Below, one piece after another: positions 1 to 64,000 of a stretch of 64,000 nucleotides of DNA. Numbering within the stretch: position 1 is the first letter of the stretch; the number at the start of each line of letters is the position of its first letter. Both the position numbers and the translations under genes were made by a program. This DNA comes from a virus, in the IMG/VR virus record IMGVR_UViG_3300029286_000030, one strand, 5' to 3'. The notes beneath the pieces are model-generated. The model did no database searches. It saw nothing but the letters and a program-made list of their open reading frames with translations, and had not been told where the DNA came from.

Positions 1-100
1 TAAGGGTTAGCTAAAGAACCTGTTCCGCCCGCAAATGCAAAAACCCCACTAAGTAAGCAAATTAATAGCAATGCGCTTAAAAATATATTAGTAATTTTCA
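1..100 (-). CDS. Partial CDS (N-terminus only, continues beyond window start); predicted signal-peptide protein MKITNIFLSALLLICLLSGVFAFAGG...
   Basis: ATG (reverse complement) at 98-100, hydrophobic signal-like N-terminus, open to position 1. Confidence 0.3.
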
Positions 101-202
101 TATACACTCTTTAATATTATAGATTTTTATTATTTATAAAGGTTTCCATTGGTATAAATTCATCTAACTTCAGAATATACATATTGGTGATAAACCTAAA
201 AT

Positions 203-3200
203 TTATTTCAATTTAATAAAACTTCCAGAATAAATATAAATTAAATTGCCTGTTGACTGTAGATTTAATTGTACTGTAGTAATATTAGAATCATAAAGTG
301 ATAATTTTCCACCAGGTGAAAGTATTAATCTTCCAGTACCCAAATCAATTAATTTATTAGTACATGTAATTTCTGTTGAAATGTTCCAATCGGTATTTAT
401 TGTGCGTATGCATGGATCTGCACTTGTTTCTGTTAAATAAACATTTAAATCAATACTTGTTTGACTTGGATTATAAAAATATAAATCTAAATTATTAGTG
501 TCATAACCAGTTGCACTAAAAGAACAATTAGCAGAACCAAACTTATTATAATAAGGGGAATAAAAAGGAGAATTCTGATCCGTCAAATCTAAAGCATTAA
601 CATTACAATCAAAATTAACCCCATTAATATCAGTTTCAGTTCCTGAATCAAAGACATTAAACAAAAATCTATAATTATCAATCCAATTCAAAGTAACATC
701 ATAACTCTTATTAGAATCAGCAACAACAATAATAGTATTAGTATCATAAAAACCATAATCAAAAGCAGTTGGTTTTGAAAAAATACAAGAATAAATACCC
801 TCATTAAACTCAATAACAAACGGAGAAGTTTGATTATTTATATCATAATCATTAACATTACAATCAACATTAATCCCAACCAAATCAGTATTAACATTAA
901 AAGTAATGCCAAAAACATTAACACTTCCATCTCCAAATGCATGATAAGCAGTTTGTTGAGTTTCATAACTCCCAGTATTAGTATAAGCAGTTCTACTTAT
1001 TGATTTATACTCTATTAAATTATTACCATCAGGAACAGTAATTGAATAAGTTGCAATCGGATTATAATAAGAAATTACCCCATTAGCACCTTCAAAAAAT
1101 AAATATTTTAATTTAGGAGAATAACTTGCTTTTTGAAAATTAACAGCTGCCCAATTATAAGTAATCCAATTTGTAGGAGTAAAAGAATTTTTTAAATTAT
1201 ACCAAACATTAGTAGAGGGGTCATAAACACCAAAAGTTCCTGAACTTGAAGTAGTAAATACTAAATTTTTATCAGAATCAAACTCAAGATAATTAAGTGT
1301 AGTTGAACCTGCCCAATTACCAGGATCGGTTGTAGAAAGATTATACCAAATATTAGTATCAGGGTCATAAACACCAAACAAACCATTTGCATGTCCAGTA
1401 TAAATATTTCCATCACTAGGATTATAAAGTACTGACATTACTGTTTGATTCGAAGCCCAATTAGCAGGATCAGTCGAACTTAAAGTATCCCAAACATTTG
1501 TATCAGTCTTATAAACACCGAATAGACCATTAGCAAGACTAGTATAAATTTTTGAATTGCCATCAAAACTTAAACCATAAACAGCACTTGTTCCAGCCCA
1601 ATTACCAGGATCAGTTGTAGAAAGAGTACTCCAAACATTAGTAGTAGGAGAATAAACACCAAATAAACCATTTCCGACACCAGTATAAAGTCTATTATTA
1701 CCTGAATTATAAGCAAGACTATAAACCGCATTTGTTAAAACCCAATTAGCAGTATCAGTAGAAGAAAGATTCTCCCAAACATTAGTATCAGGAGAATAAC
1801 GCCCAAACAAACCCCCTGCCAATGCAGTATAAACATTCCCATCAGGAATAATACTAATATCATAAGTTGATACTTGAATTCCAACCCAATTAGCTGTATC
1901 ATTTGAACTCAAATCAACAAATTCTCCAGTAGTATAATTATAATTAAAAAATCCACCTTGTTCAGCTCCAAAATAAATAGTATTTGAATCATCATCAACT
2001 TTAATTGAATAAAAAACTATGGTAGTCATCCATTCACCAGTATCATTAGTTATCTTATTAATCCATTTATTTGAAGAAATATCATAATAAGCAAAATAAG
2101 TAAATTTCCCACCAGTATAAATTCTCATAGTTGAAGTATCACATTCCACAACAGTTTGTGGAAAAGTTCCAGCCCAATTATTAGTATCAGTAGAAGAAAG
2201 ATTACTCCAAACCTTAGTATCAGGGTCATAAGCACCAAGTTTTCCTGCTGCTAAAGCAGAATAAATGTTATTATCTACTAAACTATAAACTAACCCATTA
2301 ACTTGACTTGTCCCAACCCAATTTCCTGTATCAGTCGCAGAAAGATTATACCAAACATTAGTATCAGGGTCATAAGCACCAAATAAACCATTATTTTGTC
2401 CAGTATAAACATTTCCATCAGAAGAATTATATGTCATTGCAGAAATTGTTTGCCCACCACTCCAATTACCAGCATCAGTATTAGAAAGATTCTCCCAAAC
2501 ATTAGTAATAGGAGAATACCTCCCAAACAACCCAGTTGCATGTCCAGTATAAATATTCCCATCAGCTATAAAAACAACTCTTGTTGTAGCATTTGCTCCA
2601 ACCCAATTAGAAGCATCAGTAGTAGAAAGATTAGTTGTAACATTAGTAGAAGGAGCATAAACCCCAAACAACCCAGCATTAAGCCCAATAAAAACATTAC
2701 CATCAGAACTAACAGTAAGACTATTCAAATTATTATTTGACATCCAATTACCTGAATCAGTAGCACTCAAATCAGTTAAAATATTAGTATCAGGGTCATA
2801 AGCACCAAAACCCCCAAAAGCAGTAGCAACATAAATATTCCCATCAAAAGTATTAACCACCAAACTCGTAATAGACCTTGTTGAAACCCAATTACCAGTA
2901 TCAACATCAGAAAGATTATCCCAAACATTAGTATCAGAATGATAAGCACCAAAATGCCCATCAAAACCAGCAGTATAAAGAAGCCCATTCAATATATTAT
3001 AAGCAAAAAAGTTATGAGCTTGAGTATCATCAGTAAGTGAAGCAGGGGGAATAATTCTAAAACTCCCAGCATTAATATCAACAACATTCCAACTACCTGA
3101 ATTTAAAGAATAATTCAAATCATTACAAAAATAACCCAAATTATTATCAGAACAAGAAAAAGTAACAGTATTTCTGTCATTCCATTGCCCATTGGCATCA

Positions 3201-3286
3201 CTTATAGTAAAAGGATCTGCTAGTACAAATCCTCCACTAAGTAATATTAAAAATAATAATCCTACAAAAATATATTTAATATCCAT
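203..3286 (-). CDS. Secreted Kelch-like beta-propeller repeat protein (1027 aa), about 18 tandem ~46-aa repeats GxFGxYDPDTNVWxNLSxTDxGNW, N-x-S/T sequon-rich
   Basis: Long ORF, N-terminal signal peptide (MDIKYIFVGLLFLILLSGGFVLA), periodic repeats with Kelch-like GG..YDP.TN.W pattern. Confidence 0.7.
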   Translation of the reverse strand: MDIKYIFVGLLFLILLSGGFVLADPFTISDANGQWNDRNTVTFSCSDNNLGYFCNDLNYSLNSGSWNVVDINAGSFRIIPPASLTDDTQAHNFFAYNILNGLLYTAGFDGHFGAYHSDTNVWDNLSDVDTGNWVSTRSITSLVVNTFDGNIYVATAFGGFGAYDPDTNILTDLSATDSGNWMSNNNLNSLTVSSDGNVFIGLNAGLFGVYAPSTNVTTNLSTTDASNWVGANATTRVVFIADGNIYTGHATGLFGRYSPITNVWENLSNTDAGNWSGGQTISAMTYNSSDGNVYTGQNNGLFGAYDPDTNVWYNLSATDTGNWVGTSQVNGLVYSLVDNNIYSALAAGKLGAYDPDTKVWSNLSSTDTNNWAGTFPQTVVECDTSTMRIYTGGKFTYFAYYDISSNKWINKITNDTGEWMTTIVFYSIKVDDDSNTIYFGAEQGGFFNYNYTTGEFVDLSSNDTANWVGIQVSTYDISIIPDGNVYTALAGGLFGRYSPDTNVWENLSSTDTANWVLTNAVYSLAYNSGNNRLYTGVGNGLFGVYSPTTNVWSTLSTTDPGNWAGTSAVYGLSFDGNSKIYTSLANGLFGVYKTDTNVWDTLSSTDPANWASNQTVMSVLYNPSDGNIYTGHANGLFGVYDPDTNIWYNLSTTDPGNWAGSTTLNYLEFDSDKNLVFTTSSSGTFGVYDPSTNVWYNLKNSFTPTNWITYNWAAVNFQKASYSPKLKYLFFEGANGVISYYNPIATYSITVPDGNNLIEYKSISRTAYTNTGSYETQQTAYHAFGDGSVNVFGITFNVNTDLVGINVDCNVNDYDINNQTSPFVIEFNEGIYSCIFSKPTAFDYGFYDTNTIIVVADSNKSYDVTLNWIDNYRFLFNVFDSGTETDINGVNFDCNVNALDLTDQNSPFYSPYYNKFGSANCSFSATGYDTNNLDLYFYNPSQTSIDLNVYLTETSADPCIRTINTDWNISTEITCTNKLIDLGTGRLILSPGGKLSLYDSNITTVQLNLQSTGNLIYIYSGSFIKLK

Positions 3287-3334
3287 ACAATTACCTATAT
3301 ATTTATAGAACTCGCAAGTTTTTAAACCTTGCCT

Positions 3335-6300
3335 TTATCGTCTTCCGATTACTATTGCAGTTCCATCATCATAAATATATCCATTTATTCCAATTGTTAT
3401 ATTTGTATCTGCATGTAAATTTGCTGCATTAATATCTTGAGTTGCTACAATGCTTCCAGTTACTGTTCCACCAGTTAATTTTAAGTATCTCTGATCTCCC
3501 CATATATTTACATCGCTCTTTAATGGGTAGAATCCATTTGCATCTACTTGAGTTAAATATGGTAATAACTTCTGATCTATCCATATATTTGTATCAGCTT
3601 TAATTGTATAGAATCCATTTGCATCTATCTTAGTTAAGTATGGAGTTAATTTCTGGTCTATCCAAATATTTACATCTTCTTTCAATGGATAAAACCCATT
3701 AGCATCTACTTGAGTTAAATAACCAACTAATTTCTGATCTACCCAAACATTTACATCGTTCTTTAATGCGTAGAATCCATTTGCATCTATCTTAGTTAAA
3801 TATGGAACTAATAATTGGTTAGTCCATAAATTTACATCACCAAGAGTAACATATGTAGCTCTCATATTAGAATCAAATATTCCAAATGAAGTTTCCCAAT
3901 TAGTATCAGTCATTGATGGTCCTAATCCTGCTATCTTCTGATCTATCCAAATATTAGTATCATTTAATTGTGTATAATTAGCTTTCATATTAGCATCAAA
4001 TACATCCCAACTAGTTTCCCAATTTGTATCTGTAAAAGATAATGCTATAATCTTTTGATCTATCCAATTATTAACATCTGCATTTTGTGCGAAATAATAT
4101 TTCATATTTGCATCAAATACATCCCAACTTGTTTGCCAGTTTGTATCATATGTTAATCCAGCTATCTTCTGATCTATCCATGTATTCACATCATCTTTTA
4201 ATGCATAGAATCCATTAGCATCTACTTTAGTTAAGAATGATGCATTTACATCTTCTTTATTATAATAGAATCCATTAGCATCTACTTGAGTTAAATATGG
4301 AGTTAATTTATCATCTATCCAACTATTTACATCATCTTTCAATGCATAGAACCCATTAGCATCTACCTTAGTTAAACTCCACTTATTTGAATCCACTTGA
4401 GCTTGGCGTATTAATTGATTTGTCCAAACATTTGTATCACTTAATAATGTATATTCATTTAAATCTGATATACTTGCCTTAGCATTAAATGTTACCCAAT
4501 CACCTGAAGTTAAATAACCATTTTGTAAATTTGTTGCTGCTTGAGTTGCTGTTATAAAGTCTGTTTGTGCTAAGTGATAATATTCATTTGCAGCTCCGCC
4601 TTGTAATCCAGCTAAATTATTGTGTAATGTAATTAGCGGCGAATTAAAATAAGATTGATTTGCAGTTCCATTATACACGTATGTAATTGTAGTTGTATTA
4701 TTTGATACTCCAACCATAACTAATCCAATTCTATCTGTTGAATTCATATCTATTGCTCCACTTGATGCAGTAGAAATATATAAAGTATAATTTGGAGCTA
4801 TTGCTGTAATTGTTGGAGTTTGCGCAAAGAATAATCTTTTCCAAGTAGAAAATTTAACTGCAGTTTCGTTTACATACCCACTTGGAACAGAAATTGTTAT
4901 ATTAGTATCTGATGTTCTTCCAACTACTTTATATAATCCTTTTGGAGTTTGTAAATAACCCGCATATAAGTTCTGATCATTTGCTGTAAAGTTTGTATCA
5001 ATTAATGCAGTAGAAAATGGAGCATTTGCTGTAGCAATAACATATCTAGTTACACCCGCACCAGCCATAGTAACATTAGTATCTGTTTGAACATAATTTC
5101 TAACCTTATATAAAACATTAAATAATGATGATATTCTTCCACCACCAGTGCTACTAACAGCACCGTATGTATAAAATGTCCAAGTACCTCCATCAAGCAC
5201 AGTTCTATTTAAATCAGTATTATACAAATATGCAGAACCAATTGGAGCTCTAGTTATAGTAGCAGATAATGCTTCGGCATTTTGCGGAGTAGTAGTTACT
5301 GGAACTTTAAATAATTGTTCTAAAGCAAATGCATTTTGAGGTGTATTAGCATTTATATCATTACCATCTAAATAAAATGCTATTCCATTAGATGCTGATG
5401 TATTAGAGGCAGCAGAATTAACCCAAGAAACACCATTGTAAGTCAATACCTGTGAAACTGTTGGACTAGTAATTGTAACATCTCCTAAATTAGAAAGGTT
5501 AGTGTATGGTATAATACGAACATTGATTCTACCGCCAGTTGCATCTTTTATAATTAATCTACCGATACGCATTTCATAATTTGGTGCGTCTGGAACGATA
5601 TTAGTTACTTCCCCTGGCGTAGTTGCACTTAAATACAATAAGTCTCCTTCAGTCCAAGAAGCAATATTAGTATTCAAATCATTAATATTACCTCTAACAG
5701 TAATAAATCCATAATCATTTATTGGTATATCTTGTGTCGCTAAACCTAAAACTTGTGCAGTTGATTCAGTATTAGCCTGTGCTAAAGCTATAGTTGGGAA
5801 TCCGTTATACACACCGTTTGTAATAACTGCCTGTCCATTTCGAACAATCGCGCCAGTATTATTATAAACTCTTCTAAATTCTTCTTGCCCTATTTGCATT
5901 GTTACATCTCTTCCAATTTGAACTGAAACTGTCTTCCATGTTGGGTCATAAAACATTTTTCCTTCTTGGTAATTTCCTGGCTCACCATTAGTATCGAAAT
6001 AAATTGTATTAGCTGTAGCTGTACCTAAATAATGTACATCCCCACCAATAGTTCCATTTAATAATGTTGTAGCATATAAATATATAGTATTTAATCTAAC
6101 CGCATTTATATCTGTAAGTTCTCCACCAATTGTAGAACCATATACATATGCGCGCGCATTAGCTGTAGAAATTGAAGTTGTTTCTAATCCATAAGTTGAA
6201 AATGCTGAAGTAGATTTAGCATTTATTTGTGAATTTACAATATTAGCAGTAATATAATAAGATGAATTCTGATTATTAATTATAACACCTTTTGCTCTTA

Positions 6301-9300
6301 CAACACCATTAGCATAAATAAGAGCTCCTTCAATTAACCAATTTTGATCTTGTGTTGTTGAAGAATTATTCAATATATTAATCGCATATGCGTTTTGATC
6401 AGTAGAATTTATAGTAATAAATCCGCCCAATATTGCACCAGATCCATTTAAAGAATATACTCCATATTCATATCCAGCCCCAGTAGTATTCATAGTTATA
6501 TTTCTAAGTGTAACATTATTAGCACCATTAATAAATACTGCTTTTGTTCCTGCTCCAACATCAAATATATTCACATCAGTCAATTTTGCATTATCTGCTG
6601 TAATATAGAAAATATTAACATCTGCTGTTGCATTATAAATCTTAGCATTTCCTTGCCCTCTAATATTCAATGTTTTATCTACTCTTATTGCGCTGGTAAT
6701 AGTATATGTTCCACTTCCTAAAAGTAATGTATCTCCGGCCGTTGCATTATCAATAAATACTTGTATATTTGCATCTAATGGAACATTAGTTACTCTTCCA
6801 CCAGTCCAATTAACATCATAATATGAAATTCCGTGTGATCCTAAATTAACATCTCTATCTGCACCAGTATAAGGTACAGCTAATTGTCCTATCCATGTAT
6901 TTACATCATTCTTTAGAGCGTAAAATCCATTTGCATCGGCTTTAGTAAGATATGGAACTAACAATTGGTTCGTCCATATATTAACATCGGTTTTTAAAGC
7001 ATAGAATCCATTAGCATCTAATTTAGTTAAATAAGGAACTAATAATTGGTTAGTCCAAGTATTAACATCTCCCTTAAATGCATATAATTGTCCACCCCAT
7101 AAATTTACATCTCCTAAAGTAGCATATGTTGCTCTCATGTTAGCATCAAATACTCCGAATGATGTTTCCCAGTTAGTATCAATAAATCCTGGTATTGCTG
7201 CAATTCTTTGATCTATCCAAACATTAATATCTGTTTTCAATGGATAGAATCCATTAGCATCAACTTTTGTTAAATATGGAATTAATTTTTGGTCAATCCA
7301 AACATTAGTATCTGATTTTAAAGTAAAAAATCCATTAGCATCAGAAGCTAATAAATATGGCATTAAATATTGTGCAATCCATACATTAGTATCTCCAATT
7401 TTTGTATAAGTTGCTTTCATATTAGCATCGAAAACATCCCAAGAAGTTTCCCAGTTAGTATCAGTATATCCAGGTAATGCTGCTATCTTCTGATCGATCC
7501 AAATATTTACATCGTCCTTTAAAGCATAGAATCCATTTGCATCTGTCTTTAATAAATAAGGAACTAATTTATTATCTATCCAAATATTAGTATCATTTAA
7601 TTGTGTATATGTTGCTTTCATATTAGCATCGAATAATCCGAAAGAAGTTTGCCAGTTAGTATCTGTGGGATAACTACAATATGCAACACCCGGAGCAAGT
7701 TGATATATATAAGATCCAGATGGGCATGCTGCTGGGAATCCACTATTTATATCTGTAAATGAAATTGCATAAGAATTAAAATATCCTGTAACAGCATTAT
7801 AATCAGTAATGAATTTTTTTGCAACAAATGCTTTTGTTTGTGGAAGAACTGTTGTAACTGGTAAATATCTTTGATCTCCCCAAGTATTAACATCTTCTTT
7901 TAATGGATAAAATCCATTAGCATCTATTTTAGTTAAATATGGAACTAATTTCTGATCGATCCAAATATTAGTATCTCCAATCTGTGTATAATTTGCCTTC
8001 ATATTTGCATCAAATGTTGCCCATGAAGTTTGCCAATTTGTATCAGTAAATACAGTATTCAATGGTAAATATCTTTGATCTCCCCATAAATTTACATCTG
8101 TTTTAAATGCATAGAAGCCATTAGCATCAGATCCTAATAAATAAGGAACTAAATATTGTGCAATCCAAATATTAGTATCTCCGAGTTGAGTGTATGTAGC
8201 TTTCATATTAGCATCAAATACATTCCAACTAGTTTGCCAGTTAGTATCAGTCATTAATACAGTATTCAATGGTAAATATCTTTGATCGCCCCAAAGATTA
8301 ACATCTGTTTTAAATGCATAAAACATATTAGCGTCCGATCCTAAAATATATGGCGCTAATTTTTGATCTATCCAAATATTAGTATCTGATTTTAAAGTAT
8401 AAAATCCATTAGCATCTACTTTAGTTAAATAAGGAACTAATTTATTATCTATCCAAATATTTGTATCATTTAATTGTGTATAATTTGCTTTCATATTGGC
8501 ATCAAATATTGTCCATGAAGTTTGCCAATTAGTATCAGTAACACCTGGTGGACAATTTGCTCCAGAAACATCACAAACTAAATATCCATTTTGATATATA
8601 TCTCCATTAACATTTAAATCATTAAACATTGTAACAATTAAATTAATATCTATAGTAATTGCTTGATTCATTGATAAATCTGGGCCAGATCCATTTGGCA
8701 TTGATATAATAAACTTTACTCCTGAATTATTATCATATGTTCCTATTGCTCCAGTCCAAACTCCATTATTTGCAAATCTAATTGCAGCTTGACTATTTGG
8801 TGATCCTGATTCGTCTTGATTTGCTACTAAATCTATAAGAGAATCATCATCTGCAGAATAAATACCAGCAATTGTTTTACCTGTAAAATTATGTAACCAT
8901 AATAAATAATTTGTAGCAACAAATCCAGTAGGATCTCCAGCTACTAAATTATGTGCTGTTAATACTCCATTAACATCTAAATCTTGTAACCAATTTCCTA
9001 AATTATCTGTCCATCCAACTGTTTCTGTATTAGTATCAATCATTAAAACAGTATTTAAAGGAAGATATCTTTGATCTCCCCACAGATTTACATCTCCTAA
9101 AGTAGCATATGTGGCTTTCATATTTGCATCAAATACATTCCAACTAGTTTGCCAGTTTGTGTCTCCACTAAATCCAGCAATCTTTTGATCTATCCAAATA
9201 TTTACATCATTCTTTAAAGCATAAAATCCATTAGCATCTGTTTTTAATAAATACGGAGCAATTCTTTGATCGATCCAAACATTAGTATCTGATTTCAAAG

Positions 9301-10423
9301 TATAAAACCCATTAGCATCAACTTGTAATAAATATGGAGCTAAATTTTGTGTAATCCAAATATTAACATCAGATTTTAAAGCAAAATAATATCTCATATT
9401 TGCATCAAATGTAGTCCATGAAGTTTGCCAATTTGTATCTAAAGGTATAATAGTATTAATAGGCATATATCTTTGATCTCCCCAAAGATTAACATCTGAC
9501 TTGTAAGCATAAAATCCATTAGCATCTAATTTTAATAAATAAGGAACCAATAATTGGTTTGTCCAAGTATTGACATCTGTTTTAAGTGGATAAAATCCAT
9601 TTGCATCAATCTTAGTTAAATAAGGAACTAATTTTTGATCAATCCAAACATTAACATCGTTTTTAAAAGCATAAAATCCATTGGCGTCTGTCTTTAATAA
9701 ATAAGGAACAAGTAATTGATTAGTCCATAAATTTACATCTGTTTTATAAGCAAAAAATCCATTAGCATCAACTTGTAATAAATAAGGAACTAATTTTTGA
9801 ACTATCCAAACATTTGTATCTGCTCCAGTAGCATAAGGAACTAATAATTGTTGAGTCCAAATATTCACATCGCTCTTAAGAGCATAAAATCCGTTTGCAT
9901 CTGTTTTAGTAAGATAAGGAACTAATAATTGGTTCGTCCATAAATTCACATCTGTTTTAAAAGCATAAAAACCATTCGCATCCACTTTAGTTAAATAAGG
10001 AGTCAATGCTGCGGAAGTAATATACCCCGAATCATTTCGTAATTGTGAAATTGGATAAATATTTAAATCTCCATGTGCCGATTGGAACACTTGTCGCAAA
10101 CTTGTACCGAAATTAATATCCATTGCATTTATTTGCATTGCATAATAATAACGTTGCCCAAGGTTTAAATCAAGAGAAACACCCGAACCTAATAAAACAT
10201 CAAAAAGCCCATTAATAATTGCACCATTAAAATCTAATCCAGAATCATAAATCATTGCTCCGCCCGATTGTGCATTATATATCTGAACACGAACATCTCC
10301 AAGCGCCATTAATTTATTTCCATCATATGCTTTACCATGTAAAACCATTAAATCATCGGCAAATGCCATGGGCGAAAGACAGAGTAATATGCAGAATATG
10401 CCAAATAGATGTTTAAAATTCAT
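3335..10423 (-). CDS. Giant secreted fiber/adhesin-like protein (2362 aa): dozens of ~27-aa repeats (DANGFYALKSDVNIWIDQKLVPYLTK) flanking a central parallel beta-helix (pectate-lyase-like) region
   Basis: Signal peptide MNFKHLFGIFCILLCLSPMAFA; highly periodic repeats; central NIRGQG...VTLRNITMNTTGAGYEYG beta-helix-like repeats. Confidence 0.8.
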   Translation of the reverse strand: MNFKHLFGIFCILLCLSPMAFADDLMVLHGKAYDGNKLMALGDVRVQIYNAQSGGAMIYDSGLDFNGAIINGLFDVLLGSGVSLDLNLGQRYYYAMQINAMDINFGTSLRQVFQSAHGDLNIYPISQLRNDSGYITSAALTPYLTKVDANGFYAFKTDVNLWTNQLLVPYLTKTDANGFYALKSDVNIWTQQLLVPYATGADTNVWIVQKLVPYLLQVDANGFFAYKTDVNLWTNQLLVPYLLKTDANGFYAFKNDVNVWIDQKLVPYLTKIDANGFYPLKTDVNTWTNQLLVPYLLKLDANGFYAYKSDVNLWGDQRYMPINTIIPLDTNWQTSWTTFDANMRYYFALKSDVNIWITQNLAPYLLQVDANGFYTLKSDTNVWIDQRIAPYLLKTDANGFYALKNDVNIWIDQKIAGFSGDTNWQTSWNVFDANMKATYATLGDVNLWGDQRYLPLNTVLMIDTNTETVGWTDNLGNWLQDLDVNGVLTAHNLVAGDPTGFVATNYLLWLHNFTGKTIAGIYSADDDSLIDLVANQDESGSPNSQAAIRFANNGVWTGAIGTYDNNSGVKFIISMPNGSGPDLSMNQAITIDINLIVTMFNDLNVNGDIYQNGYLVCDVSGANCPPGVTDTNWQTSWTIFDANMKANYTQLNDTNIWIDNKLVPYLTKVDANGFYTLKSDTNIWIDQKLAPYILGSDANMFYAFKTDVNLWGDQRYLPLNTVLMTDTNWQTSWNVFDANMKATYTQLGDTNIWIAQYLVPYLLGSDANGFYAFKTDVNLWGDQRYLPLNTVFTDTNWQTSWATFDANMKANYTQIGDTNIWIDQKLVPYLTKIDANGFYPLKEDVNTWGDQRYLPVTTVLPQTKAFVAKKFITDYNAVTGYFNSYAISFTDINSGFPAACPSGSYIYQLAPGVAYCSYPTDTNWQTSFGLFDANMKATYTQLNDTNIWIDNKLVPYLLKTDANGFYALKDDVNIWIDQKIAALPGYTDTNWETSWDVFDANMKATYTKIGDTNVWIAQYLMPYLLASDANGFFTLKSDTNVWIDQKLIPYLTKVDANGFYPLKTDINVWIDQRIAAIPGFIDTNWETSFGVFDANMRATYATLGDVNLWGGQLYAFKGDVNTWTNQLLVPYLTKLDANGFYALKTDVNIWTNQLLVPYLTKADANGFYALKNDVNTWIGQLAVPYTGADRDVNLGSHGISYYDVNWTGGRVTNVPLDANIQVFIDNATAGDTLLLGSGTYTITSAIRVDKTLNIRGQGNAKIYNATADVNIFYITADNAKLTDVNIFDVGAGTKAVFINGANNVTLRNITMNTTGAGYEYGVYSLNGSGAILGGFITINSTDQNAYAINILNNSSTTQDQNWLIEGALIYANGVVRAKGVIINNQNSSYYITANIVNSQINAKSTSAFSTYGLETTSISTANARAYVYGSTIGGELTDINAVRLNTIYLYATTLLNGTIGGDVHYLGTATANTIYFDTNGEPGNYQEGKMFYDPTWKTVSVQIGRDVTMQIGQEEFRRVYNNTGAIVRNGQAVITNGVYNGFPTIALAQANTESTAQVLGLATQDIPINDYGFITVRGNINDLNTNIASWTEGDLLYLSATTPGEVTNIVPDAPNYEMRIGRLIIKDATGGRINVRIIPYTNLSNLGDVTITSPTVSQVLTYNGVSWVNSAASNTSASNGIAFYLDGNDINANTPQNAFALEQLFKVPVTTTPQNAEALSATITRAPIGSAYLYNTDLNRTVLDGGTWTFYTYGAVSSTGGGRISSLFNVLYKVRNYVQTDTNVTMAGAGVTRYVIATANAPFSTALIDTNFTANDQNLYAGYLQTPKGLYKVVGRTSDTNITISVPSGYVNETAVKFSTWKRLFFAQTPTITAIAPNYTLYISTASSGAIDMNSTDRIGLVMVGVSNNTTTITYVYNGTANQSYFNSPLITLHNNLAGLQGGAANEYYHLAQTDFITATQAATNLQNGYLTSGDWVTFNAKASISDLNEYTLLSDTNVWTNQLIRQAQVDSNKWSLTKVDANGFYALKDDVNSWIDDKLTPYLTQVDANGFYYNKEDVNASFLTKVDANGFYALKDDVNTWIDQKIAGLTYDTNWQTSWDVFDANMKYYFAQNADVNNWIDQKIIALSFTDTNWETSWDVFDANMKANYTQLNDTNIWIDQKIAGLGPSMTDTNWETSFGIFDSNMRATYVTLGDVNLWTNQLLVPYLTKIDANGFYALKNDVNVWVDQKLVGYLTQVDANGFYPLKEDVNIWIDQKLTPYLTKIDANGFYTIKADTNIWIDQKLLPYLTQVDANGFYPLKSDVNIWGDQRYLKLTGGTVTGSIVATQDINAANLHADTNITIGINGYIYDDGTAIVIGRR

Positions 10424-10466
10424 ATGTTTGCGCCTTTATATACTTAATAAATATAACATTTCTTTA

Positions 10467-10482
10467 TTTATAATCCTTTCCT
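10467..10482 (-). promoter_or_regulatory. BRE/TATA-like promoter motif (minus-strand reading GGAAAGGATTATAAAT) upstream of giant protein gene
   Basis: Match to recurring GAAAGG-TTTATAAA motif, 44 nt upstream of ATG at 10423. Confidence 0.45.
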
Positions 10483-10485
10483 TTC

Positions 10486-11148
10486 TTACCGTTTTCTATA
10501 ATAGATAAACAGCATGAACCCTCCTATGATAAATATCAATAATAAGAACATAATCCAGTCTGGTTTTGGCATTATAATGATTGATTTCCCACTTGATGGA
10601 TTAAAATTAAAATCACATGTAACCGATTCAATGTTCATTCCATTACTTGCAAAAATTGTAACACTATTAGTTACAAACGGAATTATATTAGGATCTAGGC
10701 GCGCACAAGACTTATTTGAATCATTTCCAAAACAAAACCCAGTTAAGTCTAATCCAGGATTTCCATTCAATGTGTAATTGATATCAGTAATTGGTTGTCC
10801 TGCTTGTGAATACACATTAAATCTAATTAGATCCAACGAATTAACTGTATAACATCTTGGGTCAATAAGTGTGATAAAAATCTTATAATTTATTAAATCA
10901 AAGTCTGTAAAAAATACTCCGATCCGCGCATAATTTCCATCTGGGGTAGTTACTAATCCTCCAGTCAAATCGTCAGATGCTAATGCTAAAATATAATTTC
11001 CATCTATCGGCAAATTACTATCTCCGATCTCTGTCATATACACTAATTCAACACGAGTGTTTCCATCGGATGTAGTTCCACTAGCTGCGAACACACCTAC
11101 GGTTAATAAGAAAACTAATAAAATTGTTGCAAAAATCTTCATATTCAT
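10486..11148 (-). CDS. Type I membrane/surface protein (signal peptide + C-terminal TM anchor, 220 aa)
   Basis: N-terminal signal MNMKIFATILLVFLLTVGVFAAS, C-terminal hydrophobic segment followed by YYRKR. Confidence 0.6.
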   Translation of the reverse strand: MNMKIFATILLVFLLTVGVFAASGTTSDGNTRVELVYMTEIGDSNLPIDGNYILALASDDLTGGLVTTPDGNYARIGVFFTDFDLINYKIFITLIDPRCYTVNSLDLIRFNVYSQAGQPITDINYTLNGNPGLDLTGFCFGNDSNKSCARLDPNIIPFVTNSVTIFASNGMNIESVTCDFNFNPSSGKSIIIMPKPDWIMFLLLIFIIGGFMLFIYYRKR

Positions 11149-11264
11149 AATTCCACTTTGTCCAAGTGATATATTGTAGATTTTTTCTACATATAAACCT
11201 TTAGTTAAGGGGTTTATTTATATATTATTAGAATTTGCTTATATATAAATCTTTTGATTGTCTT

Positions 11265-11561
11265 TTATTGACCAACGTAAGTTTGTCTTGTTTGGAAGTC
11301 ACTTATTACACTCATAAAGAATAAGATAACCATTATGATTCCTGACATAGAAACTAACATTGCAATAATACTTGCTTGTGCTAAATTATCCATATTTCCA
11401 CCAACTATAGTAGAAACAATTGCATTAGTTACTGGTAAAAGAGCTGCTAAAATAATTAGTCCCATTACTAAAGTAAAAAAACTCATCATTGAGCCTTGAC
11501 CTTTTTGTCCCATTTTTAGAAAATTATTTGGTTTTATTTTTGATGTTTCCATTTTGTTCAC
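11265..11561 (-). CDS. Small membrane protein with candidate archaeal class III (type IV pilin-like) signal peptide (..KMGQKG|QGSMMSFFTLVMGLIILAALL)
   Basis: KG-QGS followed by hydrophobic helix resembles prepilin/archaellin peptidase (FlaK/PibD) substrates; ORF-track start is GTG, in-frame ATG at 11552. Confidence 0.45.
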   Translation of the reverse strand: MNKMETSKIKPNNFLKMGQKGQGSMMSFFTLVMGLIILAALLPVTNAIVSTIVGGNMDNLAQASIIAMLVSMSGIIMVILFFMSVISDFQTRQTYVGQ

Positions 11562-11593
11562 GCTTTTAATATATTATTATAAGGTTTTCTTAT

Positions 11594-11607
11594 TTATAAA
11601 CCTTTCT
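11594..11607 (-). promoter_or_regulatory. BRE/TATA-like promoter motif (minus reading GAAAGGTTTATAAA)
   Basis: Conserved motif upstream of 11265..11561. Confidence 0.45.
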
Positions 11608-11609
11608 AT

Positions 11610-11846
11610 TTATTGAATTTGCTCCTGTTCGTCTCCGCCCATGAAATGATTGGGGCCTTGACTCTGTTGCATATAAACATAAAAGATAAAAACTAAAATT
11701 ATTATGAACATTGATGAAACCATTAGAACAACTGTTGATCCCATTGTATTCTGCATGTCTGGAAGTAATGCTTGCCCAATCGGTAACATTACTGCAAAAA
11801 TTATTAATCCTGTAACAAAAATTATTGTTGCTTCCATCCAACCCAT
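11610..11846 (-). CDS. Small membrane protein (78 aa, two TM helices)
   Basis: Hydrophobic ORF; promoter-like TTTATAAACC at 11878-11887 about 32 nt upstream. Confidence 0.4.
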   Translation of the reverse strand: MGWMEATIIFVTGLIIFAVMLPIGQALLPDMQNTMGSTVVLMVSSMFIIILVFIFYVYMQQSQGPNHFMGGDEQEQIQ

Positions 11847-11894
11847 ATAATCACTAAATATATTAGATATTTATTCTTTATAAACCTGCTGTTT

Positions 11895-14800
11895 TTACAC
11901 TTTTATATCAAGGAAAGTCTTTTCTTTTCCTTTGAATGGAATTGCTTCATTTTGGCTTTCCCATAACTTTTGTTCTTCTCTTTGTATTTGTTGTTGTGTT
12001 GGAATTACATCGTACCCAAAGAATGATCCGCGTTGTGCGATTGTCTTTTGGAATGCTCCAAGTTTATCGGCATCTACTGTAAAGTCTTTTTCACCAAATG
12101 CGAATTTTCTAAATAATGATGATTTAACTTGTATTAATCTTTTTGTCTTTTTTGTTTTCTGGTCTTTACCTTTTTTACCAGATGGGCCACCAACTTGTGG
12201 GGCTGTATAATTTCCACCAAATGGATTTGATAATGGTGCTGATTGTGAAAATAAAGATGGTGAAGATGATGGAGATGATGATATACGTGAACTTGAAATT
12301 ACAGATGATATTGGTTCTGAAATTGTTGATGATTTTTCTGAAACTATTGATTGTTGACTCCATATATCATCAACCATAGATTTTTGTGATTGTGTTAATT
12401 TAACAGATGATGGTATATCTAATTGTTTTATTACATCTTCTTGCATTTTATAAGAATTTAATTTTTCTTGAGGTACTTTAGATTCACTAATTTTTAATTG
12501 TGAAACTATATCCGAAACCATATCTTTTGGAGCAGATGATACACGTATTGGTATTGATATACTTTTTTGCGCAGATATAACTGATGAAATATTATCTGTT
12601 TTTGGTGTATTTTTAATAGTTGTTGGAATTACTCTTTGTATAGGATTCAAATTAAATATATTTGATGTATATCCTAATTCTCTAGCAACTATTGTTTGAG
12701 CTGTTCGTCCACCAGTTTGCCAGTTTGCTAAAAATTCATTTGGCGTTACCCATTTAGCTGCAGCTATTTCACCTGGTCTTGTTATATTAATTTCTCCAGT
12801 TGCTTTTCCAGTAAATAATATATCTTGATTTTGTATTAAATTTCTTGATTGTATTGATGCTACTTTTGTTCTTGGAGATCCTCTAAATTGTCCTCCAAGT
12901 ATATCTGGCATATTACTCTTAGTTAAAAGAGGTGCTAATCCTGTTTCTGCAAATGTTTCTCTGAATGCTGCATATTGTGGAGATTCTCCTGGTCTTACTC
13001 CTCCACCTGGCAATCCCCATGTTCCTGTTTTTGCATCTTGTACAACTAATATCTTTTTTCCCGTTGCATCTGTTATTAATGCTCTTGCAGCTTGTCTAAT
13101 TTCAGTAGTTGCTGATGGATTCAATGCTGTTCCGCCTTTAACATATGCATTAGCACTTGCTTGTGCTATTAATTCTGGAGAAAGTCCTGCTGCTCTTGCT
13201 TGTGCTTCTGCTGCTCTTGACATTTTTACAGCTTGTGCCTCTGCCGCTTGCGCTTTTTGTAAATTTTTAGCATCGCTTTTATTAAAAAATTCAAGTGTAT
13301 TTATTTCTCCTTGAGTAAATTCACTTAAAGGAGCGCCTTCTTTTAATTTATTACTTGTATCAATTCTTAATTGTTTTCTAATAGATCTACCAGCAACTGT
13401 ATCTGGTGATAATAATTTTTGTAAAAATGTTGTTGGCGTAGTTGGTGTAAGTGCTTCTAAATTTTTTCCAGCTAAGAAATAATCAACTGTTTTACCTTCT
13501 ACCGCGGTAAGATTTAATTTACCAGTTTTATCAAATATTTCTAATTTCTTTATTGTATCTTTAATTGCTTGTGCTGTTGGTGGTGCTTCTGATACAGGTT
13601 TACCTAACATTTTAGTAACAAAATCTGTTTCTAATATCTTACTAGCTACTCCAGTTTGTAATAATCTGCCAGCTATATCTGTTCTTGGTCTCATTCCAGT
13701 TTCTAATTGAGTAGCTCTTGAAGTATCTTTCTTTATAAAATAATCAAGTGTATTTAATTCTCCTTGAGTAAATTTATTTAGTGATGCTTCACTTTTTAAT
13801 TTATTACTTGTATCAATTCTCAATTGTTGTCTAACACTTCTACCTGCAATTGTATTTGGAGATAATAATTTTTGTAAAAGTGTTGTTGGTGCTGTAGATC
13901 CAAATTCTAAATTCTTTCCAGCTAAAAAATAATCAACTGTTTTACCTTCTAATGGTGTAAGACTTAATTCTCCAGTTTTTTCAAATGTTTGTAATTTCTT
14001 TATAGCATCTTTGATAGCTTGTTGTGTTGGAGGAGTTTCTACTGGAGTTTTATTTAATAATTTATTAGCCAAATCAGTTTGTAATAAATTACTTGCAATA
14101 TTTGTTTGTAATAATTTACCAAATAAATCTGTTCTTGGGCGCATTCCAGTATTTAATTCACTTATTCTTGCTTCTGTTTTACCTAAAAATTCTTCAACTG
14201 CTTTTGATTCTCCTGGTGTAAGATTTAATTCTCCAGTTCTTTCAAATAACTTTAACTTATCCATAGTATTTTGTATTAATTGATTTCTTTGTGCAACTGT
14301 TAATAATTCCCCTTTATTAAATGCCATATCTTCTGCTATTAATTTAGGCATTAATTTTGTTTCTGCTGGAGTTAATTTCACAGATGGACTTGTAGATATT
14401 TTTGTCTTTAGTGCTGCAATATCAGCAACTTCTTTTGCAGCTGCATCTATTTTAGCATTCATTGCTTGCATATTCTCAACAAACTGTTTTCCTTTTATTT
14501 TTCCAATTTCTTCCCAAGTTGTTGGTGTAATAACTACTGGTTTTAATATTGTTGGTATTGGAGTAGATGTTATTCCTATTATATCAGTTGCACGAACTAT
14601 TTTAGCTCCAAGTGTAGTTGGTTGCACAATATTTCCAATTCCTATCGCAATATCTTTAGTAATATTTTGAGGATAAAATGTTACTTTAGATTCAGCTATA
14701 TTTTGACCTAATGCTACTGCTTTATTTGCTAAATTTTCAGTTCCTATAATTAAATTTTTTCCACCAGTAACAATATTTTTTCCACCTGCTAATATTGTTG

Positions 14801-17800
14801 CCCCTGTTTCAATTACTGCTCCTTTTACTCCTGTTTTCATTCCACTAGTAGATGTTGATGCTTGACTTTTTAATAATGAAAATAAATCTCCTTTTTGTGC
14901 TTTCGCTGTTGTATATGGTTTAGATTCAACTACAACTGCTTTTTTTCCTCCTCCTTCAACAGTAAATATATCTTTCATTTCTGTAATAGTATTAGTATAA
15001 GGATCTGGGCTTGCTCTATATTGTCCTAAAATATTTGATGGATTTCTTATAATTAATAATTTTTCTGATCCTGGAATTACTTTATATGATGATCCTAAAA
15101 CATATTTACCTGTAGTAAGATCAACTCCACTTGATCCTAATTGAACAGCTGTTTCATTATATCCTTGGAATCTTTTTCCATCCCATGCTTTAAGAACTAT
15201 ATCTTGACCTTTTGCATTTTTTCCAAAATTTTCTGTTTGGAAAAACTTTCCAGCATTTTCAGGATTTGAATTTATTCTTGAAATATAATCTTTTACAAGT
15301 TCTCCTTGAATTGGTCTATTTGCTTTGATACTCATGTCAATCATATTTCCTCTTGCAAGTACTACTGATTGCGGTTCTGTATCAAACATACTTTTAAGTT
15401 TAGTCAATGTTAATGGATCTGCTTTAAAAGTACTTTGCCCTTTTCTTTGTACATATGAAAGTAAATCTGTAGTTAATGATTTGCCTGCAGTTATTGGTCT
15501 ATTAGTTGCTAAATCATATCCTATATCTTTTTTTGATAAAACATCTAATAAACTTCGAGTATCTTGTTGTGGTTGTCCTTTACCTGCTTTTTGAGCTACA
15601 TATGCAGGTGTTCCTGTTCCAAGATATGATCCGTATGCAATTGCTAAATATTCTCCAGTTTTTGCTTCTTTAAAAAATGCCATTCCTTCAATATTTTGTT
15701 TACCGAAATATGTATCAATCATTCCATTTTTTGCTCTGTTTGCTTCAGCTCCAGTTGGTTGTTTTTCAAAAATTCCTTGTTGGCCTTTAACTTTTCCACC
15801 GTGGGCGAAATATTCTTTTGCAGATACTTCTGTTAATCCATTTTGTTTTAACCATTTTGCATCTTTTGCCAATGCTGGTCCAGTTCCATCAAATAAAAAC
15901 ATTCTTACTTTATCTCCTAAATAATTTGAAAGTGTACTATATTTCATTCCATTTTTCCCATCATTTGCAATCATTCTCATTATATTTTCTCCAGCAGACA
16001 TTCCTTTAACTGATCTATATGGATCAATAAATTGAGCCGATTTTGGAAATTTAGATACAGTATAATATCCAAGAGAATTTTCTAATATATTTCCTGGAAC
16101 TCTAGCTGCCATTGATCCTAAAGTTGCTCCTGCATATGCTACTCTTAATGATCTATCAATTTCTTCTGCTTCTTTTTCTAATGTTGGATCTTTTCTAACC
16201 ATTTCAATAGATTTTAATCCTTCCATTCCAGTCATTGCCGTGTAATATGCTGGCATCGCAACTGTATTTACAGCTGTTAATACTTTTGAAACTCCAGTAA
16301 GTTTAGACGCTTTTGCGATTTCTCCAGATGCTGCTGCAAGTTGAGATCCTTTTGTATACAATCCTAATCCTTTAATTCCTGCTCCTGCAACACCAAATAC
16401 TGCTCCAGTTGCTAAACTTCCAAGTAATTCATTTGAGTCTTTTGCTTCAGCTGCACCTAATACTGCTGCACCAGTTGTAATAGCTCCACCCAATGGACCG
16501 CCAACAAGCATACCTGCTACATATGGTGCAAAAGTTCCAACTACTCTACCAGTTTGGCCAGCCGCTTGAATTTCTCCTTCTTGTAATACTTCAAATGTAC
16601 CCATTTGTCCATATGCTTTATCTAAATCTCTAGCATATCCTCGTGCGTATTTCTCTGCAACAATTTCTCCAGTTGTTGGAAGAACTTGTGATAACCCAGT
16701 TCCTAACCATCTTGCTCCAGCTTCTATAGGAATTGGTTTAGAAAAGCCACCGCCAGTTAAATAATCTCCAGCTCCAGTAAAAGTTTGACTAGCTTTACCA
16801 CCGGTTGCTACATCTGCTAATAAAAATGGTGGTGTTAAAGACATTATATTACTTGGCGCAATTTCAATTGATTTATCATATCCAGGTAATAAACTTTTTG
16901 AAAAATCTTGTTGATTTGCATATCCTTTTGCATCTCTATTTGCTTGTAAATAAGATTCTCCTAAATTCCATATTCCTTTTCCAGCTGCTACTGTTGTAGT
17001 ATCTCCGCCAATTAAAAATGCATCTTGAACTCCAATTGGAATTTGTTTTGGTAATCCTGTTTTAGGATTATAATTTAATTGAATTAACGGATTTTCGATA
17101 TCATATTTTATTTTTGCTCCATATGGGCTCATTTTATTTTGTTTATAAAAATCACTTGATATTTTATATTCATCTAAAGAAATTAAAGGAGTTGTATCTA
17201 TATTTCCTGGAGTTTTTGTTGCGTACATTCTAAATGTATCTCGCAATGCAATATCTTCTACTTTATTTATATCTCTACTTGGTGTATATGTAATTTCTTC
17301 CATATCTTTTAAATATGCTGCATCTTTTTGTTTATTTAATTCCATTGTTTTTTCAAATGGTATAAACACCATTAATTTTGTTCCATCAGCAGAAGTTTCT
17401 TCTCTAAATAAAGTTGAATCTGTAGTTATTTTTTTCCAATCTGATCCTTCACCATATATTTTATCTAATTCTGTTTTTTTAGTTTCTGAATATTTAGCAA
17501 CATCTTCAAGATTATATCCTGTGGTTTTTGCAAAATCATTCTTTATATTTGATCTATCAGTAAGATATTCATTTTGAATTTTTGCTGTTGGAAATTCATA
17601 TGATATTATTGGATTTCCATCTTTATCTTTTCCTGTTTCACGTGCAAATGCACTATATTTAAAATCAATATCAGCGAATTTTGGCGCAAAGTTTGTACTA
17701 TATGTAGTAAGAGCCGCATCTAGTTTTGGATCTATAATTGCATCTCTTTTTGCAGTTGTACTTTTAATAACTGGATCTGCTACAGTTTGCCATTTTTCTA

Positions 17801-19400
17801 ATGCATCTATACGCGCTTTATTTTCTGTAATAGTAATATCTTTCATATTTGGTGTTTCAACAACTTTACTAATAGGAATTGTTGTTTGTGGAACTTCATC
17901 TTTTCCTAAAAGATCATGCCCAAACATAATAGTACTACCAACAACACTTCCACCTAATTGTACAATTCCTGCAATTGGCGAAGCAATTGCCTTTGCTACT
18001 TGACCAACGCCTGGCCCAGCTAATGCTGTATAATTTTTTTCACCTTGATTTATAACATTAGTAAAATCCATATTTTGTATTCCTCTAGCCCAATCTTCTC
18101 CTCCCATACTAACTGCTTGAATCGCATTTTCTGGTTTTGGTTTAGGTGGAGTATATGGCCCAGCAATTGTATCAACAAGCTGTGTTAAATCTTTTGGTTT
18201 ATCTTTTGGTAAAATAATATTTTTATTAAAATTCTGTAGTGTAACATCTGAAGTTCCTGCAATTCCTGATAAATCTAATGTATCAGCATATTTTTTATAT
18301 ATGTTAAATGAATTTTGAGATATAACACTATTATTATCATAATAATCATTCAATGTTGTTTTTACAATTTCTTTTATTGCAATTTTATCTGCATCTGTTA
18401 ATTCAGTAGCCGCTCTATATTGATTATCTAATGCCATTGCATTTTGAGTTCCTTCTGTTGTTTTTTTCAATAGTTCTTGTCCTGCTGGCCCATAAAATTT
18501 TTCTTGCCCCTGAACTGATTTTTGTCCAAGAATTGTTATAGCATCTTTTAATCTTTCTGGTGTTGGCTGTGGTGGAAGAATAATTGTTTGATCAACATTT
18601 TTAAATTTTGTTAAATCAGACATTGTTTTTTCTGCTCCTGCAACTTGTAATTGTGTACTAAATTTTGAAAAATCTAATGGTGGAGTTAATGTAGACGTTT
18701 GTGGTCTTTCGGTGATTGTTAATGTTGATGGTACAGCTGGTTTTGTAAGTGTTCCAAAAGATGTTTGTTGAATTGTTGTTTTCATTGATGGTGCCATCGA
18801 TACATTTTGATTAGGACCTGATGTAATCATTCCACTTTGTATTGGTTTTGTTGGAGTTAATAATGAAACAGATGATGGTTTTGTAAAATTACTAATTGGC
18901 GATGCGGTTGGAGAAAAATAATTTGGTGTTCCACTCAAATTAAAATAATCTCTTGCTGGTAACAGTGTATTAAACGATCCACTTTGTGCTTGTTCATATG
19001 TTTGTTTAACATATCCAATTCCTGGATCTTTTAATGATGACATTCCTTGTTTTGTTATTGGATTATAATATTGTCCTGGGCCACGATCTTGTATACTAAC
19101 ATTTTGTTGTGTTGCCGTAATAAGTGGTTTTGGTGCAATCAAAGATGATTGTGGAGATGAAGATGATAATTGTATTTTTGGTGGAGTGATTGTTGTTTTT
19201 GGTGGAGTGATTGTTGTTTTTGGCGGTATAATAGTTTGAGTTGGTGGAGGTGGTGGTAATCCTATTCCACCCCAACTAGAATTTTGATTTGGTCCAGAAT
19301 AAATAGGTCCTGGCGCAGTTGAAGTAATTGGAGTTGTAGGTTGTAAATTAAATGGATTTGTATTATTTGTAAGATTGAATGGATTAATTGGTAGTACCAT
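11895..19400 (-). CDS. Giant multidomain protein (2501 aa): Pro/Thr-rich N-terminus (PPKTTIT repeats), Gly/Ala-rich hydrophobic core segments, two tandem ~150-aa repeats, embedded NUDIX hydrolase motif (GGGVRPGESPQYAAFRETFAETGL), Ser-rich tail
   Basis: Single uninterrupted ORF; NUDIX box G-x5-E-x7-RE-x2-(A/E)E-xGU visible; leaderless promoter TTTAAAAACC 24 nt upstream. Confidence 0.85.
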   Translation of the reverse strand: MVLPINPFNLTNNTNPFNLQPTTPITSTAPGPIYSGPNQNSSWGGIGLPPPPPTQTIIPPKTTITPPKTTITPPKIQLSSSSPQSSLIAPKPLITATQQNVSIQDRGPGQYYNPITKQGMSSLKDPGIGYVKQTYEQAQSGSFNTLLPARDYFNLSGTPNYFSPTASPISNFTKPSSVSLLTPTKPIQSGMITSGPNQNVSMAPSMKTTIQQTSFGTLTKPAVPSTLTITERPQTSTLTPPLDFSKFSTQLQVAGAEKTMSDLTKFKNVDQTIILPPQPTPERLKDAITILGQKSVQGQEKFYGPAGQELLKKTTEGTQNAMALDNQYRAATELTDADKIAIKEIVKTTLNDYYDNNSVISQNSFNIYKKYADTLDLSGIAGTSDVTLQNFNKNIILPKDKPKDLTQLVDTIAGPYTPPKPKPENAIQAVSMGGEDWARGIQNMDFTNVINQGEKNYTALAGPGVGQVAKAIASPIAGIVQLGGSVVGSTIMFGHDLLGKDEVPQTTIPISKVVETPNMKDITITENKARIDALEKWQTVADPVIKSTTAKRDAIIDPKLDAALTTYSTNFAPKFADIDFKYSAFARETGKDKDGNPIISYEFPTAKIQNEYLTDRSNIKNDFAKTTGYNLEDVAKYSETKKTELDKIYGEGSDWKKITTDSTLFREETSADGTKLMVFIPFEKTMELNKQKDAAYLKDMEEITYTPSRDINKVEDIALRDTFRMYATKTPGNIDTTPLISLDEYKISSDFYKQNKMSPYGAKIKYDIENPLIQLNYNPKTGLPKQIPIGVQDAFLIGGDTTTVAAGKGIWNLGESYLQANRDAKGYANQQDFSKSLLPGYDKSIEIAPSNIMSLTPPFLLADVATGGKASQTFTGAGDYLTGGGFSKPIPIEAGARWLGTGLSQVLPTTGEIVAEKYARGYARDLDKAYGQMGTFEVLQEGEIQAAGQTGRVVGTFAPYVAGMLVGGPLGGAITTGAAVLGAAEAKDSNELLGSLATGAVFGVAGAGIKGLGLYTKGSQLAAASGEIAKASKLTGVSKVLTAVNTVAMPAYYTAMTGMEGLKSIEMVRKDPTLEKEAEEIDRSLRVAYAGATLGSMAARVPGNILENSLGYYTVSKFPKSAQFIDPYRSVKGMSAGENIMRMIANDGKNGMKYSTLSNYLGDKVRMFLFDGTGPALAKDAKWLKQNGLTEVSAKEYFAHGGKVKGQQGIFEKQPTGAEANRAKNGMIDTYFGKQNIEGMAFFKEAKTGEYLAIAYGSYLGTGTPAYVAQKAGKGQPQQDTRSLLDVLSKKDIGYDLATNRPITAGKSLTTDLLSYVQRKGQSTFKADPLTLTKLKSMFDTEPQSVVLARGNMIDMSIKANRPIQGELVKDYISRINSNPENAGKFFQTENFGKNAKGQDIVLKAWDGKRFQGYNETAVQLGSSGVDLTTGKYVLGSSYKVIPGSEKLLIIRNPSNILGQYRASPDPYTNTITEMKDIFTVEGGGKKAVVVESKPYTTAKAQKGDLFSLLKSQASTSTSGMKTGVKGAVIETGATILAGGKNIVTGGKNLIIGTENLANKAVALGQNIAESKVTFYPQNITKDIAIGIGNIVQPTTLGAKIVRATDIIGITSTPIPTILKPVVITPTTWEEIGKIKGKQFVENMQAMNAKIDAAAKEVADIAALKTKISTSPSVKLTPAETKLMPKLIAEDMAFNKGELLTVAQRNQLIQNTMDKLKLFERTGELNLTPGESKAVEEFLGKTEARISELNTGMRPRTDLFGKLLQTNIASNLLQTDLANKLLNKTPVETPPTQQAIKDAIKKLQTFEKTGELSLTPLEGKTVDYFLAGKNLEFGSTAPTTLLQKLLSPNTIAGRSVRQQLRIDTSNKLKSEASLNKFTQGELNTLDYFIKKDTSRATQLETGMRPRTDIAGRLLQTGVASKILETDFVTKMLGKPVSEAPPTAQAIKDTIKKLEIFDKTGKLNLTAVEGKTVDYFLAGKNLEALTPTTPTTFLQKLLSPDTVAGRSIRKQLRIDTSNKLKEGAPLSEFTQGEINTLEFFNKSDAKNLQKAQAAEAQAVKMSRAAEAQARAAGLSPELIAQASANAYVKGGTALNPSATTEIRQAARALITDATGKKILVVQDAKTGTWGLPGGGVRPGESPQYAAFRETFAETGLAPLLTKSNMPDILGGQFRGSPRTKVASIQSRNLIQNQDILFTGKATGEINITRPGEIAAAKWVTPNEFLANWQTGGRTAQTIVARELGYTSNIFNLNPIQRVIPTTIKNTPKTDNISSVISAQKSISIPIRVSSAPKDMVSDIVSQLKISESKVPQEKLNSYKMQEDVIKQLDIPSSVKLTQSQKSMVDDIWSQQSIVSEKSSTISEPISSVISSSRISSSPSSSPSLFSQSAPLSNPFGGNYTAPQVGGPSGKKGKDQKTKKTKRLIQVKSSLFRKFAFGEKDFTVDADKLGAFQKTIAQRGSFFGYDVIPTQQQIQREEQKLWESQNEAIPFKGKEKTFLDIKV
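13275..14270. repeat. Tandem coding repeat, about 2.2 copies of a ~460-bp unit (about 85% identity) inside the 2501-aa gene
   Basis: Direct DNA similarity 13275-13737 vs 13738-14200 plus partial third copy; encodes repeated RTDLFGKLLQT...TVDYFLAGKNLE module. Confidence 0.8.
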
Positions 19401-19422
19401 ATTAATCTATAAGATTCCTTTA

Positions 19423-19437
19423 TTTAAAAACCTTTGT
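19423..19437 (-). promoter_or_regulatory. BRE/TATA-like promoter (minus reading CAAAGGTTTTTAAAT), TATA 3' edge 24 nt from ATG (leaderless)
   Basis: Conserved motif and spacing. Confidence 0.5.
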
Positions 19438-19438
19438 G

Positions 19439-20797
19439 TTAACGGCTTGCGTCATATTTAAGTTGTTGCGCAGGTGTTAATTTAGAATACATTGTTTTTA
19501 ATGTATATGATGTATCAATTGTTCTTCCTGTTGGAACGTTATATCGCATCCATGCACTTTCTTGTTTGTCAGTAGCTGCTGTTGCTTCTTCTTGTTTAGC
19601 AAAATTTAAAATAGTATTTGATTTATCAACTGCAGCGTCAAATTCAGATCCTGCTTTTTGAATTTTTGCTGTATTTGCAACATCATATTTACTTGCTCTA
19701 TCAGCTAAAATTTTTTCAGCTCTTCTAACAGGAGCTTCATTTGCTAAATTAGTTCCACCAACTAATGATATAAATCCTTTTTTTCTTTCTGTAGCTGCTT
19801 CTAAAATTCTTGCTTGACTTTTTATTAAAGCAGCTGCTCCAGCTTTTTCTGCTTCATACTTAGCTCTATCAACTGCAACCATTTTTTCTAATTCTGCTTT
19901 AAAAGATGGATCTGTAAGTTTCTTTTCTAATATTTCTGCATAAAGTTTATTATATGCAGCATTATCTCGTTGATCTGAAAGTTCTGGTCTATTTTGTTCT
20001 ATCCAAAGTTCTACTTCAAAATCTGTTTTCCATCCTGTTTTAGGATCATAAGTATAAGTTGTTTTTCCATCTTGTATTGTTTGTCCACCGCTTCCGCTTC
20101 CTCCTCCGCTTCCTCCTCCGCTTCCTCCTCCGCTTCCTCCTCCGCCCCAACTTGAATTTTGATTAGGTCCAGAATAAATTGGTCCTGCTGGTGTAGAAGG
20201 TGTTGATGGTTTTGGTAAATTGAAAGGATTTGATGTAGATGGTATATTAAAATAATTTGTAGATGGTTTTGGTGCTGCAGGTGGTGGTGATGCTGGTGGT
20301 TTTGGTGGAGCTGGAGGTGGTGATGCTGGTGGTTTAGGTGGATTAAAAAAATTATTTACTGCTGATGCAATTTGATCAAATGGCCATCCTTGTCTATCAT
20401 AATCAAATGGATAACAATCTTTATTATTTGGAACTCCATCACTATCAAAGTCCATACGTCCATATTTTTTTCTATACTTCTCAGGAACTGCATTCCATGG
20501 TTTATTCATAAATCTTTTAGAAAGAGTGTGTATTTCGCGTGCATCTTCTTCAGCTTTCTTAGCTCTTATTTTCTTTTCTTTTAATTCGTGTATTAATTCA
20601 GTTAATTGTTTTTTATTTAATTCTGTAGATTGTGCGGGCCCAACGTGTAGTGTTTTTTGAACTTGCCTTCCCCATGTATTTGGATATGGGTCAAATGCTG
20701 TAGAAGAACCAATTATTTTTGGTGTAAAATCGTCTGCTAATTTATCAATAGACGAAAAATAATCTGTCTTACCCATCATATTATTTGGTTTATTCAT
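19439..20797 (-). CDS. Hypothetical protein (452 aa) with thrombospondin-type-3-like Ca-binding motif (DFDSDGVPNNKDCYPFDYD), Pro-rich and (GGGS)n linkers, conserved C-terminal domain shared with neighbouring paralogue
   Basis: ORF, promoter motif 23 nt upstream, paralogy to 20840..22294. Confidence 0.75.
   Translation of the reverse strand: MNKPNNMMGKTDYFSSIDKLADDFTPKIIGSSTAFDPYPNTWGRQVQKTLHVGPAQSTELNKKQLTELIHELKEKKIRAKKAEEDAREIHTLSKRFMNKPWNAVPEKYRKKYGRMDFDSDGVPNNKDCYPFDYDRQGWPFDQIASAVNNFFNPPKPPASPPPAPPKPPASPPPAAPKPSTNYFNIPSTSNPFNLPKPSTPSTPAGPIYSGPNQNSSWGGGGSGGGSGGGSGGGSGSGGQTIQDGKTTYTYDPKTGWKTDFEVELWIEQNRPELSDQRDNAAYNKLYAEILEKKLTDPSFKAELEKMVAVDRAKYEAEKAGAAALIKSQARILEAATERKKGFISLVGGTNLANEAPVRRAEKILADRASKYDVANTAKIQKAGSEFDAAVDKSNTILNFAKQEEATAATDKQESAWMRYNVPTGRTIDTSYTLKTMYSKLTPAQQLKYDASR
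19780..19976. repeat. About 197-bp block identical to 21184..21380 (inter-paralogue gene conversion/duplication)
   Basis: Near-100% nucleotide identity between the two tandem paralogues. Confidence 0.8.
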
Positions 20798-20815
20798 AAC
20801 AAATAGTATATTTTC

Positions 20816-20835
20816 TTTATTTATAAAGCTTTCGT
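20816..20835 (-). promoter_or_regulatory. BRE/TATA-like promoter (minus reading CGAAAGCTTTATAAATAAAG), 23 nt from ATG
   Basis: Conserved motif and spacing. Confidence 0.5.
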
Positions 20836-20839
20836 TTTA

Positions 20840-22294
20840 TTACTTGTGTAAAGCATCGTATTTATTTTGCTGATCTTTGGTCATTTGAGAGTATAATCCT
20901 TTAAATGTATATGATGCATCAACTGTTCCACCAGTTGGAACATTGTGTCTCATCCATGCACTTTCTTGTTTATCTACAGCTGCTGTTGCTTCTGCTTGTT
21001 TGGCAAAATTTAAATTTGTATTTGATTTATCAACGGCGGCATCAAATGCTGATCCAGCTCTTTCTATTTTAGCTGTATTAGCAGTATCAAATCTAGTTGC
21101 TCTATCAGCTAAAACTTTTTCTGCTTTTTTAACAGGTCCTTCATTTGCTAAATTAGTTCCACCAACTAAACTCAACATTCCTCGTTTTCTTTCTGTAGCT
21201 GCTTCTAAAATTCTTGCTTGACTTTTTATTAAAGCAGCTGCTCCAGCTTTTTCTGCTTCATACTTAGCTCTATCAACTGCAACCATTTTTTCTAATTCTG
21301 CTTTAAAAGATGGATCTGTAAGTTTCTTTTCTAATATTTCTGCATAAAGTTTATTATATGCAGCATTATCTCGTTGATCTCCAAGTTCTGGTTTAGTTTG
21401 TTGTATATAAAATTCTACCCATGGATCTGTAACTGTTGTTCCTTTTGCTTGATTAATTGTTGTTCTACTTCCATCTCCTCCAGTATATGTTACATTTCCA
21501 CCAGTGCCTGATGCAACAGGTATTGTAACCCATCCATCTTTAGCTGAATAAGTATAATTTGCATTTGGACTTGGAGTTCCTGCTCCTACCGGAAGTTGCC
21601 CATATTTAGCTCTATCTGCAGTCACTTGGCCAGAACTAACTCCCGGAGTTCCTCCAGAAGATGTATTTGTTGATGTTGTTTTTACTCCAGAAACAGTAGA
21701 TGGATTAACTATAGTTTGCGTAGACATTTTTTGACCAGTTGGAGTTGTATAATTATAAGAGTAAACATTTCCACCGCTTGAAGATTTAGTAACAGTTACA
21801 GGACTAGTTATTATTGATCCAGCTGGAGTTGCTTGTCTATCATAATCAAAAGGATAACAATCAAATTTATTTAAAACCCCGTCTCCATCAAAATCCATAC
21901 GGCCATACTTTTTTCTATATTTTTCTGGAACAGCGTTCCATGGCGAATTCATAAATTTACTAGAAAGTGTTTTAATTTCTTTTACATCTTCTATCGCTTT
22001 TTTATCTCTTATTTTCTTTTCTTTTAATTCATGTATTAATTCTTTTATTTGTTTTGGATTTAATTCTTTAGATTGTGCAGGACCTAAATGGAATGCTCTT
22101 TGCATTTCTCTACCCCACGTATTTTCATAAGGATCAAATCGTTTCTTTGGGTTTGAAAAAATTTCTTGTTGTTTATAAGGATTAAATGATCCAATACTAA
22201 GAGGCACACGTTGTTTTGGCATAAAATCGTCTGCTAATTTATCAATAGACGAAAAATAGTCTGTCTTACCCATTACATTATTCGATTTCTTCAT
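20840..22294 (-). CDS. Paralogue of 19439..20797 (TSP3-like Ca-binding motif, Thr/Ser/Gly-rich middle, same C-terminal domain); start moved to MKKSNNVMGKTDYF Met
   Basis: N-terminal alignment to paralogue and promoter TTTATAAA 24 nt upstream of 22294; ORF-track extension to 22366 overlaps that promoter. Confidence 0.75.
   Translation of the reverse strand: MKKSNNVMGKTDYFSSIDKLADDFMPKQRVPLSIGSFNPYKQQEIFSNPKKRFDPYENTWGREMQRAFHLGPAQSKELNPKQIKELIHELKEKKIRDKKAIEDVKEIKTLSSKFMNSPWNAVPEKYRKKYGRMDFDGDGVLNKFDCYPFDYDRQATPAGSIITSPVTVTKSSSGGNVYSYNYTTPTGQKMSTQTIVNPSTVSGVKTTSTNTSSGGTPGVSSGQVTADRAKYGQLPVGAGTPSPNANYTYSAKDGWVTIPVASGTGGNVTYTGGDGSRTTINQAKGTTVTDPWVEFYIQQTKPELGDQRDNAAYNKLYAEILEKKLTDPSFKAELEKMVAVDRAKYEAEKAGAAALIKSQARILEAATERKRGMLSLVGGTNLANEGPVKKAEKVLADRATRFDTANTAKIERAGSAFDAAVDKSNTNLNFAKQAEATAAVDKQESAWMRHNVPTGGTVDASYTFKGLYSQMTKDQQNKYDALHK
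21184..21380. repeat. Second copy of the identical 197-bp block
   Basis: Identity to 19780..19976. Confidence 0.8.
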
Positions 22295-22316
22295 AATAAG
22301 TAATATAATGCTGTTA

Positions 22317-22330
22317 TTTATAAACCTTTC
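22317..22330 (-). promoter_or_regulatory. BRE/TATA-like promoter (minus reading GAAAGGTTTATAAAT)
   Basis: Conserved motif 24 nt upstream of 22294. Confidence 0.5.
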
Positions 22331-23313
22331 TACTTTAGTAAAAAGAATAAAAATACAACTGCACAAATGACTATTTGAATACTTAATATTAATGTTACTA
22401 CTTTTTCCTCTCTTAATTTATTATTTCCAGCCTTCATTATCCATTGTGTTAAAGAACCACCCTTTGGATTTGCTGATAGTGTTCCATCTTCATTTGGTAT
22501 ACCAAAACACTCACTCTTAAATCTATGTTTTGCTTTAAACGCGAATTCAACAAAGAATAATAATATTAATAAAAACCCATAAATTTCAATATTCCCAATA
22601 ATACTCATAATTGCTAAATTCGCCCCAACCATAAGAGTTAAAGAATCCCCGCCAAATATCTGCGCAGGAAACCAATTAAACTTAATAAATGCTAATAATG
22701 CTCCAACCATAGCAAGCCCAAAAATAGCTGCAGTTGGGCTTCCACTTAAAAGTGCAATAAACATCAATGTTGCCGTAAGTATAATTCCTTGCCCGGCTTC
22801 AAGCCCATTAAATCCAGCTAACATATTAAATGCATTTGTTGCACCAGTTACAGCTAATGGAATAATTATTAATGGATAAAATATTAAAAAATTTATTTCT
22901 CCGATAAATGGAATAAACATAGTTGTATGCCCAGCATATACTGCGACCAATGGAATTGCGGCAATAATTGGAATAATAAAATGTTGCCATTGTCTAATTC
23001 CTTTCTTCCATCCAATGATGTCATCAATTACCCCAATAAAACAAATCATTGCAATTGTACAAAATCCAGCTAGCACTAAATTTAATTCAATATCAATCCA
23101 ATTTAAATACGTTGCGACAAAAATAGAACAAAATAGTCCTGCACTAAATCCTAAAAAAACAGTTACTCCGCCCAATTCAGCTACTGCTGGTTTATTGAAT
23201 TTATTCATGTCTTTTCCAACAAGACCCTGGGCATGCATTCTTTTAATGAATGGCGGTGCTAAGAAAAAGACGGCCAAAAATGCTATACAGAATGTGACAA
23301 AATGCACTATCAT
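22330..23313 (-). CDS. Polyprenyl-phosphate GlcNAc-1-phosphate transferase, Alg7/AglH-type (GPT/MraY-WecA superfamily)
   Basis: Polytopic membrane protein with VIDDIIGW (DDxxD) and NAFNMLAGFNGLEAGQG motifs, diagnostic of the eukaryotic/archaeal GPT branch. Confidence 0.8.
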   Translation of the reverse strand: MIVHFVTFCIAFLAVFFLAPPFIKRMHAQGLVGKDMNKFNKPAVAELGGVTVFLGFSAGLFCSIFVATYLNWIDIELNLVLAGFCTIAMICFIGVIDDIIGWKKGIRQWQHFIIPIIAAIPLVAVYAGHTTMFIPFIGEINFLIFYPLIIIPLAVTGATNAFNMLAGFNGLEAGQGIILTATLMFIALLSGSPTAAIFGLAMVGALLAFIKFNWFPAQIFGGDSLTLMVGANLAIMSIIGNIEIYGFLLILLFFVEFAFKAKHRFKSECFGIPNEDGTLSANPKGGSLTQWIMKAGNNKLREEKVVTLILSIQIVICAVVFLFFLLK

Positions 23314-23321
23314 AAAAGTAA

Positions 23322-23630
23322 TTATTTTTTCTTTTTGATTTTTTTATTTTTAATTATTTTCTTTTTAAGTAATTTCTTTTTAGAAGATTTCTTTTTTGTT
23401 GGATGTTTTGTTTCTAAATCTTGCATAACTTCACAAATAATACGTGCTTCATCTTCAGATACTTTATTAGTATTCATATATGAAAAACATTTATCTAATG
23501 CATTTTTATTTCGGATAACTCTATTTTCAGCCCTAGTTAATCTCCAGCATTTTAAACATAATAGACCATCTTCAGCAGTTATACGGGCCTTCTTACCACA
23601 TCTTTTGCATATTATATCGAATTCAGGCAA
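23322..23630 (-). CDS. Zn-ribbon protein with poly-Lys C-terminal tail (102 aa)
   Basis: CKRCGKK...CLKCW Cys4; tail KKKSSKKKLLKKKIIKNKKIKKKK. Confidence 0.5.
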   Translation of the reverse strand: MPEFDIICKRCGKKARITAEDGLLCLKCWRLTRAENRVIRNKNALDKCFSYMNTNKVSEDEARIICEVMQDLETKHPTKKKSSKKKLLKKKIIKNKKIKKKK

Positions 23631-23632
23631 AC

Positions 23633-23848
23633 TTACACCAATTTCTTTTTTGTCTTTAAAATAGATTCGCGATCGAAGTCTTTGAAAACATCATTCATTC
23701 CAGAATAAATTTTCTTAAATTCTGGAGATTCAAATTCCCAGCCACAAGATAAACAAGTAGCGGCAAAGATATGCCCATCCAAATCGCTCGTTATTAGTAG
23801 ATTTTTTGATTTACATTCTTTGCATTCGTTAAACTTCATAATACTCAC
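23633..23848 (-). CDS. Zn-ribbon mini-protein (71 aa)
   Basis: CKECKSK...CLSCGWEF. Confidence 0.45.
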   Translation of the reverse strand: MSIMKFNECKECKSKNLLITSDLDGHIFAATCLSCGWEFESPEFKKIYSGMNDVFKDFDRESILKTKKKLV

Positions 23849-23887
23849 TACTATACTTATATTTTATCTATATATAATACTTTTCTA

Positions 23888-24535
23888 TTATGAAAAGTAG
23901 TTATAATCTCCTATATTTACATCTATTTGGGTTATACATGTATTTTTTATAATATTATAGTCTGCAGCACCTATAATTAAATTAACATCTTTATAAGTTT
24001 TTACACTTAAATAACAATTATATAACGCTGTATATAATCTATGTGCTCTTGCATTATAATCATTATTAGTTATATATAAATTATTTCTATCTATATATAA
24101 ATTATTATAATCTAATTTCCATTTATTATTATCAATTAATAAATTATGCTTATCAATTAATAAAATATTTTTATCAAACAATAAAATATTTTTATCAGAT
24201 AACAATGCTGTTTTTTCTGCTACTAATCCTGCTTTTTCGGCAGTTAAAGTTCCATTTGCTCCAGTTAAAGTAGCTACTTGTGTCTGTGATGTAGTCAATG
24301 CTGCTGTAGTAGCATTATAAGTAGTTAATAAATTATTATAATTGGTTTTTACTTGTAAATTATCTGCATTTAATGCATTTACTTGAACTGTTAAAGTTAT
24401 AATACTAGCATTCATATCAGTAACTTTTACATCCTTATCATTAATAGTTCCTGTTAATACTATTGTTGCTATTCCTAATATTATTAATAACCCAACTAAT
24501 AGCCCAATTGGTAACATTATGTTCTTCATTTCCAA
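23888..24535 (-). CDS. Membrane-anchored coiled-coil protein (215 aa), shares module with 52468..54249
   Basis: N-terminal TM; NALNADNLQVKTNYNNLLTTYNATTAALT similar to NAENLEVKTNFNNLLTLYNTKTAELT in the 593-aa lipoprotein. Confidence 0.5.
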   Translation of the reverse strand: MEMKNIMLPIGLLVGLLIILGIATIVLTGTINDKDVKVTDMNASIITLTVQVNALNADNLQVKTNYNNLLTTYNATTAALTTSQTQVATLTGANGTLTAEKAGLVAEKTALLSDKNILLFDKNILLIDKHNLLIDNNKWKLDYNNLYIDRNNLYITNNDYNARAHRLYTALYNCYLSVKTYKDVNLIIGAADYNIIKNTCITQIDVNIGDYNYFS

Positions 24536-24571
24536 ATAAACACCTCAATATATATAATTATACACCCAAAG

Positions 24572-24586
24572 CTTTATAAACCTTCC
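24572..24586 (-). promoter_or_regulatory. BRE/TATA-like promoter (minus reading GGAAGGTTTATAAAG)
   Basis: Conserved motif upstream of 23888..24535. Confidence 0.4.
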
Positions 24587-24587
24587 T

Positions 24588-25295
24588 TTATACTAAGGAT
24601 TTATAAAAAAGCTCCTTCGTAGTATCTCCGAACCCCGGTAATTCAAACATTTTATTCAACACGGCAGCTGAAAATGTTGCCCATGTAGGATACTGCGCCA
24701 TAATACGTTCGGCTTTAGCATGAGAAATCGTTGGAAACGATAAAAGTAAATTTTCATATACGCGTTCTTCTGTTTTATGCGTTCTAAAAATGGGAGCGCT
24801 AAAACACTTCCCATCAGTAAATTTACCCGCGATTGTATTGATCATTTGGACAGTTTCTTCTTTATTATCAGTCATTAATATCTTTGTATTTGTTCTTACT
24901 GATATAGATACCATCGATCCAATTTTATGTGCATTAGAAAACATAAACATATTATTTATAAATTTAGCCCGTTTTAATTTAGCCTGTTTCTTATAATAAT
25001 CTTTAAAGGCACCCTCAATAATAAGAAATGATTTAGAATAGTGCTCGTTCATACGCATTATTTCTTGATTTAATCTTCCGTCTATAACACTCTTTGCATA
25101 ATCAGATACTTCCTTTCTTTCTATAACACATATATCATTAGTAAGTGTATTTTCAATTAATATATCGCCGCATTTTAACCGTTCTAATGTATATGGTATT
25201 TCTAGTCTATCAAATTCTGCAGTAAGAGATGCCGTTTTTCCTTGATGAACTTCTCGATCATCAATTGTGATTTTATAACTCGGTATATTTATCAC
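24588..25295 (-). CDS. Short XPF/Mus81-type ERCC4 structure-specific nuclease with C-terminal (HhH)2
   Basis: GDILIEN...VIERKEVSDYAKSVIDGRLNQE (ERK nuclease signature) and LPGFGDTTKELF hairpin-helix. Confidence 0.75.
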   Translation of the reverse strand: MINIPSYKITIDDREVHQGKTASLTAEFDRLEIPYTLERLKCGDILIENTLTNDICVIERKEVSDYAKSVIDGRLNQEIMRMNEHYSKSFLIIEGAFKDYYKKQAKLKRAKFINNMFMFSNAHKIGSMVSISVRTNTKILMTDNKEETVQMINTIAGKFTDGKCFSAPIFRTHKTEERVYENLLLSFPTISHAKAERIMAQYPTWATFSAAVLNKMFELPGFGDTTKELFYKSLV

Positions 25296-25839
25296 CTTTA
25301 ATTATATTATCTTTTGCCCATAGAGGTTGTAAATTAGTATAATGAAAACATTTAAGTTGCCACATAGGATCATTTTTATCGAATGCTGCACATGGTTTTA
25401 TATGATCTATATGCCATTTTCCATAATTTTTTTTAGTCATTCCAAAAGAAAATTTAGATTCAAGATGAGCAATTAATTTAGCAGGAGAACATCCAATATA
25501 TTCTTTAAATCTAAAATTCTTTTTAACATTTTTTGCTTTACATACCATATTAACTCTATGTCTTAATCTATTAATAATTTTAAATTGTGTATCTATTTTT
25601 TCTCTGTTTTTTACATATATGTTATTTTTTCTATCAATTTCTTTATGATTTTTTAATCTGTGAATTTTTCTTCCCAGTATAATTTTATCTTTGTTTTGAA
25701 TTCTATATAGTCTGTCATATTCTAATTTTTTTTCATGATTCTTTGATCTATATATTTTATCATATATTGCTTTTTGATGTTTTATTTTTAATTTATTAAC
25801 AATCCTATATTTTGTCATATATTTCTTTTTATCAAACAT
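25273..25839 (-). CDS. HNH (H-N-N) endonuclease, homing-endonuclease-like, basic N-terminal repeats
   Basis: WHIDHIKPCAAFD...CFHYTNLQPLWAKDNIIKG. Confidence 0.8.
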   Translation of the reverse strand: MFDKKKYMTKYRIVNKLKIKHQKAIYDKIYRSKNHEKKLEYDRLYRIQNKDKIILGRKIHRLKNHKEIDRKNNIYVKNREKIDTQFKIINRLRHRVNMVCKAKNVKKNFRFKEYIGCSPAKLIAHLESKFSFGMTKKNYGKWHIDHIKPCAAFDKNDPMWQLKCFHYTNLQPLWAKDNIIKGDKYTEL

Positions 25840-26013
25840 AAAATCACTTCTTTTTATATTTCTTTACTCTTGGTTTGTTCCAATATGGAGATTTACAAGA
25901 TGGGCACCATTTAGGGTCTTTCTTTTTACGAGTTGCCCAAGAATGTTGGCATCTATTACAAGTTACTATTCTAATATCCATAATAATATATAATCAAAAG
26001 TAGTATATAAATC

Positions 26014-26574
26014 TTATTGTTTGTTTTTTCTACCAAACATCCGTTTAAAAAAAGATTCTTTTTTTACTTCATTCTGAGTTGGTTTAAAGTCTCTCCAAGT
26101 GTTTTTTGGAACTCCTTTTCTATAGAACCATCGTTCTTTTATCATTAATATAATTGCAAATATACAAATTACTATCAATGAAATTAACTGTGGGTACATT
26201 AATATTATTATAAGTGCTATTACTAATGTCATATTGTCTCTTATCCATTCATATAGTCCTGGAACATATTCATTAATTGCTTGCCCCATATAAACATCGA
26301 CATAAATTCCATATACGATTTCTTTTGTCATATAATGAATTACTTTTTTTATACCTGGACTAAGATTACTATCTGCAAAACTATTATCTATTTGAGTTGT
26401 TATATTAGTATCAAGTTGTGCTAATAATACATCAAAATTAGGCGGCAAAATATTATAATCTGCGTATGTTTTTATATTTTCTGGATTAGTTGTTGCATCT
26501 ATAAATGAACCGGACACAATTATTCCGAAAATAATCATTATAGAAACTATTCCAAGACCAAAACCATAAGACAT
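26014..26574 (-). CDS. Membrane protein (186 aa)
   Basis: N-terminal and C-terminal TM segments. Confidence 0.45.
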   Translation of the reverse strand: MSYGFGLGIVSIMIIFGIIVSGSFIDATTNPENIKTYADYNILPPNFDVLLAQLDTNITTQIDNSFADSNLSPGIKKVIHYMTKEIVYGIYVDVYMGQAINEYVPGLYEWIRDNMTLVIALIIILMYPQLISLIVICIFAIILMIKERWFYRKGVPKNTWRDFKPTQNEVKKESFFKRMFGRKNKQ

Positions 26575-27137
26575 TATTTTCCACCCTTTATTATGTTATC
26601 TTTTGCCCAAAGAGGTTGTAAATTCGAATAATGAAAACATTTTATTTGTTCTTCGGGTTTACTTAAATCAAATTTAATACAAGGTATAATATGATCGATA
26701 TGCCATCCATATAATCCATAATTATCCCAAGTCATTCCTGGTAAAAATTGGTTTTCAAGATGTTGTTTTAAATTTTCTATATCCGTCCCTAATAATTTTA
26801 ATGTATGATCAGACTTAATACCATTAACTATTGCTTTATTTATTCTTCTTCTAAGATTTTGTGCTATTTTAAAATGAACATTTATTTTGCGTTTATTTTT
26901 TATATATAAATTATAATTTGTTTTATTTATCTTTCTATATTTCTTTTGATATAAAATATTTATATCTCTATTTTTTTCTCTTAATTTTTTTATTTTATCT
27001 TGATTATTATTTGCCCATATTTTATTTCTTTTATTTATTGTTTGCTTATTTTTTATGTAATAATTTTGTTTTTGAACTTTAATTTTATCTTTATTACTTA
27101 AATTATATTTTTTTAAATATATTTCTTGAGAATTCAT
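26574..27137 (-). CDS. HNH endonuclease paralogue
   Basis: GWHIDHIIPCIKFDL...CFHYSNLQPLWAKDNIIKGGK; DNA-level similarity of motif region to 25306-25350. Confidence 0.8.
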   Translation of the reverse strand: MNSQEIYLKKYNLSNKDKIKVQKQNYYIKNKQTINKRNKIWANNNQDKIKKLREKNRDINILYQKKYRKINKTNYNLYIKNKRKINVHFKIAQNLRRRINKAIVNGIKSDHTLKLLGTDIENLKQHLENQFLPGMTWDNYGLYGWHIDHIIPCIKFDLSKPEEQIKCFHYSNLQPLWAKDNIIKGGK

Positions 27138-27146
27138 ATAATCACT

Positions 27147-27443
27147 TTATTTTATTGCAGTGCCACTTACTAACACTACTGCAGAATCATTAGTTAATGC
27201 AGTAATAGCGAACCGAACATTAATAATTCCATTGGCCCCTAAAGATTCTGCATCTTTTATCATCTCTTTCATTGCCCCATCTTTTGCATCTGACAACATT
27301 TGAGCATATGATTTTAGAGGAAACCCGAAGAAATTACGCACCCCGTTGAAGAAATCTTTGTAAAAAATTCTAGATGAAACATACTCTCCGGTTACTAACC
27401 CGATTTCTGTTCCAACTGCATTTGGCGTGTTTTTAATAATCAT
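27147..27443 (-). CDS. YbjQ/UPF0145 (DUF74) family protein
   Basis: Alignment-quality similarity to YbjQ: GLVTGEYV..FF.G.RN..G....Y.......AKDGAMKEMIKDAESLGANGIINVRF...SGTAIK. Confidence 0.85.
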   Translation of the reverse strand: MIIKNTPNAVGTEIGLVTGEYVSSRIFYKDFFNGVRNFFGFPLKSYAQMLSDAKDGAMKEMIKDAESLGANGIINVRFAITALTNDSAVVLVSGTAIK

Positions 27444-27448
27444 TTATA

Positions 27449-27718
27449 TCACTTTATTACTTGTATACATACTGGGAATCCTTCATATCTATTTAGATCA
27501 GTATTATATGCTGTTCTAAAACTAGATATCAAACCCTGTCTTTCACAGAATCCACCAACAAATTCAAGCTGGCTTAAATAATTCTTATCGGCCCCTGTAA
27601 ATCCTGTTAATGTATTGTTACCTTGACCTATATAAAACCCCGCTACAAATAATACTATTGCTGCAATTATAGCCAACAAAATTAATATCCATGGAGTTTC
27701 TTTTTGTTCATTAACCAT
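27449..27718 (-). CDS. Small membrane protein (89 aa)
   Basis: N-terminal TM helix. Confidence 0.4.
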   Translation of the reverse strand: MVNEQKETPWILILLAIIAAIVLFVAGFYIGQGNNTLTGFTGADKNYLSQLEFVGGFCERQGLISSFRTAYNTDLNRYEGFPVCIQVIK

Positions 27719-27924
27719 TATTTAACCACCTTTTTATTTTTCCATACTGTTTCTAATAACTTTATGAGAATATATCCTATAACTCCCCACAATGCCAATA
27801 CAACTACTTCATATAAAATTCTTGCTATAGCAAAGAATCCTTGAACTACTGTAAAAATTAATACGACAACAATGATTATTGACGCAATAATCTTTAATAT
27901 TTTTTCGATATCCATATAAATCAC
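27718..27924 (-). CDS. Small membrane protein (68 aa, two TM)
   Basis: Hydrophobic, overlaps SPFH gene start by 4 nt. Confidence 0.4.
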   Translation of the reverse strand: MIYMDIEKILKIIASIIIVVVLIFTVVQGFFAIARILYEVVVLALWGVIGYILIKLLETVWKNKKVVK

Positions 27925-28745
27925 ATTGTGTTATTATCTATTGGTTTAACAACTGGCAAATCATCAACATTTCTAAATAATGTTAATCCTTGCGAATCAA
28001 TTGGCACATAAATTATATTTGGGTTTTCGTTTAATCTACTAATCCATAGATATTGAAGATACTTTGTAGTCAATGTAGCATTGATTATATCTTGGGAATC
28101 TTTAATTCCTTGTGCTTCAATTGTTTTTCTTGTTGCTTCTTGTTTTTCTTTAGTTAATATAAATTCCATTGCTTGAGATTCTTGTTCTCTCTGCAATTTT
28201 AATTCAATTGCTTCTTTTATTTGATCTGGTAATATCAGATCTCTTAACAGAACTTTTTCAACAATTAATCCTCTTTCTGCTAAAATTGGCTTTAATTTAT
28301 TTTCAATTTCTAATGCTAATACATCTCTTTTATCTCCAGCATATAATGCTTTAGCTTCATATTTTGATGTAACTTCTCTTATAGAACTTCTAAGATTAGG
28401 CACAATAATTATATCATTATAATTTGGGCCAAGAGTTTTATAGATACTAACTGCTTTTGTTGCATCAACGTGATACAATAATGAAGTATGTAATCCAACA
28501 ATTAATCCTTCACTAGTCGGAACATTTGCTTCTTCTTTAACTTCAACTGTCTTTGTTGTCATATTAATAATAGCAGTGAATGGAAATTTTAATGACATTC
28601 CTGGATATAAAACATTATCTGATACATTTCCAAATGTATCTTGTACTCCAACATTTCCTGCACCAACAAAGGCTAAACAGAATAATCCAAGTACTAATCC
28701 TATGAGTACTAAAAACCCAGCTATATAAACTGTAAGCTCATCCAT
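27921..28745 (-). CDS. SPFH/band-7 (stomatin/prohibitin-like) membrane protein
   Basis: N-terminal TM, SPFH core, coiled-coil EAIELKLQREQESQAMEF. Confidence 0.8.
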   Translation of the reverse strand: MDELTVYIAGFLVLIGLVLGLFCLAFVGAGNVGVQDTFGNVSDNVLYPGMSLKFPFTAIINMTTKTVEVKEEANVPTSEGLIVGLHTSLLYHVDATKAVSIYKTLGPNYNDIIIVPNLRSSIREVTSKYEAKALYAGDKRDVLALEIENKLKPILAERGLIVEKVLLRDLILPDQIKEAIELKLQREQESQAMEFILTKEKQEATRKTIEAQGIKDSQDIINATLTTKYLQYLWISRLNENPNIIYVPIDSQGLTLFRNVDDLPVVKPIDNNTM

Positions 28746-29189
28746 TTAGTTCACCCCTCTAATTGGTTGTGGTGAAACTACGTTTAATATTTTAAATTCC
28801 CACTTATAACCAAATCCATATGATTCTACTGGAACATATGTATTTTCGAAATTGCAATAATCAAAAGCTGAATAACTTCCACTATTATTTACATAATTCC
28901 AATTTGGCCCAAATGTTTGTTTACAAAACATGTCTCCATATACTTGGTGATTTTGAATTGAATTTGATCCAACATAAATCATTGCACCAAAAAATATTAG
29001 ACAAATAATTGCTGCAAATGCACCCAAAAATTTTAAATCGCACATCATCATTCTAAAACTCTTTCTTTCTTTAGGAGTTAATTCAGTGTCTGGAATAAAT
29101 TTTTTATTATAAAACATTCTATTACTATCATCTCTCACCTCAATTATTTGTCCTACTCTCAATTGTCCACTATCTTTTTTTTCTACCAT
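28746..29189 (-). CDS. Membrane protein immediately upstream of and abutting SPFH (possible NfeD-like partner); start at MVEKKD Met
   Basis: Stop abuts SPFH start; central TM; ORF-track N-extension overlaps HNH gene. Confidence 0.45.
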   Translation of the reverse strand: MVEKKDSGQLRVGQIIEVRDDSNRMFYNKKFIPDTELTPKERKSFRMMMCDLKFLGAFAAIICLIFFGAMIYVGSNSIQNHQVYGDMFCKQTFGPNWNYVNNSGSYSAFDYCNFENTYVPVESYGFGYKWEFKILNVVSPQPIRGVN

Positions 29190-29247
29190 TTTATCATCTC
29201 CAATAATATAATATGTTCTACGAAATCCTTTTAAACCTATCTTTATT

Positions 29248-29865
29248 CTAAAATTTGTCACTTTTAATTAAATTTTCTGTTGCCCATAACGGTTGCATAT
29301 TTGTATAATGAAAACATTTTTGCTGTTCTTCTGGTTTTCTTAAATCAAAAGCAGCGCAAGGTTTTATATGATCTATATGCCATCCAGTATGACCATAATT
29401 AGACCAATTCATTCCTGGTTTAAATTGATGTTCTAAATGTTGTTTTACTTCTTCAATTGAACATCCTAAAAGGTTAACTGTGCGATCTGATTTTATATCA
29501 TTAAATAATGCGTGCCAAATTCTTGATCTTAAATTACATAGAATTTTAAAATGTATGTTACTTTTTCTTTTGGATATTTGATACTTATTTATGTATCCTG
29601 TTCGCTGTTTTTTAATTTTTTCCTTATTATTTTTATTATACTCTTTATTATATTGATTTATTTGTTGTTTATGTTTTAAAATATATGTTTTTGTATTTGT
29701 AAGAATTCTTTTTTTATTTTTTATATAATATTCTCGTTTTTTATTGAGAATTATTTTTTTATTTTTTATATAATGAAGTTTTCTATAATCTTGTTTATTC
29801 TCTTTATGCAAAATATAATAATTTTTATCATATGATTTTCTTTCATTTATATTTTTATATGGCAT
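29248..29865 (-). CDS. HNH endonuclease paralogue
   Basis: GWHIDHIKPCAAFDL...CFHYTNMQPLWATENLIKSDKF. Confidence 0.8.
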   Translation of the reverse strand: MPYKNINERKSYDKNYYILHKENKQDYRKLHYIKNKKIILNKKREYYIKNKKRILTNTKTYILKHKQQINQYNKEYNKNNKEKIKKQRTGYINKYQISKRKSNIHFKILCNLRSRIWHALFNDIKSDRTVNLLGCSIEEVKQHLEHQFKPGMNWSNYGHTGWHIDHIKPCAAFDLRKPEEQQKCFHYTNMQPLWATENLIKSDKF

Positions 29866-29869
29866 AAAA

Positions 29870-31384
29870 TCACTCTAATATCATAGTTTCAATTTGTTTA
29901 ATAATTTCAATTGGTTCTTTTTCTATTAAAACAATTAGGTCCAATAGCTTTTCGGACCATCCAGCAATACAAACAACATTCTTTTCTCCTTCTGGGAAAA
30001 CAGTTGTTCCATATCCTGCAAGATCTACCAAATATAATTTAGTATTTGGATTAATATCTTTCAAATATTGGTGCCATAATTTTTGGAAGTCGTTGTTTGG
30101 ATTAATATCTTTCAAATATTGGTGCCATAATTTTTGGAAGTCGTTGTTTGGATTTGTATACATATTATATGTTTCAGAATTCCATAATTGGCAGTCAGTG
30201 AAGATTATTAATCTATCAAGATTTAATTTTTTTGCAATCATATATTCAATAATTTTAAATCCATTTGTTGAGCATCCGACATCTATGTCAGCGACTTGTG
30301 TTGCATTTTGAATAATACTTCTTTTAGATAGTTGTGCAATTGCAAAATCGTCCCCGAATGCTCCGCATATTGATTTATCGCATATCTTATTTGAAAGAGA
30401 CATTAAAACATCTCCAACTTCTTTATAAGACATTTTACTTTTATCTGATAATGCAGTTTGCATAGACCCAGAATGATCTGTTACTAACATAGTTGTTCCA
30501 ACTAAATGTGGAATATTAGTAGCACTTAATTCAACAGCATCTTCTAAAGCATCTAATACTGTAGATGCATTTGGATTATCATTTTCTTTAATAACCTTAT
30601 ATGCTGAATAAAATCTAAATGGATACATCTTGCTTTTTCTAATAATAGCTTCATTAGAAAGTTTTGGTAAATATAATTCAGTATCTACTCCAGTTTTTAA
30701 GAAATTATTTAAGTTTCTAATTGTTGCAAATATAGGCATCTTAGGAGCTATGTGTTCCCATGTTTCTTTTGTAGACCCATTAGTAGATATATATGTTTCC
30801 CAAGTTTCTGGAATAGCCATAGTTCTTGAATTAATTCTATCAAATAACATATCTTCTTCACTATCAAGTGGAGTTGGGTGCGCAAGTCTAAGAGCATCTC
30901 TTAATTTTACTTCACCATCTTTATCATATTTTGCTAATTGATATTCATCAAATCTATGGAACGCATCTGCCAAAGATAATTTGAGTTGTTTTGGAACTGA
31001 ATTATCAAAGTTCTTTAAATGATAAGCCAACGCTTCTGTTATTTCATCTGCTCTTCTTATAATATAATTAGCATACTTTCTAACATATGGTTTTGCTTCT
31101 GTGCAATTAGCTGCTTCAACTAAAATAGCAATTGGAACAGATCTTAAATATAAATCATTTCTTAAAAATACCGCAAGTTTTAATACATATTCTGGATCTT
31201 TCTTTAAAACAGTTTTAATAAGTTCAATAGTTTCGTTTGTTGTATCTCCATAGAACTTATCTTCTTTCATAAGCTGTGCTGCGCACATTAAGTATAATTT
31301 AACTTTATCTGATGGAACATATGCTAACGCTCCTTCTTTATTAGTTGTTTTTGAAACAATTTTTACAGGTTTATTAAATCTCAT
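29870..31384 (-). CDS. Ro60-like protein: TROVE domain + C-terminal vWA (MIDAS DHSGSM)
   Basis: vWA motifs LVTDHSGSM, LIIFTDCQ; N-terminal half shows Ro60-like blocks (LYLMCAAQLM..FYGD cf. Ro60 FLCFGSEGGTYY; LRLAHPTP cf. LRLSHLKP). Confidence 0.7.
   Translation of the reverse strand: MRFNKPVKIVSKTTNKEGALAYVPSDKVKLYLMCAAQLMKEDKFYGDTTNETIELIKTVLKKDPEYVLKLAVFLRNDLYLRSVPIAILVEAANCTEAKPYVRKYANYIIRRADEITEALAYHLKNFDNSVPKQLKLSLADAFHRFDEYQLAKYDKDGEVKLRDALRLAHPTPLDSEEDMLFDRINSRTMAIPETWETYISTNGSTKETWEHIAPKMPIFATIRNLNNFLKTGVDTELYLPKLSNEAIIRKSKMYPFRFYSAYKVIKENDNPNASTVLDALEDAVELSATNIPHLVGTTMLVTDHSGSMQTALSDKSKMSYKEVGDVLMSLSNKICDKSICGAFGDDFAIAQLSKRSIIQNATQVADIDVGCSTNGFKIIEYMIAKKLNLDRLIIFTDCQLWNSETYNMYTNPNNDFQKLWHQYLKDINPNNDFQKLWHQYLKDINPNTKLYLVDLAGYGTTVFPEGEKNVVCIAGWSEKLLDLIVLIEKEPIEIIKQIETMILE
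30050..30151. repeat. Perfect 51-bp tandem duplication (2 copies) inside Ro60-like gene, in frame (duplicates NPNNDFQKLWHQYLKDI)
   Basis: 30050-30100 identical to 30101-30151. Confidence 0.9.
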
Positions 31385-31407
31385 ATCTTATCACTTCATT
31401 TTTTATT

Positions 31408-31495
31408 GTGGAGGCAAAGGCGAACACGGAGTAGCTCTTGCGAGCAAAGATTCCAAGTGTATCGAAGTATCCGTATTCTACAGCACTCCGATATA
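31408..31495 (-). ncRNA. Candidate structured RNA / structured 5' leader upstream of the Ro60-like gene (Y-RNA-like hypothesis)
   Basis: GC-enriched segment in AT-rich context between promoter motif (31513-31526) and ATG at 31384; terminal helix CGGAGUG...(A)CUCCG encloses internal hairpins; no ORF. Confidence 0.25.
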
Positions 31496-31512
31496 TTTAT
31501 GGACCATTCTAT

Positions 31513-31526
31513 TTATAAAGGTTTCT
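31513..31526 (-). promoter_or_regulatory. TATA/BRE-like motif (minus reading GAAACCTTTATAAA) about 130 nt upstream of Ro60-like ATG
   Basis: Motif family match; unusually long distance to ATG. Confidence 0.4.
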
Positions 31527-31533
31527 ATAACCT

Positions 31534-32235
31534 CTATTTTCCAAACCGTCTATGTCTGTTTTCATAGTCAGCTATAACCGCATCAATATCTTCTTCAGTT
31601 ATATCTGGCCAATATTTATTTAAAAATGCAAATTCAGAATAAGCACTTTGAAAAGTTAAAAACCCGGACAGGCGCTGTTCTTTTGATGTTCGAACAATTA
31701 GATCCGGGCTTTTAAAATCAGCGTATAAATACTTCTGTAATTCATTTACAGTAAGCTCTCCTGGATTAACTTTTCCTTGGGCAAATTCTGCAGTATATTT
31801 TTTTACTGCATCAACTATCTCGGTTTGCCCGTCATACCCAATAGCAATAATTACTTGTTTGTTACGAAACTGTGAAGTATATTGTTCTATCTTCTCCATT
31901 CGGGTTTGAAATCCTTTTGAGAATACATCTCTACGTCCAATAAATTTTATATTTATTCCATTTTCAATAACTTCATTTCGTTTTAATACTTTATCAAGTT
32001 CTTGTTCGAAAATTTTTAATAAAATCATTAGCTCGGTTTTGGGGCGTTCTAAATTTTTCAACGAAAGAGTATAAAAAATTACTGTTGAAATGTTCGGGTA
32101 TTTAGATAACCACCCCAAAACATCCCAAGCTTTTCTAGTTCCTTCGATATAGCTTTGCGTAAAGGACACTCCGGCCGCATTCGCATATCTTCGGTTACCA
32201 TCTGGGATGAATCCGATGCTTTCTAACATATTCAC
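31534..32235 (-). CDS. uppS: Undecaprenyl/di-trans-poly-cis polyprenyl diphosphate synthase (cis-prenyltransferase)
   Basis: IPDGNRRYA near N-terminus; C-terminal DLIVRTSKEQRLSGFLTFQSAYSEFAFLNKYWPD...ENRHRRFG aligns to UppS; SD-like GGAG upstream. Confidence 0.88.
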   Translation of the reverse strand: MNMLESIGFIPDGNRRYANAAGVSFTQSYIEGTRKAWDVLGWLSKYPNISTVIFYTLSLKNLERPKTELMILLKIFEQELDKVLKRNEVIENGINIKFIGRRDVFSKGFQTRMEKIEQYTSQFRNKQVIIAIGYDGQTEIVDAVKKYTAEFAQGKVNPGELTVNELQKYLYADFKSPDLIVRTSKEQRLSGFLTFQSAYSEFAFLNKYWPDITEEDIDAVIADYENRHRRFGK

Positions 32236-32295
32236 ATACTCCTTATATAATATAACTTTAACTCTTTAAAAGAAATTTTGGTACAAATCTAATAT

Positions 32296-33120
32296 TCATA
32301 AATATATAATTTCATCATTTGATTTTTGATTACCAACAAAATTATTACTTTTTTCTATGTTTATATTGGCTTCTAGTGGTTGTAAATTTTGTAATTTCCA
32401 TCCTTTTTTTATTAACTGTTCTTCTGTTTTAAACCATGATAACGGTATAATATGATCGATATGCCAGTATGTTCCATAATTATTCCAACTCATTTCTGGG
32501 GTAAATTGTCTTTCTAAATGATTTTTTAATTCGATATTATTATATCCTAATGATATCTTCCATCCAACTTCCTTTTTACAACCAATATTCTTTAAGCTTT
32601 TATTCAGTGCGTTCCCAATACTATGATTTAGTTTTAATAGCGGGTTTGTTTTTCTTTTATTTAATATTTCTTTATTATGCTTTCTTTTATATTTATTTCT
32701 ATATATTTTTATTTTTTCTGGATGTTCTATACGAAATTTGGCAGATCGTTTTATTATAATTTCCTTTTGTTTTAAATATTTTTGGTGATTCTTTTCTTTA
32801 TTTTTAATTGTGTCTTTTTTAGTTTGTTCTTTTATTTTTTCTTTATTGTTTAGTTTATATTCTTTATCTTTATTTCTTTTTATTTCTCTGTTTATCTCTC
32901 GCCATTGCTTATTATATTCTTTTATTTTTAACTTATTATTAATTTTATATTTTCTATGCCTTAATTTTTCTTTTTCGTTATTAGTGAATCTATATAATTT
33001 ATTTTTTTCTACTAACTCTTTTTTATGTTTTATTCTATATCGTATTTCGCTTTCTCTCCTTTTGTCCTTATTAATCAAACGATATTTTTTATCATATTCT
33101 CTTTTTTCTTCTTTATTCAT
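32296..33120 (-). CDS. HNH endonuclease paralogue with long Lys-rich periodic N-terminal repeats (KYRxxNKEKI)
   Basis: HIDHIIPLSWF...NLQPLEANINIEKSN; 11-aa periodic basic repeats. Confidence 0.75.
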   Translation of the reverse strand: MNKEEKREYDKKYRLINKDKRRESEIRYRIKHKKELVEKNKLYRFTNNEKEKLRHRKYKINNKLKIKEYNKQWREINREIKRNKDKEYKLNNKEKIKEQTKKDTIKNKEKNHQKYLKQKEIIIKRSAKFRIEHPEKIKIYRNKYKRKHNKEILNKRKTNPLLKLNHSIGNALNKSLKNIGCKKEVGWKISLGYNNIELKNHLERQFTPEMSWNNYGTYWHIDHIIPLSWFKTEEQLIKKGWKLQNLQPLEANINIEKSNNFVGNQKSNDEIIYL

Positions 33121-33143
33121 AAGTATATTAGAACAAACTAGTA

Positions 33144-33953
33144 TTAAAACCTTCCGCCTGCTCCTCCTCCACTAAATCCTCCCGAATTTCCAAATCCACC
33201 AAATCCCCCAGATGAGCCTCCTCCAAACGAACTTCCACCAGATGAACTTCGACCAGATGAACTTCCACCAGATGAACTTCCACCAGATGATCTGCCAGGC
33301 GGTCTTCCAAATGATCCACCAATAATTGAACCACCAATTGATCCTCCACTAGAAGAATCATCGCTTATTATTATAATAAAAACAACAGCAACAATAAAAA
33401 TACAAAATATCATTAAAAAGAATACACCCGGATCCGATAAATCAATAGTACTAATTTTATCTGGAAGAAGTTCATTTGATTGCACATTATTTAAATCAGC
33501 AATTGCTAAAGTAAGTCCTGTATAAAAATCTCCTTTCTTAAAATTTGGATCAAAATCTTTTAATTGAATATCGCGTATCTCAATATCAGTAATCATTGTT
33601 TCCGCGCCTTTTGCAGTTGCAATAAAATATTCTCTATCTTTTACTGCTATAAGAATTACTAATCCATCAAATCTTCCTTTATTTCCTACTCCAAATTTAT
33701 TACCTAATTCAAGAGCATAATCAGAAATTGGTTTACCTTCGGTTGAATCAATTAACCATACGCCTATTTCAATATTAGAATCAGTTGAAACTTGTTTAAG
33801 TTGAAAATTAAGTTGTGATATTTGTTCAGTTGTTAATGTACCAGAATAATCATTCAAATAATTCGTAGGAATTGGAATGGAATCAATGCTTAACGAATAA
33901 GCACTGACCATCATTAATAATATTCCAATTATTATACATATTTTATTCAACAT
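33144..33953 (-). CDS. TPM-domain (TLP18.3/Psb32/MOLO-1-like) protein with TM and Gly/Ser-rich C-terminal tail
   Basis: LNDYSGTLTTEQISQL...GVWLIDS...NGLVILIAVKDREYFIATAKG; 4-nt overlap with lemA. Confidence 0.8.
   Translation of the reverse strand: MLNKICIIIGILLMMVSAYSLSIDSIPIPTNYLNDYSGTLTTEQISQLNFQLKQVSTDSNIEIGVWLIDSTEGKPISDYALELGNKFGVGNKGRFDGLVILIAVKDREYFIATAKGAETMITDIEIRDIQLKDFDPNFKKGDFYTGLTLAIADLNNVQSNELLPDKISTIDLSDPGVFFLMIFCIFIVAVVFIIIISDDSSSGGSIGGSIIGGSFGRPPGRSSGGSSSGGSSSGRSSSGGSSFGGGSSGGFGGFGNSGGFSGGGAGGRF
33180..33300. repeat. 15-bp tandem coding repeat (Gly/Ser-rich tail of TPM protein)
   Basis: ccagatgaacttcca-like units repeated about 5 times. Confidence 0.8.
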
Positions 33954-34524
33954 TGAAATCTACCACTGGGCTATCTTCTGATCCTGGCTTAGATTCATAA
34001 AATTTCTTTGGACTAAATCCAAACATGCCGGCCATTACATTTCCAGGAAATGTTTTAATAGCTGCATTATATGATTGTACTGATACATTATATTCTCCTC
34101 TAGCAAAACTTATACGATTTTCTGTTCCTTCTAAAGAAACCATTAAATCTTTATATGCTTGAGTTGCAGTTAGAGTTGGATATGCTTCAACTGTTACAAG
34201 TAATCTTGATATAGCAGAATCAAGTTGATTCGCTGCATCTACTTTCTGTTCTTGTGTTCCTGCACTTGCCCACGCACTACGCGCGTTAACTACTGCAGTT
34301 AATGTTGTTTGTTCAAAATTAGCTACACCCTTTACAGTTGAAACTAAATTTGGAATTAAATCAGCTCTTCGTTGATATTGCGCTTCTACAAGAGACCACT
34401 TTTGATCTGCTTCTAATCCTTTAGTAACAAATCCATTATAAGATCCCATGAAAAATAATGCAACCATACCAACAATTACTAATAAAATTACTAATACTAT
34501 TCCTATTGTTGTTCCTGCTCCCAT
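33943..34524 (-). CDS. lemA: LemA family membrane protein
   Basis: N-terminal TM; EAQYQRRADLIPNLVSTVKG signature. Confidence 0.88.
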   Translation of the reverse strand: MGAGTTIGIVLVILLVIVGMVALFFMGSYNGFVTKGLEADQKWSLVEAQYQRRADLIPNLVSTVKGVANFEQTTLTAVVNARSAWASAGTQEQKVDAANQLDSAISRLLVTVEAYPTLTATQAYKDLMVSLEGTENRISFARGEYNVSVQSYNAAIKTFPGNVMAGMFGFSPKKFYESKPGSEDSPVVDFNVE

Positions 34525-34574
34525 TCATTTCACCTTTACAAATTATATTAACCAAAACCCTTAAAAAGCTATGT

Positions 34575-36491
34575 TCATGAAAAAAATGATGCCAATGTTG
34601 ATTGCGAATCCTTTATAAAGTATGCAAGCTCGGCCCATACATTTTCAAGATTAATATCTGTTATCTTCATTTTATTCTTTTCAAACTCTTCAGCCGTACA
34701 ATATTTTTTATCTTTACCAACTCCAACTCCCCGAAGATTTGGAATTAAAAAATGTATTCCAGGCCCATACTTAGTTGAAATCTGTGCTTGAAGTTGTGAA
34801 GGCATTTTATAATCGGCAGCACTCTTTACACTAAATCTAATTTCTGCCAAAGATAAATCTTTTTTTAATAAATCATATACTGTATCTCTTAAATATGCTT
34901 CAGAGAATTTTACTCTACGCTCTTCTGTTATTTTAGGAACAAGCACTTCCCAAAACATTTTTCTACTCAAAGTGCTTAGGGATTTCTTTCTAACACCAAG
35001 ATTTTTAACTACAATTTTTCCTTCGTTGGTTCTATAAATATAATTTTTCTTAATAAACTTTTTTGGTTTATTAATATAATCATATTCATCCATCTCTGAA
35101 TCAGTTTCTTTATCTCCAACATTTCCTTTGAAAAACCACATGTCAGATATTTCAGCATCTATTGACATATCAAATTTATCATATGGAAATGGAACTGCAT
35201 CTTTTATTTCTTTTATTATATCCTGTTTAAGCTGTAACATCTTTTCTTTATTATCATATATATCAATTAGATATACAGAATCGGTATCAGTATATATTAC
35301 ATTATAGCCAGCATCTGCAAATCTCTTTCTAGCTAACTTTACCCATTGTCTTCCTAATCTAGTTACATCTGCAGCAGAAGTTCTATTATAAAGATGTGAG
35401 AATGATGGATTACCAAGTAACCCATATGCGGCATTCAATTGTATTTTTAATGAATATTCGCGTGGATCCTTTTCTTTCTTATATTGTAATCTCCATTCAT
35501 ACCATTTCTTAAATAACTGTTCAACTTTACCTTGAACTTTATTATTATAAACACCTTCAACATTAAACTTACCATTGCCATTCCAACCTTCTACAGATGG
35601 AGAAAATATATTACACTGATGCATTATACTTGGATATAGTGATGCAAAATCAAGACAGTATATTTTTCCAGAAAAATATTCACCTGCTGGAAAACTTACA
35701 TATCCACCACCATAAGACTGTTTATCTTTTACATTAGAATATTCTTCTTTTAAATCTAAAGATTTACAAATACTTTTATATGTGAATACAGCTGTTGAAC
35801 ATGATAAATATTTCTTTGAAGACACATCTTCTGGAATAACATATTCTTTAAAACTTGAAAAATAATCCTCAATCCATACATATAATTTTTTTGTAACTTC
35901 TAAATCTCTTAATGTGTAATCCTTTATCTTATTTGTTTCATCAATTGTCCATTGGTCGGTCTCTTTTTTTAATATATTATAATCAAAGTCTTCTATTTTA
36001 GCTGTGTCATCACTAACAATTCCAATTGTTCTTGATATAAAATCAAGAGAATGCCGTAATAGTAAATCATTAAGCATTCCTTTCTTTACTTTCATTGCAC
36101 TAGCACGTTTTTTTATAATCATCATAAGATCAATATTAATTTTTCCTTTAATACGAAATGTTGCATTTTGATCTTTTTTTACAATATCATCATATCCATT
36201 ATAATAAAGAACTTGATTATCATATCCTTCAAAAAATGTTTTCTGATGGAATCCACCAAGATTATTAAATCCAACTAAAAAATAATGTCTATTTATCATA
36301 TCTCTAATTTCTTTTTCATGATATAATAAGTAATACTTATCATCATCAAATGAATAACATCCAAACACTCTTAATTTGTGTGTTTGAGTTGGAGATCTAT
36401 ATTCTGCAGCAGTTTCAAGATCGTATATTAATACACCTTTAAATCTGTCTTCAACTTTAGGTTTTATAACTTCATCAGCCATTGAATGCAC
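34575..36491 (-). CDS. polB: Family B DNA polymerase, compact (638 aa) with 3'-5' exonuclease motifs
   Basis: Exo I YDLET; motif A DFASLYPSIM; motif B KIQLNAAYG; motif C YTDTDSVYL. Confidence 0.9.
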   Translation of the reverse strand: MHSMADEVIKPKVEDRFKGVLIYDLETAAEYRSPTQTHKLRVFGCYSFDDDKYYLLYHEKEIRDMINRHYFLVGFNNLGGFHQKTFFEGYDNQVLYYNGYDDIVKKDQNATFRIKGKINIDLMMIIKKRASAMKVKKGMLNDLLLRHSLDFISRTIGIVSDDTAKIEDFDYNILKKETDQWTIDETNKIKDYTLRDLEVTKKLYVWIEDYFSSFKEYVIPEDVSSKKYLSCSTAVFTYKSICKSLDLKEEYSNVKDKQSYGGGYVSFPAGEYFSGKIYCLDFASLYPSIMHQCNIFSPSVEGWNGNGKFNVEGVYNNKVQGKVEQLFKKWYEWRLQYKKEKDPREYSLKIQLNAAYGLLGNPSFSHLYNRTSAADVTRLGRQWVKLARKRFADAGYNVIYTDTDSVYLIDIYDNKEKMLQLKQDIIKEIKDAVPFPYDKFDMSIDAEISDMWFFKGNVGDKETDSEMDEYDYINKPKKFIKKNYIYRTNEGKIVVKNLGVRKKSLSTLSRKMFWEVLVPKITEERRVKFSEAYLRDTVYDLLKKDLSLAEIRFSVKSAADYKMPSQLQAQISTKYGPGIHFLIPNLRGVGVGKDKKYCTAEEFEKNKMKITDINLENVWAELAYFIKDSQSTLASFFS

Positions 36492-39306
36492 CTAATGTAC
36501 TATTAAATACATTCACTTTCGCAAAGTCCCCAAATAGTAATATGAGTTTATAATAATCTTTTATTACAAAATATTCTACTCCGTCAATTGAAGCAAACTC
36601 AATTCTATAATCTTGTTCAAGTTTATGCTTATCAAGTCTATCAATAATTGATGAAACTCCACGATTTTCTGGTTTATAATTACTATTAGCTATATAGTCG
36701 TGTAATTCTCCAACATATATTGTACCCTTCTTTCCTTTTTCTCTTACAAAATTATATATTGAAGATACAACTGCTTTCATTTCAAGATTCTCATTATCGA
36801 AACTTGCTTTAAGCCCAGCACTTAAAAACTTATTAACATCTGGATTATCAACAACTTTTTCAAAACTTCTTAAATTAATTGATTTGCATACTTCTAAATA
36901 ATGTTTTGCTTTATCAACAATTCTAACTGCATCATAATTATTATTAATTATATCATTCATATAATCAAGACATGCTAATCGCAATGCTGTTCCATTTAAG
37001 TGTTTATAACTATTCAATGAGCCACTCATAAATTTTCGAACACTTTCTACACTTGCTTTTTCAGCAAATGCTGCTATTGTATCAGCATATGTTTTATCAA
37101 ATGGAGTGTCCAAAAAAGCGCGTATTTGTGGGTCTCTTAACATTTTTGTAAATACAGGTGCCGCTTGTTTTCGTATATACTCTGTTTTGGCAAATAATAC
37201 ATCAAGTTCATCTTCTGTATATTTTTGTTTTCCACTAATACGATTAGTATCTGGATCAAAAACAATTAATCCTATTCTACTTCCAATTGCGGCAAAATTA
37301 CTTGTAATTGATTTTAAAGTTGAATCAAACTGTCGTACAATTTCACTCATTGATTCTGCTTTATCTGAAAATTCTTTTATTTCTTTTGGATTTCCTAAAA
37401 ATGTTATTGAAGATAATCCTTCACATGTTATACTTTTTTTACCAACATCAATATTTATTATACCCATTTCTAAGAAACTTAATAGTTTTCCATATAAAGA
37501 TTTAGGTTGTTCTTCTTCAAGTTCATCAATATATACTGGCATTACATATCTATGTAATGTTCCACGATTAATTTCATCACCAGTTGCAAACCCCATTAAA
37601 TTTTGTATTGTTGTTCTAGCTGCATTATGCCCCATTCTTGTTGATATAGTTGTTTTTCCAGCTTTAGTGCCTGTATAAATAACTTTATGATTATTATAAA
37701 ACTGATATGTAAAAAAATCAGCTGTAGAAATATCTGGTATTAAAAAATCACTTTCCATTGCTAATTTAACTCTATTATCAATATTTAACCCAAGTGAAAC
37801 ATGATCCTCGATAAGTTTCTTTGTGTCTTCATTACTCAAAGACTTTACATCATCTTCATCAATACCAGAACCTAAACATCTTAAGTATGAATTAATATTT
37901 TTCATATCTTCAGTTACAATCCAATCAAAAAGAGTTGAATCTTGTGACATTTTTTCAGCTTTCTTCTTATCCATACCAAAATTAACTGCCATCTTTATTA
38001 ATATTTTTGGTTCTGGTGGGTGTTCTAAAAACAAATCATATAATACGTGATTAGTTTTTAATGGAGTTACAAACTTTAATTGGTCTCCTTCTCTTACTTC
38101 AGATTCATCTAAACAAAGGAGATATCTAAAAGGATTACCAACAAGAATTCTTGTTTCAAATAAAGTATATACTGGTGTATTAGTTATAACATCGTGTTCT
38201 CCAAGAAGTGTATTATTTCCTTGGTAAACATTTTTCATAATAACAATTTTAGCTTTTTCTGCTTTCTTTGTAAATTTAACTTTCTTGTCATCATATCTAA
38301 AATTATTATATTGACATTTGAAACATGGATCTTTTGTTCCTGTTTTTTTACAATAATTAAAAATTTCACCACAATTAAATTTCTTTAAAGTTCCTGCTTT
38401 AAATGAATCGTCCCATCCTTCAAATTCTTTTTGTTCCATTCCTTGAAATTTGCAAAAAGATTCTCTTAATTCTTTGTTTCCAGTATAATTAGTATAAACT
38501 GCTAAATTTTTAATTAAAATACTATGCCTATCTCCTTCTGGAAACTTTTCAGTTAATGCTACAGTATCAAAAAATGGGCATTTTCTTTTTGCTTCAACTT
38601 CTGTACTAATAGTTTCAGAATCATTCATTTTAGAAGTAATTGGGTTGTCCTTATATAAATTATTAATAAGATCTATAAATTCAAAATTATCATTATATCC
38701 TCTATAATCTAACCATCTTGATAATTTTTTAGCACTAAGATTAAATGTTCCTATTACTCTAGAAACTCTTGATAAATTAAATGTTGCAGAATCAACTCCA
38801 AATTTATCAACTAAATGTTGCTTTAATATTTTAAGTTTTTGTTTCCACTCTTCTCTATTTTCTTTTGTTATAACTACTGCTTTAAAAGGAACTAATAAAT
38901 GATATCCTCTTCCACTAAATGCCATAGATGCGGCAATATTATTATTATTAAATCTTAATAATAAATCAGTTGCTTGTTTTTCTATTTCTTCAATAGATTG
39001 TTTTTCGTTGTGCGCATCAAAATCACACATTATACATCCAAGCCGTTTTACATCTTCATCTCCACCCTTAAGATGTTCTCTTTCATTAAGGCCTGCAGAA
39101 ATATTCATTCCCTTATCAATATTATCTTCAATAGTACTCAAAAATTCGTCTTTAGAATGAACAAAGAAATTTCGAGCTGGAGAATTATGTTTATTATTAT
39201 ATAATCTTAATTCTGTCTCTGACTCGTGGTGAAGGAGATCGTAATATTTCTCCGCATCTTCGCGACAATAATTATTGTTCGTTTCCACTAAAATCGTCCC
39301 CATCAT
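36475..39306 (-). CDS. Primase-helicase fusion: N-terminal archaeo-eukaryotic primase (prim-pol) domain + C-terminal P-loop (SF3/D5-like) helicase
   Basis: AEP motifs CDFDAHN and SGRGYHLLVPF; Walker A YTGTKAGKTTIS; 17-nt overlap with polB. Confidence 0.8.
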   Translation of the reverse strand: MMGTILVETNNNYCREDAEKYYDLLHHESETELRLYNNKHNSPARNFFVHSKDEFLSTIEDNIDKGMNISAGLNEREHLKGGDEDVKRLGCIMCDFDAHNEKQSIEEIEKQATDLLLRFNNNNIAASMAFSGRGYHLLVPFKAVVITKENREEWKQKLKILKQHLVDKFGVDSATFNLSRVSRVIGTFNLSAKKLSRWLDYRGYNDNFEFIDLINNLYKDNPITSKMNDSETISTEVEAKRKCPFFDTVALTEKFPEGDRHSILIKNLAVYTNYTGNKELRESFCKFQGMEQKEFEGWDDSFKAGTLKKFNCGEIFNYCKKTGTKDPCFKCQYNNFRYDDKKVKFTKKAEKAKIVIMKNVYQGNNTLLGEHDVITNTPVYTLFETRILVGNPFRYLLCLDESEVREGDQLKFVTPLKTNHVLYDLFLEHPPEPKILIKMAVNFGMDKKKAEKMSQDSTLFDWIVTEDMKNINSYLRCLGSGIDEDDVKSLSNEDTKKLIEDHVSLGLNIDNRVKLAMESDFLIPDISTADFFTYQFYNNHKVIYTGTKAGKTTISTRMGHNAARTTIQNLMGFATGDEINRGTLHRYVMPVYIDELEEEQPKSLYGKLLSFLEMGIINIDVGKKSITCEGLSSITFLGNPKEIKEFSDKAESMSEIVRQFDSTLKSITSNFAAIGSRIGLIVFDPDTNRISGKQKYTEDELDVLFAKTEYIRKQAAPVFTKMLRDPQIRAFLDTPFDKTYADTIAAFAEKASVESVRKFMSGSLNSYKHLNGTALRLACLDYMNDIINNNYDAVRIVDKAKHYLEVCKSINLRSFEKVVDNPDVNKFLSAGLKASFDNENLEMKAVVSSIYNFVREKGKKGTIYVGELHDYIANSNYKPENRGVSSIIDRLDKHKLEQDYRIEFASIDGVEYFVIKDYYKLILLFGDFAKVNVFNSTLGAFNG

Positions 39307-39502
39307 TTAATTCAACATAATCAATGATTGAACTTATTCGTATTCCGCGTTTTTGATTTTTTAGATCGATCCCCTCCACAAACTCATTACTAATCGAAGT
39401 AACCCGTAGAGTATATATACTATTTTGTTCAAACCCTTTTGAAACCATTAATTTATAACGGCGCCCTATCTCTAATACCATATCCTTCACCATCCTTTTC
39501 AA
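39272..39502 (-). CDS. Hypothetical protein (76 aa)
   Basis: ORF only. Confidence 0.3.
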   Translation of the reverse strand: MKRMVKDMVLEIGRRYKLMVSKGFEQNSIYTLRVTSISNEFVEGIDLKNQKRGIRISSIIDYVELNDGDDFSGNEQ

Positions 39503-39567
39503 TTATCCTTCTTTTTTTAAAAGAAGTTATTAAATAATATTACCACAAATCTCTTTTTAAAGCTATG

Positions 39568-40257
39568 TTATTTTTCGAATTTTCCACCCTTACTTAAATT
39601 TTCATACCACCATAAAGGTTGAAGATTAGTATGATGAAAGCACTTCTTTTGTTCTTCATCTTGACTTAAATCAAAAGAACAACAAGGGATAATGTGATCG
39701 ATGTGCCATCCTTTAGATCCATAATTATCCCAAGACATATTATCTTTGAATTGTTTTTCTAAATGAGTTCGGCATTCCCTAATTGTGCACCCAAGTAATT
39801 CTGTTGTATGAAAAGCCTTTTTACCATATCCAAAAATTAGTGCTCTATGGATTCTACGCATTATATTAGATTTTAATTTATAATTAATGTTTGTTTTCAT
39901 TTTATTAGCATTATATATACGCCGTTTCATATTTATTATTTCTCTATTATTTTTTACATATTCTTGATATTTTTTTCGTATATGGTCTATATTTTTTAAT
40001 ATATATTGGGTTCTTTTTATTTTTCGATCTTCTTTTATGCTACTATTTTGGAGATATATTAGCTGTCTTTTTTTAATATAATTTTTATTTTTTAAATCAT
40101 AGATTTTTCTTTTTATTTTTCGATCCTCTTTTATATTTGGTTGTTGTAAATATTGTCTTATTTTTTCCTTATTTTTAATTGCATATTTTTTACTTTGTTC
40201 TCTTATTTTTTCTTTATTTTTTATATACCAAATTTTTTTATATTCTTTTATATCCAT
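39568..40257 (-). CDS. HNH endonuclease paralogue with Lys-rich repeats
   Basis: GWHIDHIIPCCSFDL...CFHHTNLQPLWWYENLSKGGKF. Confidence 0.8.
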   Translation of the reverse strand: MDIKEYKKIWYIKNKEKIREQSKKYAIKNKEKIRQYLQQPNIKEDRKIKRKIYDLKNKNYIKKRQLIYLQNSSIKEDRKIKRTQYILKNIDHIRKKYQEYVKNNREIINMKRRIYNANKMKTNINYKLKSNIMRRIHRALIFGYGKKAFHTTELLGCTIRECRTHLEKQFKDNMSWDNYGSKGWHIDHIIPCCSFDLSQDEEQKKCFHHTNLQPLWWYENLSKGGKFEK

Positions 40258-40264
40258 TATAATA

Positions 40265-40432
40265 TCACTTCATTGACTTAATTTTATGTTCAGAAAATTC
40301 TAATATTTTATCAATAAAATTAGGACGACTAATTACTGTTTTAGTTTTATTCTGGTACTCTATAAATATTTTATTTAATTTTTCCATTTGATCCAATCGC
40401 ATATGAATCATTTTTCTATTTTCGTTTACCAT
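40265..40432 (-). CDS. Small protein (55 aa), leaderless promoter
   Basis: ATG 23 nt downstream of TTTATAAA (40455-40462); below the ORF-track size cutoff. Confidence 0.3.
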   Translation of the reverse strand: MVNENRKMIHMRLDQMEKLNKIFIEYQNKTKTVISRPNFIDKILEFSEHKIKSMK

Positions 40433-40480
40433 AATATATTATAGTACAAAAGAGTTTATAAATGTATGCAAAGTACACAT

Positions 40481-41254
40481 CTAATCAATAGAATATATTA
40501 TAGTCACAGTGGCATCTACTGAAACATCGCCTGGAGTTATTTGTGTTGGTGGTGTATATGAAGTTGTAACTGATCCAGCTGCACTATCCATTGCTTTCAT
40601 CATAGGATAATAATTATAAGAATTTTCTGATATATTCATAACTTTTCCTAAAGTAACACCTAACCCTTTGGCCATTGATACTGCTTTAAGTTTTGCACTA
40701 GCTGAAGCTTCTTCAAGGGCTTGTGCTTTTATTTCATTTTGTTTTGAGTCAGTAAGAGTAAATGAAACACTTTGAACTCTATTTGCTCCTGCACGAACAG
40801 CAGCATCTATTACACTTCCAGATTTAGTTATATCTGTTAAAGTGATTTGTAAAGAATTAACTGTTATATATCCATTTTTATCTTGTCTATTATAAGAAGA
40901 ATTCCAAACATATTGTTCATTTTCATAATATGAAAGGGTTTTAATATCTTTAATTCCTATATCATCCAATGCATTTCGTACATTATCTGAAATACGCGCA
41001 TTATCTTCTTGGCTTGCTTGTGCTGATTCATTCCATGTTTCGATATTCAATATAATTTCTACTTTATCTGGCATAACTTTTTTGGATACAGTTCCAGAAG
41101 TACTTAATGTTTTTTGCGTTGGATTAATATCAGGAGTATTATTATCGAAAATCATTCCCATTGAAAATGCTGCCGTTATTAAAATAGCTGCAGTAAAAAT
41201 TGCAATAAGAATCAACATATTATAAGGCGGTGCCTGTGGTTTATCATTAGTCAT
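40481..41254 (-). CDS. SIMPL/DUF541 family secreted protein; start at second Met (MTNDKPQ)
   Basis: N-terminal TM/signal; SIMPL-like pattern; TTTATAAA at 41278-41285 is 24 nt upstream of 41254. Confidence 0.7.
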   Translation of the reverse strand: MTNDKPQAPPYNMLILIAIFTAAILITAAFSMGMIFDNNTPDINPTQKTLSTSGTVSKKVMPDKVEIILNIETWNESAQASQEDNARISDNVRNALDDIGIKDIKTLSYYENEQYVWNSSYNRQDKNGYITVNSLQITLTDITKSGSVIDAAVRAGANRVQSVSFTLTDSKQNEIKAQALEEASASAKLKAVSMAKGLGVTLGKVMNISENSYNYYPMMKAMDSAAGSVTTSYTPPTQITPGDVSVDATVTIIYSID

Positions 41255-41412
41255 ATATATCTTTACCCTCAATCTCTTTATAAATTTATCTTTTTTACGC
41301 GGCTACGGCCATACTAAGTGGAATCCAATTAAATATAAAACCATTAATAATATAACTATTCCAATCATCACTGCAACAAGTGCATTTGTATTGTCTTTTT
41401 CTTCCATAAAAA

Positions 41413-41844
41413 TCACTTTAATATATCCTCTAAATTTTTCCAGAAAAATCTTACTTTATTAACATCTTGCCCTTTTAAATATGTTGGAGATAAAGTACAT
41501 TTGCCCATATTATTGAACATTTCAGCAAAATCCTCTTCCTCATTTGTTTTGGCGTAATCGCTTATATATATATTTGAATCTAAAAATATCTGTTTATATT
41601 CATCTCGTTGTGATTGACTTAATTTATTAAAATAAATATAATGCCCTGATTCATGCCCAGCAGCATTCAATACATTTGCTACAGGATAATCTTTAGGACT
41701 AATATACATTAAGTTAATCTCTCTACTATATCCACCACTTGTTAAAAAATATGCTCGTAATAAAAGAAAGAAAAATAAAGCTAATATGATGAATAATAGC
41801 AATTTTTTTCCAGTTCCTATTTTTTCGTCAGAAATATTTATCAA
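41413..41844 (-). CDS. Membrane-anchored small protein with HExxH motif (AGHESGHYIYF), putative minimal zinc metallopeptidase
   Basis: N-terminal TM; HESGH plus downstream EEEDFAEMF; overlaps MTAP gene end (operon). Confidence 0.45.
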   Translation of the reverse strand: MINISDEKIGTGKKLLLFIILALFFFLLLRAYFLTSGGYSREINLMYISPKDYPVANVLNAAGHESGHYIYFNKLSQSQRDEYKQIFLDSNIYISDYAKTNEEEDFAEMFNNMGKCTLSPTYLKGQDVNKVRFFWKNLEDILK

Positions 41845-42508
41845 CTTCCGGTAAAATTTTATCTAATAATGTAACTATTTTATTTACATTTAATGCCATT
41901 GTTTTTTTTACTTCATCGTGTGATACTTCGCGGCCTTCTTTCCAACTATCATAATCAGTTACCATATTAATAACACAATAAGGCATTCCCAATTCTTTAG
42001 CTAAAAAACATTCTGGGCAAGTGGTCATATTTATTATATCTGCTCCAAATGATTTAAACATTCTACTTTCTGCTCTTGTTGAAAATCGTGGGCCTTCAAT
42101 TGTAATAAGTGATTTACATGGTTTTACATATTTAAGTATTATTTTTCTAAGTTTTTTATCAAAAATTTCCCCCATACTTACATGCCTATTTGTGTGTGTT
42201 ATATTTCGTATAGTCCAATCAATAACACTATCAGGGCATACTAACATTCCGGGTTTAATTTTTTCATTTAAACTTCCACAAGCAGATAATGAAATAATTG
42301 CTTTGCACTTATGTAAACTCATTAAATAATTATTTTCTTTATATGAAACACTTGATGGCATTAACTGATGTTCTACCCCATGTCTAGAAATAAATAAAAC
42401 ATCAACGCCATTAATTTTTGTAATACAGTATGCACTTTGTCCAATAATTTGAGTGTATTTTCCTTTAACATATTTTTCTAATCCAGTTCCACCAATTATA
42501 GCAATCAT
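41828..42508 (-). CDS. 5'-methylthioadenosine/purine nucleoside phosphorylase (MTAP family)
   Basis: IIGGTGL; [12 protein letters not shown]; [13 protein letters not shown]; [31 protein letters not shown]; VTDYDSWKE all align to MTAP. Confidence 0.9.
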
Positions 42509-43017
42509 ACTTTCAACCCCGAAATAACTTTATATTTTTTAAGTTTTTTAGAACCTTTTAATGCAACAATTTCTAAAACAAATAAGCATCCAACTACTTT
42601 AGCTCCAGATCGTTTAACTAATTTACAAACAGCTTCTGCAGTTCCACCAGTTGCTAGAACATCGTCTACAATTAAAACTCGTTTTCCTTTAATATCTTCT
42701 GGATTTATTTCTATTTCAGCTTCACCATATTCCAATAAATATTTTTGTGAAATTGTCTTTCTTGGGAGTTTTCCCTTCTTTCTAGCTGGAACAAACCCAA
42801 CATATCTATCCATTGCTAAGACAGAACCAAATATAAATCCTCTGCTTTCTATACCAACAATAATATCAAATTTAAGTGGTGCAATTTTATCTAGAAGTAA
42901 ATGAATGCTTTGATTAAATAATTTATTATCCCTAAGTATTGTAGTTACATCCCTAAACATTATTCCTTTTTTAGGAAAATCCTTTATTATTTTTGTTTTT
43001 TCTAATGGATTATTCAT
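42505..43017 (-). CDS. apt: Adenine phosphoribosyltransferase
   Basis: PRPP-binding [16 protein letters not shown]; APRT length and layout. Confidence 0.88.
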
Positions 43018-43793
43018 TTTAACACGTCCTTTTCTTTAACTGCATAACATCCCATATGGCTTACAGATATTGCTCCAGCCTTATTAGCTAATTTAATAGA
43101 ATCAATTAATGGATACCCTTTATTCAAGAAATGTACTAAAGTAGCAATAACTGTATCTCCCGCACCAGTCACATCTACACACTTTGTAGGAATTGCTGGG
43201 AATCGTATAATCTTTTCATGCGCGCTTAATACCATTCCTTTAGATCCTCGTGTAATCAATGTATTTTCAAACCAGTCATCAGTTAAACCTAATTTGGTCA
43301 TTTCAATAAATTCTTTTTCGTTTGGTTTTATTAAATAACATCCTTTAAACCATTTAAAATGATTAGGTTTACAATCTACAATAACTTTTGATCCGGTTGA
43401 CATTATAGTTTTAGCTACTTTACGAGTTATTGCTCCTTTATTATAATCACTTACTAAAATATAATCATATTTTTCAGCTAAAATATCGTCAATTAAATTC
43501 TGTTCTTTTTCCTTTATTCTATCTCGAGAGTATTTTGGTGTTTCATCATCAAATCTAAATATATATTTTCCTCTATCAGAGATTCTTATTTTAGTACTTC
43601 GTTCTCCTGAATAGAAAAAATCTACTTCAGATCCAAGTGTTTCTAGATTTTCTTTAACGTTTCCAGCACCGCCAATTTTCATTTCAGTAGTTAGTGCTGT
43701 ATAACAAGGAATATTTCCTTCTGGATTAGATCGTGGTTTACAATTATAATAAACATCTAATATAAAATCGCCAACTACACATATCTTATTCAT
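43014..43793 (-). CDS. hldA: pfkB-family sugar kinase, D-glycero-beta-D-manno-heptose-7-phosphate kinase (HldE domain I / HldA-like)
   Basis: [40 protein letters not shown] align to HldE kinase domain. Confidence 0.8.
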
Positions 43794-44602
43794 TTTTTCA
43801 TCTCCTTTAAAGCGTCTTTTAAACTATAAAAATTATCTGTATACCCAGCTGCTTTCAGTGGACCAAGATCTGCTTTAGTCCCAACTTGTAATTTTCCTTT
43901 TAATTCATACGGCATATCAATCATATTTGGAACTGCACCTATCTCTTTAAATAAGTCATTATATGTTATATTTGTTCCAGTGCCAACATCATATATTCCT
44001 TGTATATAATGCAATCTAAAATGATCGATTATTTTAACTACATCTTTAACATAAATATAATCCCTTGCAGATTGTTCTGTTCCTCTAAAAAGCTTAGTAT
44101 TTCCATCAAGTATTTTAGTTACAAAACTTCGCATTTCTCCTTTATGTGATTCATTGGGTCCATATACATTAAAAAATCTTAATCCAACTGCACGATTTGC
44201 AATAGTATTATCAACTAAAAGTTTTGATGCGGCATAATAATTAAGTGGGTATCCATCATTTCCATAAACAGATGCACTACTCGCATATATGAATGGTATA
44301 TAATGTTTAAGAGCATTTAAAAATAATGATATTGTATATTTATAATTATTATCATAACATAATTCACTATTAGCAGTTGTATCAGAAGTGGCTCCTAAAT
44401 GTATTATAGCATCAATTCCTGTTAAATCAGTTGATCCATCCAAATCATTTTTATCTAAATAACTTGTATATTTTAATCCTTCAAGATTCTTAAAATTATC
44501 TAATTTAGTATCTACAATTAGAATATCTGTTATCCCAATAGAATTTAAATATCTAATATAATTAGATCCAATAAATCCAGCTCCACCAGTCACCATTATC
44601 AT
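43790..44602 (-). CDS. hldD: ADP-L-glycero-D-manno-heptose 6-epimerase
   Basis: MIMVTGGAGFIGSN, GITDILIVD, DNNYKYT, IPFIYASSASVYG, RFFNVYGPNESHKG, KLKGKLQVGTKADLGPLKAAGY align along full length to HldD. Confidence 0.9.
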   Translation of the reverse strand: MIMVTGGAGFIGSNYIRYLNSIGITDILIVDTKLDNFKNLEGLKYTSYLDKNDLDGSTDLTGIDAIIHLGATSDTTANSELCYDNNYKYTISLFLNALKHYIPFIYASSASVYGNDGYPLNYYAASKLLVDNTIANRAVGLRFFNVYGPNESHKGEMRSFVTKILDGNTKLFRGTEQSARDYIYVKDVVKIIDHFRLHYIQGIYDVGTGTNITYNDLFKEIGAVPNMIDMPYELKGKLQVGTKADLGPLKAAGYTDNFYSLKDALKEMKK

Positions 44603-44748
44603 TTATACTCAACTCCTTTAAATTTTACCATTTCAACTACTTCTCTTCCACAATGTTTACATCTATATACTTCATGTTCTGTTCCATTTTTTTGTATATC
44701 GCAAACATACTGTATTTCCCCATTGCACTCTTTGCAATATATTACCAT
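44599..44748 (-). CDS. Zn-ribbon mini-protein (49 aa)
   Basis: CKEC...CDIQ...CKHCG; fills gap between cupin and hldD; below the ORF-track cutoff. Confidence 0.3.
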   Translation of the reverse strand: MVIYCKECNGEIQYVCDIQKNGTEHEVYRCKHCGREVVEMVKFKGVEYK

Positions 44749-45087
44749 TTAATCTCCCTTTATAATTCTATAACTATCTGATTCAAAATGTTGCGTAGAT
44801 ATTTCTATTATATCAGAATCACATAACGCTTCTACTGAATGGCACATTCCAGGAGTTATATGAAAACTATCTCCTTCTCCAAGCACATGCTTTTTAATAA
44901 TATCAACACCTTCAATAATATAAAGATTAATAGTTCCTTTTAGAACATAAAATGTTTCATCCTTGATTTTATGATAGTGAAGACTACATTTTTTTCCTTT
45001 ATTAAAATGAAGTATTTTACCACAGTAGAGCTCATTATTAACTAACCAATTTTCGTATCCCCAGCCTTTTTTATGTATATCAGTCAT
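44749..45087 (-). CDS. Cupin-2 metal-binding protein (possible cupin-type sugar-phosphate isomerase)
   Basis: Cupin motif 1 HYHKIKDETFYVLKG and motif 2 GDSFHITPGMCHSVEA. Confidence 0.75.
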   Translation of the reverse strand: MTDIHKKGWGYENWLVNNELYCGKILHFNKGKKCSLHYHKIKDETFYVLKGTINLYIIEGVDIIKKHVLGEGDSFHITPGMCHSVEALCDSDIIEISTQHFESDSYRIIKGD

Positions 45088-45241
45088 GAAAACAACATTA
45101 CTCCTGATACCATCATAGCACCCATTGTAAAACCAAAACTATAATCTAATAAAATCTCATGATTTGTAAAAATAAATAATATGGGTAATAGCAATGATGC
45201 AAAAATTAAAATTACACCCATTATTTTATTCAAAAAATCAT

Positions 45242-45445
45242 TCATATTTTCAAATCCTTTTCTTTTAATCTAGATTCATATTCTGTTTTTGTTATTTCTT
45301 CGAATGGTATTAGTGTTCTATCATTGTCGAATTGACAATAACACATTCCAAACCCACCGCTTCCAACTGATTTCATCATATTCGTTTTCGTTTCAAGCTC
45401 TCCGCACTCTGGGCACCTGAAATATTTTTCTCTGTTTTTTCCCAT
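45242..45445 (-). CDS. Zn-ribbon mini-protein (67 aa)
   Basis: FRCPECGE...CYCQF. Confidence 0.45.
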   Translation of the reverse strand: MGKNREKYFRCPECGELETKTNMMKSVGSGGFGMCYCQFDNDRTLIPFEEITKTEYESRLKEKDLKI

Positions 45446-45609
45446 TTTTTCGCCTTCTTTGATGTGTTTAATTCTTCTTTTATTTTTTCCTCTAATGCAG
45501 TTAACTGTTTTATTACTAATTTATTACTAAAATGAGTTCCAATAGCAGTTCCAAATCCTGCTCCGATTCCCATAATAGCACCAGTAATAACAGATTCAAT
45601 TAAACTCAT
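45376..45609 (-). CDS. Small Gly-zipper membrane protein (77 aa)
   Basis: GAIMGIGAGFGTAIG hydrophobic Gly-rich helix; overlaps previous ORF in another frame. Confidence 0.35.
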   Translation of the reverse strand: MSLIESVITGAIMGIGAGFGTAIGTHFSNKLVIKQLTALEEKIKEELNTSKKAKKWEKTEKNISGAQSAESLKRKRI

Positions 45610-45947
45610 TTTTTCACCTTCTTTGATTTACCAAATAATAATTCTAAATCTTTTGGATTACATAATCTTTTCTTTTTCTTTACTAGCTTCCTTTTATCTG
45701 AATATATTTGTTTTACAAAATCATTTACAAATGTTTTAGTGCATGCTTCACAAACATATGTCCATTGCCCAGTTTTACTATCTACTCCAATTTCACAAAA
45801 CGGTCTAAAACTCCAAAAATTCCACCATGGATTTTCTTTAACTATTTTTTTACAATATGCACATTTTTTTTCTCGTTTAGCTTCTCTAATACTTTCAAAA
45901 AACCCCATTTTAGGAAATCTAACTAATTGTTCGCCATCAATACTCAT
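45606..45947 (-). CDS. Cys-rich Zn-binding protein (113 aa)
   Basis: CAYCKK...CEIG...CEAC. Confidence 0.45.
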   Translation of the reverse strand: MSIDGEQLVRFPKMGFFESIREAKREKKCAYCKKIVKENPWWNFWSFRPFCEIGVDSKTGQWTYVCEACTKTFVNDFVKQIYSDKRKLVKKKKRLCNPKDLELLFGKSKKVKK

Positions 45948-46303
45948 TGTTTCACCCTAGTATCTTCAACAATTGGTTTACCATCAAATACTCCATTTAT
46001 ATGAATTCCTGGAACCATATCATACCATCCTATTTTTAATGTTTGATCTAAAATAAACCCAGCAATAAATATTGGTACTGCAATAAACCATAATCCTTGT
46101 GCCCAAAAATAAAGACCAATTACTCCACCAAGAGCCAATAATATATTTGCACTCATAATCATCGCCACAATAAATATGCCGCAATCATTCCTAAGCAATA
46201 CAATGGAAAAAAATTCATTTCTTGTCCAAGTGCAAAGTAAAAAGATACCACAATTAAAATACCACAAATCAAATTTTTCATTTTTTAGCCCCTTTTTTAC
46301 CAA
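45944..46303 (-). CDS. Membrane protein (119 aa)
   Basis: Three hydrophobic segments. Confidence 0.4.
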   Translation of the reverse strand: MVKKGLKNEKFDLWYFNCGIFLLCTWTRNEFFSIVLLRNDCGIFIVAMIMSANILLALGGVIGLYFWAQGLWFIAVPIFIAGFILDQTLKIGWYDMVPGIHINGVFDGKPIVEDTRVKQ

Positions 46304-46436
46304 TCAAATATGCTGCCATTAATCCTAAACATAATGGGATAAAGAAATCTGGAAAATCCTTAATACATACCAATATTGGCATAAATAAAAATGTATAAAC
46401 CAGCACATCCTCTGTTTCCATCATTTTCACCTTCTA

Positions 46437-46520
46437 TGCAGGGGAACGGATTCGGACCGTTGAAAGCACTAAGCTACAGGATCTTAAGTCCTGCCCCTTT
46501 GACCGCTCGGGAACCCCTGC
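46437..46520 (-). tRNA. tRNA-Leu (anticodon UAA), class II with long variable arm
   Basis: Minus-strand fold: acceptor GCAGGGG/CCCCUGC, 3-bp D-stem with GG in loop, anticodon stem CAGGA/UCCUG with loop CUUAAGA (U33, anticodon UAA, G37), 15-nt variable arm, T-stem AACGG/CCGUU, discriminator A; T-loop reads UCCGAAU (C at position 55, noncanonical); no encoded CCA. Confidence 0.55.
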
Positions 46521-46523
46521 TTA

Positions 46524-46883
46524 TTATTTGCCGTATATAATTTTATATGCGGAGCCAACTAAATTTTTAAATTGTTCTTGTTTTGGTCTTAATTCTTGAC
46601 CGGGATGTTTTATTTCAATAAATATTATTTTTCCATTTTTTATAACTATTCTATCGCATACTTCATTTGGTAAAAACATACTTTTATATTTTAATGTATC
46701 TGCAACACTATTTTCATATTTTCTACTTTCTAATCCCATTCTACGTGCTTGCCCATTTTTCATTCTATGATTTTTATGACTTAATTGAACAGCAACAACG
46801 GAAGAACATTTTCTAGAACAATATTTTTTTCTATTATGTTTAATTAAAAACATTTTTTTACAAGTAGGACATTTTTTATTCAT
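46524..46883 (-). CDS. Zn-ribbon + PD-(D/E)xK nuclease-like (Hjc/VRR-NUC-like) protein
   Basis: CPTCKK...CSRKC; G.ESRKYENSVADTL...CDRIVIKNGKIIFIEIK resembles Hjc core. Confidence 0.5.
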   Translation of the reverse strand: MNKKCPTCKKMFLIKHNRKKYCSRKCSSVVAVQLSHKNHRMKNGQARRMGLESRKYENSVADTLKYKSMFLPNEVCDRIVIKNGKIIFIEIKHPGQELRPKQEQFKNLVGSAYKIIYGK

Positions 46884-47140
46884 TTTTGAATCACCTTTAT
46901 ATCTAATTCAATAAGTTGTCCTTTTTTAAGTTTAAGTTCTTTAACAATTGGTTTATCTATTATAATACCAAGACATCCGCCAACAGTGATAACTTTCTTT
47001 GTTGTTTTCATATAATCATCTATATATTATAGTATGCTCGAGTTTATAAATCTATCGCTTTACATGTTTTACAAACCCATTTTGAGTCTGCTTTCACTGA
47101 ATATAATTGAAACGATTGGTTGCATTTAGCACAATTAATT

Positions 47141-47464
47141 TTAACCCACATTTGAATCACTCTTGAACACATCATATAATTTAAGAATATTTTGATCAAC
47201 ATTTAAGCACATAGGGCCCAATTCATTTAATCTATTTATATCTTGACATTGTTTAATATCATTCATACACTGCGTAGTTGCAAAGCAAATTACCAAATGG
47301 TTATACATTATTCGCCCATTGTATTTATACATATTAATATCTTTATTTAATTTATTAATTTCTCCAGCTGAGTTATCTAATAATCCAGGAGTTAATAGAA
47401 TAAACCAAAAACTAGTAATTATAGCTCCAATGAATATTCCTATTAATAATTTACTATTTATCAT
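47141..47464 (-). CDS. Small TM/secreted Cys-containing protein (107 aa)
   Basis: N-terminal TM, ORF. Confidence 0.4.
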   Translation of the reverse strand: MINSKLLIGIFIGAIITSFWFILLTPGLLDNSAGEINKLNKDINMYKYNGRIMYNHLVICFATTQCMNDIKQCQDINRLNELGPMCLNVDQNILKLYDVFKSDSNVG

Positions 47465-47562
47465 AACATCACCACGGCATCAAATTCATTATATCATAAC
47501 CAAAAATATTTTTTAATATCATATATATTGCAAAACAAAATATTGCAAATAAAACCAATCCT

Positions 47563-47991
47563 TCAAACAAACTGGATCCTCTCCGCTTTTAACCCCTTAA
47601 AATCAACTGCACGCGGAGTCTTTTTAATATGTTTAAGAAATCCAGTTCGCCCCTTAATTAATTCATCCTTAGTCATCCAAAATTTATCACATGTTGGACT
47701 TTCACAATGAAAATTAACTTCGTTATCTTTAGGATCCATGAGCATTAAAACTGGAGTTCCACAATATTTACAAAATTTTTCGTTTGGCCAAGGAACAATA
47801 GTTTTGGGTTTCCAAGGCTTACCAGCTGTTGGATTTTCAGCTATATTATCAATAGCATTCAATAACATCTTTTTATCTTTAGAATTAACGCGAGATAAAG
47901 TATTCTTTACGCTAGGGCTTAACACCACTTTATATTTATCCTTACGCATATTAATATTATAAACAAATCTATTTAAAAAGGTTTGTTCCAT
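47563..47991 (-). CDS. Zn-finger protein (142 aa)
   Basis: CKYCGTP...CESPTC. Confidence 0.45.
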   Translation of the reverse strand: MEQTFLNRFVYNINMRKDKYKVVLSPSVKNTLSRVNSKDKKMLLNAIDNIAENPTAGKPWKPKTIVPWPNEKFCKYCGTPVLMLMDPKDNEVNFHCESPTCDKFWMTKDELIKGRTGFLKHIKKTPRAVDFKGLKAERIQFV

Positions 47992-48007
47992 ATAAATATT
48001 TGATAAT

Positions 48008-48574
48008 TTAAACCATTTCTACGAACCTAAACCCGTCTTTATGTAATTCAGTATTCCAGTCTTTTTTAAAATTATCAACTTGCCTAATATCAAATGGTTT
48101 AGTTAAAAAATGCATTCCTCCCGGAGTTTCATATTTTTCAACAACAACGATATCTAACGCTTGTAAAAGCAATTCAAACTCTGGAACTTGTAGTTTATCA
48201 TCTTTATCGAGCATAAATAATTTTTCTTCAGATGAACAACTTTCTGGCCTCATCATAGCCGAAATCCATTCAGAATGAACTTTATCTAACCATTCCATTT
48301 TACATTCTTTATCTGATCGCTGCCATTCAAGTAAAGTGTGTTGCCATTCATACCAAGTTTTTCTTAAGTCGCGCCAATTAACTGTTTCATAAATTCGCCA
48401 TTTATATTCTGGATAACATCCAGCTATTGCACGTAATTCATTAAGCCGTTTTTCACGTTCTTCTGGTTCTGACCAAACTCTCTTAAATACTTTCCTATGT
48501 TGCATTGATTCACAAGTTACATTAGTATTATCTTTTTTGCGCGGAATGGCTAATAAAACTTTAACCTTGTTCAT
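48008..48574 (-). CDS. Hypothetical protein (188 aa), Trp/Glu-rich
   Basis: ORF, 14-nt overlap with upstream gene. Confidence 0.5.
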   Translation of the reverse strand: MNKVKVLLAIPRKKDNTNVTCESMQHRKVFKRVWSEPEEREKRLNELRAIAGCYPEYKWRIYETVNWRDLRKTWYEWQHTLLEWQRSDKECKMEWLDKVHSEWISAMMRPESCSSEEKLFMLDKDDKLQVPEFELLLQALDIVVVEKYETPGGMHFLTKPFDIRQVDNFKKDWNTELHKDGFRFVEMV

Positions 48575-48827
48575 TTTGAATCACTAACTTATTCAAATCA
48601 TTAATATTAATTCTAGCATAAAATCCTTGCGGGTGTGATATAACACAATCTATTCCGCCAGCCAATCCTCTATCTACAGCATAATCATATCCATTATCTA
48701 AACAAAATTTTTGTGCATTATTAAATGCATTATCATGTTCAACAGTTATATTAACAAAATGAAAAACTGCAAATACCATTAATACCCCAATAACTCCAAC
48801 TATAAACATTTCAAAATCGCCCATCAT
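48561..48827 (-). CDS. Small membrane protein (88 aa)
   Basis: N-terminal TM. Confidence 0.4.
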   Translation of the reverse strand: MMGDFEMFIVGVIGVLMVFAVFHFVNITVEHDNAFNNAQKFCLDNGYDYAVDRGLAGGIDCVISHPQGFYARININDLNKLVIQNEQG

Positions 48828-48828
48828 T

Positions 48829-49098
48829 TCACCTTACATTTAATTGCATTGTTGAATAACTATCTAAATCATTATATGTTCTGCCATCAGCACACTCTTT
48901 TAAATCATATTCTGTGTGGTTTCCAAATAATCCACCCGAACTTGATGTGTGTAATAAATGGCATTCAATTCCATTCGGTGCGAAGTATGTTCCTGTTGTA
49001 TCGTATCCTAATCCAGATAATACTTGAATGAGTACAATCACTATCACTAACAATGGTACAACCATAGCAACTATTTGCATCTGCCCAGATTGATTCAT
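48829..49098 (-). CDS. Small membrane/secreted protein (89 aa)
   Basis: N-terminal TM. Confidence 0.4.
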   Translation of the reverse strand: MNQSGQMQIVAMVVPLLVIVIVLIQVLSGLGYDTTGTYFAPNGIECHLLHTSSSGGLFGNHTEYDLKECADGRTYNDLDSYSTMQLNVR

Positions 49099-49283
49099 TT
49101 TTTAACCTTCTTTTTTGGTGTAAACGCTTTAGCAATGTATTCTTCGGTTATTTCTTCTATTGAAACTATCTTGCCTTTAACCATATATAATGTATTTTTC
49201 TTTAAATTTAATTTTCTTATTTGTTCTGGCATTAATAATGCTTCAATATCTTCAGTTAAAAATACTTCATTAAATTCAATCAT
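49095..49283 (-). CDS. Small protein (62 aa)
   Basis: ORF with 4-nt overlap. Confidence 0.3.
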   Translation of the reverse strand: MIEFNEVFLTEDIEALLMPEQIRKLNLKKNTLYMVKGKIVSIEEITEEYIAKAFTPKKKVKK

Positions 49284-49625
49284 AATAATATCGTCTCCCT
49301 TCTTTTTTCAATATAATTTTTTAAATTATCAAATGCTACAACTTCTATTGTTATATTATATTCATTAGTTGTAATTCTATCAACCTTCTTCTCGTTAATA
49401 AATTTTTCTAATAAATTAAGTTCGTTTTGAATAATTATCTTTTCTTGGTCATTCATCCTTTCACCTTCAATAATTCGGATAAAATTTTATCTTGGTTTAT
49501 ATAATCTTTTATGGTAACTAATGTAATTGAAGTTACGAACGCGTTCATATCTTTACCTTTATAAAAAACTTGAATATCTCTTGAAATTCTGTCGTTTGCT
49601 TTTATTGTCATTTTTATCATTTTAT

Positions 49626-50798
49626 TCATCCTTTCACCACCGCTAATGGACTCAATTTTGTTTTTATTTTTACCAAATCTTTTTGATTTTCCATAACAAC
49701 ATCAATATCTTTATAACTTCCCGGAGCTTCGTCTAAATTTTCTATATTCCGTACGGAATGTAATATCCCCAAATCATTTAATTTTTTCTGCTCATCTGCG
49801 AGATTTAAAGTTCTCTGTGCGACTTTTCTACCCATTTTTCTACCTGCACCATGAGAACAAGATTTAAATGACCACATATTTCCGAGCCCCTCGACAATAT
49901 AACTTGAAGTTCCCTGCGACCCAGGAATTAATCCAATTTCTCCTAATTGAGCTGATGTGGCACCTTTTCTATGAACCCAAACATCTTTGCCAAAATGTTT
50001 TTCGTTTACTGCATAATTATGGTTAATATCATATTCCCATGTTATATTTGCACCTAAATGTCTATTAAAACTTTCTTTAATAAAATCCATCATAAATGTT
50101 CTATTATTTTTAGCAAACTCCATACAATAATTCATTTCTGAAATATAATTTGATCCTTCTTGAGAATCTATTGGTAATGATGCTAAATCCCATTCTGCAG
50201 GTATATTTGAATACCATGTTTTATTTAATTCTTTTGCAAGATTATTATAATATTCGCATACTTTAAACCCCAAATTTCTTGAACCGGAGTGTATCATTGC
50301 ATAAATAAATCCATCATCCCCTTTTTGAATTTCACAAAAATGATTACCAGAACCTAAACTTCCAACTTGATGTGTTGCTGATTTATATTCGCTTTCCACA
50401 ATTCCGCCTGGCAATATAGGTGATTTTGGCATTCTATCTTCATTGGATTCTTCTCTGTGTTTAAATCCAACTGGAACATCTTTACGGATATCCGTAAGGA
50501 TTTTAACAATATCAGTTTTATTAATTTCTTTAAGATCTGTTTTTATTGAATGCATCCCACACGATACGTCCGAACCTACTGCATGAGGAATTATCATATT
50601 TGTTGTTGCAAAAACTCCACCTATAGGAATTCCAAATCCGCTATGCGCGTCAGGCATTAATGCAACATGAGAAAAAATAAATGGTAAATTGGCAGCATTT
50701 TTTGCTTGCTGTAATGCTTCGTTTTCCAAATCAGTAGCCCATACTTTAATTGGAACTCTTTCAGTAGTAATATTAATCATAATCCACACGCATCCCAA
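49626..50798 (-). CDS. rtcB: RtcB-family RNA ligase (short, 390 aa)
   Basis: ALMPDAHSGFGIPIGGV, GSDVSCGMH, SGSRNLG, CSHGAGRKMGRK motifs. Confidence 0.82.
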   Translation of the reverse strand: MGCVWIMINITTERVPIKVWATDLENEALQQAKNAANLPFIFSHVALMPDAHSGFGIPIGGVFATTNMIIPHAVGSDVSCGMHSIKTDLKEINKTDIVKILTDIRKDVPVGFKHREESNEDRMPKSPILPGGIVESEYKSATHQVGSLGSGNHFCEIQKGDDGFIYAMIHSGSRNLGFKVCEYYNNLAKELNKTWYSNIPAEWDLASLPIDSQEGSNYISEMNYCMEFAKNNRTFMMDFIKESFNRHLGANITWEYDINHNYAVNEKHFGKDVWVHRKGATSAQLGEIGLIPGSQGTSSYIVEGLGNMWSFKSCSHGAGRKMGRKVAQRTLNLADEQKKLNDLGILHSVRNIENLDEAPGSYKDIDVVMENQKDLVKIKTKLSPLAVVKG

Positions 50799-51547
50799 TT
50801 AATTAATGTATCTAAACGTTTAAAAAGGTTTGTTTTATCCTTTTTATATTCGTGTTGCCAAACTATTATTGTTTCTAAATTATGCTCTGCTTTTATTTTA
50901 GCTATTCGCATTTCATCATTATACCATATCATTGAGACTTCTTTTCCATTAATCTGCTCATCGTGCTTATATTTTTCTGGATTTGCGTGCCAATAATCTC
51001 CATAAAATTCTATAATCAAATTTAAATTCTCTATAAAAATATCGGGTCTTGCCCAGCTTCTATCAGAAAATCGTAATGCGGGGTGCTGTACAGCAGTTGG
51101 GCATATATTTTGTAATTCTCTAAAAAAATTATCTTCTAATTTACTATGATTAGAAGAATACTTCCCTTTTACTATTGCCCCATTTCTCCAAGATTCTTTC
51201 ATTTTATCGCTTCGTAATATTCTCTGTTTATTATCAGTAAATTGTTTTAATGCACTCGCTCGTTGAAATTGTTTAAATTCATTTGAACGTGTTAATCCAG
51301 TAGACTTTGTAATTACTTTATTTCTATATTCTGGAATCTTCCATAACGATTTAGATATCTTAGACAATTTTATTTTAGTCGCATTAATACTTTCTTTAGA
51401 ATGATGTTTTCCATAAAATGGATTGTTCTTTCCAGTTCTATCTCTACATTTATTACAATACCCGAATTTACAATTACGTGATATTGGTTTTTCACACGTT
51501 ATACATGTTTTCATAAAGTATTCACTATTTCTTTTAAATATCTCCAT
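50777..51547 (-). CDS. Freestanding homing-endonuclease-like protein: Zn-ribbon + NUMOD3-like motif (GKNNPFYGKHHSKES) + C-terminal restriction-endonuclease-like domain (IIEFYGDYWHANPEKY)
   Basis: Motif matches to phage homing-endonuclease modules; overlaps rtcB start by 22 nt; start trimmed to Met43 (alternative Met54 at 51514). Confidence 0.55.
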   Translation of the reverse strand: MEIFKRNSEYFMKTCITCEKPISRNCKFGYCNKCRDRTGKNNPFYGKHHSKESINATKIKLSKISKSLWKIPEYRNKVITKSTGLTRSNEFKQFQRASALKQFTDNKQRILRSDKMKESWRNGAIVKGKYSSNHSKLEDNFFRELQNICPTAVQHPALRFSDRSWARPDIFIENLNLIIEFYGDYWHANPEKYKHDEQINGKEVSMIWYNDEMRIAKIKAEHNLETIIVWQHEYKKDKTNLFKRLDTLINWDACGL

Positions 51548-51842
51548 AATCCCACGCATATGGTTTATGATTTTTATAAAAATGTTTAAATCCTTCTTCA
51601 CTATCTGCGTATACTTCTGTTTCAAAATCTCCCCATACTTTACCATATTTTGGGTGTTCTGCTTTAAAATCATTTATCCATTCGAAATAATCCTCGTGTA
51701 CTTCTGCAGTTATAATCCAACCATCTTTATGTATTTTTGTATATTCTTTTCCATCTAAATTATATGGTTCGACCTCGCTAGCATTAAGAGTTAGTGCGCC
51801 ATTCTCAGATTTAAAATCTACCCCAAATTTTTTTGTAATCAT
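51534..51842 (-). CDS. Hypothetical protein (102 aa)
   Basis: ORF. Confidence 0.45.
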   Translation of the reverse strand: MITKKFGVDFKSENGALTLNASEVEPYNLDGKEYTKIHKDGWIITAEVHEDYFEWINDFKAEHPKYGKVWGDFETEVYADSEEGFKHFYKNHKPYAWDYGDI

Positions 51843-52041
51843 TTCATCACCAATATCTTTGATTTTTTACTTTACATACTGGGCAAGTAAAACTTATATC
51901 AATCCCAGTTTGTTCTGTTCCAATTTTTTTATAATCTTTTAAATAATCTCTATCTAATACCGCGCCGCAATGTTCACAACTTACTAAATCATATATATCT
52001 GTCATACATTATTCATAATCCGAAACCTTTTTAAATAGGCA

Positions 52042-52446
52042 TTATTTGATGATTAATATATTTGGGGGCCGTCTACGCTTTTTGCGTAAATTAATAACAA
52101 TATCTTTTCCATCAACAAATACCATTATCATCATCATCATTAAAATAAGCATTACTTCAAGAACCAGCATTACATTATAACCTATAACTTCATTAATAGA
52201 ATGCGCCAATGTTTGAGATTCTGTCATTTGACAATTACTATCCCAATGAGTTGACATAAATGCGGTTTGTTCTCCATTTAATAATTCATTAATAGAATTA
52301 CCATCCAAAAAATCCCAATTAATGGTTCCTTCACATCCATAATATTTACCAATTTGTTTGTGTGTTACTTCATGAACTTGAGACATTAAAAATATAATCA
52401 TTAATGAAAATAAAAATATAAAAAGTAATTGTTTAATTATGCCCAT
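52042..52446 (-). CDS. Membrane protein (134 aa) with HEVTH motif after first TM
   Basis: Two TM segments; HExxH may be a chance match. Confidence 0.45.
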   Translation of the reverse strand: MGIIKQLLFIFLFSLMIIFLMSQVHEVTHKQIGKYYGCEGTINWDFLDGNSINELLNGEQTAFMSTHWDSNCQMTESQTLAHSINEVIGYNVMLVLEVMLILMMMMIMVFVDGKDIVINLRKKRRRPPNILIIK

Positions 52447-52467
52447 ATTTATCTACTCTTCTAAATA

Positions 52468-54249
52468 TTATGTAAAATTTTTTATACAGAAATCGTATAT
52501 TATGTCATTATTCATGTCATCTTCGGTTCCAAATAATCCCCACAATAATTTCTTTTTATAATAATTAACACAATCTGGTATTTTCCATAATGCCCAATTT
52601 TGTGAATATAATGTATTAATTTGTAATTGTGCATTATAATCGTCTGTAGCATTATATATATTCCCGTCTGACATTGAATATATTATGTAATTGGTATCTT
52701 TTATTGAAACATATTTTAACAAATTTGAATCATACGCATAACTATTACCCCTCATATTAAAATCGGAAATAATATTCGGAGTATTTGGTTCAATATAACA
52801 ATATCCAGAATTATGAAATTCATATGGACCAGTACATCCAATCCCAACGGTGGCATGATTAATATTTGGCATATCAATATATGCTGTTTTATATCCCATA
52901 TTTTTTAATAAATTAATTAATAACATTGATTTTTCTCCACATACTCCAATCCCATTGTATAATACTTGGTAAGGATATAAATATCCTGTACTTTCACGAA
53001 TATCATCGCCGTTAAAATAATCTATTTGTTGCACCATATTTACAATAGATCTAACTTTATTTTCATTCGAAATTGGTAATAAATTAAAATAATTTGATAT
53101 TATTAATAATTGTGTTTGAGAAACTGATTCATTAATACGAGTAATTATCTTATTTTTATCTCTATCACATCCATTACAATCTTGTAATATATTTAAATAA
53201 TCATTGATTTCTCCATACATTGTTGTTGAATATGTTTCTTTAATGCCTTGATTATAATAATAAAAATTCTTATTAAACGAACTATAAATATTCATATCAT
53301 TGCCATATAATCTATACAATACAGAAGCATTTAAATATCTATTATTAATATCATCTCTTTGAGCAACAGCATTTAAATATTTTGTTTGAAATATTGTTAA
53401 TTCCGCGGTTTTTGTATTATATAATGTTAATAAGTTATTAAAATTTGTTTTAACCTCTAAATTTTCTGCATTTATTTGCATTAGTTGTACACCCATTATA
53501 TTTAATGAATTTTGAAGATTCGTTTTTTCAGTAGTTAATAAATTAATTTCTGATTGTAATTCATTTAATTCAGCTATATTTAAATCATTGGCAACTAATA
53601 AATTATTATATTCTAATTGTAAAGTATTTAAATTAATGGTTTTTTCTATTAATCGAGAATTTAAATCATTTATTATAAGTTGTAAATTGTTTTTTTGAGT
53701 AGTTAATAAATTAATTTGTATATTTAGATCATTTAACCTGGTTTGATAATTTTGATCTTTCTGTAACCCAATAAACTCTAGGTTATTTTTATCTAATTGT
53801 AACTGTCGATAATTACTTTGTAATATATTTAAATCATATGTTTTTATTAAAATTTGCGAATTTAAATCATTTAATCTAGTCTGATAATTTTGATCTTTTT
53901 GTAATCCAAGAAAATCTGATAAATTTTTATCATAGTTTAATTGATTATAATCTGTTATCATTTTATTTAATTCGATTTCTTTACGGGCAATTTGTAAATT
54001 TAATGCAGTTATATTATTTTGAAGTGTTGTAACTGTTTGATCTTTAGTTACCCCAAGTAAAATAAGTTGACTTTTTTCTAAAACAACTTGATTATAATCT
54101 ATTTGCAATTTATTTAGATCTGTAGATAATTGTATAGATAATGTATTTAAGTCATTAATTTTGTCTTGTAATATAGCTGTTTTATTGGTGCACCCAAATA
54201 GCAATAGAAACATTAGGATGATACTTACACCAAGTAGTATCTTATTCAT
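52468..54249 (-). CDS. Lipoprotein: N-terminal coiled-coil region + C-terminal transglutaminase-like Cys-protease fold
   Basis: Lipobox LLFGC; heptad-like L..LN.LQ repeats; GVCGEKSMLLINLLKNMGYKTAYIDMP..NHATVGI (Cys...His core). Confidence 0.6.
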   Translation of the reverse strand: MNKILLGVSIILMFLLLFGCTNKTAILQDKINDLNTLSIQLSTDLNKLQIDYNQVVLEKSQLILLGVTKDQTVTTLQNNITALNLQIARKEIELNKMITDYNQLNYDKNLSDFLGLQKDQNYQTRLNDLNSQILIKTYDLNILQSNYRQLQLDKNNLEFIGLQKDQNYQTRLNDLNIQINLLTTQKNNLQLIINDLNSRLIEKTINLNTLQLEYNNLLVANDLNIAELNELQSEINLLTTEKTNLQNSLNIMGVQLMQINAENLEVKTNFNNLLTLYNTKTAELTIFQTKYLNAVAQRDDINNRYLNASVLYRLYGNDMNIYSSFNKNFYYYNQGIKETYSTTMYGEINDYLNILQDCNGCDRDKNKIITRINESVSQTQLLIISNYFNLLPISNENKVRSIVNMVQQIDYFNGDDIRESTGYLYPYQVLYNGIGVCGEKSMLLINLLKNMGYKTAYIDMPNINHATVGIGCTGPYEFHNSGYCYIEPNTPNIISDFNMRGNSYAYDSNLLKYVSIKDTNYIIYSMSDGNIYNATDDYNAQLQINTLYSQNWALWKIPDCVNYYKKKLLWGLFGTEDDMNNDIIYDFCIKNFT

Positions 54250-54286
54250 TTATATAATATATACCCAAAAGGTTTTTAAATGTATC

Positions 54287-54481
54287 TTACCAGGTATAAA
54301 TTACATACCATTTTTTGTATCCATCATCATAGGTCATATTGGCCCATATATTTCTAGTCTTTAAAAGATTCAAATATTTTTCAGCATCTCTTTTGCGCTC
54401 AAATCCTTTAATTACTAAACGGGGTTCTTTTTTTATCAGTTTCCCCATATTAATCAATATTGTGTGGCTATCCATAATCAA
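54287..54481 (-). CDS. Small protein (64 aa)
   Basis: ORF. Confidence 0.35.
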   Translation of the reverse strand: MIMDSHTILINMGKLIKKEPRLVIKGFERKRDAEKYLNLLKTRNIWANMTYDDGYKKWYVIYTW

Positions 54482-54720
54482 TCCAATCTTTTAAATGTTT
54501 TTGAATATGCATTTTCCATTTTAGCATGTGCCTTCTTTATTTTTTTACTATTTTTTGTTGCTTTCATTTAGTACACCGCCTTTCCCATTTTACCTTCGTA
54601 TACTTTTAATTTTTTACTAATTTTTTTTGCTCTTGCTTTACCTTTAACCATATTTTCACCTCATAACTCATAATTACTTATAATATATCATACTATTCTA
54701 GTATTTATAAATCTTTCTAA

Positions 54721-54957
54721 TCACATCATTATTTCTGTTAATTCTTTTGCTTTTTTCATTCTAAACGCAGTTAGTTCTGCATTTATATTATATCGTTCTT
54801 CATCTATACCGCCTTGTCTTGCAAACCAGTCAAGCATACTACCCATTCGTAATGGATCGTCTTTTTTTAGTTCAGATTTCATGCGGTTTACTTGGGGTTG
54901 TTCTTTATCATCCTCAATTCCTTCCAATATAAATATATCTAATGCGTTTTCACTCAT
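54721..54957 (-). CDS. Small acidic protein with shared N-terminal leader motif (MSENALDIFILEG); ATG start (ORF-track GTG at 54966)
   Basis: N-terminal similarity to leaders of 56740, 58012 and 58821 genes. Confidence 0.45.
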   Translation of the reverse strand: MSENALDIFILEGIEDDKEQPQVNRMKSELKKDDPLRMGSMLDWFARQGGIDEERYNINAELTAFRMKKAKELTEIMM

Positions 54958-54962
54958 AAATA

Positions 54963-55232
54963 TCACATATTTTTATTTAACTCATCTATTCCATCTTTTA
55001 GTGTTTTTAATTTTTTCATTTCTGATATTTGTTCTGCTTTTAATTCGGCTCTTTTCTCTAACACACTATTATAATTAGGTGCTTTTTCTGAAAACGATGT
55101 ATCTTTACCAGGTTTCCAATTTTTCTTAATCCATTCTTCTTGCATTTCTTTTTCTTCGTTTTCGTTATGTTCAAGACTTTCTAATTGGTATTGTCTTAAT
55201 TGTTTATTTTTTGATAACGCCATAAATATCAT
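54963..55232 (-). CDS. Small charged coiled-coil protein (89 aa)
   Basis: ORF. Confidence 0.4.
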   Translation of the reverse strand: MIFMALSKNKQLRQYQLESLEHNENEEKEMQEEWIKKNWKPGKDTSFSEKAPNYNSVLEKRAELKAEQISEMKKLKTLKDGIDELNKNM

Positions 55233-55531
55233 CTTCTTTTATTGGTTCTATCGTTCTTAGTAAATGCGGGTTCATCAATCAAATCACCCATTTTTTCAAC
55301 TTGATCTTCATATAATTGTGCAACCATATGATCTTTTGTAACAGCACTATCTGCTTCATCTCCTTCATATTTATGAAAATCATTATGAGCATTTAATAAT
55401 TTAAATCTCTCTAATTCTGATGATGCTTGGTATGGGAAAATCGCAAAATCTCCACACTCTAAACATTTAGAAGAACCATCGGTTCCATGTGCAAATAAAC
55501 TTGTTTCTCTTTTAGCAACTATTGTACCCAT
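55229..55531 (-). CDS. Small protein (100 aa)
   Basis: ORF. Confidence 0.4.
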   Translation of the reverse strand: MGTIVAKRETSLFAHGTDGSSKCLECGDFAIFPYQASSELERFKLLNAHNDFHKYEGDEADSAVTKDHMVAQLYEDQVEKMGDLIDEPAFTKNDRTNKRR

Positions 55532-55712
55532 AAAATCACCTAATAATAATTTGGAACTCCATCTAATTTTGTTTGTTGAATTGATTGAACATCTTCAACT
55601 ATTTGATCAAATTCTTTTTTCTTTTTAATTTGTTCAGTTATTTTATCCAAACTGCGCTGCATTTTAATTGCATTTTCCATATACAATCATATATATCGGA
55701 GATATATAAAGC

Positions 55713-56597
55713 TTATTCTTCGTCAAAAATAGATCCAAGGCCGTTCCAGAACTCTTTTTCTCGTAATTTTCGTATATGCATTTCTGGTTTTTTAAAGGTT
55801 TTTTTAATAATAGATTTATTAATAGGACTTGGTTTTGGTCTTATTTTAGCATATTCATTCAATTCTTGTTTTATATCAAATTTTTCATTTGAATGAACTC
55901 TTTCCCGAGAAATCTTTGGGCGCTTAACGGGCTCTATATCAATTATAGGTTGAATAACTTTGGGGTTAATAGGAGATAGCATCATCTTATCCAAAAAAGG
56001 ATACATCTCTTCTTCAGGAATTTCTTTTCTACTATGAGGGACATATGTGCCCGCATTTATTTTTTCAATATTTCTAATTTGTTCATTCATTCGTTCCTGT
56101 TTATGGCTTGGAACTCTGGGTCCAACAATATCTATTCCTTCATAATCTTTATTATATCTAAATGCATCCATAAATGAAGTATCAATTACTGCCGAATTTG
56201 CATAATCTTGTGGTAAACTTAACAAGCTGTTAGGCGCCACACGATTTTCTTTTGGAAAAATTATAGGATTAAATGAAGTTGGTGGTATATGTTTTGTTGT
56301 TTTTTTATCCTGTTGACCCATTACTGCATCAAGAATATCCGATTGATCTAAAAGTTCTGATTGAGATACTCGTGTAACTCCTTCTGTATGTATTTGTGGC
56401 GGCCCAGGAAATAATGATTTTTTTAATTTAGACCAAGCTTTTTTACTTGGTGTATTTTCATTTTGATATTTTTCTGCAATTTTTGCTCTAAGTTTAAAAC
56501 GATCCTCTTTAGGTGCTCTTTCAATTTCTTCAATATCATCAAGAGAAAATTTTTCTTCTTCATCTTCTACAATTTCATCTTCTTCCATAATTAGCAC
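55713..56597 (-). CDS. Hypothetical acidic protein (294 aa)
   Basis: ORF. Confidence 0.5.
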   Translation of the reverse strand: MLIMEEDEIVEDEEEKFSLDDIEEIERAPKEDRFKLRAKIAEKYQNENTPSKKAWSKLKKSLFPGPPQIHTEGVTRVSQSELLDQSDILDAVMGQQDKKTTKHIPPTSFNPIIFPKENRVAPNSLLSLPQDYANSAVIDTSFMDAFRYNKDYEGIDIVGPRVPSHKQERMNEQIRNIEKINAGTYVPHSRKEIPEEEMYPFLDKMMLSPINPKVIQPIIDIEPVKRPKISRERVHSNEKFDIKQELNEYAKIRPKPSPINKSIIKKTFKKPEMHIRKLREKEFWNGLGSIFDEE

Positions 56598-56739
56598 TCC
56601 TTACAATCGCACGCACACCACCATGGAAATGGACCGCACTTACGTTCTTTTTCTTTTGGTAATTCAGTAATTGCCTGTGCGCAGGAATCACATATTAAAC
56701 TCATTTTTGGTGCAATCTTTCCGCAATACATACATCTAT

Positions 56740-57495
56740 TCATAATGAATTTATCCCCTCTTGTAATTCATTAATCATTGATTTTTTCTTTTCAATATAT
56801 CTTTTATTTGAGTCATACATCTTTTTTCTAACTTCTGGGCGTTGATAATATTCTTTGTAATATTCCTTTTTATGTTGTTTTGTTTCTGGTTTTTTATCAT
56901 ATTCTTGCCTACTAAATTTTAATCTTAAATCATTTTTTATTTCTTTTAATTCTTTAAGTTTTTCGGGGGTAAATTCAGTTCCTTCTCTCCATCCTGGATA
57001 AAAATCATCCATAGATTTTTCAAATTTTTCTTGTTTTGATAATGCAGCTTGGTTTTTATTTTTGTAATAATATTCAGATATTTTTTCTTTATATTCTGGA
57101 TGTTGTATAATATATTCTCTACGATTTTTATACATTCTTTCTTTAACTTCTGGCCGGTTATAATAATGTTTTTGATATGCTTTAACTTCAGGGGATTGTT
57201 GATATTCTCTATTTTTTATTTCAGAAATAGACCTGCTAATTTCTTTTTCATTAGTATCGTTATAAGGAAATATCATTTCTTTTCTTAATTCTAATGGTTG
57301 TTGATATATAATTGGATTTAACAAACTTTCTCTTTCATCAATTGGAGTTGGTGTAAGTAATTTATCATAATCAGTAAAAGATCTATCTAAAATACCCATT
57401 GATTTTAACGTATTAACATCCAAGTTTGATTTTGGTTGAGGTTTCTGTTGCTCAACAATATCATCAGCCATTTGATCTAGATCCATTTCATTCAT
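56740..57495 (-). CDS. Hypothetical Lys/Glu-rich protein (251 aa) with N-terminal MNEMDLDQMADDIVEQ leader
   Basis: ORF; shared leader motif. Confidence 0.5.
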   Translation of the reverse strand: MNEMDLDQMADDIVEQQKPQPKSNLDVNTLKSMGILDRSFTDYDKLLTPTPIDERESLLNPIIYQQPLELRKEMIFPYNDTNEKEISRSISEIKNREYQQSPEVKAYQKHYYNRPEVKERMYKNRREYIIQHPEYKEKISEYYYKNKNQAALSKQEKFEKSMDDFYPGWREGTEFTPEKLKELKEIKNDLRLKFSRQEYDKKPETKQHKKEYYKEYYQRPEVRKKMYDSNKRYIEKKKSMINELQEGINSL

Positions 57496-57794
57496 AATTC
57501 GCTCATCGCCGTATTTACTGCAGCTCCCAAATCTTGCTGCTCCTGATTATATTCATTTTGTTTTTTCTTACGAACTAATTCTGAATCAATATATCCGAGT
57601 GCAGTTCCTGCAACTAATCCTGGAACACCAAACGGAACATATGCTGCAGCAAAAAGGGTTTCTCTTGTAATTAAATCTTTTACATTTTGTTTATCTAATC
57701 TAATCCTATCCTCTTCATTCATGTCTGCTAAATTAGAAGCCCAAGGTTGGATTAATTTTTTTGGTTTTCCAGTATATTCAAATTGATTTTCCAT
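57492..57794 (-). CDS. Small protein (100 aa) with C-terminal hydrophobic/Gly segment
   Basis: ORF, 4-nt overlap. Confidence 0.45.
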   Translation of the reverse strand: MENQFEYTGKPKKLIQPWASNLADMNEEDRIRLDKQNVKDLITRETLFAAAYVPFGVPGLVAGTALGYIDSELVRKKKQNEYNQEQQDLGAAVNTAMSEL

Positions 57795-57817
57795 AATATA
57801 TTTAAGGAATTGCTTAC

Positions 57818-58021
57818 TTATAAACCTTTTGGATTAGTTGGCCCAGGCAACAAAATAATTTTTTTCTTAAAAACCCAATGTGGAAGTTTATTCCTTTTTT
57901 GCCGTTGTTCTTCTTTACTCTTAAGTTCATTTACTGTTTGAAATTCGGCACCGACAGGTTTAATTATTGTTGGAGTTCTTTGTTTTCGTTGTGGCCCAGT
58001 CATAAAAAGAATTATCCCCAA
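57818..58021 (-). CDS. Small basic protein (67 aa)
   Basis: ORF. Confidence 0.35.
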   Translation of the reverse strand: MGIILFMTGPQRKQRTPTIIKPVGAEFQTVNELKSKEEQRQKRNKLPHWVFKKKIILLPGPTNPKGL

Positions 58022-58815
58022 ATCGGAGCTTCTTTAAATTTTAATCTATTAAGTGCTCGTTCTGTTTCATTTTCAGGATCTTTATATGCATTGCGTAAAA
58101 AATAATCACCATAATATCCTAATTGTTCCGTTAATGATTCTTTTTCTATGTCTTGACTTACTTCTTCTCTATCTTTTAACATTTGATCTCTATTTTCAAA
58201 TGGTATGGTTTCTTGTTTTAATCTCTCTCTAAAATCTTTTGGAATTTGTTTATTATAAAAAAATTTATCAAATAATGCAACACTCGGTTCAGATTTTACC
58301 CGAGATACTGGATTATTAAATTCCATTCGGCGCTGGCGTTGATGAGTATCTTCATGCATTACATCCCGATAAAATTCTTGTTGATCTACCCATTTAAATG
58401 ATTTTGGTGGTTGAACGGCAATTTGATCAAGCCCAGCGTGATAAACTCCCCTTGTTGGAAGATTATTAGGATTTGTAATTTTTTCATTTGGTATATTTTT
58501 AGATTTATTATAATCTCCGGGCAATTTATTCATGTCAAAAGTTTTTCGTGCAGGATGATCTTTCCACATATCATTTAAATATTTTTCTGGATTTTTGGCA
58601 ACAATATAATTTTCTGGTAAGGCACCAGTCCCTCCTAACTCACGTACACCAAAATCATCATTTTCAGATACTTGTTTTGGAGTTCTATAAATAATATCAA
58701 AATCATTTTCCTGTAAATCAGTCATATTATTTATTTTAATATCTCTCAAATCGTTAATTTTTTTCTTATGTTGGTCTTGTTCAAAAATATCAGATGCTAT
58801 TTGGTCTAGATCCAT
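58012..58815 (-). CDS. Hypothetical protein (about 267 aa) with N-terminal MDLDQIASDIFEQ leader; ATG start (ORF-track GTG at 58824)
   Basis: ORF; shared leader. Confidence 0.5.
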   Translation of the reverse strand: MDLDQIASDIFEQDQHKKKINDLRDIKINNMTDLQENDFDIIYRTPKQVSENDDFGVRELGGTGALPENYIVAKNPEKYLNDMWKDHPARKTFDMNKLPGDYNKSKNIPNEKITNPNNLPTRGVYHAGLDQIAVQPPKSFKWVDQQEFYRDVMHEDTHQRQRRMEFNNPVSRVKSEPSVALFDKFFYNKQIPKDFRERLKQETIPFENRDQMLKDREEVSQDIEKESLTEQLGYYGDYFLRNAYKDPENETERALNRLKFKEAPIWG

Positions 58816-58820
58816 AAAAA

Positions 58821-59453
58821 TCACAATAATTTATCTAAATTTTCTTCAAGTAATTTCCATTGGGTTAATGATTTTTTTCTAGGATATTCCATTTCATAAT
58901 TTTGCAGGCCACGTTTATTAGGTATATTTTTTTCATAATTACTATAATATTCTTCTCTATTTGGTGGAAATAAATGAATTGATAACGCAGGAATTTTTTT
59001 ATTAAAATATGGCGGTTCAACTCTATATCCTTGTTCTTTATGCCATTCAGTGCCTTTAATTATTTTATCAATATTTTGTGGATTTTTAAATAATATATAT
59101 GGTGATGCGATATCTCCGGGATCAATACAATGTCCAGGATATTCATATCCTGCACAACTTGCAATAGTGGCATATCCTTTTTTATTCATTTTTTCAATAA
59201 CAGGTAAAATTCTTTCATCTGCAGTATTAAAATTTTCACTTGGTATGGGAGAAATATTTTTTCTATGTTTTGGAGTAAATATATCATCTAAAATATTATT
59301 ATGTACATATGGTGTAAATACTTCTTTATGATTTGGTTCCAATTGATTCTCTATAACGCCATATGGTGAAGTGTTTGACAATTTATTTATTCTGGGATGA
59401 TTTTGTTGCCCCATTACATCATCGGCCATTTGATCTAGATCCATTTCATCCAT
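58821..59453 (-). CDS. Hypothetical protein (210 aa) with N-terminal MDEMDLDQMADDVMGQ leader
   Basis: ORF; promoter TTTATAAA 25 nt upstream. Confidence 0.5.
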   Translation of the reverse strand: MDEMDLDQMADDVMGQQNHPRINKLSNTSPYGVIENQLEPNHKEVFTPYVHNNILDDIFTPKHRKNISPIPSENFNTADERILPVIEKMNKKGYATIASCAGYEYPGHCIDPGDIASPYILFKNPQNIDKIIKGTEWHKEQGYRVEPPYFNKKIPALSIHLFPPNREEYYSNYEKNIPNKRGLQNYEMEYPRKKSLTQWKLLEENLDKLL

Positions 59454-59475
59454 ATAATTAAATAGATATTTCTTA

Positions 59476-59492
59476 TTTATAAACCTTTCTAA
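59476..59492 (-). promoter_or_regulatory. BRE/TATA promoter (minus reading AGAAAGGTTTATAAATA), first transcription unit leaving the strand-switch region
   Basis: Motif and spacing. Confidence 0.5.
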
Positions 59493-59522
59493 ATATTATA
59501 CCCTAATAATAATTCAATGTTT

Positions 59523-59544
59523 GGGGCGAAGCCCGGGCCCGGCC
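59523..59544. repeat. GC-rich palindromic element ggggcgaagcccgggcccggcc (GGGC-GAA-GCCC hairpin + 10-bp perfect palindrome ccgggcccgg)
   Basis: Strong GC island in AT-rich intergenic DNA. Confidence 0.7.
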
Positions 59545-59582
59545 ATTCGGAAATTCCTAATAGTTCAATTTATGAGAATATT

Positions 59583-59654
59583 AGTGGGACCTAACTTCCC
59601 AATTCCACATTTTACTGGGACCATTCCGCGATTTGGGCCATTATAATAATTCAA
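59583..59654. repeat. Copy 1 of ~72-bp imperfect direct repeat (about 80% identity with 59728..59800)
   Basis: agtgggacctaacttcccaattccacattttactgggaccattccgcgatttgggccattataataattcaat vs copy 2. Confidence 0.75.
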
Positions 59655-59727
59655 TTCTGCGTTATGTATACATTAACCTGTTTTAACCCACCTAACCTTC
59701 AGGGGTGTAAGGTATGCATCCGAGTTT

Positions 59728-59800
59728 AGTGGCACCTAACTCCGAAATTCCGTATTCTACTAGGGCCATTTGGCGATTTGAAGTATTATAATCTTTCAAA
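59728..59800. repeat. Copy 2 of ~72-bp direct repeat
   Basis: Alignment to 59583..59654. Confidence 0.75.
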
Positions 59801-59834
59801 TGAAGTAAATGAAGCGAATGAAGTGAATGAAGTA
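59799..59834. repeat. Iteron-like tandem 9-mer x4 (aatgaagta aatgaagcg aatgaagtg aatgaagta)
   Basis: Four head-to-tail 9-bp units with conserved AATGAAG core. Confidence 0.8.
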
Positions 59835-60046
59835 AACCTGCATCAATCCCACTGCCTGGATTATAATGTGATCTGAATTTATATAAATCTAGCGTGGATC
59901 GACTGGATATGAGGGTACTAGCTGTTAGCTACTAGGCCTAACTACTGAAAAATATATAAAATTGTTATATAAAATTATAATTTTAAAATATTCCCGCCTA
60001 TCCCGACAAAAAGAGCTGTTTTAAAAATTGGAATGAAAAAATATTT

Positions 60047-60064
60047 TCTATCTATTTGGATAGG
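60047..60064. repeat. 18-bp box tctatctatttggatagg (CTATC-N6-GATAG), left arm of inverted repeat pair
   Basis: Reverse complement of 60221..60237 (17/18). Confidence 0.75.
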
Positions 60065-60113
60065 TTTTAATTAAAATTACTAGCTGGGGGTTGACTAAAA
60101 AATGGGTATAGGG

Positions 60114-60170
60114 TAATAATAATAATAATAATAGTATTGAATATAATGAATAATAATAACTAAAAAGTAT
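60114..60170. repeat. (AAT)n microsatellite / AT-only tract, candidate DNA-unwinding element
   Basis: gggtaataataataataataatag... between the inverted boxes. Confidence 0.6.
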
Positions 60171-60220
60171 CAAAATAATGAATTTATAAAAGACAAAAAT
60201 GACTAAAAAATTGAATAATT

Positions 60221-60237
60221 CCTATCCAAATAGATAG
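60221..60237. repeat. Right arm of the inverted repeat pair, cctatccaaatagatag
   Basis: Reverse complement of 60047..60064. Confidence 0.75.
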
Positions 60238-60261
60238 TTTTTATTTTTTCTAAATTTTTTT

Positions 60262-60294
60262 AAAACCCGCACTTTTTGGTTATCTGGCGGGTTT
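60262..60294 (+). other. Hairpin aaacccgc-N17-gcgggttt followed by T-run; terminator-like or regulatory stem-loop at edge of plus-strand gene block
   Basis: 8-bp GC-containing inverted repeat then tttatttta. Confidence 0.35.
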
Positions 60295-60365
60295 ATTTTA
60301 TAATTATAATAATTAAAATACATACATTTATAAAGGGTATGATGTATAATATATATGGTGATATA

Positions 60366-60614
60366 ATGTCAAATAAGATAATTGCGATAACAGATGTTCA
60401 AAAAAGTAAAATGGATTTATTAAAAAACGCCTATATTTATAAAACAAAAAAACATATAAAGTGGGTACCGTTCATAGATGTTGTATTAGGAATAGTTGAG
60501 GTCGAAATTAAAAAAATGCCAGATTTTGTAGATCCAGTAATTAAAGAAGACACATTAGAATCAGAGGGTGTTATTGAAGTACCAGAAGAACAGGACCCGA
60601 ATTACAGTGATTGA
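60366..60614 (+). CDS. Small protein (about 83 aa); ORF-track start at 60276 uses TTG and is probably an artefact
   Basis: ATG at 60366 (MSNKIIAITDVQK); TATA-like TTTATAAA at 60327-60334. Confidence 0.4.
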   Translation: MSNKIIAITDVQKSKMDLLKNAYIYKTKKHIKWVPFIDVVLGIVEVEIKKMPDFVDPVIKEDTLESEGVIEVPEEQDPNYSD

Positions 60615-60829
60615 TTATGGATGAACAAACCACAGGAATTACAACTCTACATATTCGGAAGCAACAGGATATGAAATTAAATGCATTAATGCAAACATAT
60701 ATACAAAAGACATTGGTAAAGAAGAAAAAAGTAGATTTTTTTGATACGGTATTAGAGATGATTGAAGAAAAAATAACTTCTATGCCAACTGCAGAAAGGA
60801 ATGAAAACGGTAAAATTGTTTATAAGTGA
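60611..60829 (+). CDS. Small protein (72 aa)
   Basis: ORF with 4-nt overlap with upstream gene. Confidence 0.4.
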   Translation: MIMDEQTTGITTLHIRKQQDMKLNALMQTYIQKTLVKKKKVDFFDTVLEMIEEKITSMPTAERNENGKIVYK

Positions 60830-60835
60830 TCAAAA

Positions 60836-61519
60836 ATGAATGATTTATCAAAGGATGAAATAACACAACGTATAAATGAAGGCACAATTACTAATGCCGA
60901 GTTATTAATGATTCCTGGAAGATATATTGGAAGAATACCTGGTGAAACAGATTGGCACGATGTTGAATGGGTAACTAAACAATATAAGGACGATTTATTA
61001 AAACTAAAAACATTAAAAGAAGAAAAAAAGAATATATGCTCAGATGAATTTAAAAAATCACATTATATTCAGATTAAAACAATACATACACGATTAAGAT
61101 TGAAGCGAAACTATAGAGATAAAAATCGCAGAGTAAAAGATTTAAAATTTAAAACAATAACTGGATTAAGATCAATTATGCGAAATGCTATATTATATGG
61201 AACTGATAACCCAAGATTACTCCGATATTTGGGGTGTACTCCAGAACAGGCAAAAACCTATTTGGAAAAACAATTTAAAGAAGGTATGGTTTGGGAAAAT
61301 ACTGCAATTGATCATATAATTCCATTAATATCATATAATCCTTTTGATCCTATTCAAATGGAAAAAGCATTTAATTTTAGAAACTTACAACCTTTATTTA
61401 AAAGAGACAATTCCGTAAAAGGAACTAAATTCTCTCCGGAATCCAAAGCCGCCTACGATAATTCTTTTGTATATAATGATGGGGAGTTAAAATACATCGG
61501 CCCAAACATAGGTTTTTAA
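60836..61519 (+). CDS. HNH endonuclease paralogue (plus strand)
   Basis: NTAIDHIIPLISYNPFDP...NFRNLQPLFKRDNSVKGTKF. Confidence 0.75.
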   Translation: MNDLSKDEITQRINEGTITNAELLMIPGRYIGRIPGETDWHDVEWVTKQYKDDLLKLKTLKEEKKNICSDEFKKSHYIQIKTIHTRLRLKRNYRDKNRRVKDLKFKTITGLRSIMRNAILYGTDNPRLLRYLGCTPEQAKTYLEKQFKEGMVWENTAIDHIIPLISYNPFDPIQMEKAFNFRNLQPLFKRDNSVKGTKFSPESKAAYDNSFVYNDGELKYIGPNIGF

Positions 61520-61542
61520 GGTTGGTGGAGTATTGATTATAT

Positions 61543-61869
61543 ATGGGTAAGGATATATTAACAACATTAATGAAAGAAAATAATACTCTTTATAAAGAAG
61601 GATACAAGAAACTAAATAAAAAAAATAATAAGACCAAAAAAAGAAAAACATTAAGTGCATCGGCTAAAATAATTATATGGGAAAATAATCCTCATATATG
61701 CCATATTTGTAGAAAAAAAATTTTAAAATTATCTGAAACAGAATTTGATCATGTAAAAGCATTTTCAAAAGGTGGAACAAAATTAAAATTATCACACAAA
61801 TTATGTAATAGAGTTAAAAGTGATAAATCATTAAAATCAATAAGACATGTATTAGGAATAAAAAAATGA
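61543..61869 (+). CDS. Minimal HNH endonuclease (108 aa)
   Basis: CHICRKKI...EFDHVKAFSKGGTKLKLSHKLCNRVKSDK. Confidence 0.7.
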   Translation: MGKDILTTLMKENNTLYKEGYKKLNKKNNKTKKRKTLSASAKIIIWENNPHICHICRKKILKLSETEFDHVKAFSKGGTKLKLSHKLCNRVKSDKSLKSIRHVLGIKK

Positions 61870-61875
61870 TTAACT

Positions 61876-62673
61876 ATGGTTGAAGATTTAATGTCGCGAT
61901 CAATGAGAGGTTTTCAAAGATCACAAAAACATCTTGAAAAACAAGCATTTAAATCTACTTGGGCGAGACCATCCCCTAATCCAATATTTAGACCTAAAAT
62001 ATATAACCCAATAATTAAACAAAATAGTTTTATACGGCAACCTATTATAATAAATAAAACAACACCTATAATATTAAATACACCGCGAACATGTGTGATA
62101 TGTGGAAATGAATTAAGAAGTAGAAAAAAATATTGTTCTAAATGTAGACCTTGGGGAACAAAAATATCATTTGGTAATATTTTCCGTGGTGGAGATAATT
62201 ATGATTCAGGATGGGGAATAATTTTTTTATTAGCAGGTATTTTTCTCTTATTTGCAGCGGTTTTTTATGCGGCATACTTATTTATAAATTGGTTTACTGC
62301 TTGGCTTGCCGCAAATATTATAAGCATTTGTGTAATTCTTATAATTGGAGGAGTATCAACTTTCTTAATCTCTAAAAAAATACTTAAAAATTCATTTCCA
62401 GAATTTAATATGGAAAAAGATCTTTTACAAAATTTTGTAACTTTAGTAGGATTAATAATTTCAAGTTCTATTATTGGATCAATATTAATTATAATATTAG
62501 CGTATATATTATATTTATTAATTTCATCTATAATTGCTGATATTATTTTTGTTATTATTATTGGTATTATTATATGGTTCATATTTAAAAAATATAATAT
62601 AATAAACAAGATAAACCCTCCAAAAATACCAGTAAAAACATATAAATACACATTACCATTAATTGAAGAATAA
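61876..62673 (+). CDS. Zn-ribbon + polytopic membrane protein (265 aa)
   Basis: CVICGN...CSKC then four or more TM helices. Confidence 0.5.
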   Translation: MVEDLMSRSMRGFQRSQKHLEKQAFKSTWARPSPNPIFRPKIYNPIIKQNSFIRQPIIINKTTPIILNTPRTCVICGNELRSRKKYCSKCRPWGTKISFGNIFRGGDNYDSGWGIIFLLAGIFLLFAAVFYAAYLFINWFTAWLAANIISICVILIIGGVSTFLISKKILKNSFPEFNMEKDLLQNFVTLVGLIISSSIIGSILIIILAYILYLLISSIIADIIFVIIIGIIIWFIFKKYNIINKINPPKIPVKTYKYTLPLIEE

Positions 62674-62711
62674 ACCACAACTTTATAAACACTTCGCAGC
62701 ACTGATTAGAT

Positions 62712-63242
62712 ATGGATAAATTAGTAATTATTCTATTGATACTAATATCTGGGGCCCTAGGCTTCTTGTATTTTGGTGTTAATACGCAAATGGCAGATTT
62801 AAAACAAACAGTAATTTCAACACAACCAATTATAAATACCCAGTCTTGCGACCTAAGTATCATTGAAGCGAAACTGAACGGATTGGATGATGAAGAAAAC
62901 AATACACAATCCCAGGTATTTGTATTGGCCTCATATATGAGTAAATATCCTGTTGATAATTTTGAACTTTGGGATGCACATTTTAAATCTATTGATAATA
63001 GTTTAGTAACTCTTTGGGGATATACAGATTTAAAAAATAAAGGGGCTATGGCAGGTGCATATAATTCTGAAGGATATATGGTAATTGGTAGTACTGAAGG
63101 TATTAGTGAACTTAAAACATGTCAAGTATTTTTGCACGAACTTGGGCATAAAGTATGTTACCAAAATTTAAAAAACTACACAGAGTCGTGCGCGGAAGAA
63201 TATAAAGTTAAAAATTTATTTAGATGTGAGGGATTGAATTGA
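62712..63242 (+). CDS. Membrane-anchored small protein with HExxH motif (FLHELGHKV), putative minimal metallopeptidase
   Basis: N-terminal TM; HELGH; same architecture as 41413..41844. Confidence 0.45.
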   Translation: MDKLVIILLILISGALGFLYFGVNTQMADLKQTVISTQPIINTQSCDLSIIEAKLNGLDDEENNTQSQVFVLASYMSKYPVDNFELWDAHFKSIDNSLVTLWGYTDLKNKGAMAGAYNSEGYMVIGSTEGISELKTCQVFLHELGHKVCYQNLKNYTESCAEEYKVKNLFRCEGLN

Positions 63243-63292
63243 TTCGATATTTGAGGAAGCCTTATAGATGCGAAAGATTTTTAGAAGATGAT

Positions 63293-63712
63293 TCACTTTA
63301 ATCCGTATAATTCACCAGTATTCATATCAACTCTATTTCCTTTCAAATCATATGCATAATTATCAGCGCTTTTTATAAAATATCTTCCTTCTGTTCCATA
63401 TACCTGATTAGCTTCAATTAGTTTAGGTAAATTGATTGTTTTAGCTCCACCGGTTGTTCCAAGTGGATTATATGTTGGTATTGTTTTTTCGGTAGATATT
63501 ATATTTGAACTTGGCCGTGCATTAGCTTGTTCAATCATTTGGGATTGTACAACATTTTGAGATACTTTCCCATAAATATTCCCAATTCCAATTATATTTT
63601 GTGGGGTCATATCCATTTGTTGTGGAACTCCTAATTGTTTTTCAAACGAATCAACCATTTCATTTCTTGGAAGTTCTCCTCTATAATATTTATCTAAATA
63701 ATATGCTTTCAT
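63293..63712 (-). CDS. Hypothetical protein (139 aa); the minus-strand reading frame may continue beyond the window end
   Basis: ORF. Confidence 0.4.
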   Translation of the reverse strand: MKAYYLDKYYRGELPRNEMVDSFEKQLGVPQQMDMTPQNIIGIGNIYGKVSQNVVQSQMIEQANARPSSNIISTEKTIPTYNPLGTTGGAKTINLPKLIEANQVYGTEGRYFIKSADNYAYDLKGNRVDMNTGELYGLK

Positions 63713-64000
63713 TTCGGTGCCAAGAAGCTGTTTAGGAATCCAAGAATATAGAGGCCCATTTACTTCTGTTAATTTTCCTTCATTATAAGCTTGTTGTGCT
63801 GGTTTAAATCCTGGAGTAATTCCTAATGTGTCTGTTACTAATTGTACAGGATTACTAAAATCTTGTACATGACTAGTTTCATGTATTAATGTACCAGGTT
63901 TATTTCCTTCTGTTGATGATTGAATTGAAACTGTTTTTGTAAATGGATTTGCTAGTCCACCAGCCTCTTTAAAGATAGGAACATTTTTTACATACTCTGT

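What the first reader, a model, noticed from the sequence alone, without database searches (positions are those of the whole stretch)
11895..19400. 2501-aa giant protein with an embedded NUDIX hydrolase motif, tape-measure-like Gly/Ala hydrophobic segments and a tandem ~460-bp coding repeat
A single 7.5-kb ORF encodes several modules. The N-terminus is Pro/Thr-rich (PPKTTIT x3, encoded by 21-bp tandem repeats near 19180-19250). Long Gly/Ala-rich hydrophobic stretches (GAVFGVAGAGIKGLG; VAGMLVGGPLGGAITTGAAVLGAAEA) resemble tape-measure or ejection proteins. Two tandem ~150-aa repeats are encoded by DNA repeats at 13275-14270. About residue 2000 carries a near-canonical NUDIX box GGGVRPGESPQYAAFRETFAETGL. 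A NUDIX domain inside a giant structural or ejected protein suggests an enzymatic activity delivered with the particle. Candidate activities are 5'-end (NAD-cap or triphosphate) processing of host RNA or hydrolysis of nucleotide second messengers, which would be anti-defence. The N-terminal PIYSGPNQNSSWGG module is shared with the 19439 gene, indicating modular shuffling.
Basis: partly seen in the sequence, partly recalled or inferred. Interest (0 to 1): 0.65.

Follow-up and report, generated by a model that had tools for sequence, protein, structure and literature searches.

The report
Giant modular protein with NUDIX payload
A 2,501-residue protein from an uncultured low-GC replicon really contains a NUDIX hydrolase domain and belongs to a tiny orphan family whose conserved ends frame swappable middle sections. 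Nothing shows it is a phage tape measure, and this copy's NUDIX motif has lost one conserved glutamate.

Summary
ORF 11895-19400(-) encodes 2,501 aa with a genuine NUDIX domain: Pfam E=4e-18 and a confident AlphaFold NUDIX fold. The 450-bp and 21-bp coding repeats and the 43-aa module shared with the next gene are also real. Two corrections apply. The Nudix box lies at residues 2132-2154, not ~2000. It reads RETFAE, so the first Glu of the EE pair is Ala, whereas three orthologues keep canonical REVFEE or REIFEE.

Outside the NUDIX domain the protein is an orphan. An exhaustive HMMER search of 1.84 billion representatives with aa 421-1560 found one orthologue, and about 18 metagenomic loci share the conserved ~90-aa C-terminal module. 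None was found in the GTDB species genomes or the IMG/VR viral contigs.

Family members share N- and C-terminal modules but carry unrelated middles. Two contigs are 100% identical in the flanks yet have different cassettes.

The gene sits in a strictly conserved block with two small two-helix membrane proteins and giant signal-peptide proteins.

No tail, capsid or tape-measure homology was found. The replicon (large archaeal-type virus or mobile element versus reduced symbiont) is unresolved.

Best reading: a modular carrier protein with an exchangeable enzymatic payload. Interest is moderate.

The parts
11895..19400 (-). Giant ORF, 2,501 aa, with no N-terminal signal peptide
19419..19430 (-). 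TATA-like motif TTTTTAAATAAA starting exactly 30 nt upstream of the ATG. The same motif and spacing occur at three other genes, which suggests an archaeal-type promoter with a leaderless mRNA.
   Evidence: inference
19260..19385 (-). N-terminal NPFNL...GPIYSGPNQNSSWGG module (aa 6-47), shared with the middle of the upstream 452-aa gene product
19175..19223 (-). Perfect 21-bp tandem repeat, 2.3 copies, encoding PPKTTIT repeats
18987..19088 (-). Conserved N-module (aa ~105-138, RGPGQYYNPITKQGMSSLKDPGIGYVKQTYEQA), present in the family members whose N-terminus was recovered, whatever their middle
16071..16700 (-). Gly/Ala-rich, small-xxx-small (glycine-zipper-like) core, aa ~901-1110. It is the most conserved internal region among orthologues and is only moderately hydrophobic.
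13278..14158 (-). Coding tandem repeat, period 450 bp, 1.9 copies, 79% matches (aa ~1748-2041). The duplication is specific to this lineage.
12723..13097 (-). NUDIX domain (aa 2102-2226)
12939..13007 (-). Nudix box GGVRPGESPQYAAFRETFAETGL (aa 2132-2154)
12948..12950 (-). Codon GCA = Ala2151, replacing the first Glu of the EE pair in REUXEE
12201..12638 (-). Ser-rich low-complexity linker (aa ~2255-2400, 25% Ser)
11898..12173 (-). Conserved C-module (aa ~2410-2501; LIQVKSSLFRKFAFGEKD...FFGYDVIPT...FLDIKV). It always forms the very C-terminus and is the family signature.
11610..11846 (-). 78-aa protein with two hydrophobic helices, found immediately downstream of the giant gene in all but one (L023) of the 13 family loci whose contig extends past it
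11265..11552 (-). 95-aa protein with two hydrophobic helices, the next gene downstream. It is the most conserved protein of the block (58-84% identity).
19439..20797 (-). 452-aa upstream gene, paralogue of the next gene upstream, carrying the shared module and a DxDxDG...DCxPFD calcium-binding-like motif
20840..22294 (-). 484-aa paralogue. The true ATG is at 22294; the 508-aa TTG-start ORF call is probably too long.

Best explanation
The gene encodes a modular carrier protein of an uncultured, low-GC replicon that uses archaeal-looking expression signals.

**Proposed anatomy.**
- The short conserved N-module and the ~90-aa basic C-module are kept whatever lies between them. I infer that they dock the protein to lineage-specific partners.
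- The likeliest partners are the two small two-helix membrane proteins encoded directly downstream in nearly all loci that extend that far.
- The same modules also serve as homology arms for recombination that swaps the middle.
- The conserved Gly/Ala-zipper core is inferred to be a membrane-active segment.

**Proposed payload.** In this subfamily the payload near the C-terminus is a NUDIX pyrophosphohydrolase. It would cleave a nucleoside-diphosphate-X compound such as ADP-ribose, a dinucleoside polyphosphate, or an NAD or 5' cap on RNA. I infer it acts in or at another cell after delivery.

**Delivery vehicle.** This is unresolved. It could be a virion of a large archaeal-type virus, or the surface apparatus of a reduced episymbiont.

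**This particular allele.** The NUDIX metal-binding and catalytic helix carries Glu2151 to Ala, so the payload is probably attenuated or altered compared with its orthologues.

**Shown versus inferred.**
- Shown: the NUDIX fold, the family architecture, the cassette exchange and the conserved gene block.
- Inferred: docking, membrane activity, delivery, substrate, and the effect of the Ala substitution.
For: **NUDIX domain.**
- Pfam E=4.3e-18.
- AlphaFold2 core pLDDT above 90, pTM 0.74.
- 536 PDB chains match at Foldseek E<=1e-3, all NUDIX.
- The domain is among the three best-conserved parts across orthologues, with 37% invariant positions, which implies selection on it.

**Orphan scaffold.**
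- phmmer of aa 421-1560 against 1.84 billion representatives finds only itself and P0125.
- A full-length family profile hits only NUDIX chains in the PDB.

**Conserved ends, variable middle.**
- P0002 and P0003 match only aa ~4-250 and aa 2388-2501.
- 18 metagenomic loci carry the C-module at the extreme C-terminus.
- There are at least four middle types.
- L015 (NUDIX type) and L016 (other type) are 100% identical in DNA over 126 bp of the N-module. They are also 100% identical over 1,447 bp covering the C-module and downstream genes, yet the middles are unrelated.

**Alternative payload.** P0002 and L013 share a module with an HExxH motif and a conserved downstream EAL helix.

**Conserved block.** The order 484-like, giant, 78 aa, 95 aa, ~220 aa, second giant signal-peptide protein recurs across the loci, as far as each contig reaches.

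**Precedents for NUDIX carried on giant or virion proteins.**
- NUDIX fused to MuF, portal or head protease in phages (PMC9503650).
- The BcepB1A gp26 and phrog_15528 portal matches.
- NUDIX domains in Omnitrophota giant proteins (bioRxiv 10.1101/2023.11.21.568195).
Against: - The giant protein has no signal peptide and no strong transmembrane helix, so export or delivery is unproven.
- No virion structural gene and no secretion ATPase was recognised in the ~73 kb available.
- Only one enzymatic domain is recognisable in this protein.
- The HExxH module of the sister types has no Pfam or PDB profile support.
- The C-module gave no confident fold: pLDDT 54.5.
- Ala2151 replaces a Glu that is at least 90% conserved. 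The equivalent residue is proposed as a catalytic residue in RppH (PMC7144940). The payload may therefore be inactive in this allele.
- The cassette polymorphism rests on metagenome assemblies, and L015 is truncated exactly at the branch point.
Confidence: 0.35

Rival explanations
1. It is the tape-measure or ejection protein of a tailed virus. The Gly/Ala segments would form the membrane channel on ejection, and the NUDIX domain would be injected with the DNA to process host RNA ends or signalling nucleotides.
For: - Conserved N- and C-ends with a variable, enzyme-bearing middle and Gly/Ala-rich hydrophobic stretches resemble the general layout I recall for tape-measure proteins with embedded enzymatic motifs (own knowledge, not tested).
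- The replicon has virus-like traits. These include six paralogous HNH endonuclease genes, a compact and very divergent PolB (44 bits to archaeal PolB), and NrdD and MazG nearby.
- Its closest PolB relative found (35% identity) lies on an IMG/VR contig. That contig also encodes a portal homologue, plus an ORF I take by eye to be terminase-like from a PRGHGKS Walker-A motif.
Against: - No tape-measure, tail tube, sheath, baseplate, chaperone, portal, terminase or capsid family matches the protein or any scanned ORF of the window.
- tblastn against 50,697 phage records hits only the NUDIX part.
- The C-module is absent from IMG/VR.
- The downstream genes encode membrane and signal-peptide proteins, not tail-tip proteins.
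- Near-identical genomes would carry proteins of 1,403 aa versus at least 1,889 aa, which implies very different tail lengths.
Confidence: 0.15
2. It is a cell-associated giant protein of a reduced, host-dependent archaeon (DPANN-like). It would be part of a surface or host-contact apparatus together with the neighbouring giant secreted proteins. The NUDIX domain would work on the symbiont's own side, for example in nucleotide salvage at the contact site, rather than being delivered.
For: - The window carries cell-type genes: UppS, a GT4/MraY-like transferase, LemA-TPM, Band7, SIMPL, MTA/purine nucleoside phosphorylase, a phosphoribosyltransferase, a PfkB kinase and an epimerase.
- The neighbouring 1,027-aa, 2,362-aa and 220-aa proteins have signal peptides or anchors and, by eye, many N-x-S/T sequons.
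- Clusters of giant orphan proteins are described in reduced archaea: SPEARE (PMC6642349) and Sukunaarchaeum (bioRxiv 10.1101/2025.05.02.651781).
- ERCC4 matches archaeal Hef/XPF best.
- TATA-like motifs at -30 and GTGAT-type ribosome-binding sites fit an archaeal system.
Against: - In ~73 kb there is one tRNA and no ribosomal protein, aminoacyl-tRNA synthetase, RNA polymerase or translation factor gene among the ORFs scanned or precomputed.
- PolB is far from cellular archaeal PolB.
- There are six HNH homing-endonuclease-like genes in 64 kb.
- The C-module was not found in 185,579 GTDB species genomes. The six window proteins that could be looked up have no NCBI or UniRef cluster-mate at 90% identity.
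- The giant protein itself lacks a signal peptide and an anchor.
Confidence: 0.25
3. The NUDIX domain in this protein is a pseudoenzyme. It would be a nucleotide- or ADP-ribose-binding module with no hydrolysis, and the protein would be purely structural or adhesive.
For: - Ala2151 replaces a Glu that is at least 90% conserved in the metal-binding helix.
- This copy has a 6-8-residue low-confidence loop insertion relative to its orthologues.
- From memory, non-catalytic NUDIX homology domains with a degenerate REUXEE are known, for example the NUDT9-H domain of human TRPM2.
Against: - All other box positions (G, E2139, R2147, E2148, E2152, G2154) and the downstream Glu2211 are intact.
- The three orthologues have fully canonical boxes.
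- The domain is strongly conserved.
- The change is a single nucleotide, so the loss, if any, is recent and allele-specific.
Confidence: 0.15

Closest known systems
Virion-packaged NUDIX fusions and 'polyvalent' effector proteins of phages and conjugative elements (Iyer et al. 2017, PMC5512222; Iyer et al. 2022, PMC9503650)
   Same: - A large multidomain polypeptide carries an enzymatic domain on a non-enzymatic scaffold.
- NUDIX fused to head proteins is documented.
- A zincin-like HExxH domain is the commonest hub of polyvalent proteins, and two sister contigs here carry an HExxH module in place of NUDIX.
- The architectures are variable and shuffled.
   Different: - None of the polyvalent hub domains (MuF, ArdC-N, SNF2/methylase, MPTase-PolyVal) is detected.
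- Only one recognisable enzyme is present per protein.
- No terminase-portal or relaxase/T4SS context is seen.
- The conserved N- and C-terminal framing modules are not a described feature.
- The paper notes a paucity of large polyvalent proteins in archaea.
Tape-measure proteins with embedded enzymatic motifs (own knowledge: mycobacteriophage TM4 TMP, T5 Pb2)
   Same: - Very long and largely non-globular.
- Gly/Ala-rich hydrophobic stretches.
- An enzymatic motif embedded in a structural protein.
- Ends more conserved than the middle.
   Different: - No sequence or profile similarity to any tape-measure family.
- No tail genes around it.
- The downstream genes encode membrane or secreted proteins.
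Giant host-interaction proteins of reduced symbionts and predators: SPEARE of Nanohaloarchaeota (PMC6642349), Omnitrophota 'Archaeovorins' containing NUDIX (bioRxiv 10.1101/2023.11.21.568195), and the large orphan proteins of Sukunaarchaeum (bioRxiv 10.1101/2025.05.02.651781)
   Same: - Giant, mostly orphan proteins encoded side by side on one strand in small or reduced genomes.
- Enzymatic domains embedded in them (NUDIX in the Archaeovorins).
- A presumed role at the interface with another cell.
   Different: - No homology to them.
- No transmembrane anchor or signal peptide in this protein.
- No protease, adhesion or restriction-enzyme domains.
- Far smaller than the Archaeovorins.
- The cassette exchange between conserved ends is not described for those proteins.
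Stand-alone NUDIX hydrolases (T. thermophilus Ndx1 Ap6A hydrolase, C. trachomatis CT771, NUDT12/NudC, RppH, D. radiodurans DR1025)
   Same: - The same fold and the same box.
- They are the best structural and sequence matches.
   Different: - Only 17-27% identity, so no subfamily assignment is possible.
- Here the domain is ~6% of a 2,501-aa protein.
- The REUXEE motif reads RETFAE.

Membership tests
NUDIX hydrolase superfamily | Sequence match to the NUDIX domain profile above the curated threshold | tested here: met
   PF00293 at 66 bits against a cut-off of 21.1, E=4.3e-18, aa 2102-2226. NCBIfam and PHROG NUDIX families also match.
NUDIX hydrolase superfamily | Alpha/beta/alpha NUDIX fold | tested here: met
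   AlphaFold2 with a 67-sequence alignment gives mean pLDDT 77.5, a core above 90 and pTM 0.74. Foldseek returns probability 1.00 to Ndx1, NUDT12, CT771, DR1025, NudC and RppH.
NUDIX hydrolase superfamily | Complete Nudix box GX5EX7REUXEEXGU with all three REUXEE glutamates | tested here: not met
   This allele reads RETFAETG, with Ala2151 encoded by GCA. Orthologues L007, L015 and L018 read REVFEETG or REIFEETG. The position is at least 90% Glu in 67 aligned domains.
NUDIX hydrolase superfamily | Metal-dependent hydrolysis of a nucleoside-diphosphate-X substrate | not testable with these tools
   Needs a biochemical assay of aa ~2085-2262 and of the A2151E revertant.
Phage tape-measure protein | Homology to a known tape-measure family | tested here: not met
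   No Pfam or PHROG tape-measure hit at E<=1e-3. tblastn against 50,697 phage records hits only the NUDIX part.
Phage tape-measure protein | Position in a tail module, between tail chaperones or tube genes and tail-tip genes | tested here: not met
   Upstream lie two coiled-coil paralogues and a GT4 transferase. Downstream lie 78-aa and 95-aa two-helix membrane proteins and signal-peptide giants. No tail family was detected.
Phage tape-measure protein | Protein length sets tail length, and the protein is present inside the tail | not testable with these tools
   Needs particles and proteomics.
Polyvalent proteins (Iyer et al. 2017) | Several unrelated effector domains in one polypeptide, including the hub domains MPTase, ArdC-N, SNF2-methylase or MuF | tested here: not met
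   Only NUDIX is detected in this protein. The HExxH module of sister types has no profile support.
Polyvalent proteins (Iyer et al. 2017) | Encoded by a terminase-portal phage or a conjugative element | tested here: inconclusive
   No terminase, portal, relaxase or T4SS gene was found in ~73 kb. The replicon nevertheless has virus-like traits.
SPEARE proteins of Nanohaloarchaeota | Serine protease, laminin-G or adhesion, and type III restriction-enzyme domains with a transmembrane anchor | tested here: not met
   None of these domains and no anchor were detected.
New family defined here (conserved-ends giant proteins) | C-module LIQVKSS[LF]FRKF..G..D...FFGYD..PT at the extreme C-terminus, plus an N-module (RGPGQYYNP/DPGxGY), plus the adjacent 78-aa and 95-aa genes | tested here: met

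The most novel reading that the evidence does not exclude
The family is a natural 'payload-swapping' delivery scaffold of a so-far undescribed large archaeal virus or episymbiont lineage.
- The N- and C-modules would act both as docking signals for a membrane-embedded partner set (the 78-aa and 95-aa proteins, possibly small hydrophobic hairpin capsid or envelope proteins like those of spindle-shaped archaeal viruses) and as homology arms.
- Through those arms, whole 4-5-kb effector cassettes (NUDIX, HExxH peptidase-like and others unknown) would be exchanged between co-circulating strains in an arms race with the host.
Probability: 0.2. Interest if true: 0.8.

Novelty: new variant of a known kind. 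Interest (0 to 1): 0.5.

Why it matters
- **New example in new territory.** If the reading is right, this is a new, sequence-orphan example of an enzyme shipped on a giant carrier protein. It comes from a replicon that uses archaeal-type signals, and large polyvalent-type proteins are reported to be scarce in archaea.
- **Cassette replacement.** Flanks that are 100% identical frame unrelated 3.7-5.3-kb middles. This points to strong diversifying selection at an interface with another organism, and gives a clean natural system for studying how effector payloads are exchanged.
- **A testable NUDIX contrast.** The subfamily offers an experiment with a built-in control. Three orthologues have a canonical box, and this allele has a single-nucleotide Glu-to-Ala change.
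- **If it is ordinary.** The finding would then reduce to a NUDIX domain fused to an orphan giant protein. Such fusions have precedents in phage head proteins and Omnitrophota giant proteins.

Tried and rejected
1. **Whole-protein word-indexed search** gave only three proteins. Low-complexity words probably swamped the candidate list. The C-module profile search added only a 104-aa fragment.
2. **C-module scans** of the GTDB genomes and of IMG/VR both found nothing.
3. **Taxonomy via RtcB** was uninformative. The best match was 59% to Bacteroidales MAGs, with 54% to Huberarchaeum. This looks like horizontal transfer.
4. **AlphaFold2 of the C-module** gave pLDDT 54.5 and was unusable, so no fold search was run on it.
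5. **HExxH module of P0002 and L013 as a zincin** found no Pfam or PDB support. It is kept only as a motif-level observation.
6. **The 78-aa and 95-aa proteins as spindle-virus capsid proteins.**
   - Profiles gave no PDB hit at E<=10.
   - tblastn against phages gave nothing.
   - PHROG hits were only marginal and uninformative.
   - Only the size and two-helix topology resemble such proteins.
7. **Borg-like element** was rejected. Perfect tandem repeats are few.
8. **Split PolB** was rejected. The 638-aa ORF aligns end to end with a 592-aa PolB on L084.
9. **RtcB interrupted by an intein or endonuclease** was rejected. The 390-aa ORF covers the whole short RtcB model.
10. **Silent alternative cassettes elsewhere in the window** were not found.
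11. **Genome terminus at window position 1** was rejected. Two assemblies break at the same base, but inside another signal-peptide gene.
12. **Search for hallmark virion genes** over most ORFs of at least 100 aa found none.
Full report
**1. The observation**

- The window has a 2,501-codon ORF at 11895..19400 on the minus strand.
- The identical protein (P0001) is called on seven contigs from JGI sample 3300029268, ENA ERZ27250602 and Logan SRR8441843, always as one gene.
- Tandem Repeats Finder confirms two coding repeats:
  - a perfect 21-bp repeat at 19175-19223 with 2.3 copies, so PPKTTIT occurs twice plus a partial copy, not three times;
  - a 450-bp repeat at 13278-14158 with 1.9 copies and 79% matches.
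- An 82-nt stretch at 19260-19341 is 77% identical to 20135-20216 in the next gene. At protein level this is 43 residues at 67% identity, including GPIYSGPNQNSSWGG.
- The Gly/Ala-rich stretches are real (aa ~940-1110). They reach Kyte-Doolittle means of only 1.38-1.44 over 19 residues, so they are glycine-zipper-like rather than classical membrane helices.
- There is no N-terminal signal peptide.

**2. The NUDIX domain**

*It is a real NUDIX domain.*
- Pfam PF00293 matches aa 2102-2226 with E=4.3e-18. NCBIfam, PHROGs and PDB sequence searches agree.
- An AlphaFold2 model built on a 67-sequence alignment has a core pLDDT above 90 and pTM 0.74.
- Foldseek finds 536 PDB chains at E<=1e-3, all NUDIX. 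The top hits are:
  - Ndx1 (Ap6A hydrolase);
  - NUDT12;
  - CT771;
  - DR1025;
  - NudC;
  - RppH.
- Viral predicted structures give only generic NUDIX matches.
- The nearest sequence relatives outside the family are stand-alone ~154-aa NUDIX proteins scoring at most 66 bits. No substrate class can be assigned.

*The box and its one deviation.*
- The box is at aa 2132-2154, not ~2000.
- It reads G-GVRPG-E-SPQYAAF-RETFAE-TGL. The first Glu of the EE pair is Ala2151, codon GCA, one transversion from GAA.
- That column is Glu in at least 90% of the 67 aligned domains and in all three orthologous giant proteins.
- In E. coli RppH the equivalent E56 is proposed as a catalytic residue, while E53 and E57 bind the metals (PMC7144940).
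- The substitution therefore probably lowers or changes activity in this allele. Inactivity is not demonstrated.

**3. The rest of the protein is an orphan with a distinctive family architecture**

*No relatives beyond the family.*
- phmmer of aa 421-1560 against 1.84 billion cluster representatives finds only the protein itself and one orthologue, P0125 (1,994 aa).
- A full-length three-sequence profile hits only NUDIX chains in the PDB.
- tblastn against 50,697 phage records hits only the NUDIX segment, matching the BcepB1A head maturation protease gp26.

*Conserved ends.*
- Two other giant proteins, P0002 (2,286 aa) and P0003 (1,845 aa), match only the N-terminal ~250 residues and the last ~110 residues at 58-65% identity.
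- A profile of that C-terminal module found nothing in one genome per GTDB species or in IMG/VR.
- The same profile found 18 loci in JGI metagenomes. All have 30-37% GC, and the module always forms the extreme C-terminus.

*Variable middles.*
- From these loci, L015 and L018 (the latter is P0125) align with the query over almost their full length at 28-38% identity and carry NUDIX domains with canonical boxes. The 459-aa fragment L007 also carries a canonical NUDIX domain.
- P0002/L016, P0003 and L013/L012 have unrelated middles.
- P0002 and L013 share a module with HExxH and a conserved downstream EAL helix. This module has no Pfam or PDB profile support.

*Which parts are conserved within the NUDIX subfamily*:

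| Region | Invariant positions |
|---|---|
| Gly/Ala core | 32-36% |
| NUDIX domain | 37% |
| C-module | 40% |

Most of the second copy of the 450-bp repeat is absent from the orthologues.

**4. Cassette exchange**

- L015 (NUDIX type) and L016 (another type) come from different samples.
- They are 100% identical in DNA over 126 bp in the N-module.
- They are also 100% identical over 1,447 bp spanning the last ~270 bp of the giant gene and the two downstream genes.
- The 5.3 kb and 3.7 kb in between are unrelated.
- The similarity of the end modules does not follow the middle type. For example, our C-module is closer to P0002 than to L015.
- The conserved ends thus behave as the fixed frame, and plausibly as the homology arms, for swapping the middle.
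- No silent alternative cassettes occur in the window.
- Caveat: this rests on short-read assemblies.

**5. Gene context**

- Across the family loci the gene order recurs as far as each contig reaches:
  - ERCC4 nuclease;
  - a 215-aa signal-peptide protein;
  - a GT4 transferase in most loci;
  - a ~480-600-aa protein, present here as two paralogues;
  - the giant gene;
  - a 78-aa protein;
  - a 95-aa protein;
  - sometimes a homing endonuclease;
  - a ~220-aa signal-peptide protein;
  - a second giant signal-peptide protein (2,362 aa here).
- In this window a 1,027-aa Kelch-like signal-peptide protein follows the second giant.
- The 78-aa and 95-aa proteins each have two hydrophobic helices. 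The 95-aa protein is the best conserved of the block, up to 84% identity.
- Neither small protein has any PDB, Pfam or phage relative of note.
- A TATA-like TTTWTAAATAA motif starts exactly 30 nt upstream of the ATG of four genes: the giant gene, both upstream paralogues, and one gene at 59453. Many other genes have a GTGAT-type ribosome-binding site.
- This pattern suggests archaeal-type promoters with leaderless transcripts. The motif as such is only weakly enriched in this AT-rich DNA.

**6. What replicon is this?**

It is unresolved.

*Traits that look cellular*:
- UppS;
- a GT4 transferase;
- LemA-TPM;
- Band7;
- SIMPL;
- nucleoside phosphorylase;
- a phosphoribosyltransferase;
- a PfkB kinase;
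- an epimerase.

*Traits that look viral or like a mobile element.*
- Six paralogous HNH endonuclease genes plus a NUMOD3 ORF in 64 kb.
- A compact PolB with only 44 bits to archaeal PolB or Pol alpha.
  - Its closest relative found (35% identity) lies on an IMG/VR contig.
  - That contig also carries a portal homologue.
  - By eye, it also carries a terminase-like ORF.
- NrdD, MazG and many tiny orphan ORFs just beyond the window.
- RtcB and Ro60.
- One tRNA and no ribosomal, tRNA-synthetase or RNA-polymerase genes in ~73 kb.
- The C-module was not found in the GTDB genomes, and the window proteins that could be looked up have no NCBI cluster-mates.

*Evidence against a virus.*
- No capsid, portal, terminase or tail family was found in any ORF scanned.
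- The family is absent from IMG/VR.

I put a virus or mobile element slightly ahead of a reduced archaeal symbiont.

**7. Interpretation**

- The best-supported reading is a modular carrier protein:
  - fixed N- and C-modules;
  - a conserved Gly/Ala-zipper core;
  - an exchangeable enzymatic payload, which is NUDIX in this subfamily.
- Docking to the adjacent small membrane proteins, membrane activity of the Gly/Ala core, and delivery to another cell are inferences. They rest on architecture, synteny and precedent.
- The precedents are:
  - NUDIX fused to MuF, portal or head protease in phages;
  - polyvalent proteins with zincin hubs;
  - NUDIX domains in giant Omnitrophota proteins;
  - giant host-interaction proteins of reduced archaea.
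- The tape-measure label fails both testable membership criteria, homology and tail-module context.
- The window's own allele may carry a weakened NUDIX.

**8. Novelty and score**

- A NUDIX domain on a giant or virion-associated protein is not new in kind.
- Three things are new:
  - the orphan family itself;
  - its conserved-ends, swapped-middle design, with evidence of recent cassette replacement;
  - its setting in an unclassified replicon that looks archaeal.
- I rate it a new variant of a known kind, with interest 0.5.

Noticed in passing
L015:1-126 and 5402-6848 versus L016:6214-6339 and 10043-11489: Two contigs from different samples are 100% identical in DNA on both sides of the giant gene's middle, but carry unrelated 5.3-kb (NUDIX type) and 3.7-kb middles. 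L015 begins exactly at the branch point.
   Followed up: partly
window 25273-25839, 26574-27137, 29248-29865, 32296-33120, 39568-40257 (all -), 60836-61519 (+): Six paralogous HNH-type (phrog_1035 'endonuclease VII'-like, WHIDHIxPC...NLQPLW) endonuclease genes, 31-54% identical to each other, lie scattered between conserved genes. Their positions differ between related contigs, as expected of homing endonucleases.
   Followed up: partly
window 19419-19430, 20816-20827, 22313-22324, 59472-59483 (all -): The motif TTTWTAAATAA[ACG] starts exactly 30 nt upstream of the ATG of four genes. Many other genes have a GTGAT-type ribosome-binding site 5-10 nt upstream. This suggests archaeal TATA-box promoters with leaderless mRNAs. 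It also implies the '508-aa' ORF really starts at ATG 22294 (484 aa).
   Followed up: partly
window 34575-36491 (-) and L084:405-2180: A compact 638-aa family B DNA polymerase is very divergent, with 44 bits to archaeal PolB or Pol alpha. Its closest relative found (35% identity, full length) is on an 8.9-kb IMG/VR contig that also encodes a portal homologue and an ORF with a terminase-like PRGHGKS Walker-A motif.
   Followed up: partly
window 1-100 (-) and L083 end: The window and an independent contig from another sample both end at the same nucleotide. The break lies inside a further gene that starts at ~100 and encodes a signal peptide (MKITNIFLSALLLICLLSGVFAFAGG...). This is probably an assembly break at another polymorphic or repeated surface-protein gene.
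   Followed up: partly
window 3335-10423 (-) and 203-3286 (-): Two giant signal-peptide proteins sit side by side. The 2,362-aa protein is built from many 81-bp (27-aa) repeats. The 1,027-aa protein has Kelch/beta-propeller-like repeats and, by eye, many N-x-S/T sequons. The 2,362-aa protein also diverges sharply between related contigs after a conserved N-terminus.
   Followed up: partly
window 19439-20797 and 20840-22294 (-): Two tandem paralogues are 59% identical. Each has a thrombospondin-type-3-like motif (MDFDxDGVxNxxDCYPFDYDRQ) and a long helical C-terminal half. Only the 452-aa copy carries the module shared with the giant protein, plus perfect 12-bp repeats (GSGG runs) at 20093-20145.
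   Followed up: partly
window 29870-31384 (-), 49626-50798 (-), 50777-51673 (-): A Ro60/TROVE-vWA protein and an RtcB RNA ligase are encoded in the same replicon. The Ro60 gene contains a perfect 51-bp tandem repeat at 30045-30154. A NUMOD3-containing ORF overlaps the start of RtcB. RtcB is most similar (59%) to Bacteroidales proteins, which suggests horizontal acquisition.
   Followed up: partly
L081:10582-20500 (beyond the window's right end): Just outside the window lie a 1,060-aa orphan protein, S-adenosylhomocysteine hydrolase, an anaerobic ribonucleotide reductase NrdD with an ATP-cone, and MazG.
   Followed up: no
P0002 aa ~1500-1650; L013 giant ORF aa ~1190-1380: The sister giant proteins P0002 and L013, which lack NUDIX, share a module with HExxH (LLHEIQH / LIHELAH) and a conserved downstream EAL-x-x-F...AP-x-E-x-L-x-P-x-T-x-TGK stretch. 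It looks like a minimal zincin, but no Pfam or PDB profile supports this.
   Followed up: partly

What the first reader, a model, noticed from the sequence alone, without database searches (positions are those of the whole stretch)
29870..31533. Ro60 (TROVE+vWA) orthologue with a GC-rich structured ~100-nt leader (Y-RNA-like candidate), with RtcB encoded in the same element
The 504-aa protein has a clear C-terminal vWA/MIDAS (DHSGSM, IIFTDCQ). Its N-terminal half shows Ro60/TROVE-like blocks, including an LRLAHPTP block that matches the Ro60 LRLSHLKP block. Between the promoter motif (31513-31526) and the ATG (31384) lies an unusually long non-coding segment, about 130 nt where most genes here are leaderless. 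Its central ~90 nt (31408-31495) are much GC-richer than the surroundings and fold with a terminal helix (CGGAGUG.../...ACUCCG) plus internal hairpins. In bacteria, Rsr is encoded next to Y RNAs and often with RtcB (rsr-yrlBA-rtcBA). Here RtcB is at 49626-50798. A Ro60-Y RNA-RtcB RNA-surveillance module on an archaeal-type virus/MGE would be new, since Ro60 orthologues are generally considered absent from archaea. The gene also carries a perfect 51-bp in-frame tandem duplication (30050-30151), which signals recent slippage.
Basis: partly seen in the sequence, partly recalled or inferred. Interest (0 to 1): 0.75.

Follow-up and report, generated by a model that had tools for sequence, protein, structure and literature searches.

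The report
Ro60 gene with Y-RNA leader
An AT-rich, archaeal-type mobile element or virus encodes a Ro60 RNA-surveillance protein, and its messenger RNA begins with an 80-nt structured RNA of the family of Ro60 partner "Y RNAs" known from bacteria and phages; this is a new member of a known system in an unusual host domain.

Summary

- **Protein.** ORF 29870-31384(-) is a Ro60 orthologue. Pfam gives TROVE at 4e-31 plus vWA_Ro60. The MIDAS residues are intact. The AlphaFold model's top 13 PDB matches are all Ro60.
- **RNA.** The GC-rich leader (31407-31490, - strand) is a conserved structured RNA. A covariance model built only from this clade finds more than 140 sites in 160 unrelated Ro60 loci. 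All lie on the Ro60 strand, flanking the gene. Some carry the canonical tRNA-like YrlA domain.
- **Reciprocal test.** A model built only from those other RNAs hits the window once, exactly on the leader (61 bits, E 3e-13).
- **Structure.** The shared fold is a bulged basal helix, an internal loop, a 9-bp helix and a UACUUCGA motif, with strong covariation.
RtcB lies 18 kb away under its own promoter. Ro60 on archaeal viruses or elements is already reported (HGTV-1, Nidhogg viruses, Borgs).
- **Possibly new.** I found no description of a Y RNA in an archaeal-type element, or of one placed at the exact 5' end of the Ro60 mRNA.

Verdict: new member of a known kind, moderately interesting.

The parts
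31510..31525 (-). Archaeal-type promoter (BRE-like GAAACC plus TATA box TTTATAAATA) driving the Y-like RNA and Ro60 as one transcript
   Evidence: The motif AAASSTTTWTAAAYA occurs 17 times in the window against 5.8 expected. In leaderless genes the ATG follows about 20 nt after it. It is invariant in seven related loci while the 20-nt spacer varies.
31489..31489 (-). Predicted transcription start, which is the first paired G of helix P1 (inferred from promoter spacing, not measured)
   Evidence: There is a 20-nt spacer after the TATA motif, as at the leaderless genes 19439-20797, 11895-19400 and 58821-59453. The spacing is the same in L001, L003 and L004.
31407..31490 (-). Y-RNA-like structured RNA (short, YrlB-like form without a tRNA-like domain)
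   Evidence: R1 scores 101.5 bits. R2, built without this clade, scores 61.2 bits at E 2.8e-13 and gives the only hit in the window. Compensatory changes appear among relatives. Family covariation is strong.
31410..31489 (-). Basal bulged helix. P1 is G31489-C31410, G31488-C31411, A31487-U31412, G31486-C31413. U31485 is bulged. P1b is G31484-C31414 and C31483-G31415.
   Evidence: RNAfold MFE. All five P1 pairs covary in 29 family members. P1b was not in the model structure, yet it is 95% paired with pair types AU/GC and GC/CG/UA/GU.
31422..31478 (-). Helix P2, 9 bp (GAAUACGGA 31478-31470 with UCCGUGUUC 31430-31422), enclosing the apical domain
   Evidence: The GAA/UUC to UAU/AUA compensation is seen in L001 and L004. 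All nine pairs covary across the family.
31462..31469 (-). Conserved single-stranded motif UACUUCGA directly 3' of P2. It is the candidate Ro60-contact motif and shares the YCGA core of GNCGAA and GGUCCGA.
   Evidence: It is invariant in the clade and nearly invariant in 29 family members. The comparison with the published motifs is from PMC4201824 and is a resemblance, not a test.
31434..31445 (-). Apical hairpin P3 (GCUC-GCAA-GAGC). Relatives have GGUCC-GAAA/UUCG-GGACC.
   Evidence: The stem sequence is replaced while pairing is kept, and stable GNRA or UUCG tetraloops are maintained.
31390..31397 (-). Shine-Dalgarno-like GAAGUGAU, 5 nt before the ATG and 12 nt after the RNA
   Evidence: It is conserved in seven loci. 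The same GGTGAT-type element precedes internal genes in the window.
29870..31384 (-). Ro60 orthologue, 504 aa (TROVE HEAT-repeat ring plus vWA domain with MIDAS)
   Evidence: Pfam TROVE 4.4e-31 and vWA_Ro60 above its cut-off. PHROG 850 at 1.7e-55. PDB sequence hits are phiLo Ro60 at 5e-39 and Xenopus Ro60 at 2.5e-5. The AF2 model has pLDDT 87, and its top 13 Foldseek hits are all Ro60 with TM up to 0.75.
30045..30154 (-). Perfect in-frame 51-bp tandem duplication (NPNNDFQKLWHQYLKDI twice) inside the vWA domain
   Evidence: TRF gives period 51, 2.2 copies and 100% identity. It is absent from P0001-P0004, which are 487 aa. The extra copy falls in a low-confidence segment, residues about 401-430, before helix 429-443.
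49626..50798 (-). RtcB RNA ligase, on the same element and strand but 18 kb away with its own promoter
   Evidence: Pfam RtcB 7e-107. The promoter motif lies at 50817-50831.

Best explanation
The 31407-31490 (-) segment is a Y RNA, the dedicated small-RNA partner of the Ro60 protein encoded immediately downstream.

An archaeal-type BRE/TATA promoter starts transcription at the first G of the RNA's basal helix. The Y RNA is therefore the 5' end of the Ro60 mRNA, and I found no terminator or second promoter between them.

The RNA folds as follows:
- a basal helix with a single bulged U (P1, bulge, P1b);
- an asymmetric internal loop;
- a 9-bp helix (P2);
- the conserved single-stranded motif UACUUCGA;
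- a small apical domain with a tetraloop hairpin in place of the tRNA-like domain of YrlA. In form it resembles the short YrlB-type Y RNAs.

Inferred mechanism:
- Ro60 made from the same transcript binds the bulged stem and UACUUCGA module.
- The RNA is then trimmed or cleaved from the mRNA, as happens with the co-transcribed Y RNAs of Mycobacterium smegmatis and Deinococcus, or it stays attached and damps Ro60 translation.
- The RNP gates or tethers Ro60 for handling damaged or misfolded RNA during the conflict between element and host, alongside the element's RtcB ligase.

Shown here: the homology, the structure, the linkage, the strand and the promoter spacing. Inferred: Ro60 binding, RNA release and the biological role.
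For: **Protein identity.**

**RNA conservation with compensatory changes.** Seven loci of the clade carry the RNA, always directly upstream of Ro60.

**Forward homology test.**
- Model R1 was built from the clade only.
- It gives 92 hits at E<=1 in 80 viral Ro60 loci and 55 in 80 genomic Ro60 loci, every one on the Ro60 strand.
- At E<0.01, 67 hits fall in 43 of the 80 viral loci: 58 upstream, 9 downstream and none inside the gene.
- About 437 kb of unrelated viral contigs gave only two hits, at E>0.1.

**Link to canonical YrlA.** Long hits contain a T-arm, a closed acceptor-like hairpin and a D-arm in the apical loop. This is the published YrlA architecture (PMC4201824).

**Reciprocal homology test.** Model R2 was built from 29 non-clade RNAs. 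It hits the window only at 31405-31492(-), with 61.2 bits and E 2.8e-13.

**Covariation.** 96.6% of cells are paired against 46-52% in the slid controls, and all 16 pairs show double changes. This includes the 2-bp P1b behind a 1-nt bulge, which was not in the model and so was not fitted.

**Transcription.** Promoter spacing puts the start at the first nucleotide of P1 here and in L001, L003 and L004. No terminator-like site lies between the RNA and the ATG.

**Precedent.** Y RNAs upstream of rsr that are processed from one precursor are described in PMC4201824. Phage Ro60 binding to phage Y-like RNAs is shown in PMC12135203.

**Archaeal loci.** These show the same layout:
- HGTV-1, L210 3893-3989, ending 5 nt before the Ro60 ATG. 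This match is weak (10 bits).
- Methanocella and Bathyarchaeia MAGs.
Against: - There is no Rfam Y_RNA hit, or any other family hit, in the leader even at E<=10.
- The published bacterial motif is GNCGAAN0-1G. Here the motif is UACUUCGAU, so only the CGA core matches.
- I could not test the models against an experimentally validated YrlA or YrlB sequence.
- In phage phiLo the models hit downstream of Ro60, not the published upstream Yrl1 and Yrl2.
- There are no expression or binding data.
- With no terminator, the RNA may never exist as a free species.
- Archaea lack PNPase, the known Y-RNA-tethered effector, so the effector is unknown.
- Whether the element is a virus, a plasmid or a small-genome DPANN-like archaeon is unresolved.
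Confidence: 0.75

Rival explanations
1. The element is a purely cis-acting operator. The Y-like module stays part of the Ro60 5' UTR and serves only as an autoregulatory binding site: Ro60 binds its own leader, 12 nt from the Shine-Dalgarno element, and represses translation. No free Y RNA is made.
For: - No terminator or second promoter separates the RNA from the ORF.
- The RNA ends 12 nt before the conserved SD in all seven clade loci.
- In many viral loci the nearest family member lies within 16-100 nt of the Ro60 start.
Against: - The same RNA family also occurs downstream of Ro60.
- It occurs hundreds to thousands of nt upstream.
- It occurs in tandem arrays of three to five copies.
- It occurs with tRNA-like effector domains.
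- These arrangements fit trans-acting RNAs. Co-transcribed Y RNAs are known to be processed out of their precursors (PMC4201824).
- This reading is compatible with the best explanation rather than exclusive of it.
Confidence: 0.17
2. The element is an unrelated structured leader, such as a riboswitch, a thermosensor or an mRNA-stabilising 5' stem. Its resemblance to RNAs near other Ro60 genes would then be convergent or an artefact of the model.
For: - No curated RNA family matches.
- The single-sequence folding z-scores are modest.
Against: - The covariance-model hits are reciprocal, with a 61-bit hit from a model that excludes the clade.
- All 147 hits are on the Ro60 strand and none lies inside a gene.
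- Control DNA is clean.
- The primary-sequence motifs GUAGA...GG(A/U)UACUUCGA and UCGCUUUU are shared.
Confidence: 0.04
3. The GC-rich segment is a remnant or a chance feature, for example a decayed tRNA or homing-endonuclease insertion scar, and has no function.
For: - Homing endonuclease genes flank the locus.
- Relatives L001 and L004 carry an extra Vsr-like endonuclease gene just upstream of the RNA.
Against: - Compensatory base changes and tetraloop swaps maintain the structure.
- The promoter is positioned precisely at the RNA's first nucleotide in four divergent loci.
- ARAGORN finds no tRNA there.
Confidence: 0.02

Closest known systems
Bacterial and phage Y RNAs YrlA and YrlB, encoded next to rsr/Ro60 (Chen et al. 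2014, PMC4201824)
   Same: - It is encoded beside Ro60 on the same strand and co-transcribed with it, as in M. smegmatis where YrlA and YrlB lie upstream of Rsr on one precursor.
- Its size is about 80-130 nt.
- The 5' and 3' ends form a long stem.
- A conserved 5'-side motif contains CGA.
- The covariance models built here also pick up RNAs with the T-arm, closed acceptor and D-arm layout that defines YrlA.
   Different: - The window RNA has no tRNA-like domain, so it is YrlB-like rather than YrlA.
- The motif is UACUUCGA rather than GNCGAAN0-1G.
- It is driven by an archaeal-type BRE/TATA promoter and sits at the exact 5' end of the Ro60 mRNA.
- The host element is archaeal-type.
Thermus phage phiLo Ro60 with Yrl1 and Yrl2 (PMC12135203; PDB 9KOP, 9L5Y)
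   Same: - It is the closest solved structure by sequence (E 5e-39) and by fold.
- It is a virus-encoded Ro60 with virus-encoded Y-like RNAs that bind it in vitro.
   Different: - The published Yrl1 and Yrl2 were chosen upstream of the gene by their CGAA motifs.
- The family defined here matches two other sites, downstream of phiLo Ro60 (L209 4022-4089 and 4213-4294).
- The host is bacterial.
Metazoan Ro60-Y RNA RNP (Xenopus 1YVP; human Y1-Y5)
   Same: - The protein is a ring-shaped TROVE+vWA fold (TM 0.75 to 1YVP and 2I91).
- The RNA has a basal helix with a single bulged nucleotide and a UYCGA-type motif (GGUCCGA against ACUUCGA).
   Different: - There is no Rfam Y_RNA match.
- In metazoans the motif lies inside the bulged helix. 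Here it follows helix P2.
- There is no Pol III transcription, oligo-U tail or La binding.
Salmonella rsr-yrlBA-rtcBA RNA repair operon
   Same: Ro60, a Y RNA and an RtcB ligase are carried by one genetic element. A 46%-identical relative (L046) has an intein-containing RtcB and an RNA ligase 2-6 kb upstream of its Ro60 and Y RNAs.
   Different: In the window RtcB is 18 kb from Ro60, with more than 20 genes and several promoters between them. No RtcA or RtcR was found.
Ro60/TROVE genes of archaeal viruses and extrachromosomal elements (HGTV-1; Nidhogg Asgard viruses; Borgs)
   Same: - The element uses archaeal-type promoters and encodes Ro60.
- HGTV-1 is the best hit in the phage database (35% identity).
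- HGTV-1 has a similar GGAUACUUCAAUA stem-loop ending 5 nt before its Ro60 ATG.
   Different: The papers I read report only the protein (10.1101/2021.07.29.454249; PMC11208441). My full-text searches found no description of a Y RNA for these elements. The window's lineage has no close relative in IMG/VR or among the GTDB species representatives.

Membership tests
Ro60 / Rsr (TROVE+vWA RNA-binding protein) | TROVE (HEAT-repeat ring) domain | tested here: met
   Pfam PF05731 at 4.4e-31, 109 bits against a cut-off of 23. PHROG 850 at 1.7e-55 over residues 11-497.
Ro60 / Rsr (TROVE+vWA RNA-binding protein) | C-terminal vWA domain with MIDAS (DxSxS...T...D) | tested here: met
   PF25045 vWA_Ro60 at 28.6 bits against a cut-off of 27.7. 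D303, S305, S307, T373 and D397 are invariant in 31 homologues.
Ro60 / Rsr (TROVE+vWA RNA-binding protein) | Overall ring-plus-vWA fold like solved Ro60 structures | tested here: met
   The AF2 model has pLDDT 87 and pTM 0.85. The top 13 Foldseek PDB hits are all Ro60 (9KOP, 2I91, 1YVP, 9NFA, 2NVO), with E down to 3e-19 and TM 0.60-0.75.
Ro60 / Rsr (TROVE+vWA RNA-binding protein) | Binds Y RNA and misfolded RNA ends | not testable with these tools
   This needs EMSA or RIP with the recombinant protein.
Y RNA (bacterial/phage type, Chen et al. 2014) | Encoded next to Ro60 on the same strand | tested here: met
   The RNA ends 22 nt before the Ro60 ATG. The layout is the same in six related loci.
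Y RNA (bacterial/phage type, Chen et al. 2014) | Long stem formed by the 5' and 3' ends, interrupted by a bulge and an internal loop, supported by covariation | tested here: met
   The P1, 1-nt bulge, P1b, internal loop and P2 layout is 96.6% paired, with all 16 pairs showing double changes, against 46-52% in the slid controls. The clade itself shows compensatory changes.
Y RNA (bacterial/phage type, Chen et al. 2014) | Conserved 5'-side motif GNCGAAN0-1G (related to vertebrate GGUCCGA) | tested here: inconclusive
   The window has UACUUCGAU. The CGA core is present, with U in place of the first G and U in place of the second A. Many family members have UUCGAA. The published motif is taken from PMC4201824.
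Y RNA (bacterial/phage type, Chen et al. 2014) | Homology to RNAs with the canonical YrlA layout | tested here: met
   R1 hits include L075 2302-2434, L208 4250-4380, L145 and L072 1967-2107, each with a T-arm, a closed acceptor hairpin and a D-arm. The reciprocal R2 hit on the window is 61.2 bits.
YrlA subfamily (tRNA-mimic Y RNA) | tRNA-like domain with T- and D-arms | tested here: not met
   The apical domain is 39 nt with one tetraloop hairpin. There is no T-loop or D-loop, no ARAGORN call and no Rfam tRNA hit. It should not be filed as YrlA. It resembles the short YrlB-type.
Y RNA (bacterial/phage type, Chen et al. 2014) | Stable small RNA bound by Ro60 in vivo | not testable with these tools
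   No transcriptome or RIP data are available.
Rfam Y_RNA (RF00019, metazoan) | Match to the covariance model | tested here: not met
   There is no hit at the gathering threshold in the window and none at E<=10 over 29000-32500.
rsr-yrl-rtcBA RNA repair operon | RtcB (and RtcA) adjacent to and co-transcribed with Ro60 and the Y RNAs | tested here: not met
   RtcB at 49626-50798 is 18 kb away, with its own promoter motif at 50817-50831. No RtcA was detected among the ORFs scanned.

The most novel reading that the evidence does not exclude
Ro60-Y RNA RNPs form a genuine RNA-surveillance or counter-defence system in the archaeal domain, carried by viruses and other mobile elements.

- In this lineage the Y RNA is made as the 5' end of the Ro60 mRNA from an archaeal promoter. 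It acts both as an autoregulatory operator and, after cleavage, as the trans-acting partner.
- It recruits a non-PNPase effector, since archaea lack PNPase.
- Related archaeal elements (HGTV-1, a Methanocella MAG, L045, L046) also carry unpermuted tRNA-Y chimeras, one of them currently annotated as an intron-containing tRNA. The archaeal splicing endonuclease and RtcB might process these, which would give a mechanistic link between Ro60, Y RNAs and RtcB.
Probability: 0.2. Interest if true: 0.7.

Novelty: new member of a known kind. Interest (0 to 1): 0.5.

Why it matters
Ro60-Y RNA particles are well studied in animals as an autoantigen and in a few bacteria. Their role in viruses is only beginning to be explored, and I found no Y RNA described for an archaeal virus or element.

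This locus and the two covariance models built from it do three things:
- They define a sequence and structure signature that finds partner RNAs beside Ro60 genes in phages, bacteria and archaeal assemblies. The signature is a bulged basal helix, GUAGA...GG(A/U)UACUUCGA and UCGCUUUU. Rfam has no model that detects these RNAs.
- They give a compact test case, an 80-nt RNA plus a 504-aa protein under one promoter, for asking whether Y RNAs double as autoregulatory leaders.
- They raise the question of which effector replaces PNPase in archaea.

The 17-aa duplication is a natural insertion variant in the vWA domain.

Tried and rejected
- **Rfam.** A scan of the window and of the leader at a permissive threshold found no family. 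Twenty Ro60 loci gave only tRNA, tmRNA and Flavo-1 hits.
- **15-mer CGGATACTTCGATAC in IMG/VR.** The 37 matches are all chance hits, rejected by model R1. L031 lies inside an ORF.
- **Single-protein scan of viral contigs.** It found no relatives. An alignment-based scan was needed.
It is not maintained in L001 or L004.
- **A second UUACUUCGAU at about 39402 (-).** It lies in what proved to be conserved coding sequence, and L044 lacks the motif.
- **GUAGAAUACGGAAU at about 59760 (-).** It belongs to direct repeats in the strand-switch region, not to a Y RNA. R1 and R2 give no hit there.
- **ORF L043 7767-8945 as a possible RtcB next to Ro60.** There is no similarity.
- **phiLo as a positive control.** The models hit downstream of Ro60, not the published upstream Yrl1 and Yrl2, so this was not a clean validation.
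- **Review PMC10870794.** It is not held in the library.
- **Host assignment.** The only named PolB relative is from a Pacearchaeota MAG at 49% identity. The ERCC4 nuclease matches archaeal Hef/Xpf best. These suggest an archaeal host but do not settle whether the element is a virus or part of a cell genome.
Full report
**1. The observation**

The ORF at 29870-31384 on the minus strand encodes 504 aa and starts at an ATG. An in-frame TAA lies three codons upstream, so there is no N-terminal extension.

The 149-nt stretch between the upstream prenyltransferase gene (31534-32235; Pfam Prenyltransf 4e-56) and the ATG is non-coding. Its core, 31405-31493, has 50% G+C in a window that averages about 30%.

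The 51-bp repeat is perfect: 30045-30154, period 51, 2.2 copies, 100% identity. RtcB is at 49626-50798. Folding energy alone is unimpressive, with z = -2.9 for 101 nt and -1.2 for the whole 149 nt. The case for the RNA therefore rests on comparison.

**2. The protein**

- Pfam gives TROVE (4.4e-31) and the Ro60-specific vWA domain above its cut-off. PHROGs family 850, "RNA-binding protein", matches end to end.
- In a 31-sequence alignment the MIDAS residues D303, S305, S307, T373 and D397 are invariant.
- By sequence the best solved relatives are the Thermus phage phiLo Ro60 (5e-39) and Xenopus Ro60.
- An AlphaFold2 model (pLDDT 87, pTM 0.85) has Ro60 structures as its top 13 PDB matches, with TM up to 0.75.
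- The four closest database homologues (74-90% identity) are all 487 aa, exactly 17 aa shorter. The duplication is therefore recent and private to this sequence. The extra copy maps to a low-confidence surface segment before helix 429-443 of the vWA domain.

**3. The leader within its own clade**

Contigs carrying the close homologues, and three more contigs found by a DNA pattern scan of metagenomes, all carry the same element directly upstream of Ro60.

The seven sequences share three features:
- an invariant TATA-type motif;
- a variable 20-nt spacer;
- a conserved RNA core followed by a conserved GAAGUGAU Shine-Dalgarno element.

Within the core the helices are maintained by compensatory change:
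- P1 changes from GGAG/CUCC to GUGGG/CCCAC.
- The outer pairs of P2 change from GAA/UUC to UAU/AUA.
- The apical hairpin is GCUC-GCAA-GAGC in the window, GGUCC-GAAA-GGACC in L001 and GGUCC-UUCG-GGACC in L003 and L004.

ACUCCG is the 3' strand of P2. The two RNA variants do not follow the protein tree: L001 is 90% identical in protein but carries the other RNA variant.

**4. Is it a Y RNA?**

Rfam finds nothing, even at E<=10. I therefore tested homology directly.

*Forward test.* Model R1 was built from four clade sequences.
- I searched it against 80 Ro60 loci from IMG/VR and 80 from GTDB species genomes. None of these is more than about 43% identical in protein to the window.
- It gave 92 and 55 hits at E<=1, every one on the Ro60 strand.
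- At E<0.01 there are 67 hits in 43 of the 80 viral loci: 58 upstream of the gene, 9 downstream and none inside it. Several loci carry tandem arrays.
- About 437 kb of unrelated viral contigs gave two hits, both at E>0.1.

*Link to canonical YrlA.* The longer hits contain, inside the apical loop, a T-arm (GGUUCGAAUCC), a closed hairpin and a D-arm in that order. This is the published definition of the tRNA-mimic Y RNA YrlA (PMC4201824).

*Reciprocal test.* Model R2 was built only from 29 of these foreign RNAs. It finds exactly one site in the 64-kb window, 31405-31492 on the minus strand, at 61.2 bits and E 2.8e-13.

*Covariation.* Across the 29 RNAs, 96.6% of cells are paired against 46-52% when the partners are slid, and all pairs show double changes. 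The alignment is fitted to P1 and P2, which inflates those numbers. However, a further 2-bp helix behind a single bulged nucleotide was not in the model. It still covaries, with AU/GC at one pair and GC/CG/UA/GU at the other.

*Family consensus.* GGGG-U-AG-CGUA-GAGAACGG-UUACUUCGA ... CCGUUCUC-GCUUUU-CU-CCCC. A basal helix with a one-nucleotide bulge and a 5'-side motif containing YCGA are the features that the literature associates with Ro60 recognition (GGUCCGA in vertebrates, GNCGAAN0-1G in bacteria; PMC4201824, bioRxiv 10.1101/312249). That correspondence is a resemblance. I did not test it.

The window RNA has no T- or D-arm, so it is not a YrlA. In form it is a short, YrlB-like Y RNA.

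**5. How it is made**

The window uses a recurrent AAASSTTTWTAAAYA motif: 17 copies against 5.8 expected, and 0 of 100 shuffles reach 17. In first genes of operons the start codon follows about 20 nt after the motif. Internal genes instead have GGTGAT-type Shine-Dalgarno elements. This is the archaeal BRE/TATA and leaderless pattern, a judgement from general knowledge of archaeal promoters.

At the Ro60 locus the same motif lies 20 nt before G31489, the first paired base of P1. The spacing is identical in L001, L003 and L004. No terminator-like site and no second promoter separates the RNA from the ATG.

The Y RNA is therefore predicted to be the 5' end of the Ro60 mRNA. Whether it is cleaved off or acts in cis cannot be decided here. 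Co-transcription with processing has precedent in M. smegmatis and D. radiodurans (PMC4201824). Because the family occurs at variable distances, downstream of the gene and in arrays, a trans-acting role is the family's norm. An additional autoregulatory role in this clade remains plausible.

**6. Context and host**

- Nearly all genes from 0.2 to 59.5 kb are on the minus strand.
- The window encodes:
  - a family B DNA polymerase in two ORFs;
  - an ERCC4 nuclease whose best NCBIfam matches are archaeal Hef and Xpf;
  - RtcB;
  - MTA phosphorylase;
  - sugar-modifying enzymes;
  - several HNH and GIY-YIG-type endonucleases;
  - two giant repeat proteins.
- The only named relative of the polymerase is from a Pacearchaeota MAG at 49% identity.
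- One related contig was labelled viral by VirSorter, but IMG/VR has no close relative.

I conclude that the element is archaeal-type. I leave open whether it is a virus, a plasmid or part of a small archaeal genome.

RtcB is 18 kb from Ro60 behind its own promoter, so there is no rsr-yrl-rtcB operon here. A 46%-identical relative does have an intein-containing RtcB and an RNA ligase within 6 kb of its Ro60.

**7. Novelty**

Y RNAs beside Ro60 in bacteria and phages have been known since 2014, and a phage Ro60-Y-like RNA complex has been solved (PMC12135203).

Ro60 on archaeal viruses and elements is also not new:
- HGTV-1 is the best phage-database hit.
- Nidhogg viruses and Borgs are reported to encode it (10.1101/2021.07.29.454249; PMC11208441).
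- Relatives occur in Methanocella, Bathyarchaeia and haloarchaeal assemblies.
- The phiLo paper describes Ro60 as present in all three domains.

Within the searchable literature I did not find a Y RNA described for any archaeal virus or element. R2 finds family members upstream of Ro60 in the Methanocella and Bathyarchaeia contigs. HGTV-1 has a weaker but positionally identical candidate that ends 5 nt before its Ro60 ATG.

The finding is therefore a new member of a known kind. It has a modest extension in host domain and an unusual position as the exact 5' end of the mRNA.

**8. Limits**

- There are no expression or binding data.
- There is no validated YrlA or YrlB sequence against which to score the models.
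- E-values from the shortened calibration are rough.
- The A4 alignment is fitted to the model for P1 and P2, though not for P1b.
- The transcription start is inferred from spacing only.

Noticed in passing
L045 244-389; L046 ~5775-5905; L132 1804-1930; L210 (HGTV-1) 1022-1153: These are full tRNA-like genes with an open acceptor stem, a D-arm and a T-arm. The anticodon arm is replaced by an inverted copy of the Y module (P2', loop, P1', hairpin, P1, loop, P2, UUACUUCG). They look like an unpermuted counterpart of YrlA. The HGTV-1 copy is annotated 'tRNA Asp (gtc) + Intron'. Each sits next to a short Y-like RNA and a Ro60 gene.
   Followed up: partly
L209 (Thermus phage phiLo) 4022-4089 and 4213-4294: Both covariance models hit two sites downstream of the phiLo Ro60 gene, inside or overlapping the annotated hypothetical CDS phiLo_25. 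The published Yrl1 and Yrl2 were chosen upstream of the gene by their CGAA motifs. phiLo may therefore have further or different Y RNAs.
   Followed up: partly
window 59454-60275: This is a strand-switch region and the minimum of cumulative GC skew. It contains two direct repeats of about 60 nt (aaatcgc..aatgg.cc.agta.aat..ggaat...ttaggt.ccactaa) and an AT-rich tract with (TAA)n. It is a candidate replication origin.
   Followed up: no
window-wide, e.g. 19421-19435, 20818-20832, 50817-50831, 57815-57829, 59474-59488: There are 17 copies of AAASSTTTWTAAAYA against 5.8 expected. Most are on the coding strand about 20 nt before start codons, which indicates leaderless transcripts. Internal genes use GGTGAT-type Shine-Dalgarno elements. 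This is the archaeal-type expression signal set.
   Followed up: yes
window 29248-29865 and 32296-33120; L001 1544-2206; L004 519-1166: Lysine-rich HNH-type endonuclease genes flank the Ro60 locus in the window. In relatives L001 and L004 a Vsr/DUF559-like endonuclease gene is inserted between the prenyltransferase gene and the Y RNA promoter. The locus appears to be a hotspot for homing-endonuclease insertion.
   Followed up: no
window vs L001, L003, L004, L043: Two variants of the RNA exist: a GGAG type and a GUGGG type with UAU/AUA in P2. They do not follow Ro60 protein similarity. L001 has 87% gene DNA identity to the window but only 73% RNA identity and shares its variant with the distant L004. 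This suggests recombination or allele exchange of the RNA module.
   Followed up: partly
window 39307-39567 and 34575-39306: The apparent intergenic region upstream of ORF 36475-39306 is coding. A conserved N-terminal extension starts near 39481 and is also present in L044. The family B polymerase is split into two ORFs that overlap by 17 nt. Relatives encode the C-terminal part as a stand-alone protein of about 610-650 aa, some with inteins.
   Followed up: partly
window 46437-46520: ARAGORN calls a tRNA-Leu(UAA) with a UCCGAAU T-loop, but the Rfam scan of the whole window at the gathering threshold did not report it.
   Followed up: no
window 19175-19223 and 20093-20145: Two more perfect short tandem repeats (21 bp x 2.3 and 12 bp x 4.4) lie inside ORFs, besides the 51-bp one in Ro60. 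Recent in-frame slippage may be common in this element.
   Followed up: no
window 3335-10423 and 11895-19400: Two giant ORFs of 2362 and 2501 aa contain many diverged 81-nt (27-aa) repeats. The neighbouring 1027-aa ORF (203-3286) has Kelch-like repeats. They are probably surface or adhesin-like proteins.
   Followed up: no

What the first reader, a model, noticed from the sequence alone, without database searches (positions are those of the whole stretch)
34575..39306. Replication module: compact 638-aa PolB overlapping an AEP prim-pol/SF3 helicase fusion
PolB has all exonuclease and polymerase motifs in only 638 aa, which is phi29-like and much shorter than cellular PolBs. Motif C reads YTDTDS. 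The upstream gene, with a 17-nt overlap, fuses an archaeo-eukaryotic primase domain (DFDAHN; SGRGYHL) to a P-loop helicase (GTKAGKTT). This is the hallmark of self-replicating MGEs and viruses. Whether PolB is protein-primed (TPR insertions) or uses the prim-pol is open. No terminal protein, Orc1/Cdc6 or PCNA is seen in the window.
Basis: partly seen in the sequence, partly recalled or inferred. Interest (0 to 1): 0.6.

Follow-up and report, generated by a model that had tools for sequence, protein, structure and literature searches.

The report
Viral primase-helicase plus compact PolB cassette
This is a real three-gene DNA-replication cassette (small protein, primase fused to a ring-helicase-type ATPase, compact proofreading DNA polymerase B), most likely from an uncultivated large DNA virus; it copies DNA from short primers, not from a terminal protein as phage phi29 does, and only its helicase part is of an undescribed kind.

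Summary
Both ORFs and every quoted motif are present. The 638-aa protein is a genuine family-B polymerase, but of the RNA/DNA-primed kind. It lacks the N-terminal domain and has no room for TPR1 or TPR2. Its fold matches Thermococcales, T4-like and halovirus PolBs, not phi29. It ends in a canonical PIP box (QSTLASFF), so clamp-dependent elongation is likely.

The 943-aa protein begins with a confirmed AEP primase fold. Here it gave nothing against three SF3 proteins and a 196-205-column match to MCM (hhalign 80-85%). It belongs to a large family (about 1,000 clusters at 50% identity) with no Pfam or PHROG match to the members scanned.

The order 76-aa ORF, primase-helicase, PolB is kept in 16 of the 18 related contigs that extend past the primase-helicase gene. 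The likely overlap is 8 nt (ATGGCTGA), not 17.

The surroundings look like a large uncultivated virus rather than a small integrated element or a host replisome. This point is not settled.

Verdict: a new variant of a known kind, of moderate interest.

The parts
39272..39502 (-). Conserved 76-aa ORF, first gene of the cassette; function unknown, possibly a small DNA-binding or accessory protein. Its stop overlaps the start of the primase-helicase gene.
   Evidence: No Pfam, PHROG or NCBIfam hit. A homologue (40-74% identity) lies directly upstream of the primase-helicase gene in 16 related loci.
36475..39306 (-). Primase-helicase fusion gene: 943 aa as listed, probably 937 aa from GTG 39288.
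   Evidence: Eleven full-length homologues at 40-91% identity; exhaustive profile search finds 1037 relatives.
38647..39273 (-). AEP (archaeo-eukaryotic primase / PrimPol) catalytic domain, aa 12-220. Motif I D95-F-D97-A-H99, motif II S131-GRGYH136, motif III D172.
   Evidence: AF2 model pLDDT 70-89 in this stretch. Foldseek against PDB: S-2L PrimPol AEP domain 6zp9 (E 1.3e-5, TM 0.73), CAPP, RepB', LigD polymerase domain, PriS. Motif residues invariant. phrog_2478 'DNA polymerase/primase' E 5.6e-5. Homologue P0129 carries PF01896.
38302..38604 (-). Helical linker with a conserved Cys cluster (C243; FNC312GEIxNYC319...C328xxC331), a probable zinc-binding module following the primase.
   Evidence: Cys residues invariant or nearly invariant in 12 homologues; modelled as helices. 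Zinc binding is inferred, not tested.
37696..38247 (-). N-terminal part of the helicase module, aa 354-537: a three-strand beta unit followed by a helical domain.
   Evidence: Secondary structure of the model. This is where the widespread standalone proteins of about 600 aa begin to align (profile positions about 345 onward). Resemblance to the MCM N-terminal tier is conjecture.
37222..37695 (-). AAA+ ATPase core, aa 538-695: Walker A GTKAGK551TT, Walker B D594-E595, hairpin-region motif LLSFLEMGxxNIDVGK, sensor-1 FLGN639P, putative arginine finger GSR677IG.
   Evidence: Residues invariant. hhalign against BJ1 virus MCM 80% over 196 columns; against a haloarchaeal MCM profile 84.6%, E 7e-6, 205 columns. 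An RFC-like clamp loader matches only 71 columns from Walker A to B. SF3 controls 0.1-1.8%. The AF2 model is unreliable here (pLDDT 23-40).
36532..37221 (-). C-terminal helical domain plus a small alpha/beta, winged-helix-like end, aa 696-925.
   Evidence: Model pLDDT 75-93; conserved YRHxRGxALKLA motif in the wider family. Weak Foldseek hits to winged-helix repressors (ranks 43 and 46); not significant.
34575..36491 (-). Compact family-B DNA polymerase gene: 638 aa as listed, probably 635 aa from ATG 36482.
   Evidence: PF00136 E 6e-16. AF2 pLDDT 93. Foldseek against PDB: KOD, 9N and Tgo polymerases, E about 1e-23, TM 0.65. At least 446 homologues of about 600-650 aa.
35847..36434 (-). 3'-5' proofreading exonuclease domain, aa 20-215, starting almost at the N-terminus. 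The N-terminal domain of cellular PolBs is absent.
   Evidence: D24, E26, D91, Y192 and D196 conserved. The palm starts at profile position 225 against residue 398 in the P. abyssi PolB chain.
34581..34604 (-). C-terminal PIP-box-like clamp-binding motif Q630-STLASFF637.
   Evidence: Read from the sequence. A canonical Qxx[LIMV]xx[FYW][FYWL] is present in 9 of 107 family members, including the window and its closest relatives. Most of the other C-termini listed show short hydrophobic tails such as KNIFDF or NLxxWGL. Clamp binding is inferred.
36475..36482 (-). ATGGCTGA start/stop overlap between primase-helicase and PolB; suggests translational coupling.
   Evidence: The same 8-nt overlap occurs in L001 and L002.

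Best explanation
The region is the core DNA-replication cassette of an uncultivated double-stranded DNA virus with a large genome. Less likely, it belongs to some other large extrachromosomal element.

Three co-directional, overlapping genes are probably transcribed together: a conserved 76-aa protein, a primase-helicase and a PolB.

Proposed mechanism (inferred):
1. The AAA+ part of the 943-aa protein assembles into a ring that unwinds the parental duplex, in the manner of MCM or other ring helicases.
2. Its covalently attached AEP domain lays down short primers on the exposed strands.
3. The compact PolB extends those primers and proofreads with its own 3'-5' exonuclease.
4. A sliding clamp, bound through the C-terminal PIP box, holds the polymerase on the template. 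The clamp would come from the host or from elsewhere in the element's genome.

Shown here: the identity and intact catalytic residues of the PolB exonuclease and polymerase domains; the AEP fold; AAA+-type motifs; conserved gene order; absence of protein-priming insertions.

Inferred: ring-helicase activity, primer hand-off, clamp use, viral origin, and the location of the origin.
For: PolB identity and type:
- Pfam and NCBIfam hits.
- PDB sequence hits only to RNA-primed PolBs: archaeal PolBs, Pol alpha, Pol II.
- A pLDDT-93 model matching Thermococcales PolBs and viral RNA-primed PolBs.
- hhalign 95.6% to the phage Elbi PolB against 11% to phi29.
- Motif spacing leaves no room for TPR1 or TPR2.
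- PIP box at the C-terminus.

Primase: AEP fold and invariant motifs.

ATPase: invariant Walker A, Walker B, sensor-1 and arginine. Best extended match is to MCM.

Cassette: the order 76-aa ORF, primase-helicase, PolB is kept in 16 of the 18 loci that extend past the primase-helicase gene, across 45-95% identity. The genes overlap by 8 nt.

Viral context:
- 63 of 71 ORFs lie on one strand across about 60 kb, with 92.5% coding.
- No ribosomal or other core cellular markers were seen in the scans.
- Five homing-endonuclease-like genes.
- Relatives carry inteins in PolB and NrdD.
- PolB family members sit on IMG/VR viral contigs of up to 116 kb, next to phage-type helicase, primase, clamp loader and methyltransferases. 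Others sit next to 7-deazaguanine genes.
- RtcB relatives occur on 39 IMG/VR contigs of up to 168 kb.
- Syntenic orthologues in the closest relative range from 39% to 96% identity. In L072 and L073 the PolB is swapped for a 50%-identical allele between flanks that are 95-99% identical.
- Among GTDB species genomes, matches were recovered only on four short contigs, in MAGs of inconsistent taxa.
Against: - No capsid or terminase gene was identified in the 64 kb. Single PHROG hits to a 'portal protein' family (E 3e-8) and a 'virion structural protein' family (E 7e-18) could not be assigned to ORFs.
- Many neighbours look cellular: UPP synthase, GT4, LemA, TPM, SIMPL, Band 7, PNP, PRTase, PfkB.
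- Close relatives of the window (above 60% PolB identity) were not found in IMG/VR.
- The helicase core is poorly modelled (pLDDT 23-40). No helicase family in Pfam or PHROGs matches, and the MCM link is only 80-85% by hhalign. A generic AAA+ clamp loader already reaches 60% over the Walker A-B stretch.
- No clamp or clamp loader was found in the window.
Confidence: 0.62

Rival explanations
1. The window is part of a small cellular chromosome, for example a DPANN archaeon such as a Pacearchaeote. The cassette would then be either an old, fixed, virus-derived insertion or the cell's own replicative primase-helicase-polymerase set, a non-orthologous replacement of MCM, PriSL and PolB/PolD.
For: - Cell-like neighbours: UPP synthase, GT4, LemA, TPM, SIMPL, Band 7, nucleotide-salvage enzymes, RtcB, ERCC4, giant surface-type ORFs.
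- Uniform GC of about 29% with no island boundary at the cassette.
- Conserved chromosomal neighbourhood in relatives.
- One family member is deposited under a Pacearchaeota MAG (MAH50056.1).
- Close relatives of the window are absent from IMG/VR.
- No capsid or terminase gene identified.
Against:
- About 60 kb of one-strand coding with no core cellular genes.
- Five homing endonucleases.
- Orthologue identities of 39-96% within one syntenic block, and a PolB allele swap between near-identical flanks.
- More distant PolB relatives sit in plainly phage-like replication and DNA-modification modules.
- Several of the 'cellular' genes have strong PHROG families.
Confidence: 0.2
2. One reading: a small self-replicating mobile element (casposon-, pipolin- or plasmid-like) integrated in a host genome. 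It would carry a phi29-like or protein-primed PolB and an AEP-SF3 primase-helicase of the D5 / pRN1 ORF904 type.
For: - A short PolB without an N-terminal domain, next to an AEP-NTPase fusion.
- Walker A to B and B to sensor-1 spacings of about 43-44 aa resemble SF3 helicases (compared from general knowledge).
- Two paralogous HNH genes bracket the block 32296-40257.
Against: - No TPR1 or TPR2, phi29 match only 11%, and fold matches to RNA-primed PolBs only.
- No integrase, Cas1 or terminal protein in the scans. No att-like direct repeats beyond the repeats inside the HNH paralogues.
- The bracketing HNH genes are missing or replaced in the 90%-identical relative while the cassette and its neighbours stay in place.
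- SF3 controls negative.
- Flanking genes are syntenic with the cassette across relatives, so there are no element borders.
Confidence: 0.05
3. The cassette belongs to a large plasmid or other non-viral extrachromosomal element (Borg-like or megaplasmid-like) that carries its own primase-helicase and PolB.
For: The points for a non-cellular origin listed under the best explanation, together with the lack of an identified capsid or terminase gene. The element carries many metabolic and membrane genes.
Against: - No partition, conjugation or plasmid-replication families were seen in the Pfam or PHROG scans.
- tblastn of the primase-helicase against 50,697 phage records also found nothing, so the databases are uninformative either way. 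The plasmid collection was not searched.
- Relatives of PolB and RtcB are in collections predicted to be viral.
Confidence: 0.1

Closest known systems
Bacillus cereus prophage phBC6A51 BC1863 ('BcMCM', an AEP primase-MCM fusion), followed by its DNA polymerase gene BC1864
   Same: One polypeptide with an N-terminal AEP domain and a C-terminal AAA+ helicase-type ATPase of about 1000 aa, with the polymerase gene immediately downstream on the same strand. The AEP domains align (hhalign 46.5%, E 2e-4, motifs I-III).
   Different: The downstream polymerase there is family A, here family B. The ATPase parts show no extended similarity (1.5%, Walker A only). BC1863 is annotated as an MCM-domain protein, whereas the window protein has no Pfam hit.
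Archaeal and viral MCM helicases (e.g. Halorubrum virus BJ1 ORF35; haloarchaeal MCM)
   Same: Walker A, Walker B, the conserved stretch between Walker B and sensor-1, the sensor-1 'NP' and the following arginine motif align over 196-205 columns (80-85%, E about 1e-5). A helical domain and a small winged-helix-like end follow the core.
   Different: No PF00493 hit and no MCM among PDB sequence hits. Walker A to B spacing is about 43 aa, shorter than I recall for MCM. The N-terminal tier is not demonstrably the MCM OB/Zn domain. Membership is not established.
AEP-SF3 primase-helicases (pRN1 ORF904, poxvirus D5-like, cyanophage S-2L PrimPol, P4 alpha helicase part)
   Same: The same functional logic, primase fused to a hexameric-helicase-type NTPase. 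The AEP fold is closest to S-2L PrimPol and RepB'. Motif order is A, B, then sensor-1 Asn.
   Different: The helicase-module profile shows no similarity to ORF904, S-2L PrimPol or P4 alpha (0.3%, 0.08%, 1.8%). No SF3 or D5 Pfam or PHROG family matched.
Compact RNA/DNA-primed PolBs of cyanophages (Anabaena phage Elbi, Nostoc phage N1). PMC7544198 places Nostoc-phage PolBs in bacterial group G3; its largely metagenomic sister group is B9.
   Same: About 630 aa, with the exonuclease motif close to the N-terminus and the same motif spacing (A to B 63 against 68 aa). Profile match 95.6% over 436 columns. These are the best-covered tblastn hits among GenBank phages.
   Different: Only about 24% identity. 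Motif C is YTDTDS here, without the extra glutamate that the paper describes for G3, B10 and Pol epsilon. Assignment to B9 or any other named group could not be tested: MAH50056, the accession of homologue P0080, does not occur in the paper's held supplements.
phi29-type protein-primed PolB (and by extension piPolB and casposon PolB)
   Same: Short enzyme without the N-terminal domain; motifs A, B and C are shared by the whole family.
   Different: No TPR1 or TPR2. Similarity limited to 63 columns (11%). Not recognised among the top fold matches. No terminal protein gene adjacent. piPolB and casposon sequences were not compared directly.
HelPrimPolB group (SF3 helicase + PrimPol + PolB in one polypeptide; PMC7544198)
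   Same: The same three activities are linked physically or genetically.
   Different: Here there are two polypeptides, in the order primase, then ATPase, then a separate PolB. According to the paper that group has divergent motif C and KxY, whereas these are canonical here (YTDTDS, KKNY). No sequence comparison was possible.

Membership tests
Family B DNA polymerase (PF00136) | Polymerase motifs A (DxxSLYPS), B (KxxxNSxYG), C (YxDTDS) and KxY | tested here: met
   Present at residues 281, 349, 400 and 481 and conserved in 107 homologues. Pfam 58.7 bits against a cut-off of 23.
Family B DNA polymerase (PF00136) | 3'-5' exonuclease motifs ExoI (DxE), ExoII and ExoIII (YxxxD) | tested here: met
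   D24/E26, D91 and Y192/D196 are invariant or nearly invariant.
Family B DNA polymerase (PF00136) | Overall exonuclease + palm/fingers/thumb fold | tested here: met
   pLDDT 93 model. Foldseek E about 1e-23 and TM 0.65 to KOD, 9N and Tgo polymerases.
Cellular-type PolB (archaeal B1-B3, Pol II) | N-terminal domain of about 130 aa preceding the exonuclease domain | tested here: not met
   ExoI lies at residue 24. The palm starts at profile position 225 against residue 398 in the P. abyssi PolB chain. All full-length intein-free homologues listed are about 600-680 aa.
Protein-primed PolB (phi29-like) | TPR1 insertion between motifs A and B | tested here: not met
   A to B is 68 aa against 134 in phi29.
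Protein-primed PolB (phi29-like) | TPR2 insertion between motifs B and C | tested here: not met
   B to C is 51 aa against 71 in phi29. hhalign places a gap in the query where phi29 carries extra residues.
Protein-primed PolB (phi29-like) | Adjacent terminal-protein gene and inverted terminal repeats | tested here: inconclusive
   No terminal-protein-like hit in Pfam or PHROG scans of the neighbours. The genome ends are not in the window, so terminal repeats cannot be tested.
AEP superfamily (archaeo-eukaryotic primase / PrimPol) | Catalytic motifs I (DxD), II (sGxGxH) and III (hD) | tested here: met
   D95/D97, S131-H136 and D172 are invariant in 12 homologues.
AEP superfamily (archaeo-eukaryotic primase / PrimPol) | AEP catalytic fold | tested here: met
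   Foldseek: 6zp9 (S-2L PrimPol) E 1.3e-5, TM 0.73; RepB' TM 0.72; CAPP, LigD polymerase domain, PriS.
AEP superfamily (archaeo-eukaryotic primase / PrimPol) | Primase and/or polymerase activity | not testable with these tools
   Needs biochemistry.
Superfamily 3 helicase | Walker A, Walker B and motif C (Asn) in compact spacing | tested here: met
   K551, D594/E595 and N639; spacings 43 and 44 aa. The feature is shared with other AAA+ clades.
Superfamily 3 helicase | Detectable homology to an SF3 family (D5, P4 alpha, ORF904, VirE and similar) | tested here: not met
   hhalign 1.8%, 0.3% and 0.08% to P4 alpha, ORF904 and S-2L PrimPol. No Pfam, PHROG or NCBIfam family. The controls were single sequences, so sensitivity is limited.
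MCM family (PF00493) | AAA+ core with MCM-type Walker B, hairpin region, sensor-1 'NP' and arginine finger | tested here: inconclusive
   hhalign 80% (BJ1 MCM) and 84.6% (MCM profile) over about 200 columns. No Pfam MCM hit. A generic clamp loader reaches 60% on the Walker A-B stretch alone.
MCM family (PF00493) | N-terminal OB-fold/Zn tier and C-terminal winged helix | tested here: inconclusive
   The model shows a beta unit at aa 354-415 and a small C-terminal alpha/beta end, but no significant fold match to MCM. The core is poorly modelled.
Integrated mobile element (casposon, pipolin, provirus) | Integrase or Cas1, flanking direct repeats, and empty sites in relatives | tested here: not met
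   No integrase seen in the scans. Only repeats internal to the HNH paralogues. Flanking genes are co-conserved with the cassette.
Tailed virus (Caudoviricetes) genome | HK97-fold capsid, portal and terminase genes | tested here: inconclusive
   None assigned in the 64 kb. Weak unassigned PHROG hits: 'portal protein' 3e-8 and 'virion structural protein' 7e-18. The window is only part of the contig.

The most novel reading that the evidence does not exclude
The window could be a piece of a small archaeal (DPANN-type) chromosome rather than a virus. In that case this virus-derived cassette (AEP fused to an MCM-like AAA+ ATPase, plus an N-domain-less PolB with a PIP box) would be the cell's only replicative primase, helicase and polymerase: a wholesale non-orthologous replacement of the archaeal replisome.

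A milder form of the same idea also stays open. The helicase module may be the founding member of a large, unannotated, MCM-related lineage of viral replicative helicases.
Probability: 0.07. Interest if true: 0.85.

Novelty: new variant of a known kind. Interest (0 to 1): 0.42.

Why it matters
A primase-helicase gene followed by a polymerase gene is a familiar viral design, and compact RNA-primed PolBs are already known in cyanophages. The module as a whole is therefore not a surprise.

Three points do have value:

1. The ATPase half belongs to a big family: 1037 cluster representatives at E ≤ 0.001 and 601 at E ≤ 1e-10. It occurs as standalone proteins of about 600 aa and in several fusions. 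None of the 42 members scanned matched a PHROG family, their Pfam hits were weak and scattered, the family profile found no PDB sequence below E = 0.05, and the window's protein has no NCBIfam hit. Its best link is to MCM. A structure and an activity test would define a new group of replicative helicases and bear on how MCM-like motors spread among viruses.

2. The cassette marks a lineage of uncultivated elements with large genomes. These carry RtcB, Ro60, giant ORFs, inteins and many homing endonucleases. Their host is unknown; a canonical PIP box hints at a PCNA-type clamp.

3. PolB alleles only 50% identical are exchanged between otherwise 95-99% identical genomes. This is a clear example of replacement of an essential replication gene.

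Tried and rejected
- Exact look-ups of the window's PolB, primase-helicase and RtcB in the assembly index found nothing. The source contig could not be identified.
- The first GTDB genome scan with window-specific peptides found nothing.
- tblastn of the primase-helicase against 50,697 phage records gave no match. The IMG/VR scan for it found none.
- PDB sequence searches with the primase-helicase, as a single sequence and as two profiles, gave only noise or generic P-loop hits.
- Pfam and PHROG scans of 42 members of the helicase-module family gave nothing usable: two weak BrxL_ATPase hits at E 0.004.
- The AF2 model of the fusion protein, built from only 12 sequences, left the ATPase core unmodelled. 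Both prediction slots were used before the deeper alignment A4 existed, so no better model could be made.
- The afdb50 fold library was unavailable.
- The Kazlauskas et al. supplements held as text contain neither MAH50056 (the accession of homologue P0080) nor the word Pacearchaeota, so the PolB could not be placed in a named group.
- The Rfam scan of the window returned no family, not even for the ARAGORN tRNA-Leu.
- The promoter and terminator consensus scan was below chance expectation and uninformative.
- I considered that the PolB might be the B7 (Pol II-like) group that PMC7544198 reports in Woesearchaeota and Pacearchaeota. This is not supported. The family lacks the N-terminal domain, the recovered GTDB matches were only four short contigs in inconsistent taxa, and its best phage matches are the cyanophage PolBs. 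It was not formally excluded.

Full report
**Observation**

All quoted motifs are present.

- In the polymerase: ExoI D24xE26, ExoII D91, ExoIII Y192xxxD196, motif A DFASLYPS (281), motif B KIQLNAAYG (349), motif C YTDTDS (400), KKNY (481).
- In the upstream protein: DFDAH (95), SGRGYH (131), GTKAGKTT (546).
- These residues are invariant or nearly invariant in 107 PolB homologues and 12 primase-helicase homologues. They are not chance matches.

The 17-nt overlap follows from taking the first GTG as the start. The sequence reads AATGGCTGA at the junction, and the 90%-identical relative has an 8-nt overlap. The biological overlap is therefore probably ATGGCTGA, the classic arrangement for translational coupling. 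The primase-helicase probably starts at GTG 39288, as its closest homologues begin MEQNNNYC and METINKY.

**The polymerase**

Pfam DNA_pol_B scores 58.7 bits against a cut-off of 23. NCBIfam and PDB sequence searches hit only RNA/DNA-primed enzymes: E. coli Pol II, archaeal PolB1 and PolB3, Pol alpha.

The AlphaFold model is confident (pLDDT 93).
- Against the PDB it matches Thermococcales PolBs, with E about 1e-23 and TM 0.65.
- Among viral predicted structures it matches an unnamed 575-aa viral protein (A0A516LVA3, 37% identity, TM 0.82/0.90). T4-like, halovirus and giant-virus PolBs follow.
- No phi29-type enzyme was recognised in the top 50 of either list.

The family profile aligns with the 630-aa PolB of Anabaena phage Elbi over 436 columns (95.6%). 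It aligns with phi29 PolB only over motifs B-C (11%). Motif spacing is 68 and 51 aa, against 134 and 71 in phi29. There is no room for TPR1 or TPR2.

The enzyme is short because the N-terminal domain of cellular PolBs is missing. The palm begins at profile position 225, against residue 398 in the Pyrococcus abyssi PolB chain. The C-terminus, QSTLASFF, is a canonical PIP box. It is found in 9 of 107 family members, including the window and its closest relatives. Most of the other listed C-termini show short hydrophobic tails such as KNIFDF or NLxxWGL. By general knowledge these resemble clamp-binding peptides of replicative polymerases.

The polymerase is a primer-dependent, proofreading and probably clamp-tethered replicase, not a protein-primed one.

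**The primase-helicase**

No Pfam or NCBIfam family matches. PHROGs gives a weak 'DNA polymerase/primase' hit over aa 66-192. One homologue carries PF01896.

The model of aa 12-220 (pLDDT 70-89) has the AEP fold. Its best PDB matches are the S-2L PrimPol AEP domain (E 1.3e-5, TM 0.73), CAPP, RepB', the LigD polymerase domain and PriS. The primase call is therefore confirmed at fold level. A conserved Cys cluster (C312, C319, C328, C331) follows the AEP domain.

The P-loop region was modelled poorly (pLDDT 23-40), so its class had to be judged from sequence profiles.
- An exhaustive profile search found 1037 relatives. Most align only with positions about 345-920. They are standalone proteins of about 600-700 aa or carry other N-terminal fusions. 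The helicase module is thus an independent and widespread unit.
- Its consensus runs TNxKTGKT ... DEIQE..LLxxxExGxxxxxKGK......FxGNPK ... AFGSRIA ... YRHxRGxALKLA.
- Of 42 members scanned, none matches a PHROG family. Pfam gives only weak scattered hits, including two to BrxL_ATPase.
- Against three SF3 proteins the profile gives nothing: P4 alpha 1.8%, pRN1 ORF904 0.3%, S-2L PrimPol 0.08%.
- Against the MCM of Halorubrum virus BJ1 it gives 80% over 196 columns.
- Against a profile of 26 haloarchaeal MCMs it gives 84.6%, E 7e-6, over 205 columns running from Walker A through sensor-1 and beyond.
- A generic AAA+ control, an RFC-like clamp loader, reaches 60% but only over the 71 columns from Walker A to Walker B.

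I conclude that the module is an AAA+ ATPase. Its closest tested relative is MCM. 'SF3' is not supported, and membership in the MCM family is not established either.

**The cassette**

Local tblastn over 22 related loci shows the order 76-aa ORF, primase-helicase, PolB, all on one strand. Eighteen of these loci extend past the primase-helicase gene, and 16 of them carry PolB directly downstream. This holds across 45-95% primase-helicase identity. The small upstream ORF is therefore part of the unit, although nothing is known about it.

The nearest described analogue of the architecture is the Bacillus cereus prophage gene BC1863, an AEP-MCM fusion directly followed by a DNA polymerase gene. 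That polymerase is family A. Only the AEP parts align (46.5%).

**What carries the cassette**

The 64 kb are 92.5% coding, and 63 of 71 ORFs lie on one strand. Identified contents:
- Enzymes and cell-like proteins: RtcB, Ro60/TROVE, ERCC4, NUDIX, nucleotide-salvage enzymes, envelope-related genes.
- Two ORFs of 2362 and 2501 aa.
- Five homing-endonuclease-like genes.
- No ribosomal or other core cellular genes were seen.

Evidence from relatives:
- Some carry inteins in PolB and NrdD.
- More distant PolB family members sit on IMG/VR contigs of up to 116 kb, beside phage-type helicase, primase, clamp loader and methyltransferases. Others sit beside 7-deazaguanine genes.
- RtcB relatives at 51-59% identity lie on 39 IMG/VR contigs of up to 168 kb.
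- Within the syntenic block shared with the closest relative, orthologue identity ranges from 39% to 96%.
- In L072 and L073 the primase-helicase and LemA are 95-99% identical to the window, but PolB is only 50% identical. That is an allele replacement typical of viral mosaicism.
- Among 185,579 GTDB species genomes, matches were recovered on only four contigs of 3-10 kb, in MAGs labelled Bacilli, Thermotogaceae and Rhodobacter. This looks like mis-binned mobile DNA.

Against a virus:
- No capsid or terminase gene was identified.
- Many neighbours look cellular.
- Close relatives of the window are not in IMG/VR.

I rate a large uncultivated virus or virus-like element at about 0.6-0.7, a cellular (DPANN-like) chromosome at about 0.2, and a small integrated element at about 0.05. 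For the last reading there are no borders, no integrase and no empty sites.

**Mechanism**

The proposed mechanism is inferred from these identities.
1. The AAA+ ring unwinds the duplex.
2. The tethered AEP domain primes.
3. PolB extends and proofreads.
4. A PCNA-type clamp, encoded elsewhere or supplied by the host, holds PolB through the PIP box.

An 822-bp gap at 59454-60275 is a candidate origin about 20 kb from the cassette. Gene orientation and GC skew flip there, and nested inverted repeats flank a 22%-GC core. This is unproven.

**Novelty**

The design and the polymerase type are known. The new elements are the unannotated, MCM-like helicase family and the lineage that carries it. I rate the finding a new variant of a known kind, with moderate interest.

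Noticed in passing
window 59454-60275: An 822-bp non-coding gap where both gene orientation and GC skew flip. It holds nested inverted repeats (59974-59998/60286-60310 and 60035-60074/60211-60250) around a 22%-GC core, two 74-nt direct repeats (59581, 59726; 77% identical) in a 37%-GC stretch, and four tandem 9-mers AATGAAGNN (59799-59835). It is a candidate replication origin and/or an ncRNA cluster. Rfam found nothing.
   Followed up: partly
L072 3803-5716 and L073 8519-10432, compared with window 34575-36491: In two metagenomic contigs the primase-helicase (95%) and LemA (95-99%) are nearly identical to the window, but the PolB between them is only 50% identical. An essential replication gene has been replaced by a distant allele of the same family.
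   Followed up: partly
window 32296-33120 and 39568-40257 (also 60836-61519, 61543-61869, 50777-51673): Two paralogous HNH endonuclease genes with Lys-rich repeat N-termini bracket the block LemA-TPM-PolB-primase-helicase. They share a 61-nt stretch at 89% identity. Both are absent or replaced in the 90%-identical relative L001. Three more homing-endonuclease-like genes lie elsewhere, one (NUMOD3 plus a Vsr-like end) directly upstream of RtcB.
   Followed up: partly
P0004, P0008, P0009, P0012, P0036, P0052, P0098; L032 7461-10598; L004 3154-6279: Several PolB homologues of about 1030 aa, and the neighbouring NrdD genes, carry inteins (LAGLIDADG_3, Intein_splicing). The window's PolB is intein-free.
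   Followed up: no
window 29870-31384 and 49626-50798: A Ro60/TROVE protein with a vWA domain and a short (390-aa) RtcB ligase are encoded in the same genome. No Y-RNA-like gene was detected by Rfam at gathering thresholds. RtcB relatives are common on IMG/VR contigs of up to 168 kb.
   Followed up: partly
window 3335-10423 and 11895-19400 (also 203-3286): Giant ORFs of 2362 aa (no Pfam hit) and 2501 aa (one NUDIX domain at aa 2102-2226), plus a 1027-aa protein with Kelch and beta-propeller-like hits. Function unknown. L004 has a partly similar ORF of more than 1700 aa.
   Followed up: no
window 55713-59453: Four consecutive ORFs share acidic N-termini of the type M(D/N)EMDLDQMADD. They form a local paralogous family with no database match.
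   Followed up: no
window 46437-46520: ARAGORN calls a tRNA-Leu(UAA). The Rfam tRNA model did not reach its gathering score on the same window, so the tRNA is divergent or doubtful.
   Followed up: no
L007 3878-9656; L008 2534-9639; L005 1-1705: More distant PolB family members sit directly downstream of 7-deazaguanine (queuosine/archaeosine-type) biosynthesis genes (PTPS and GTP cyclohydrolase I in all three; QueC, QueE-like and QueF in L007). L008 also has a faint TGT-like hit, the family of DpdA. This suggests that those relatives modify their DNA. No such genes were found in the window.
   Followed up: no
one search hit list (P0138-P0284): The helicase module occurs with several alternative N-terminal extensions (proteins of 800-1240 aa in which the match starts at residue 370-610). 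The AEP part occurs alone or with other C-termini (P0209, P0228, P0259, P0271). This indicates domain shuffling around the unannotated ATPase.
   Followed up: no
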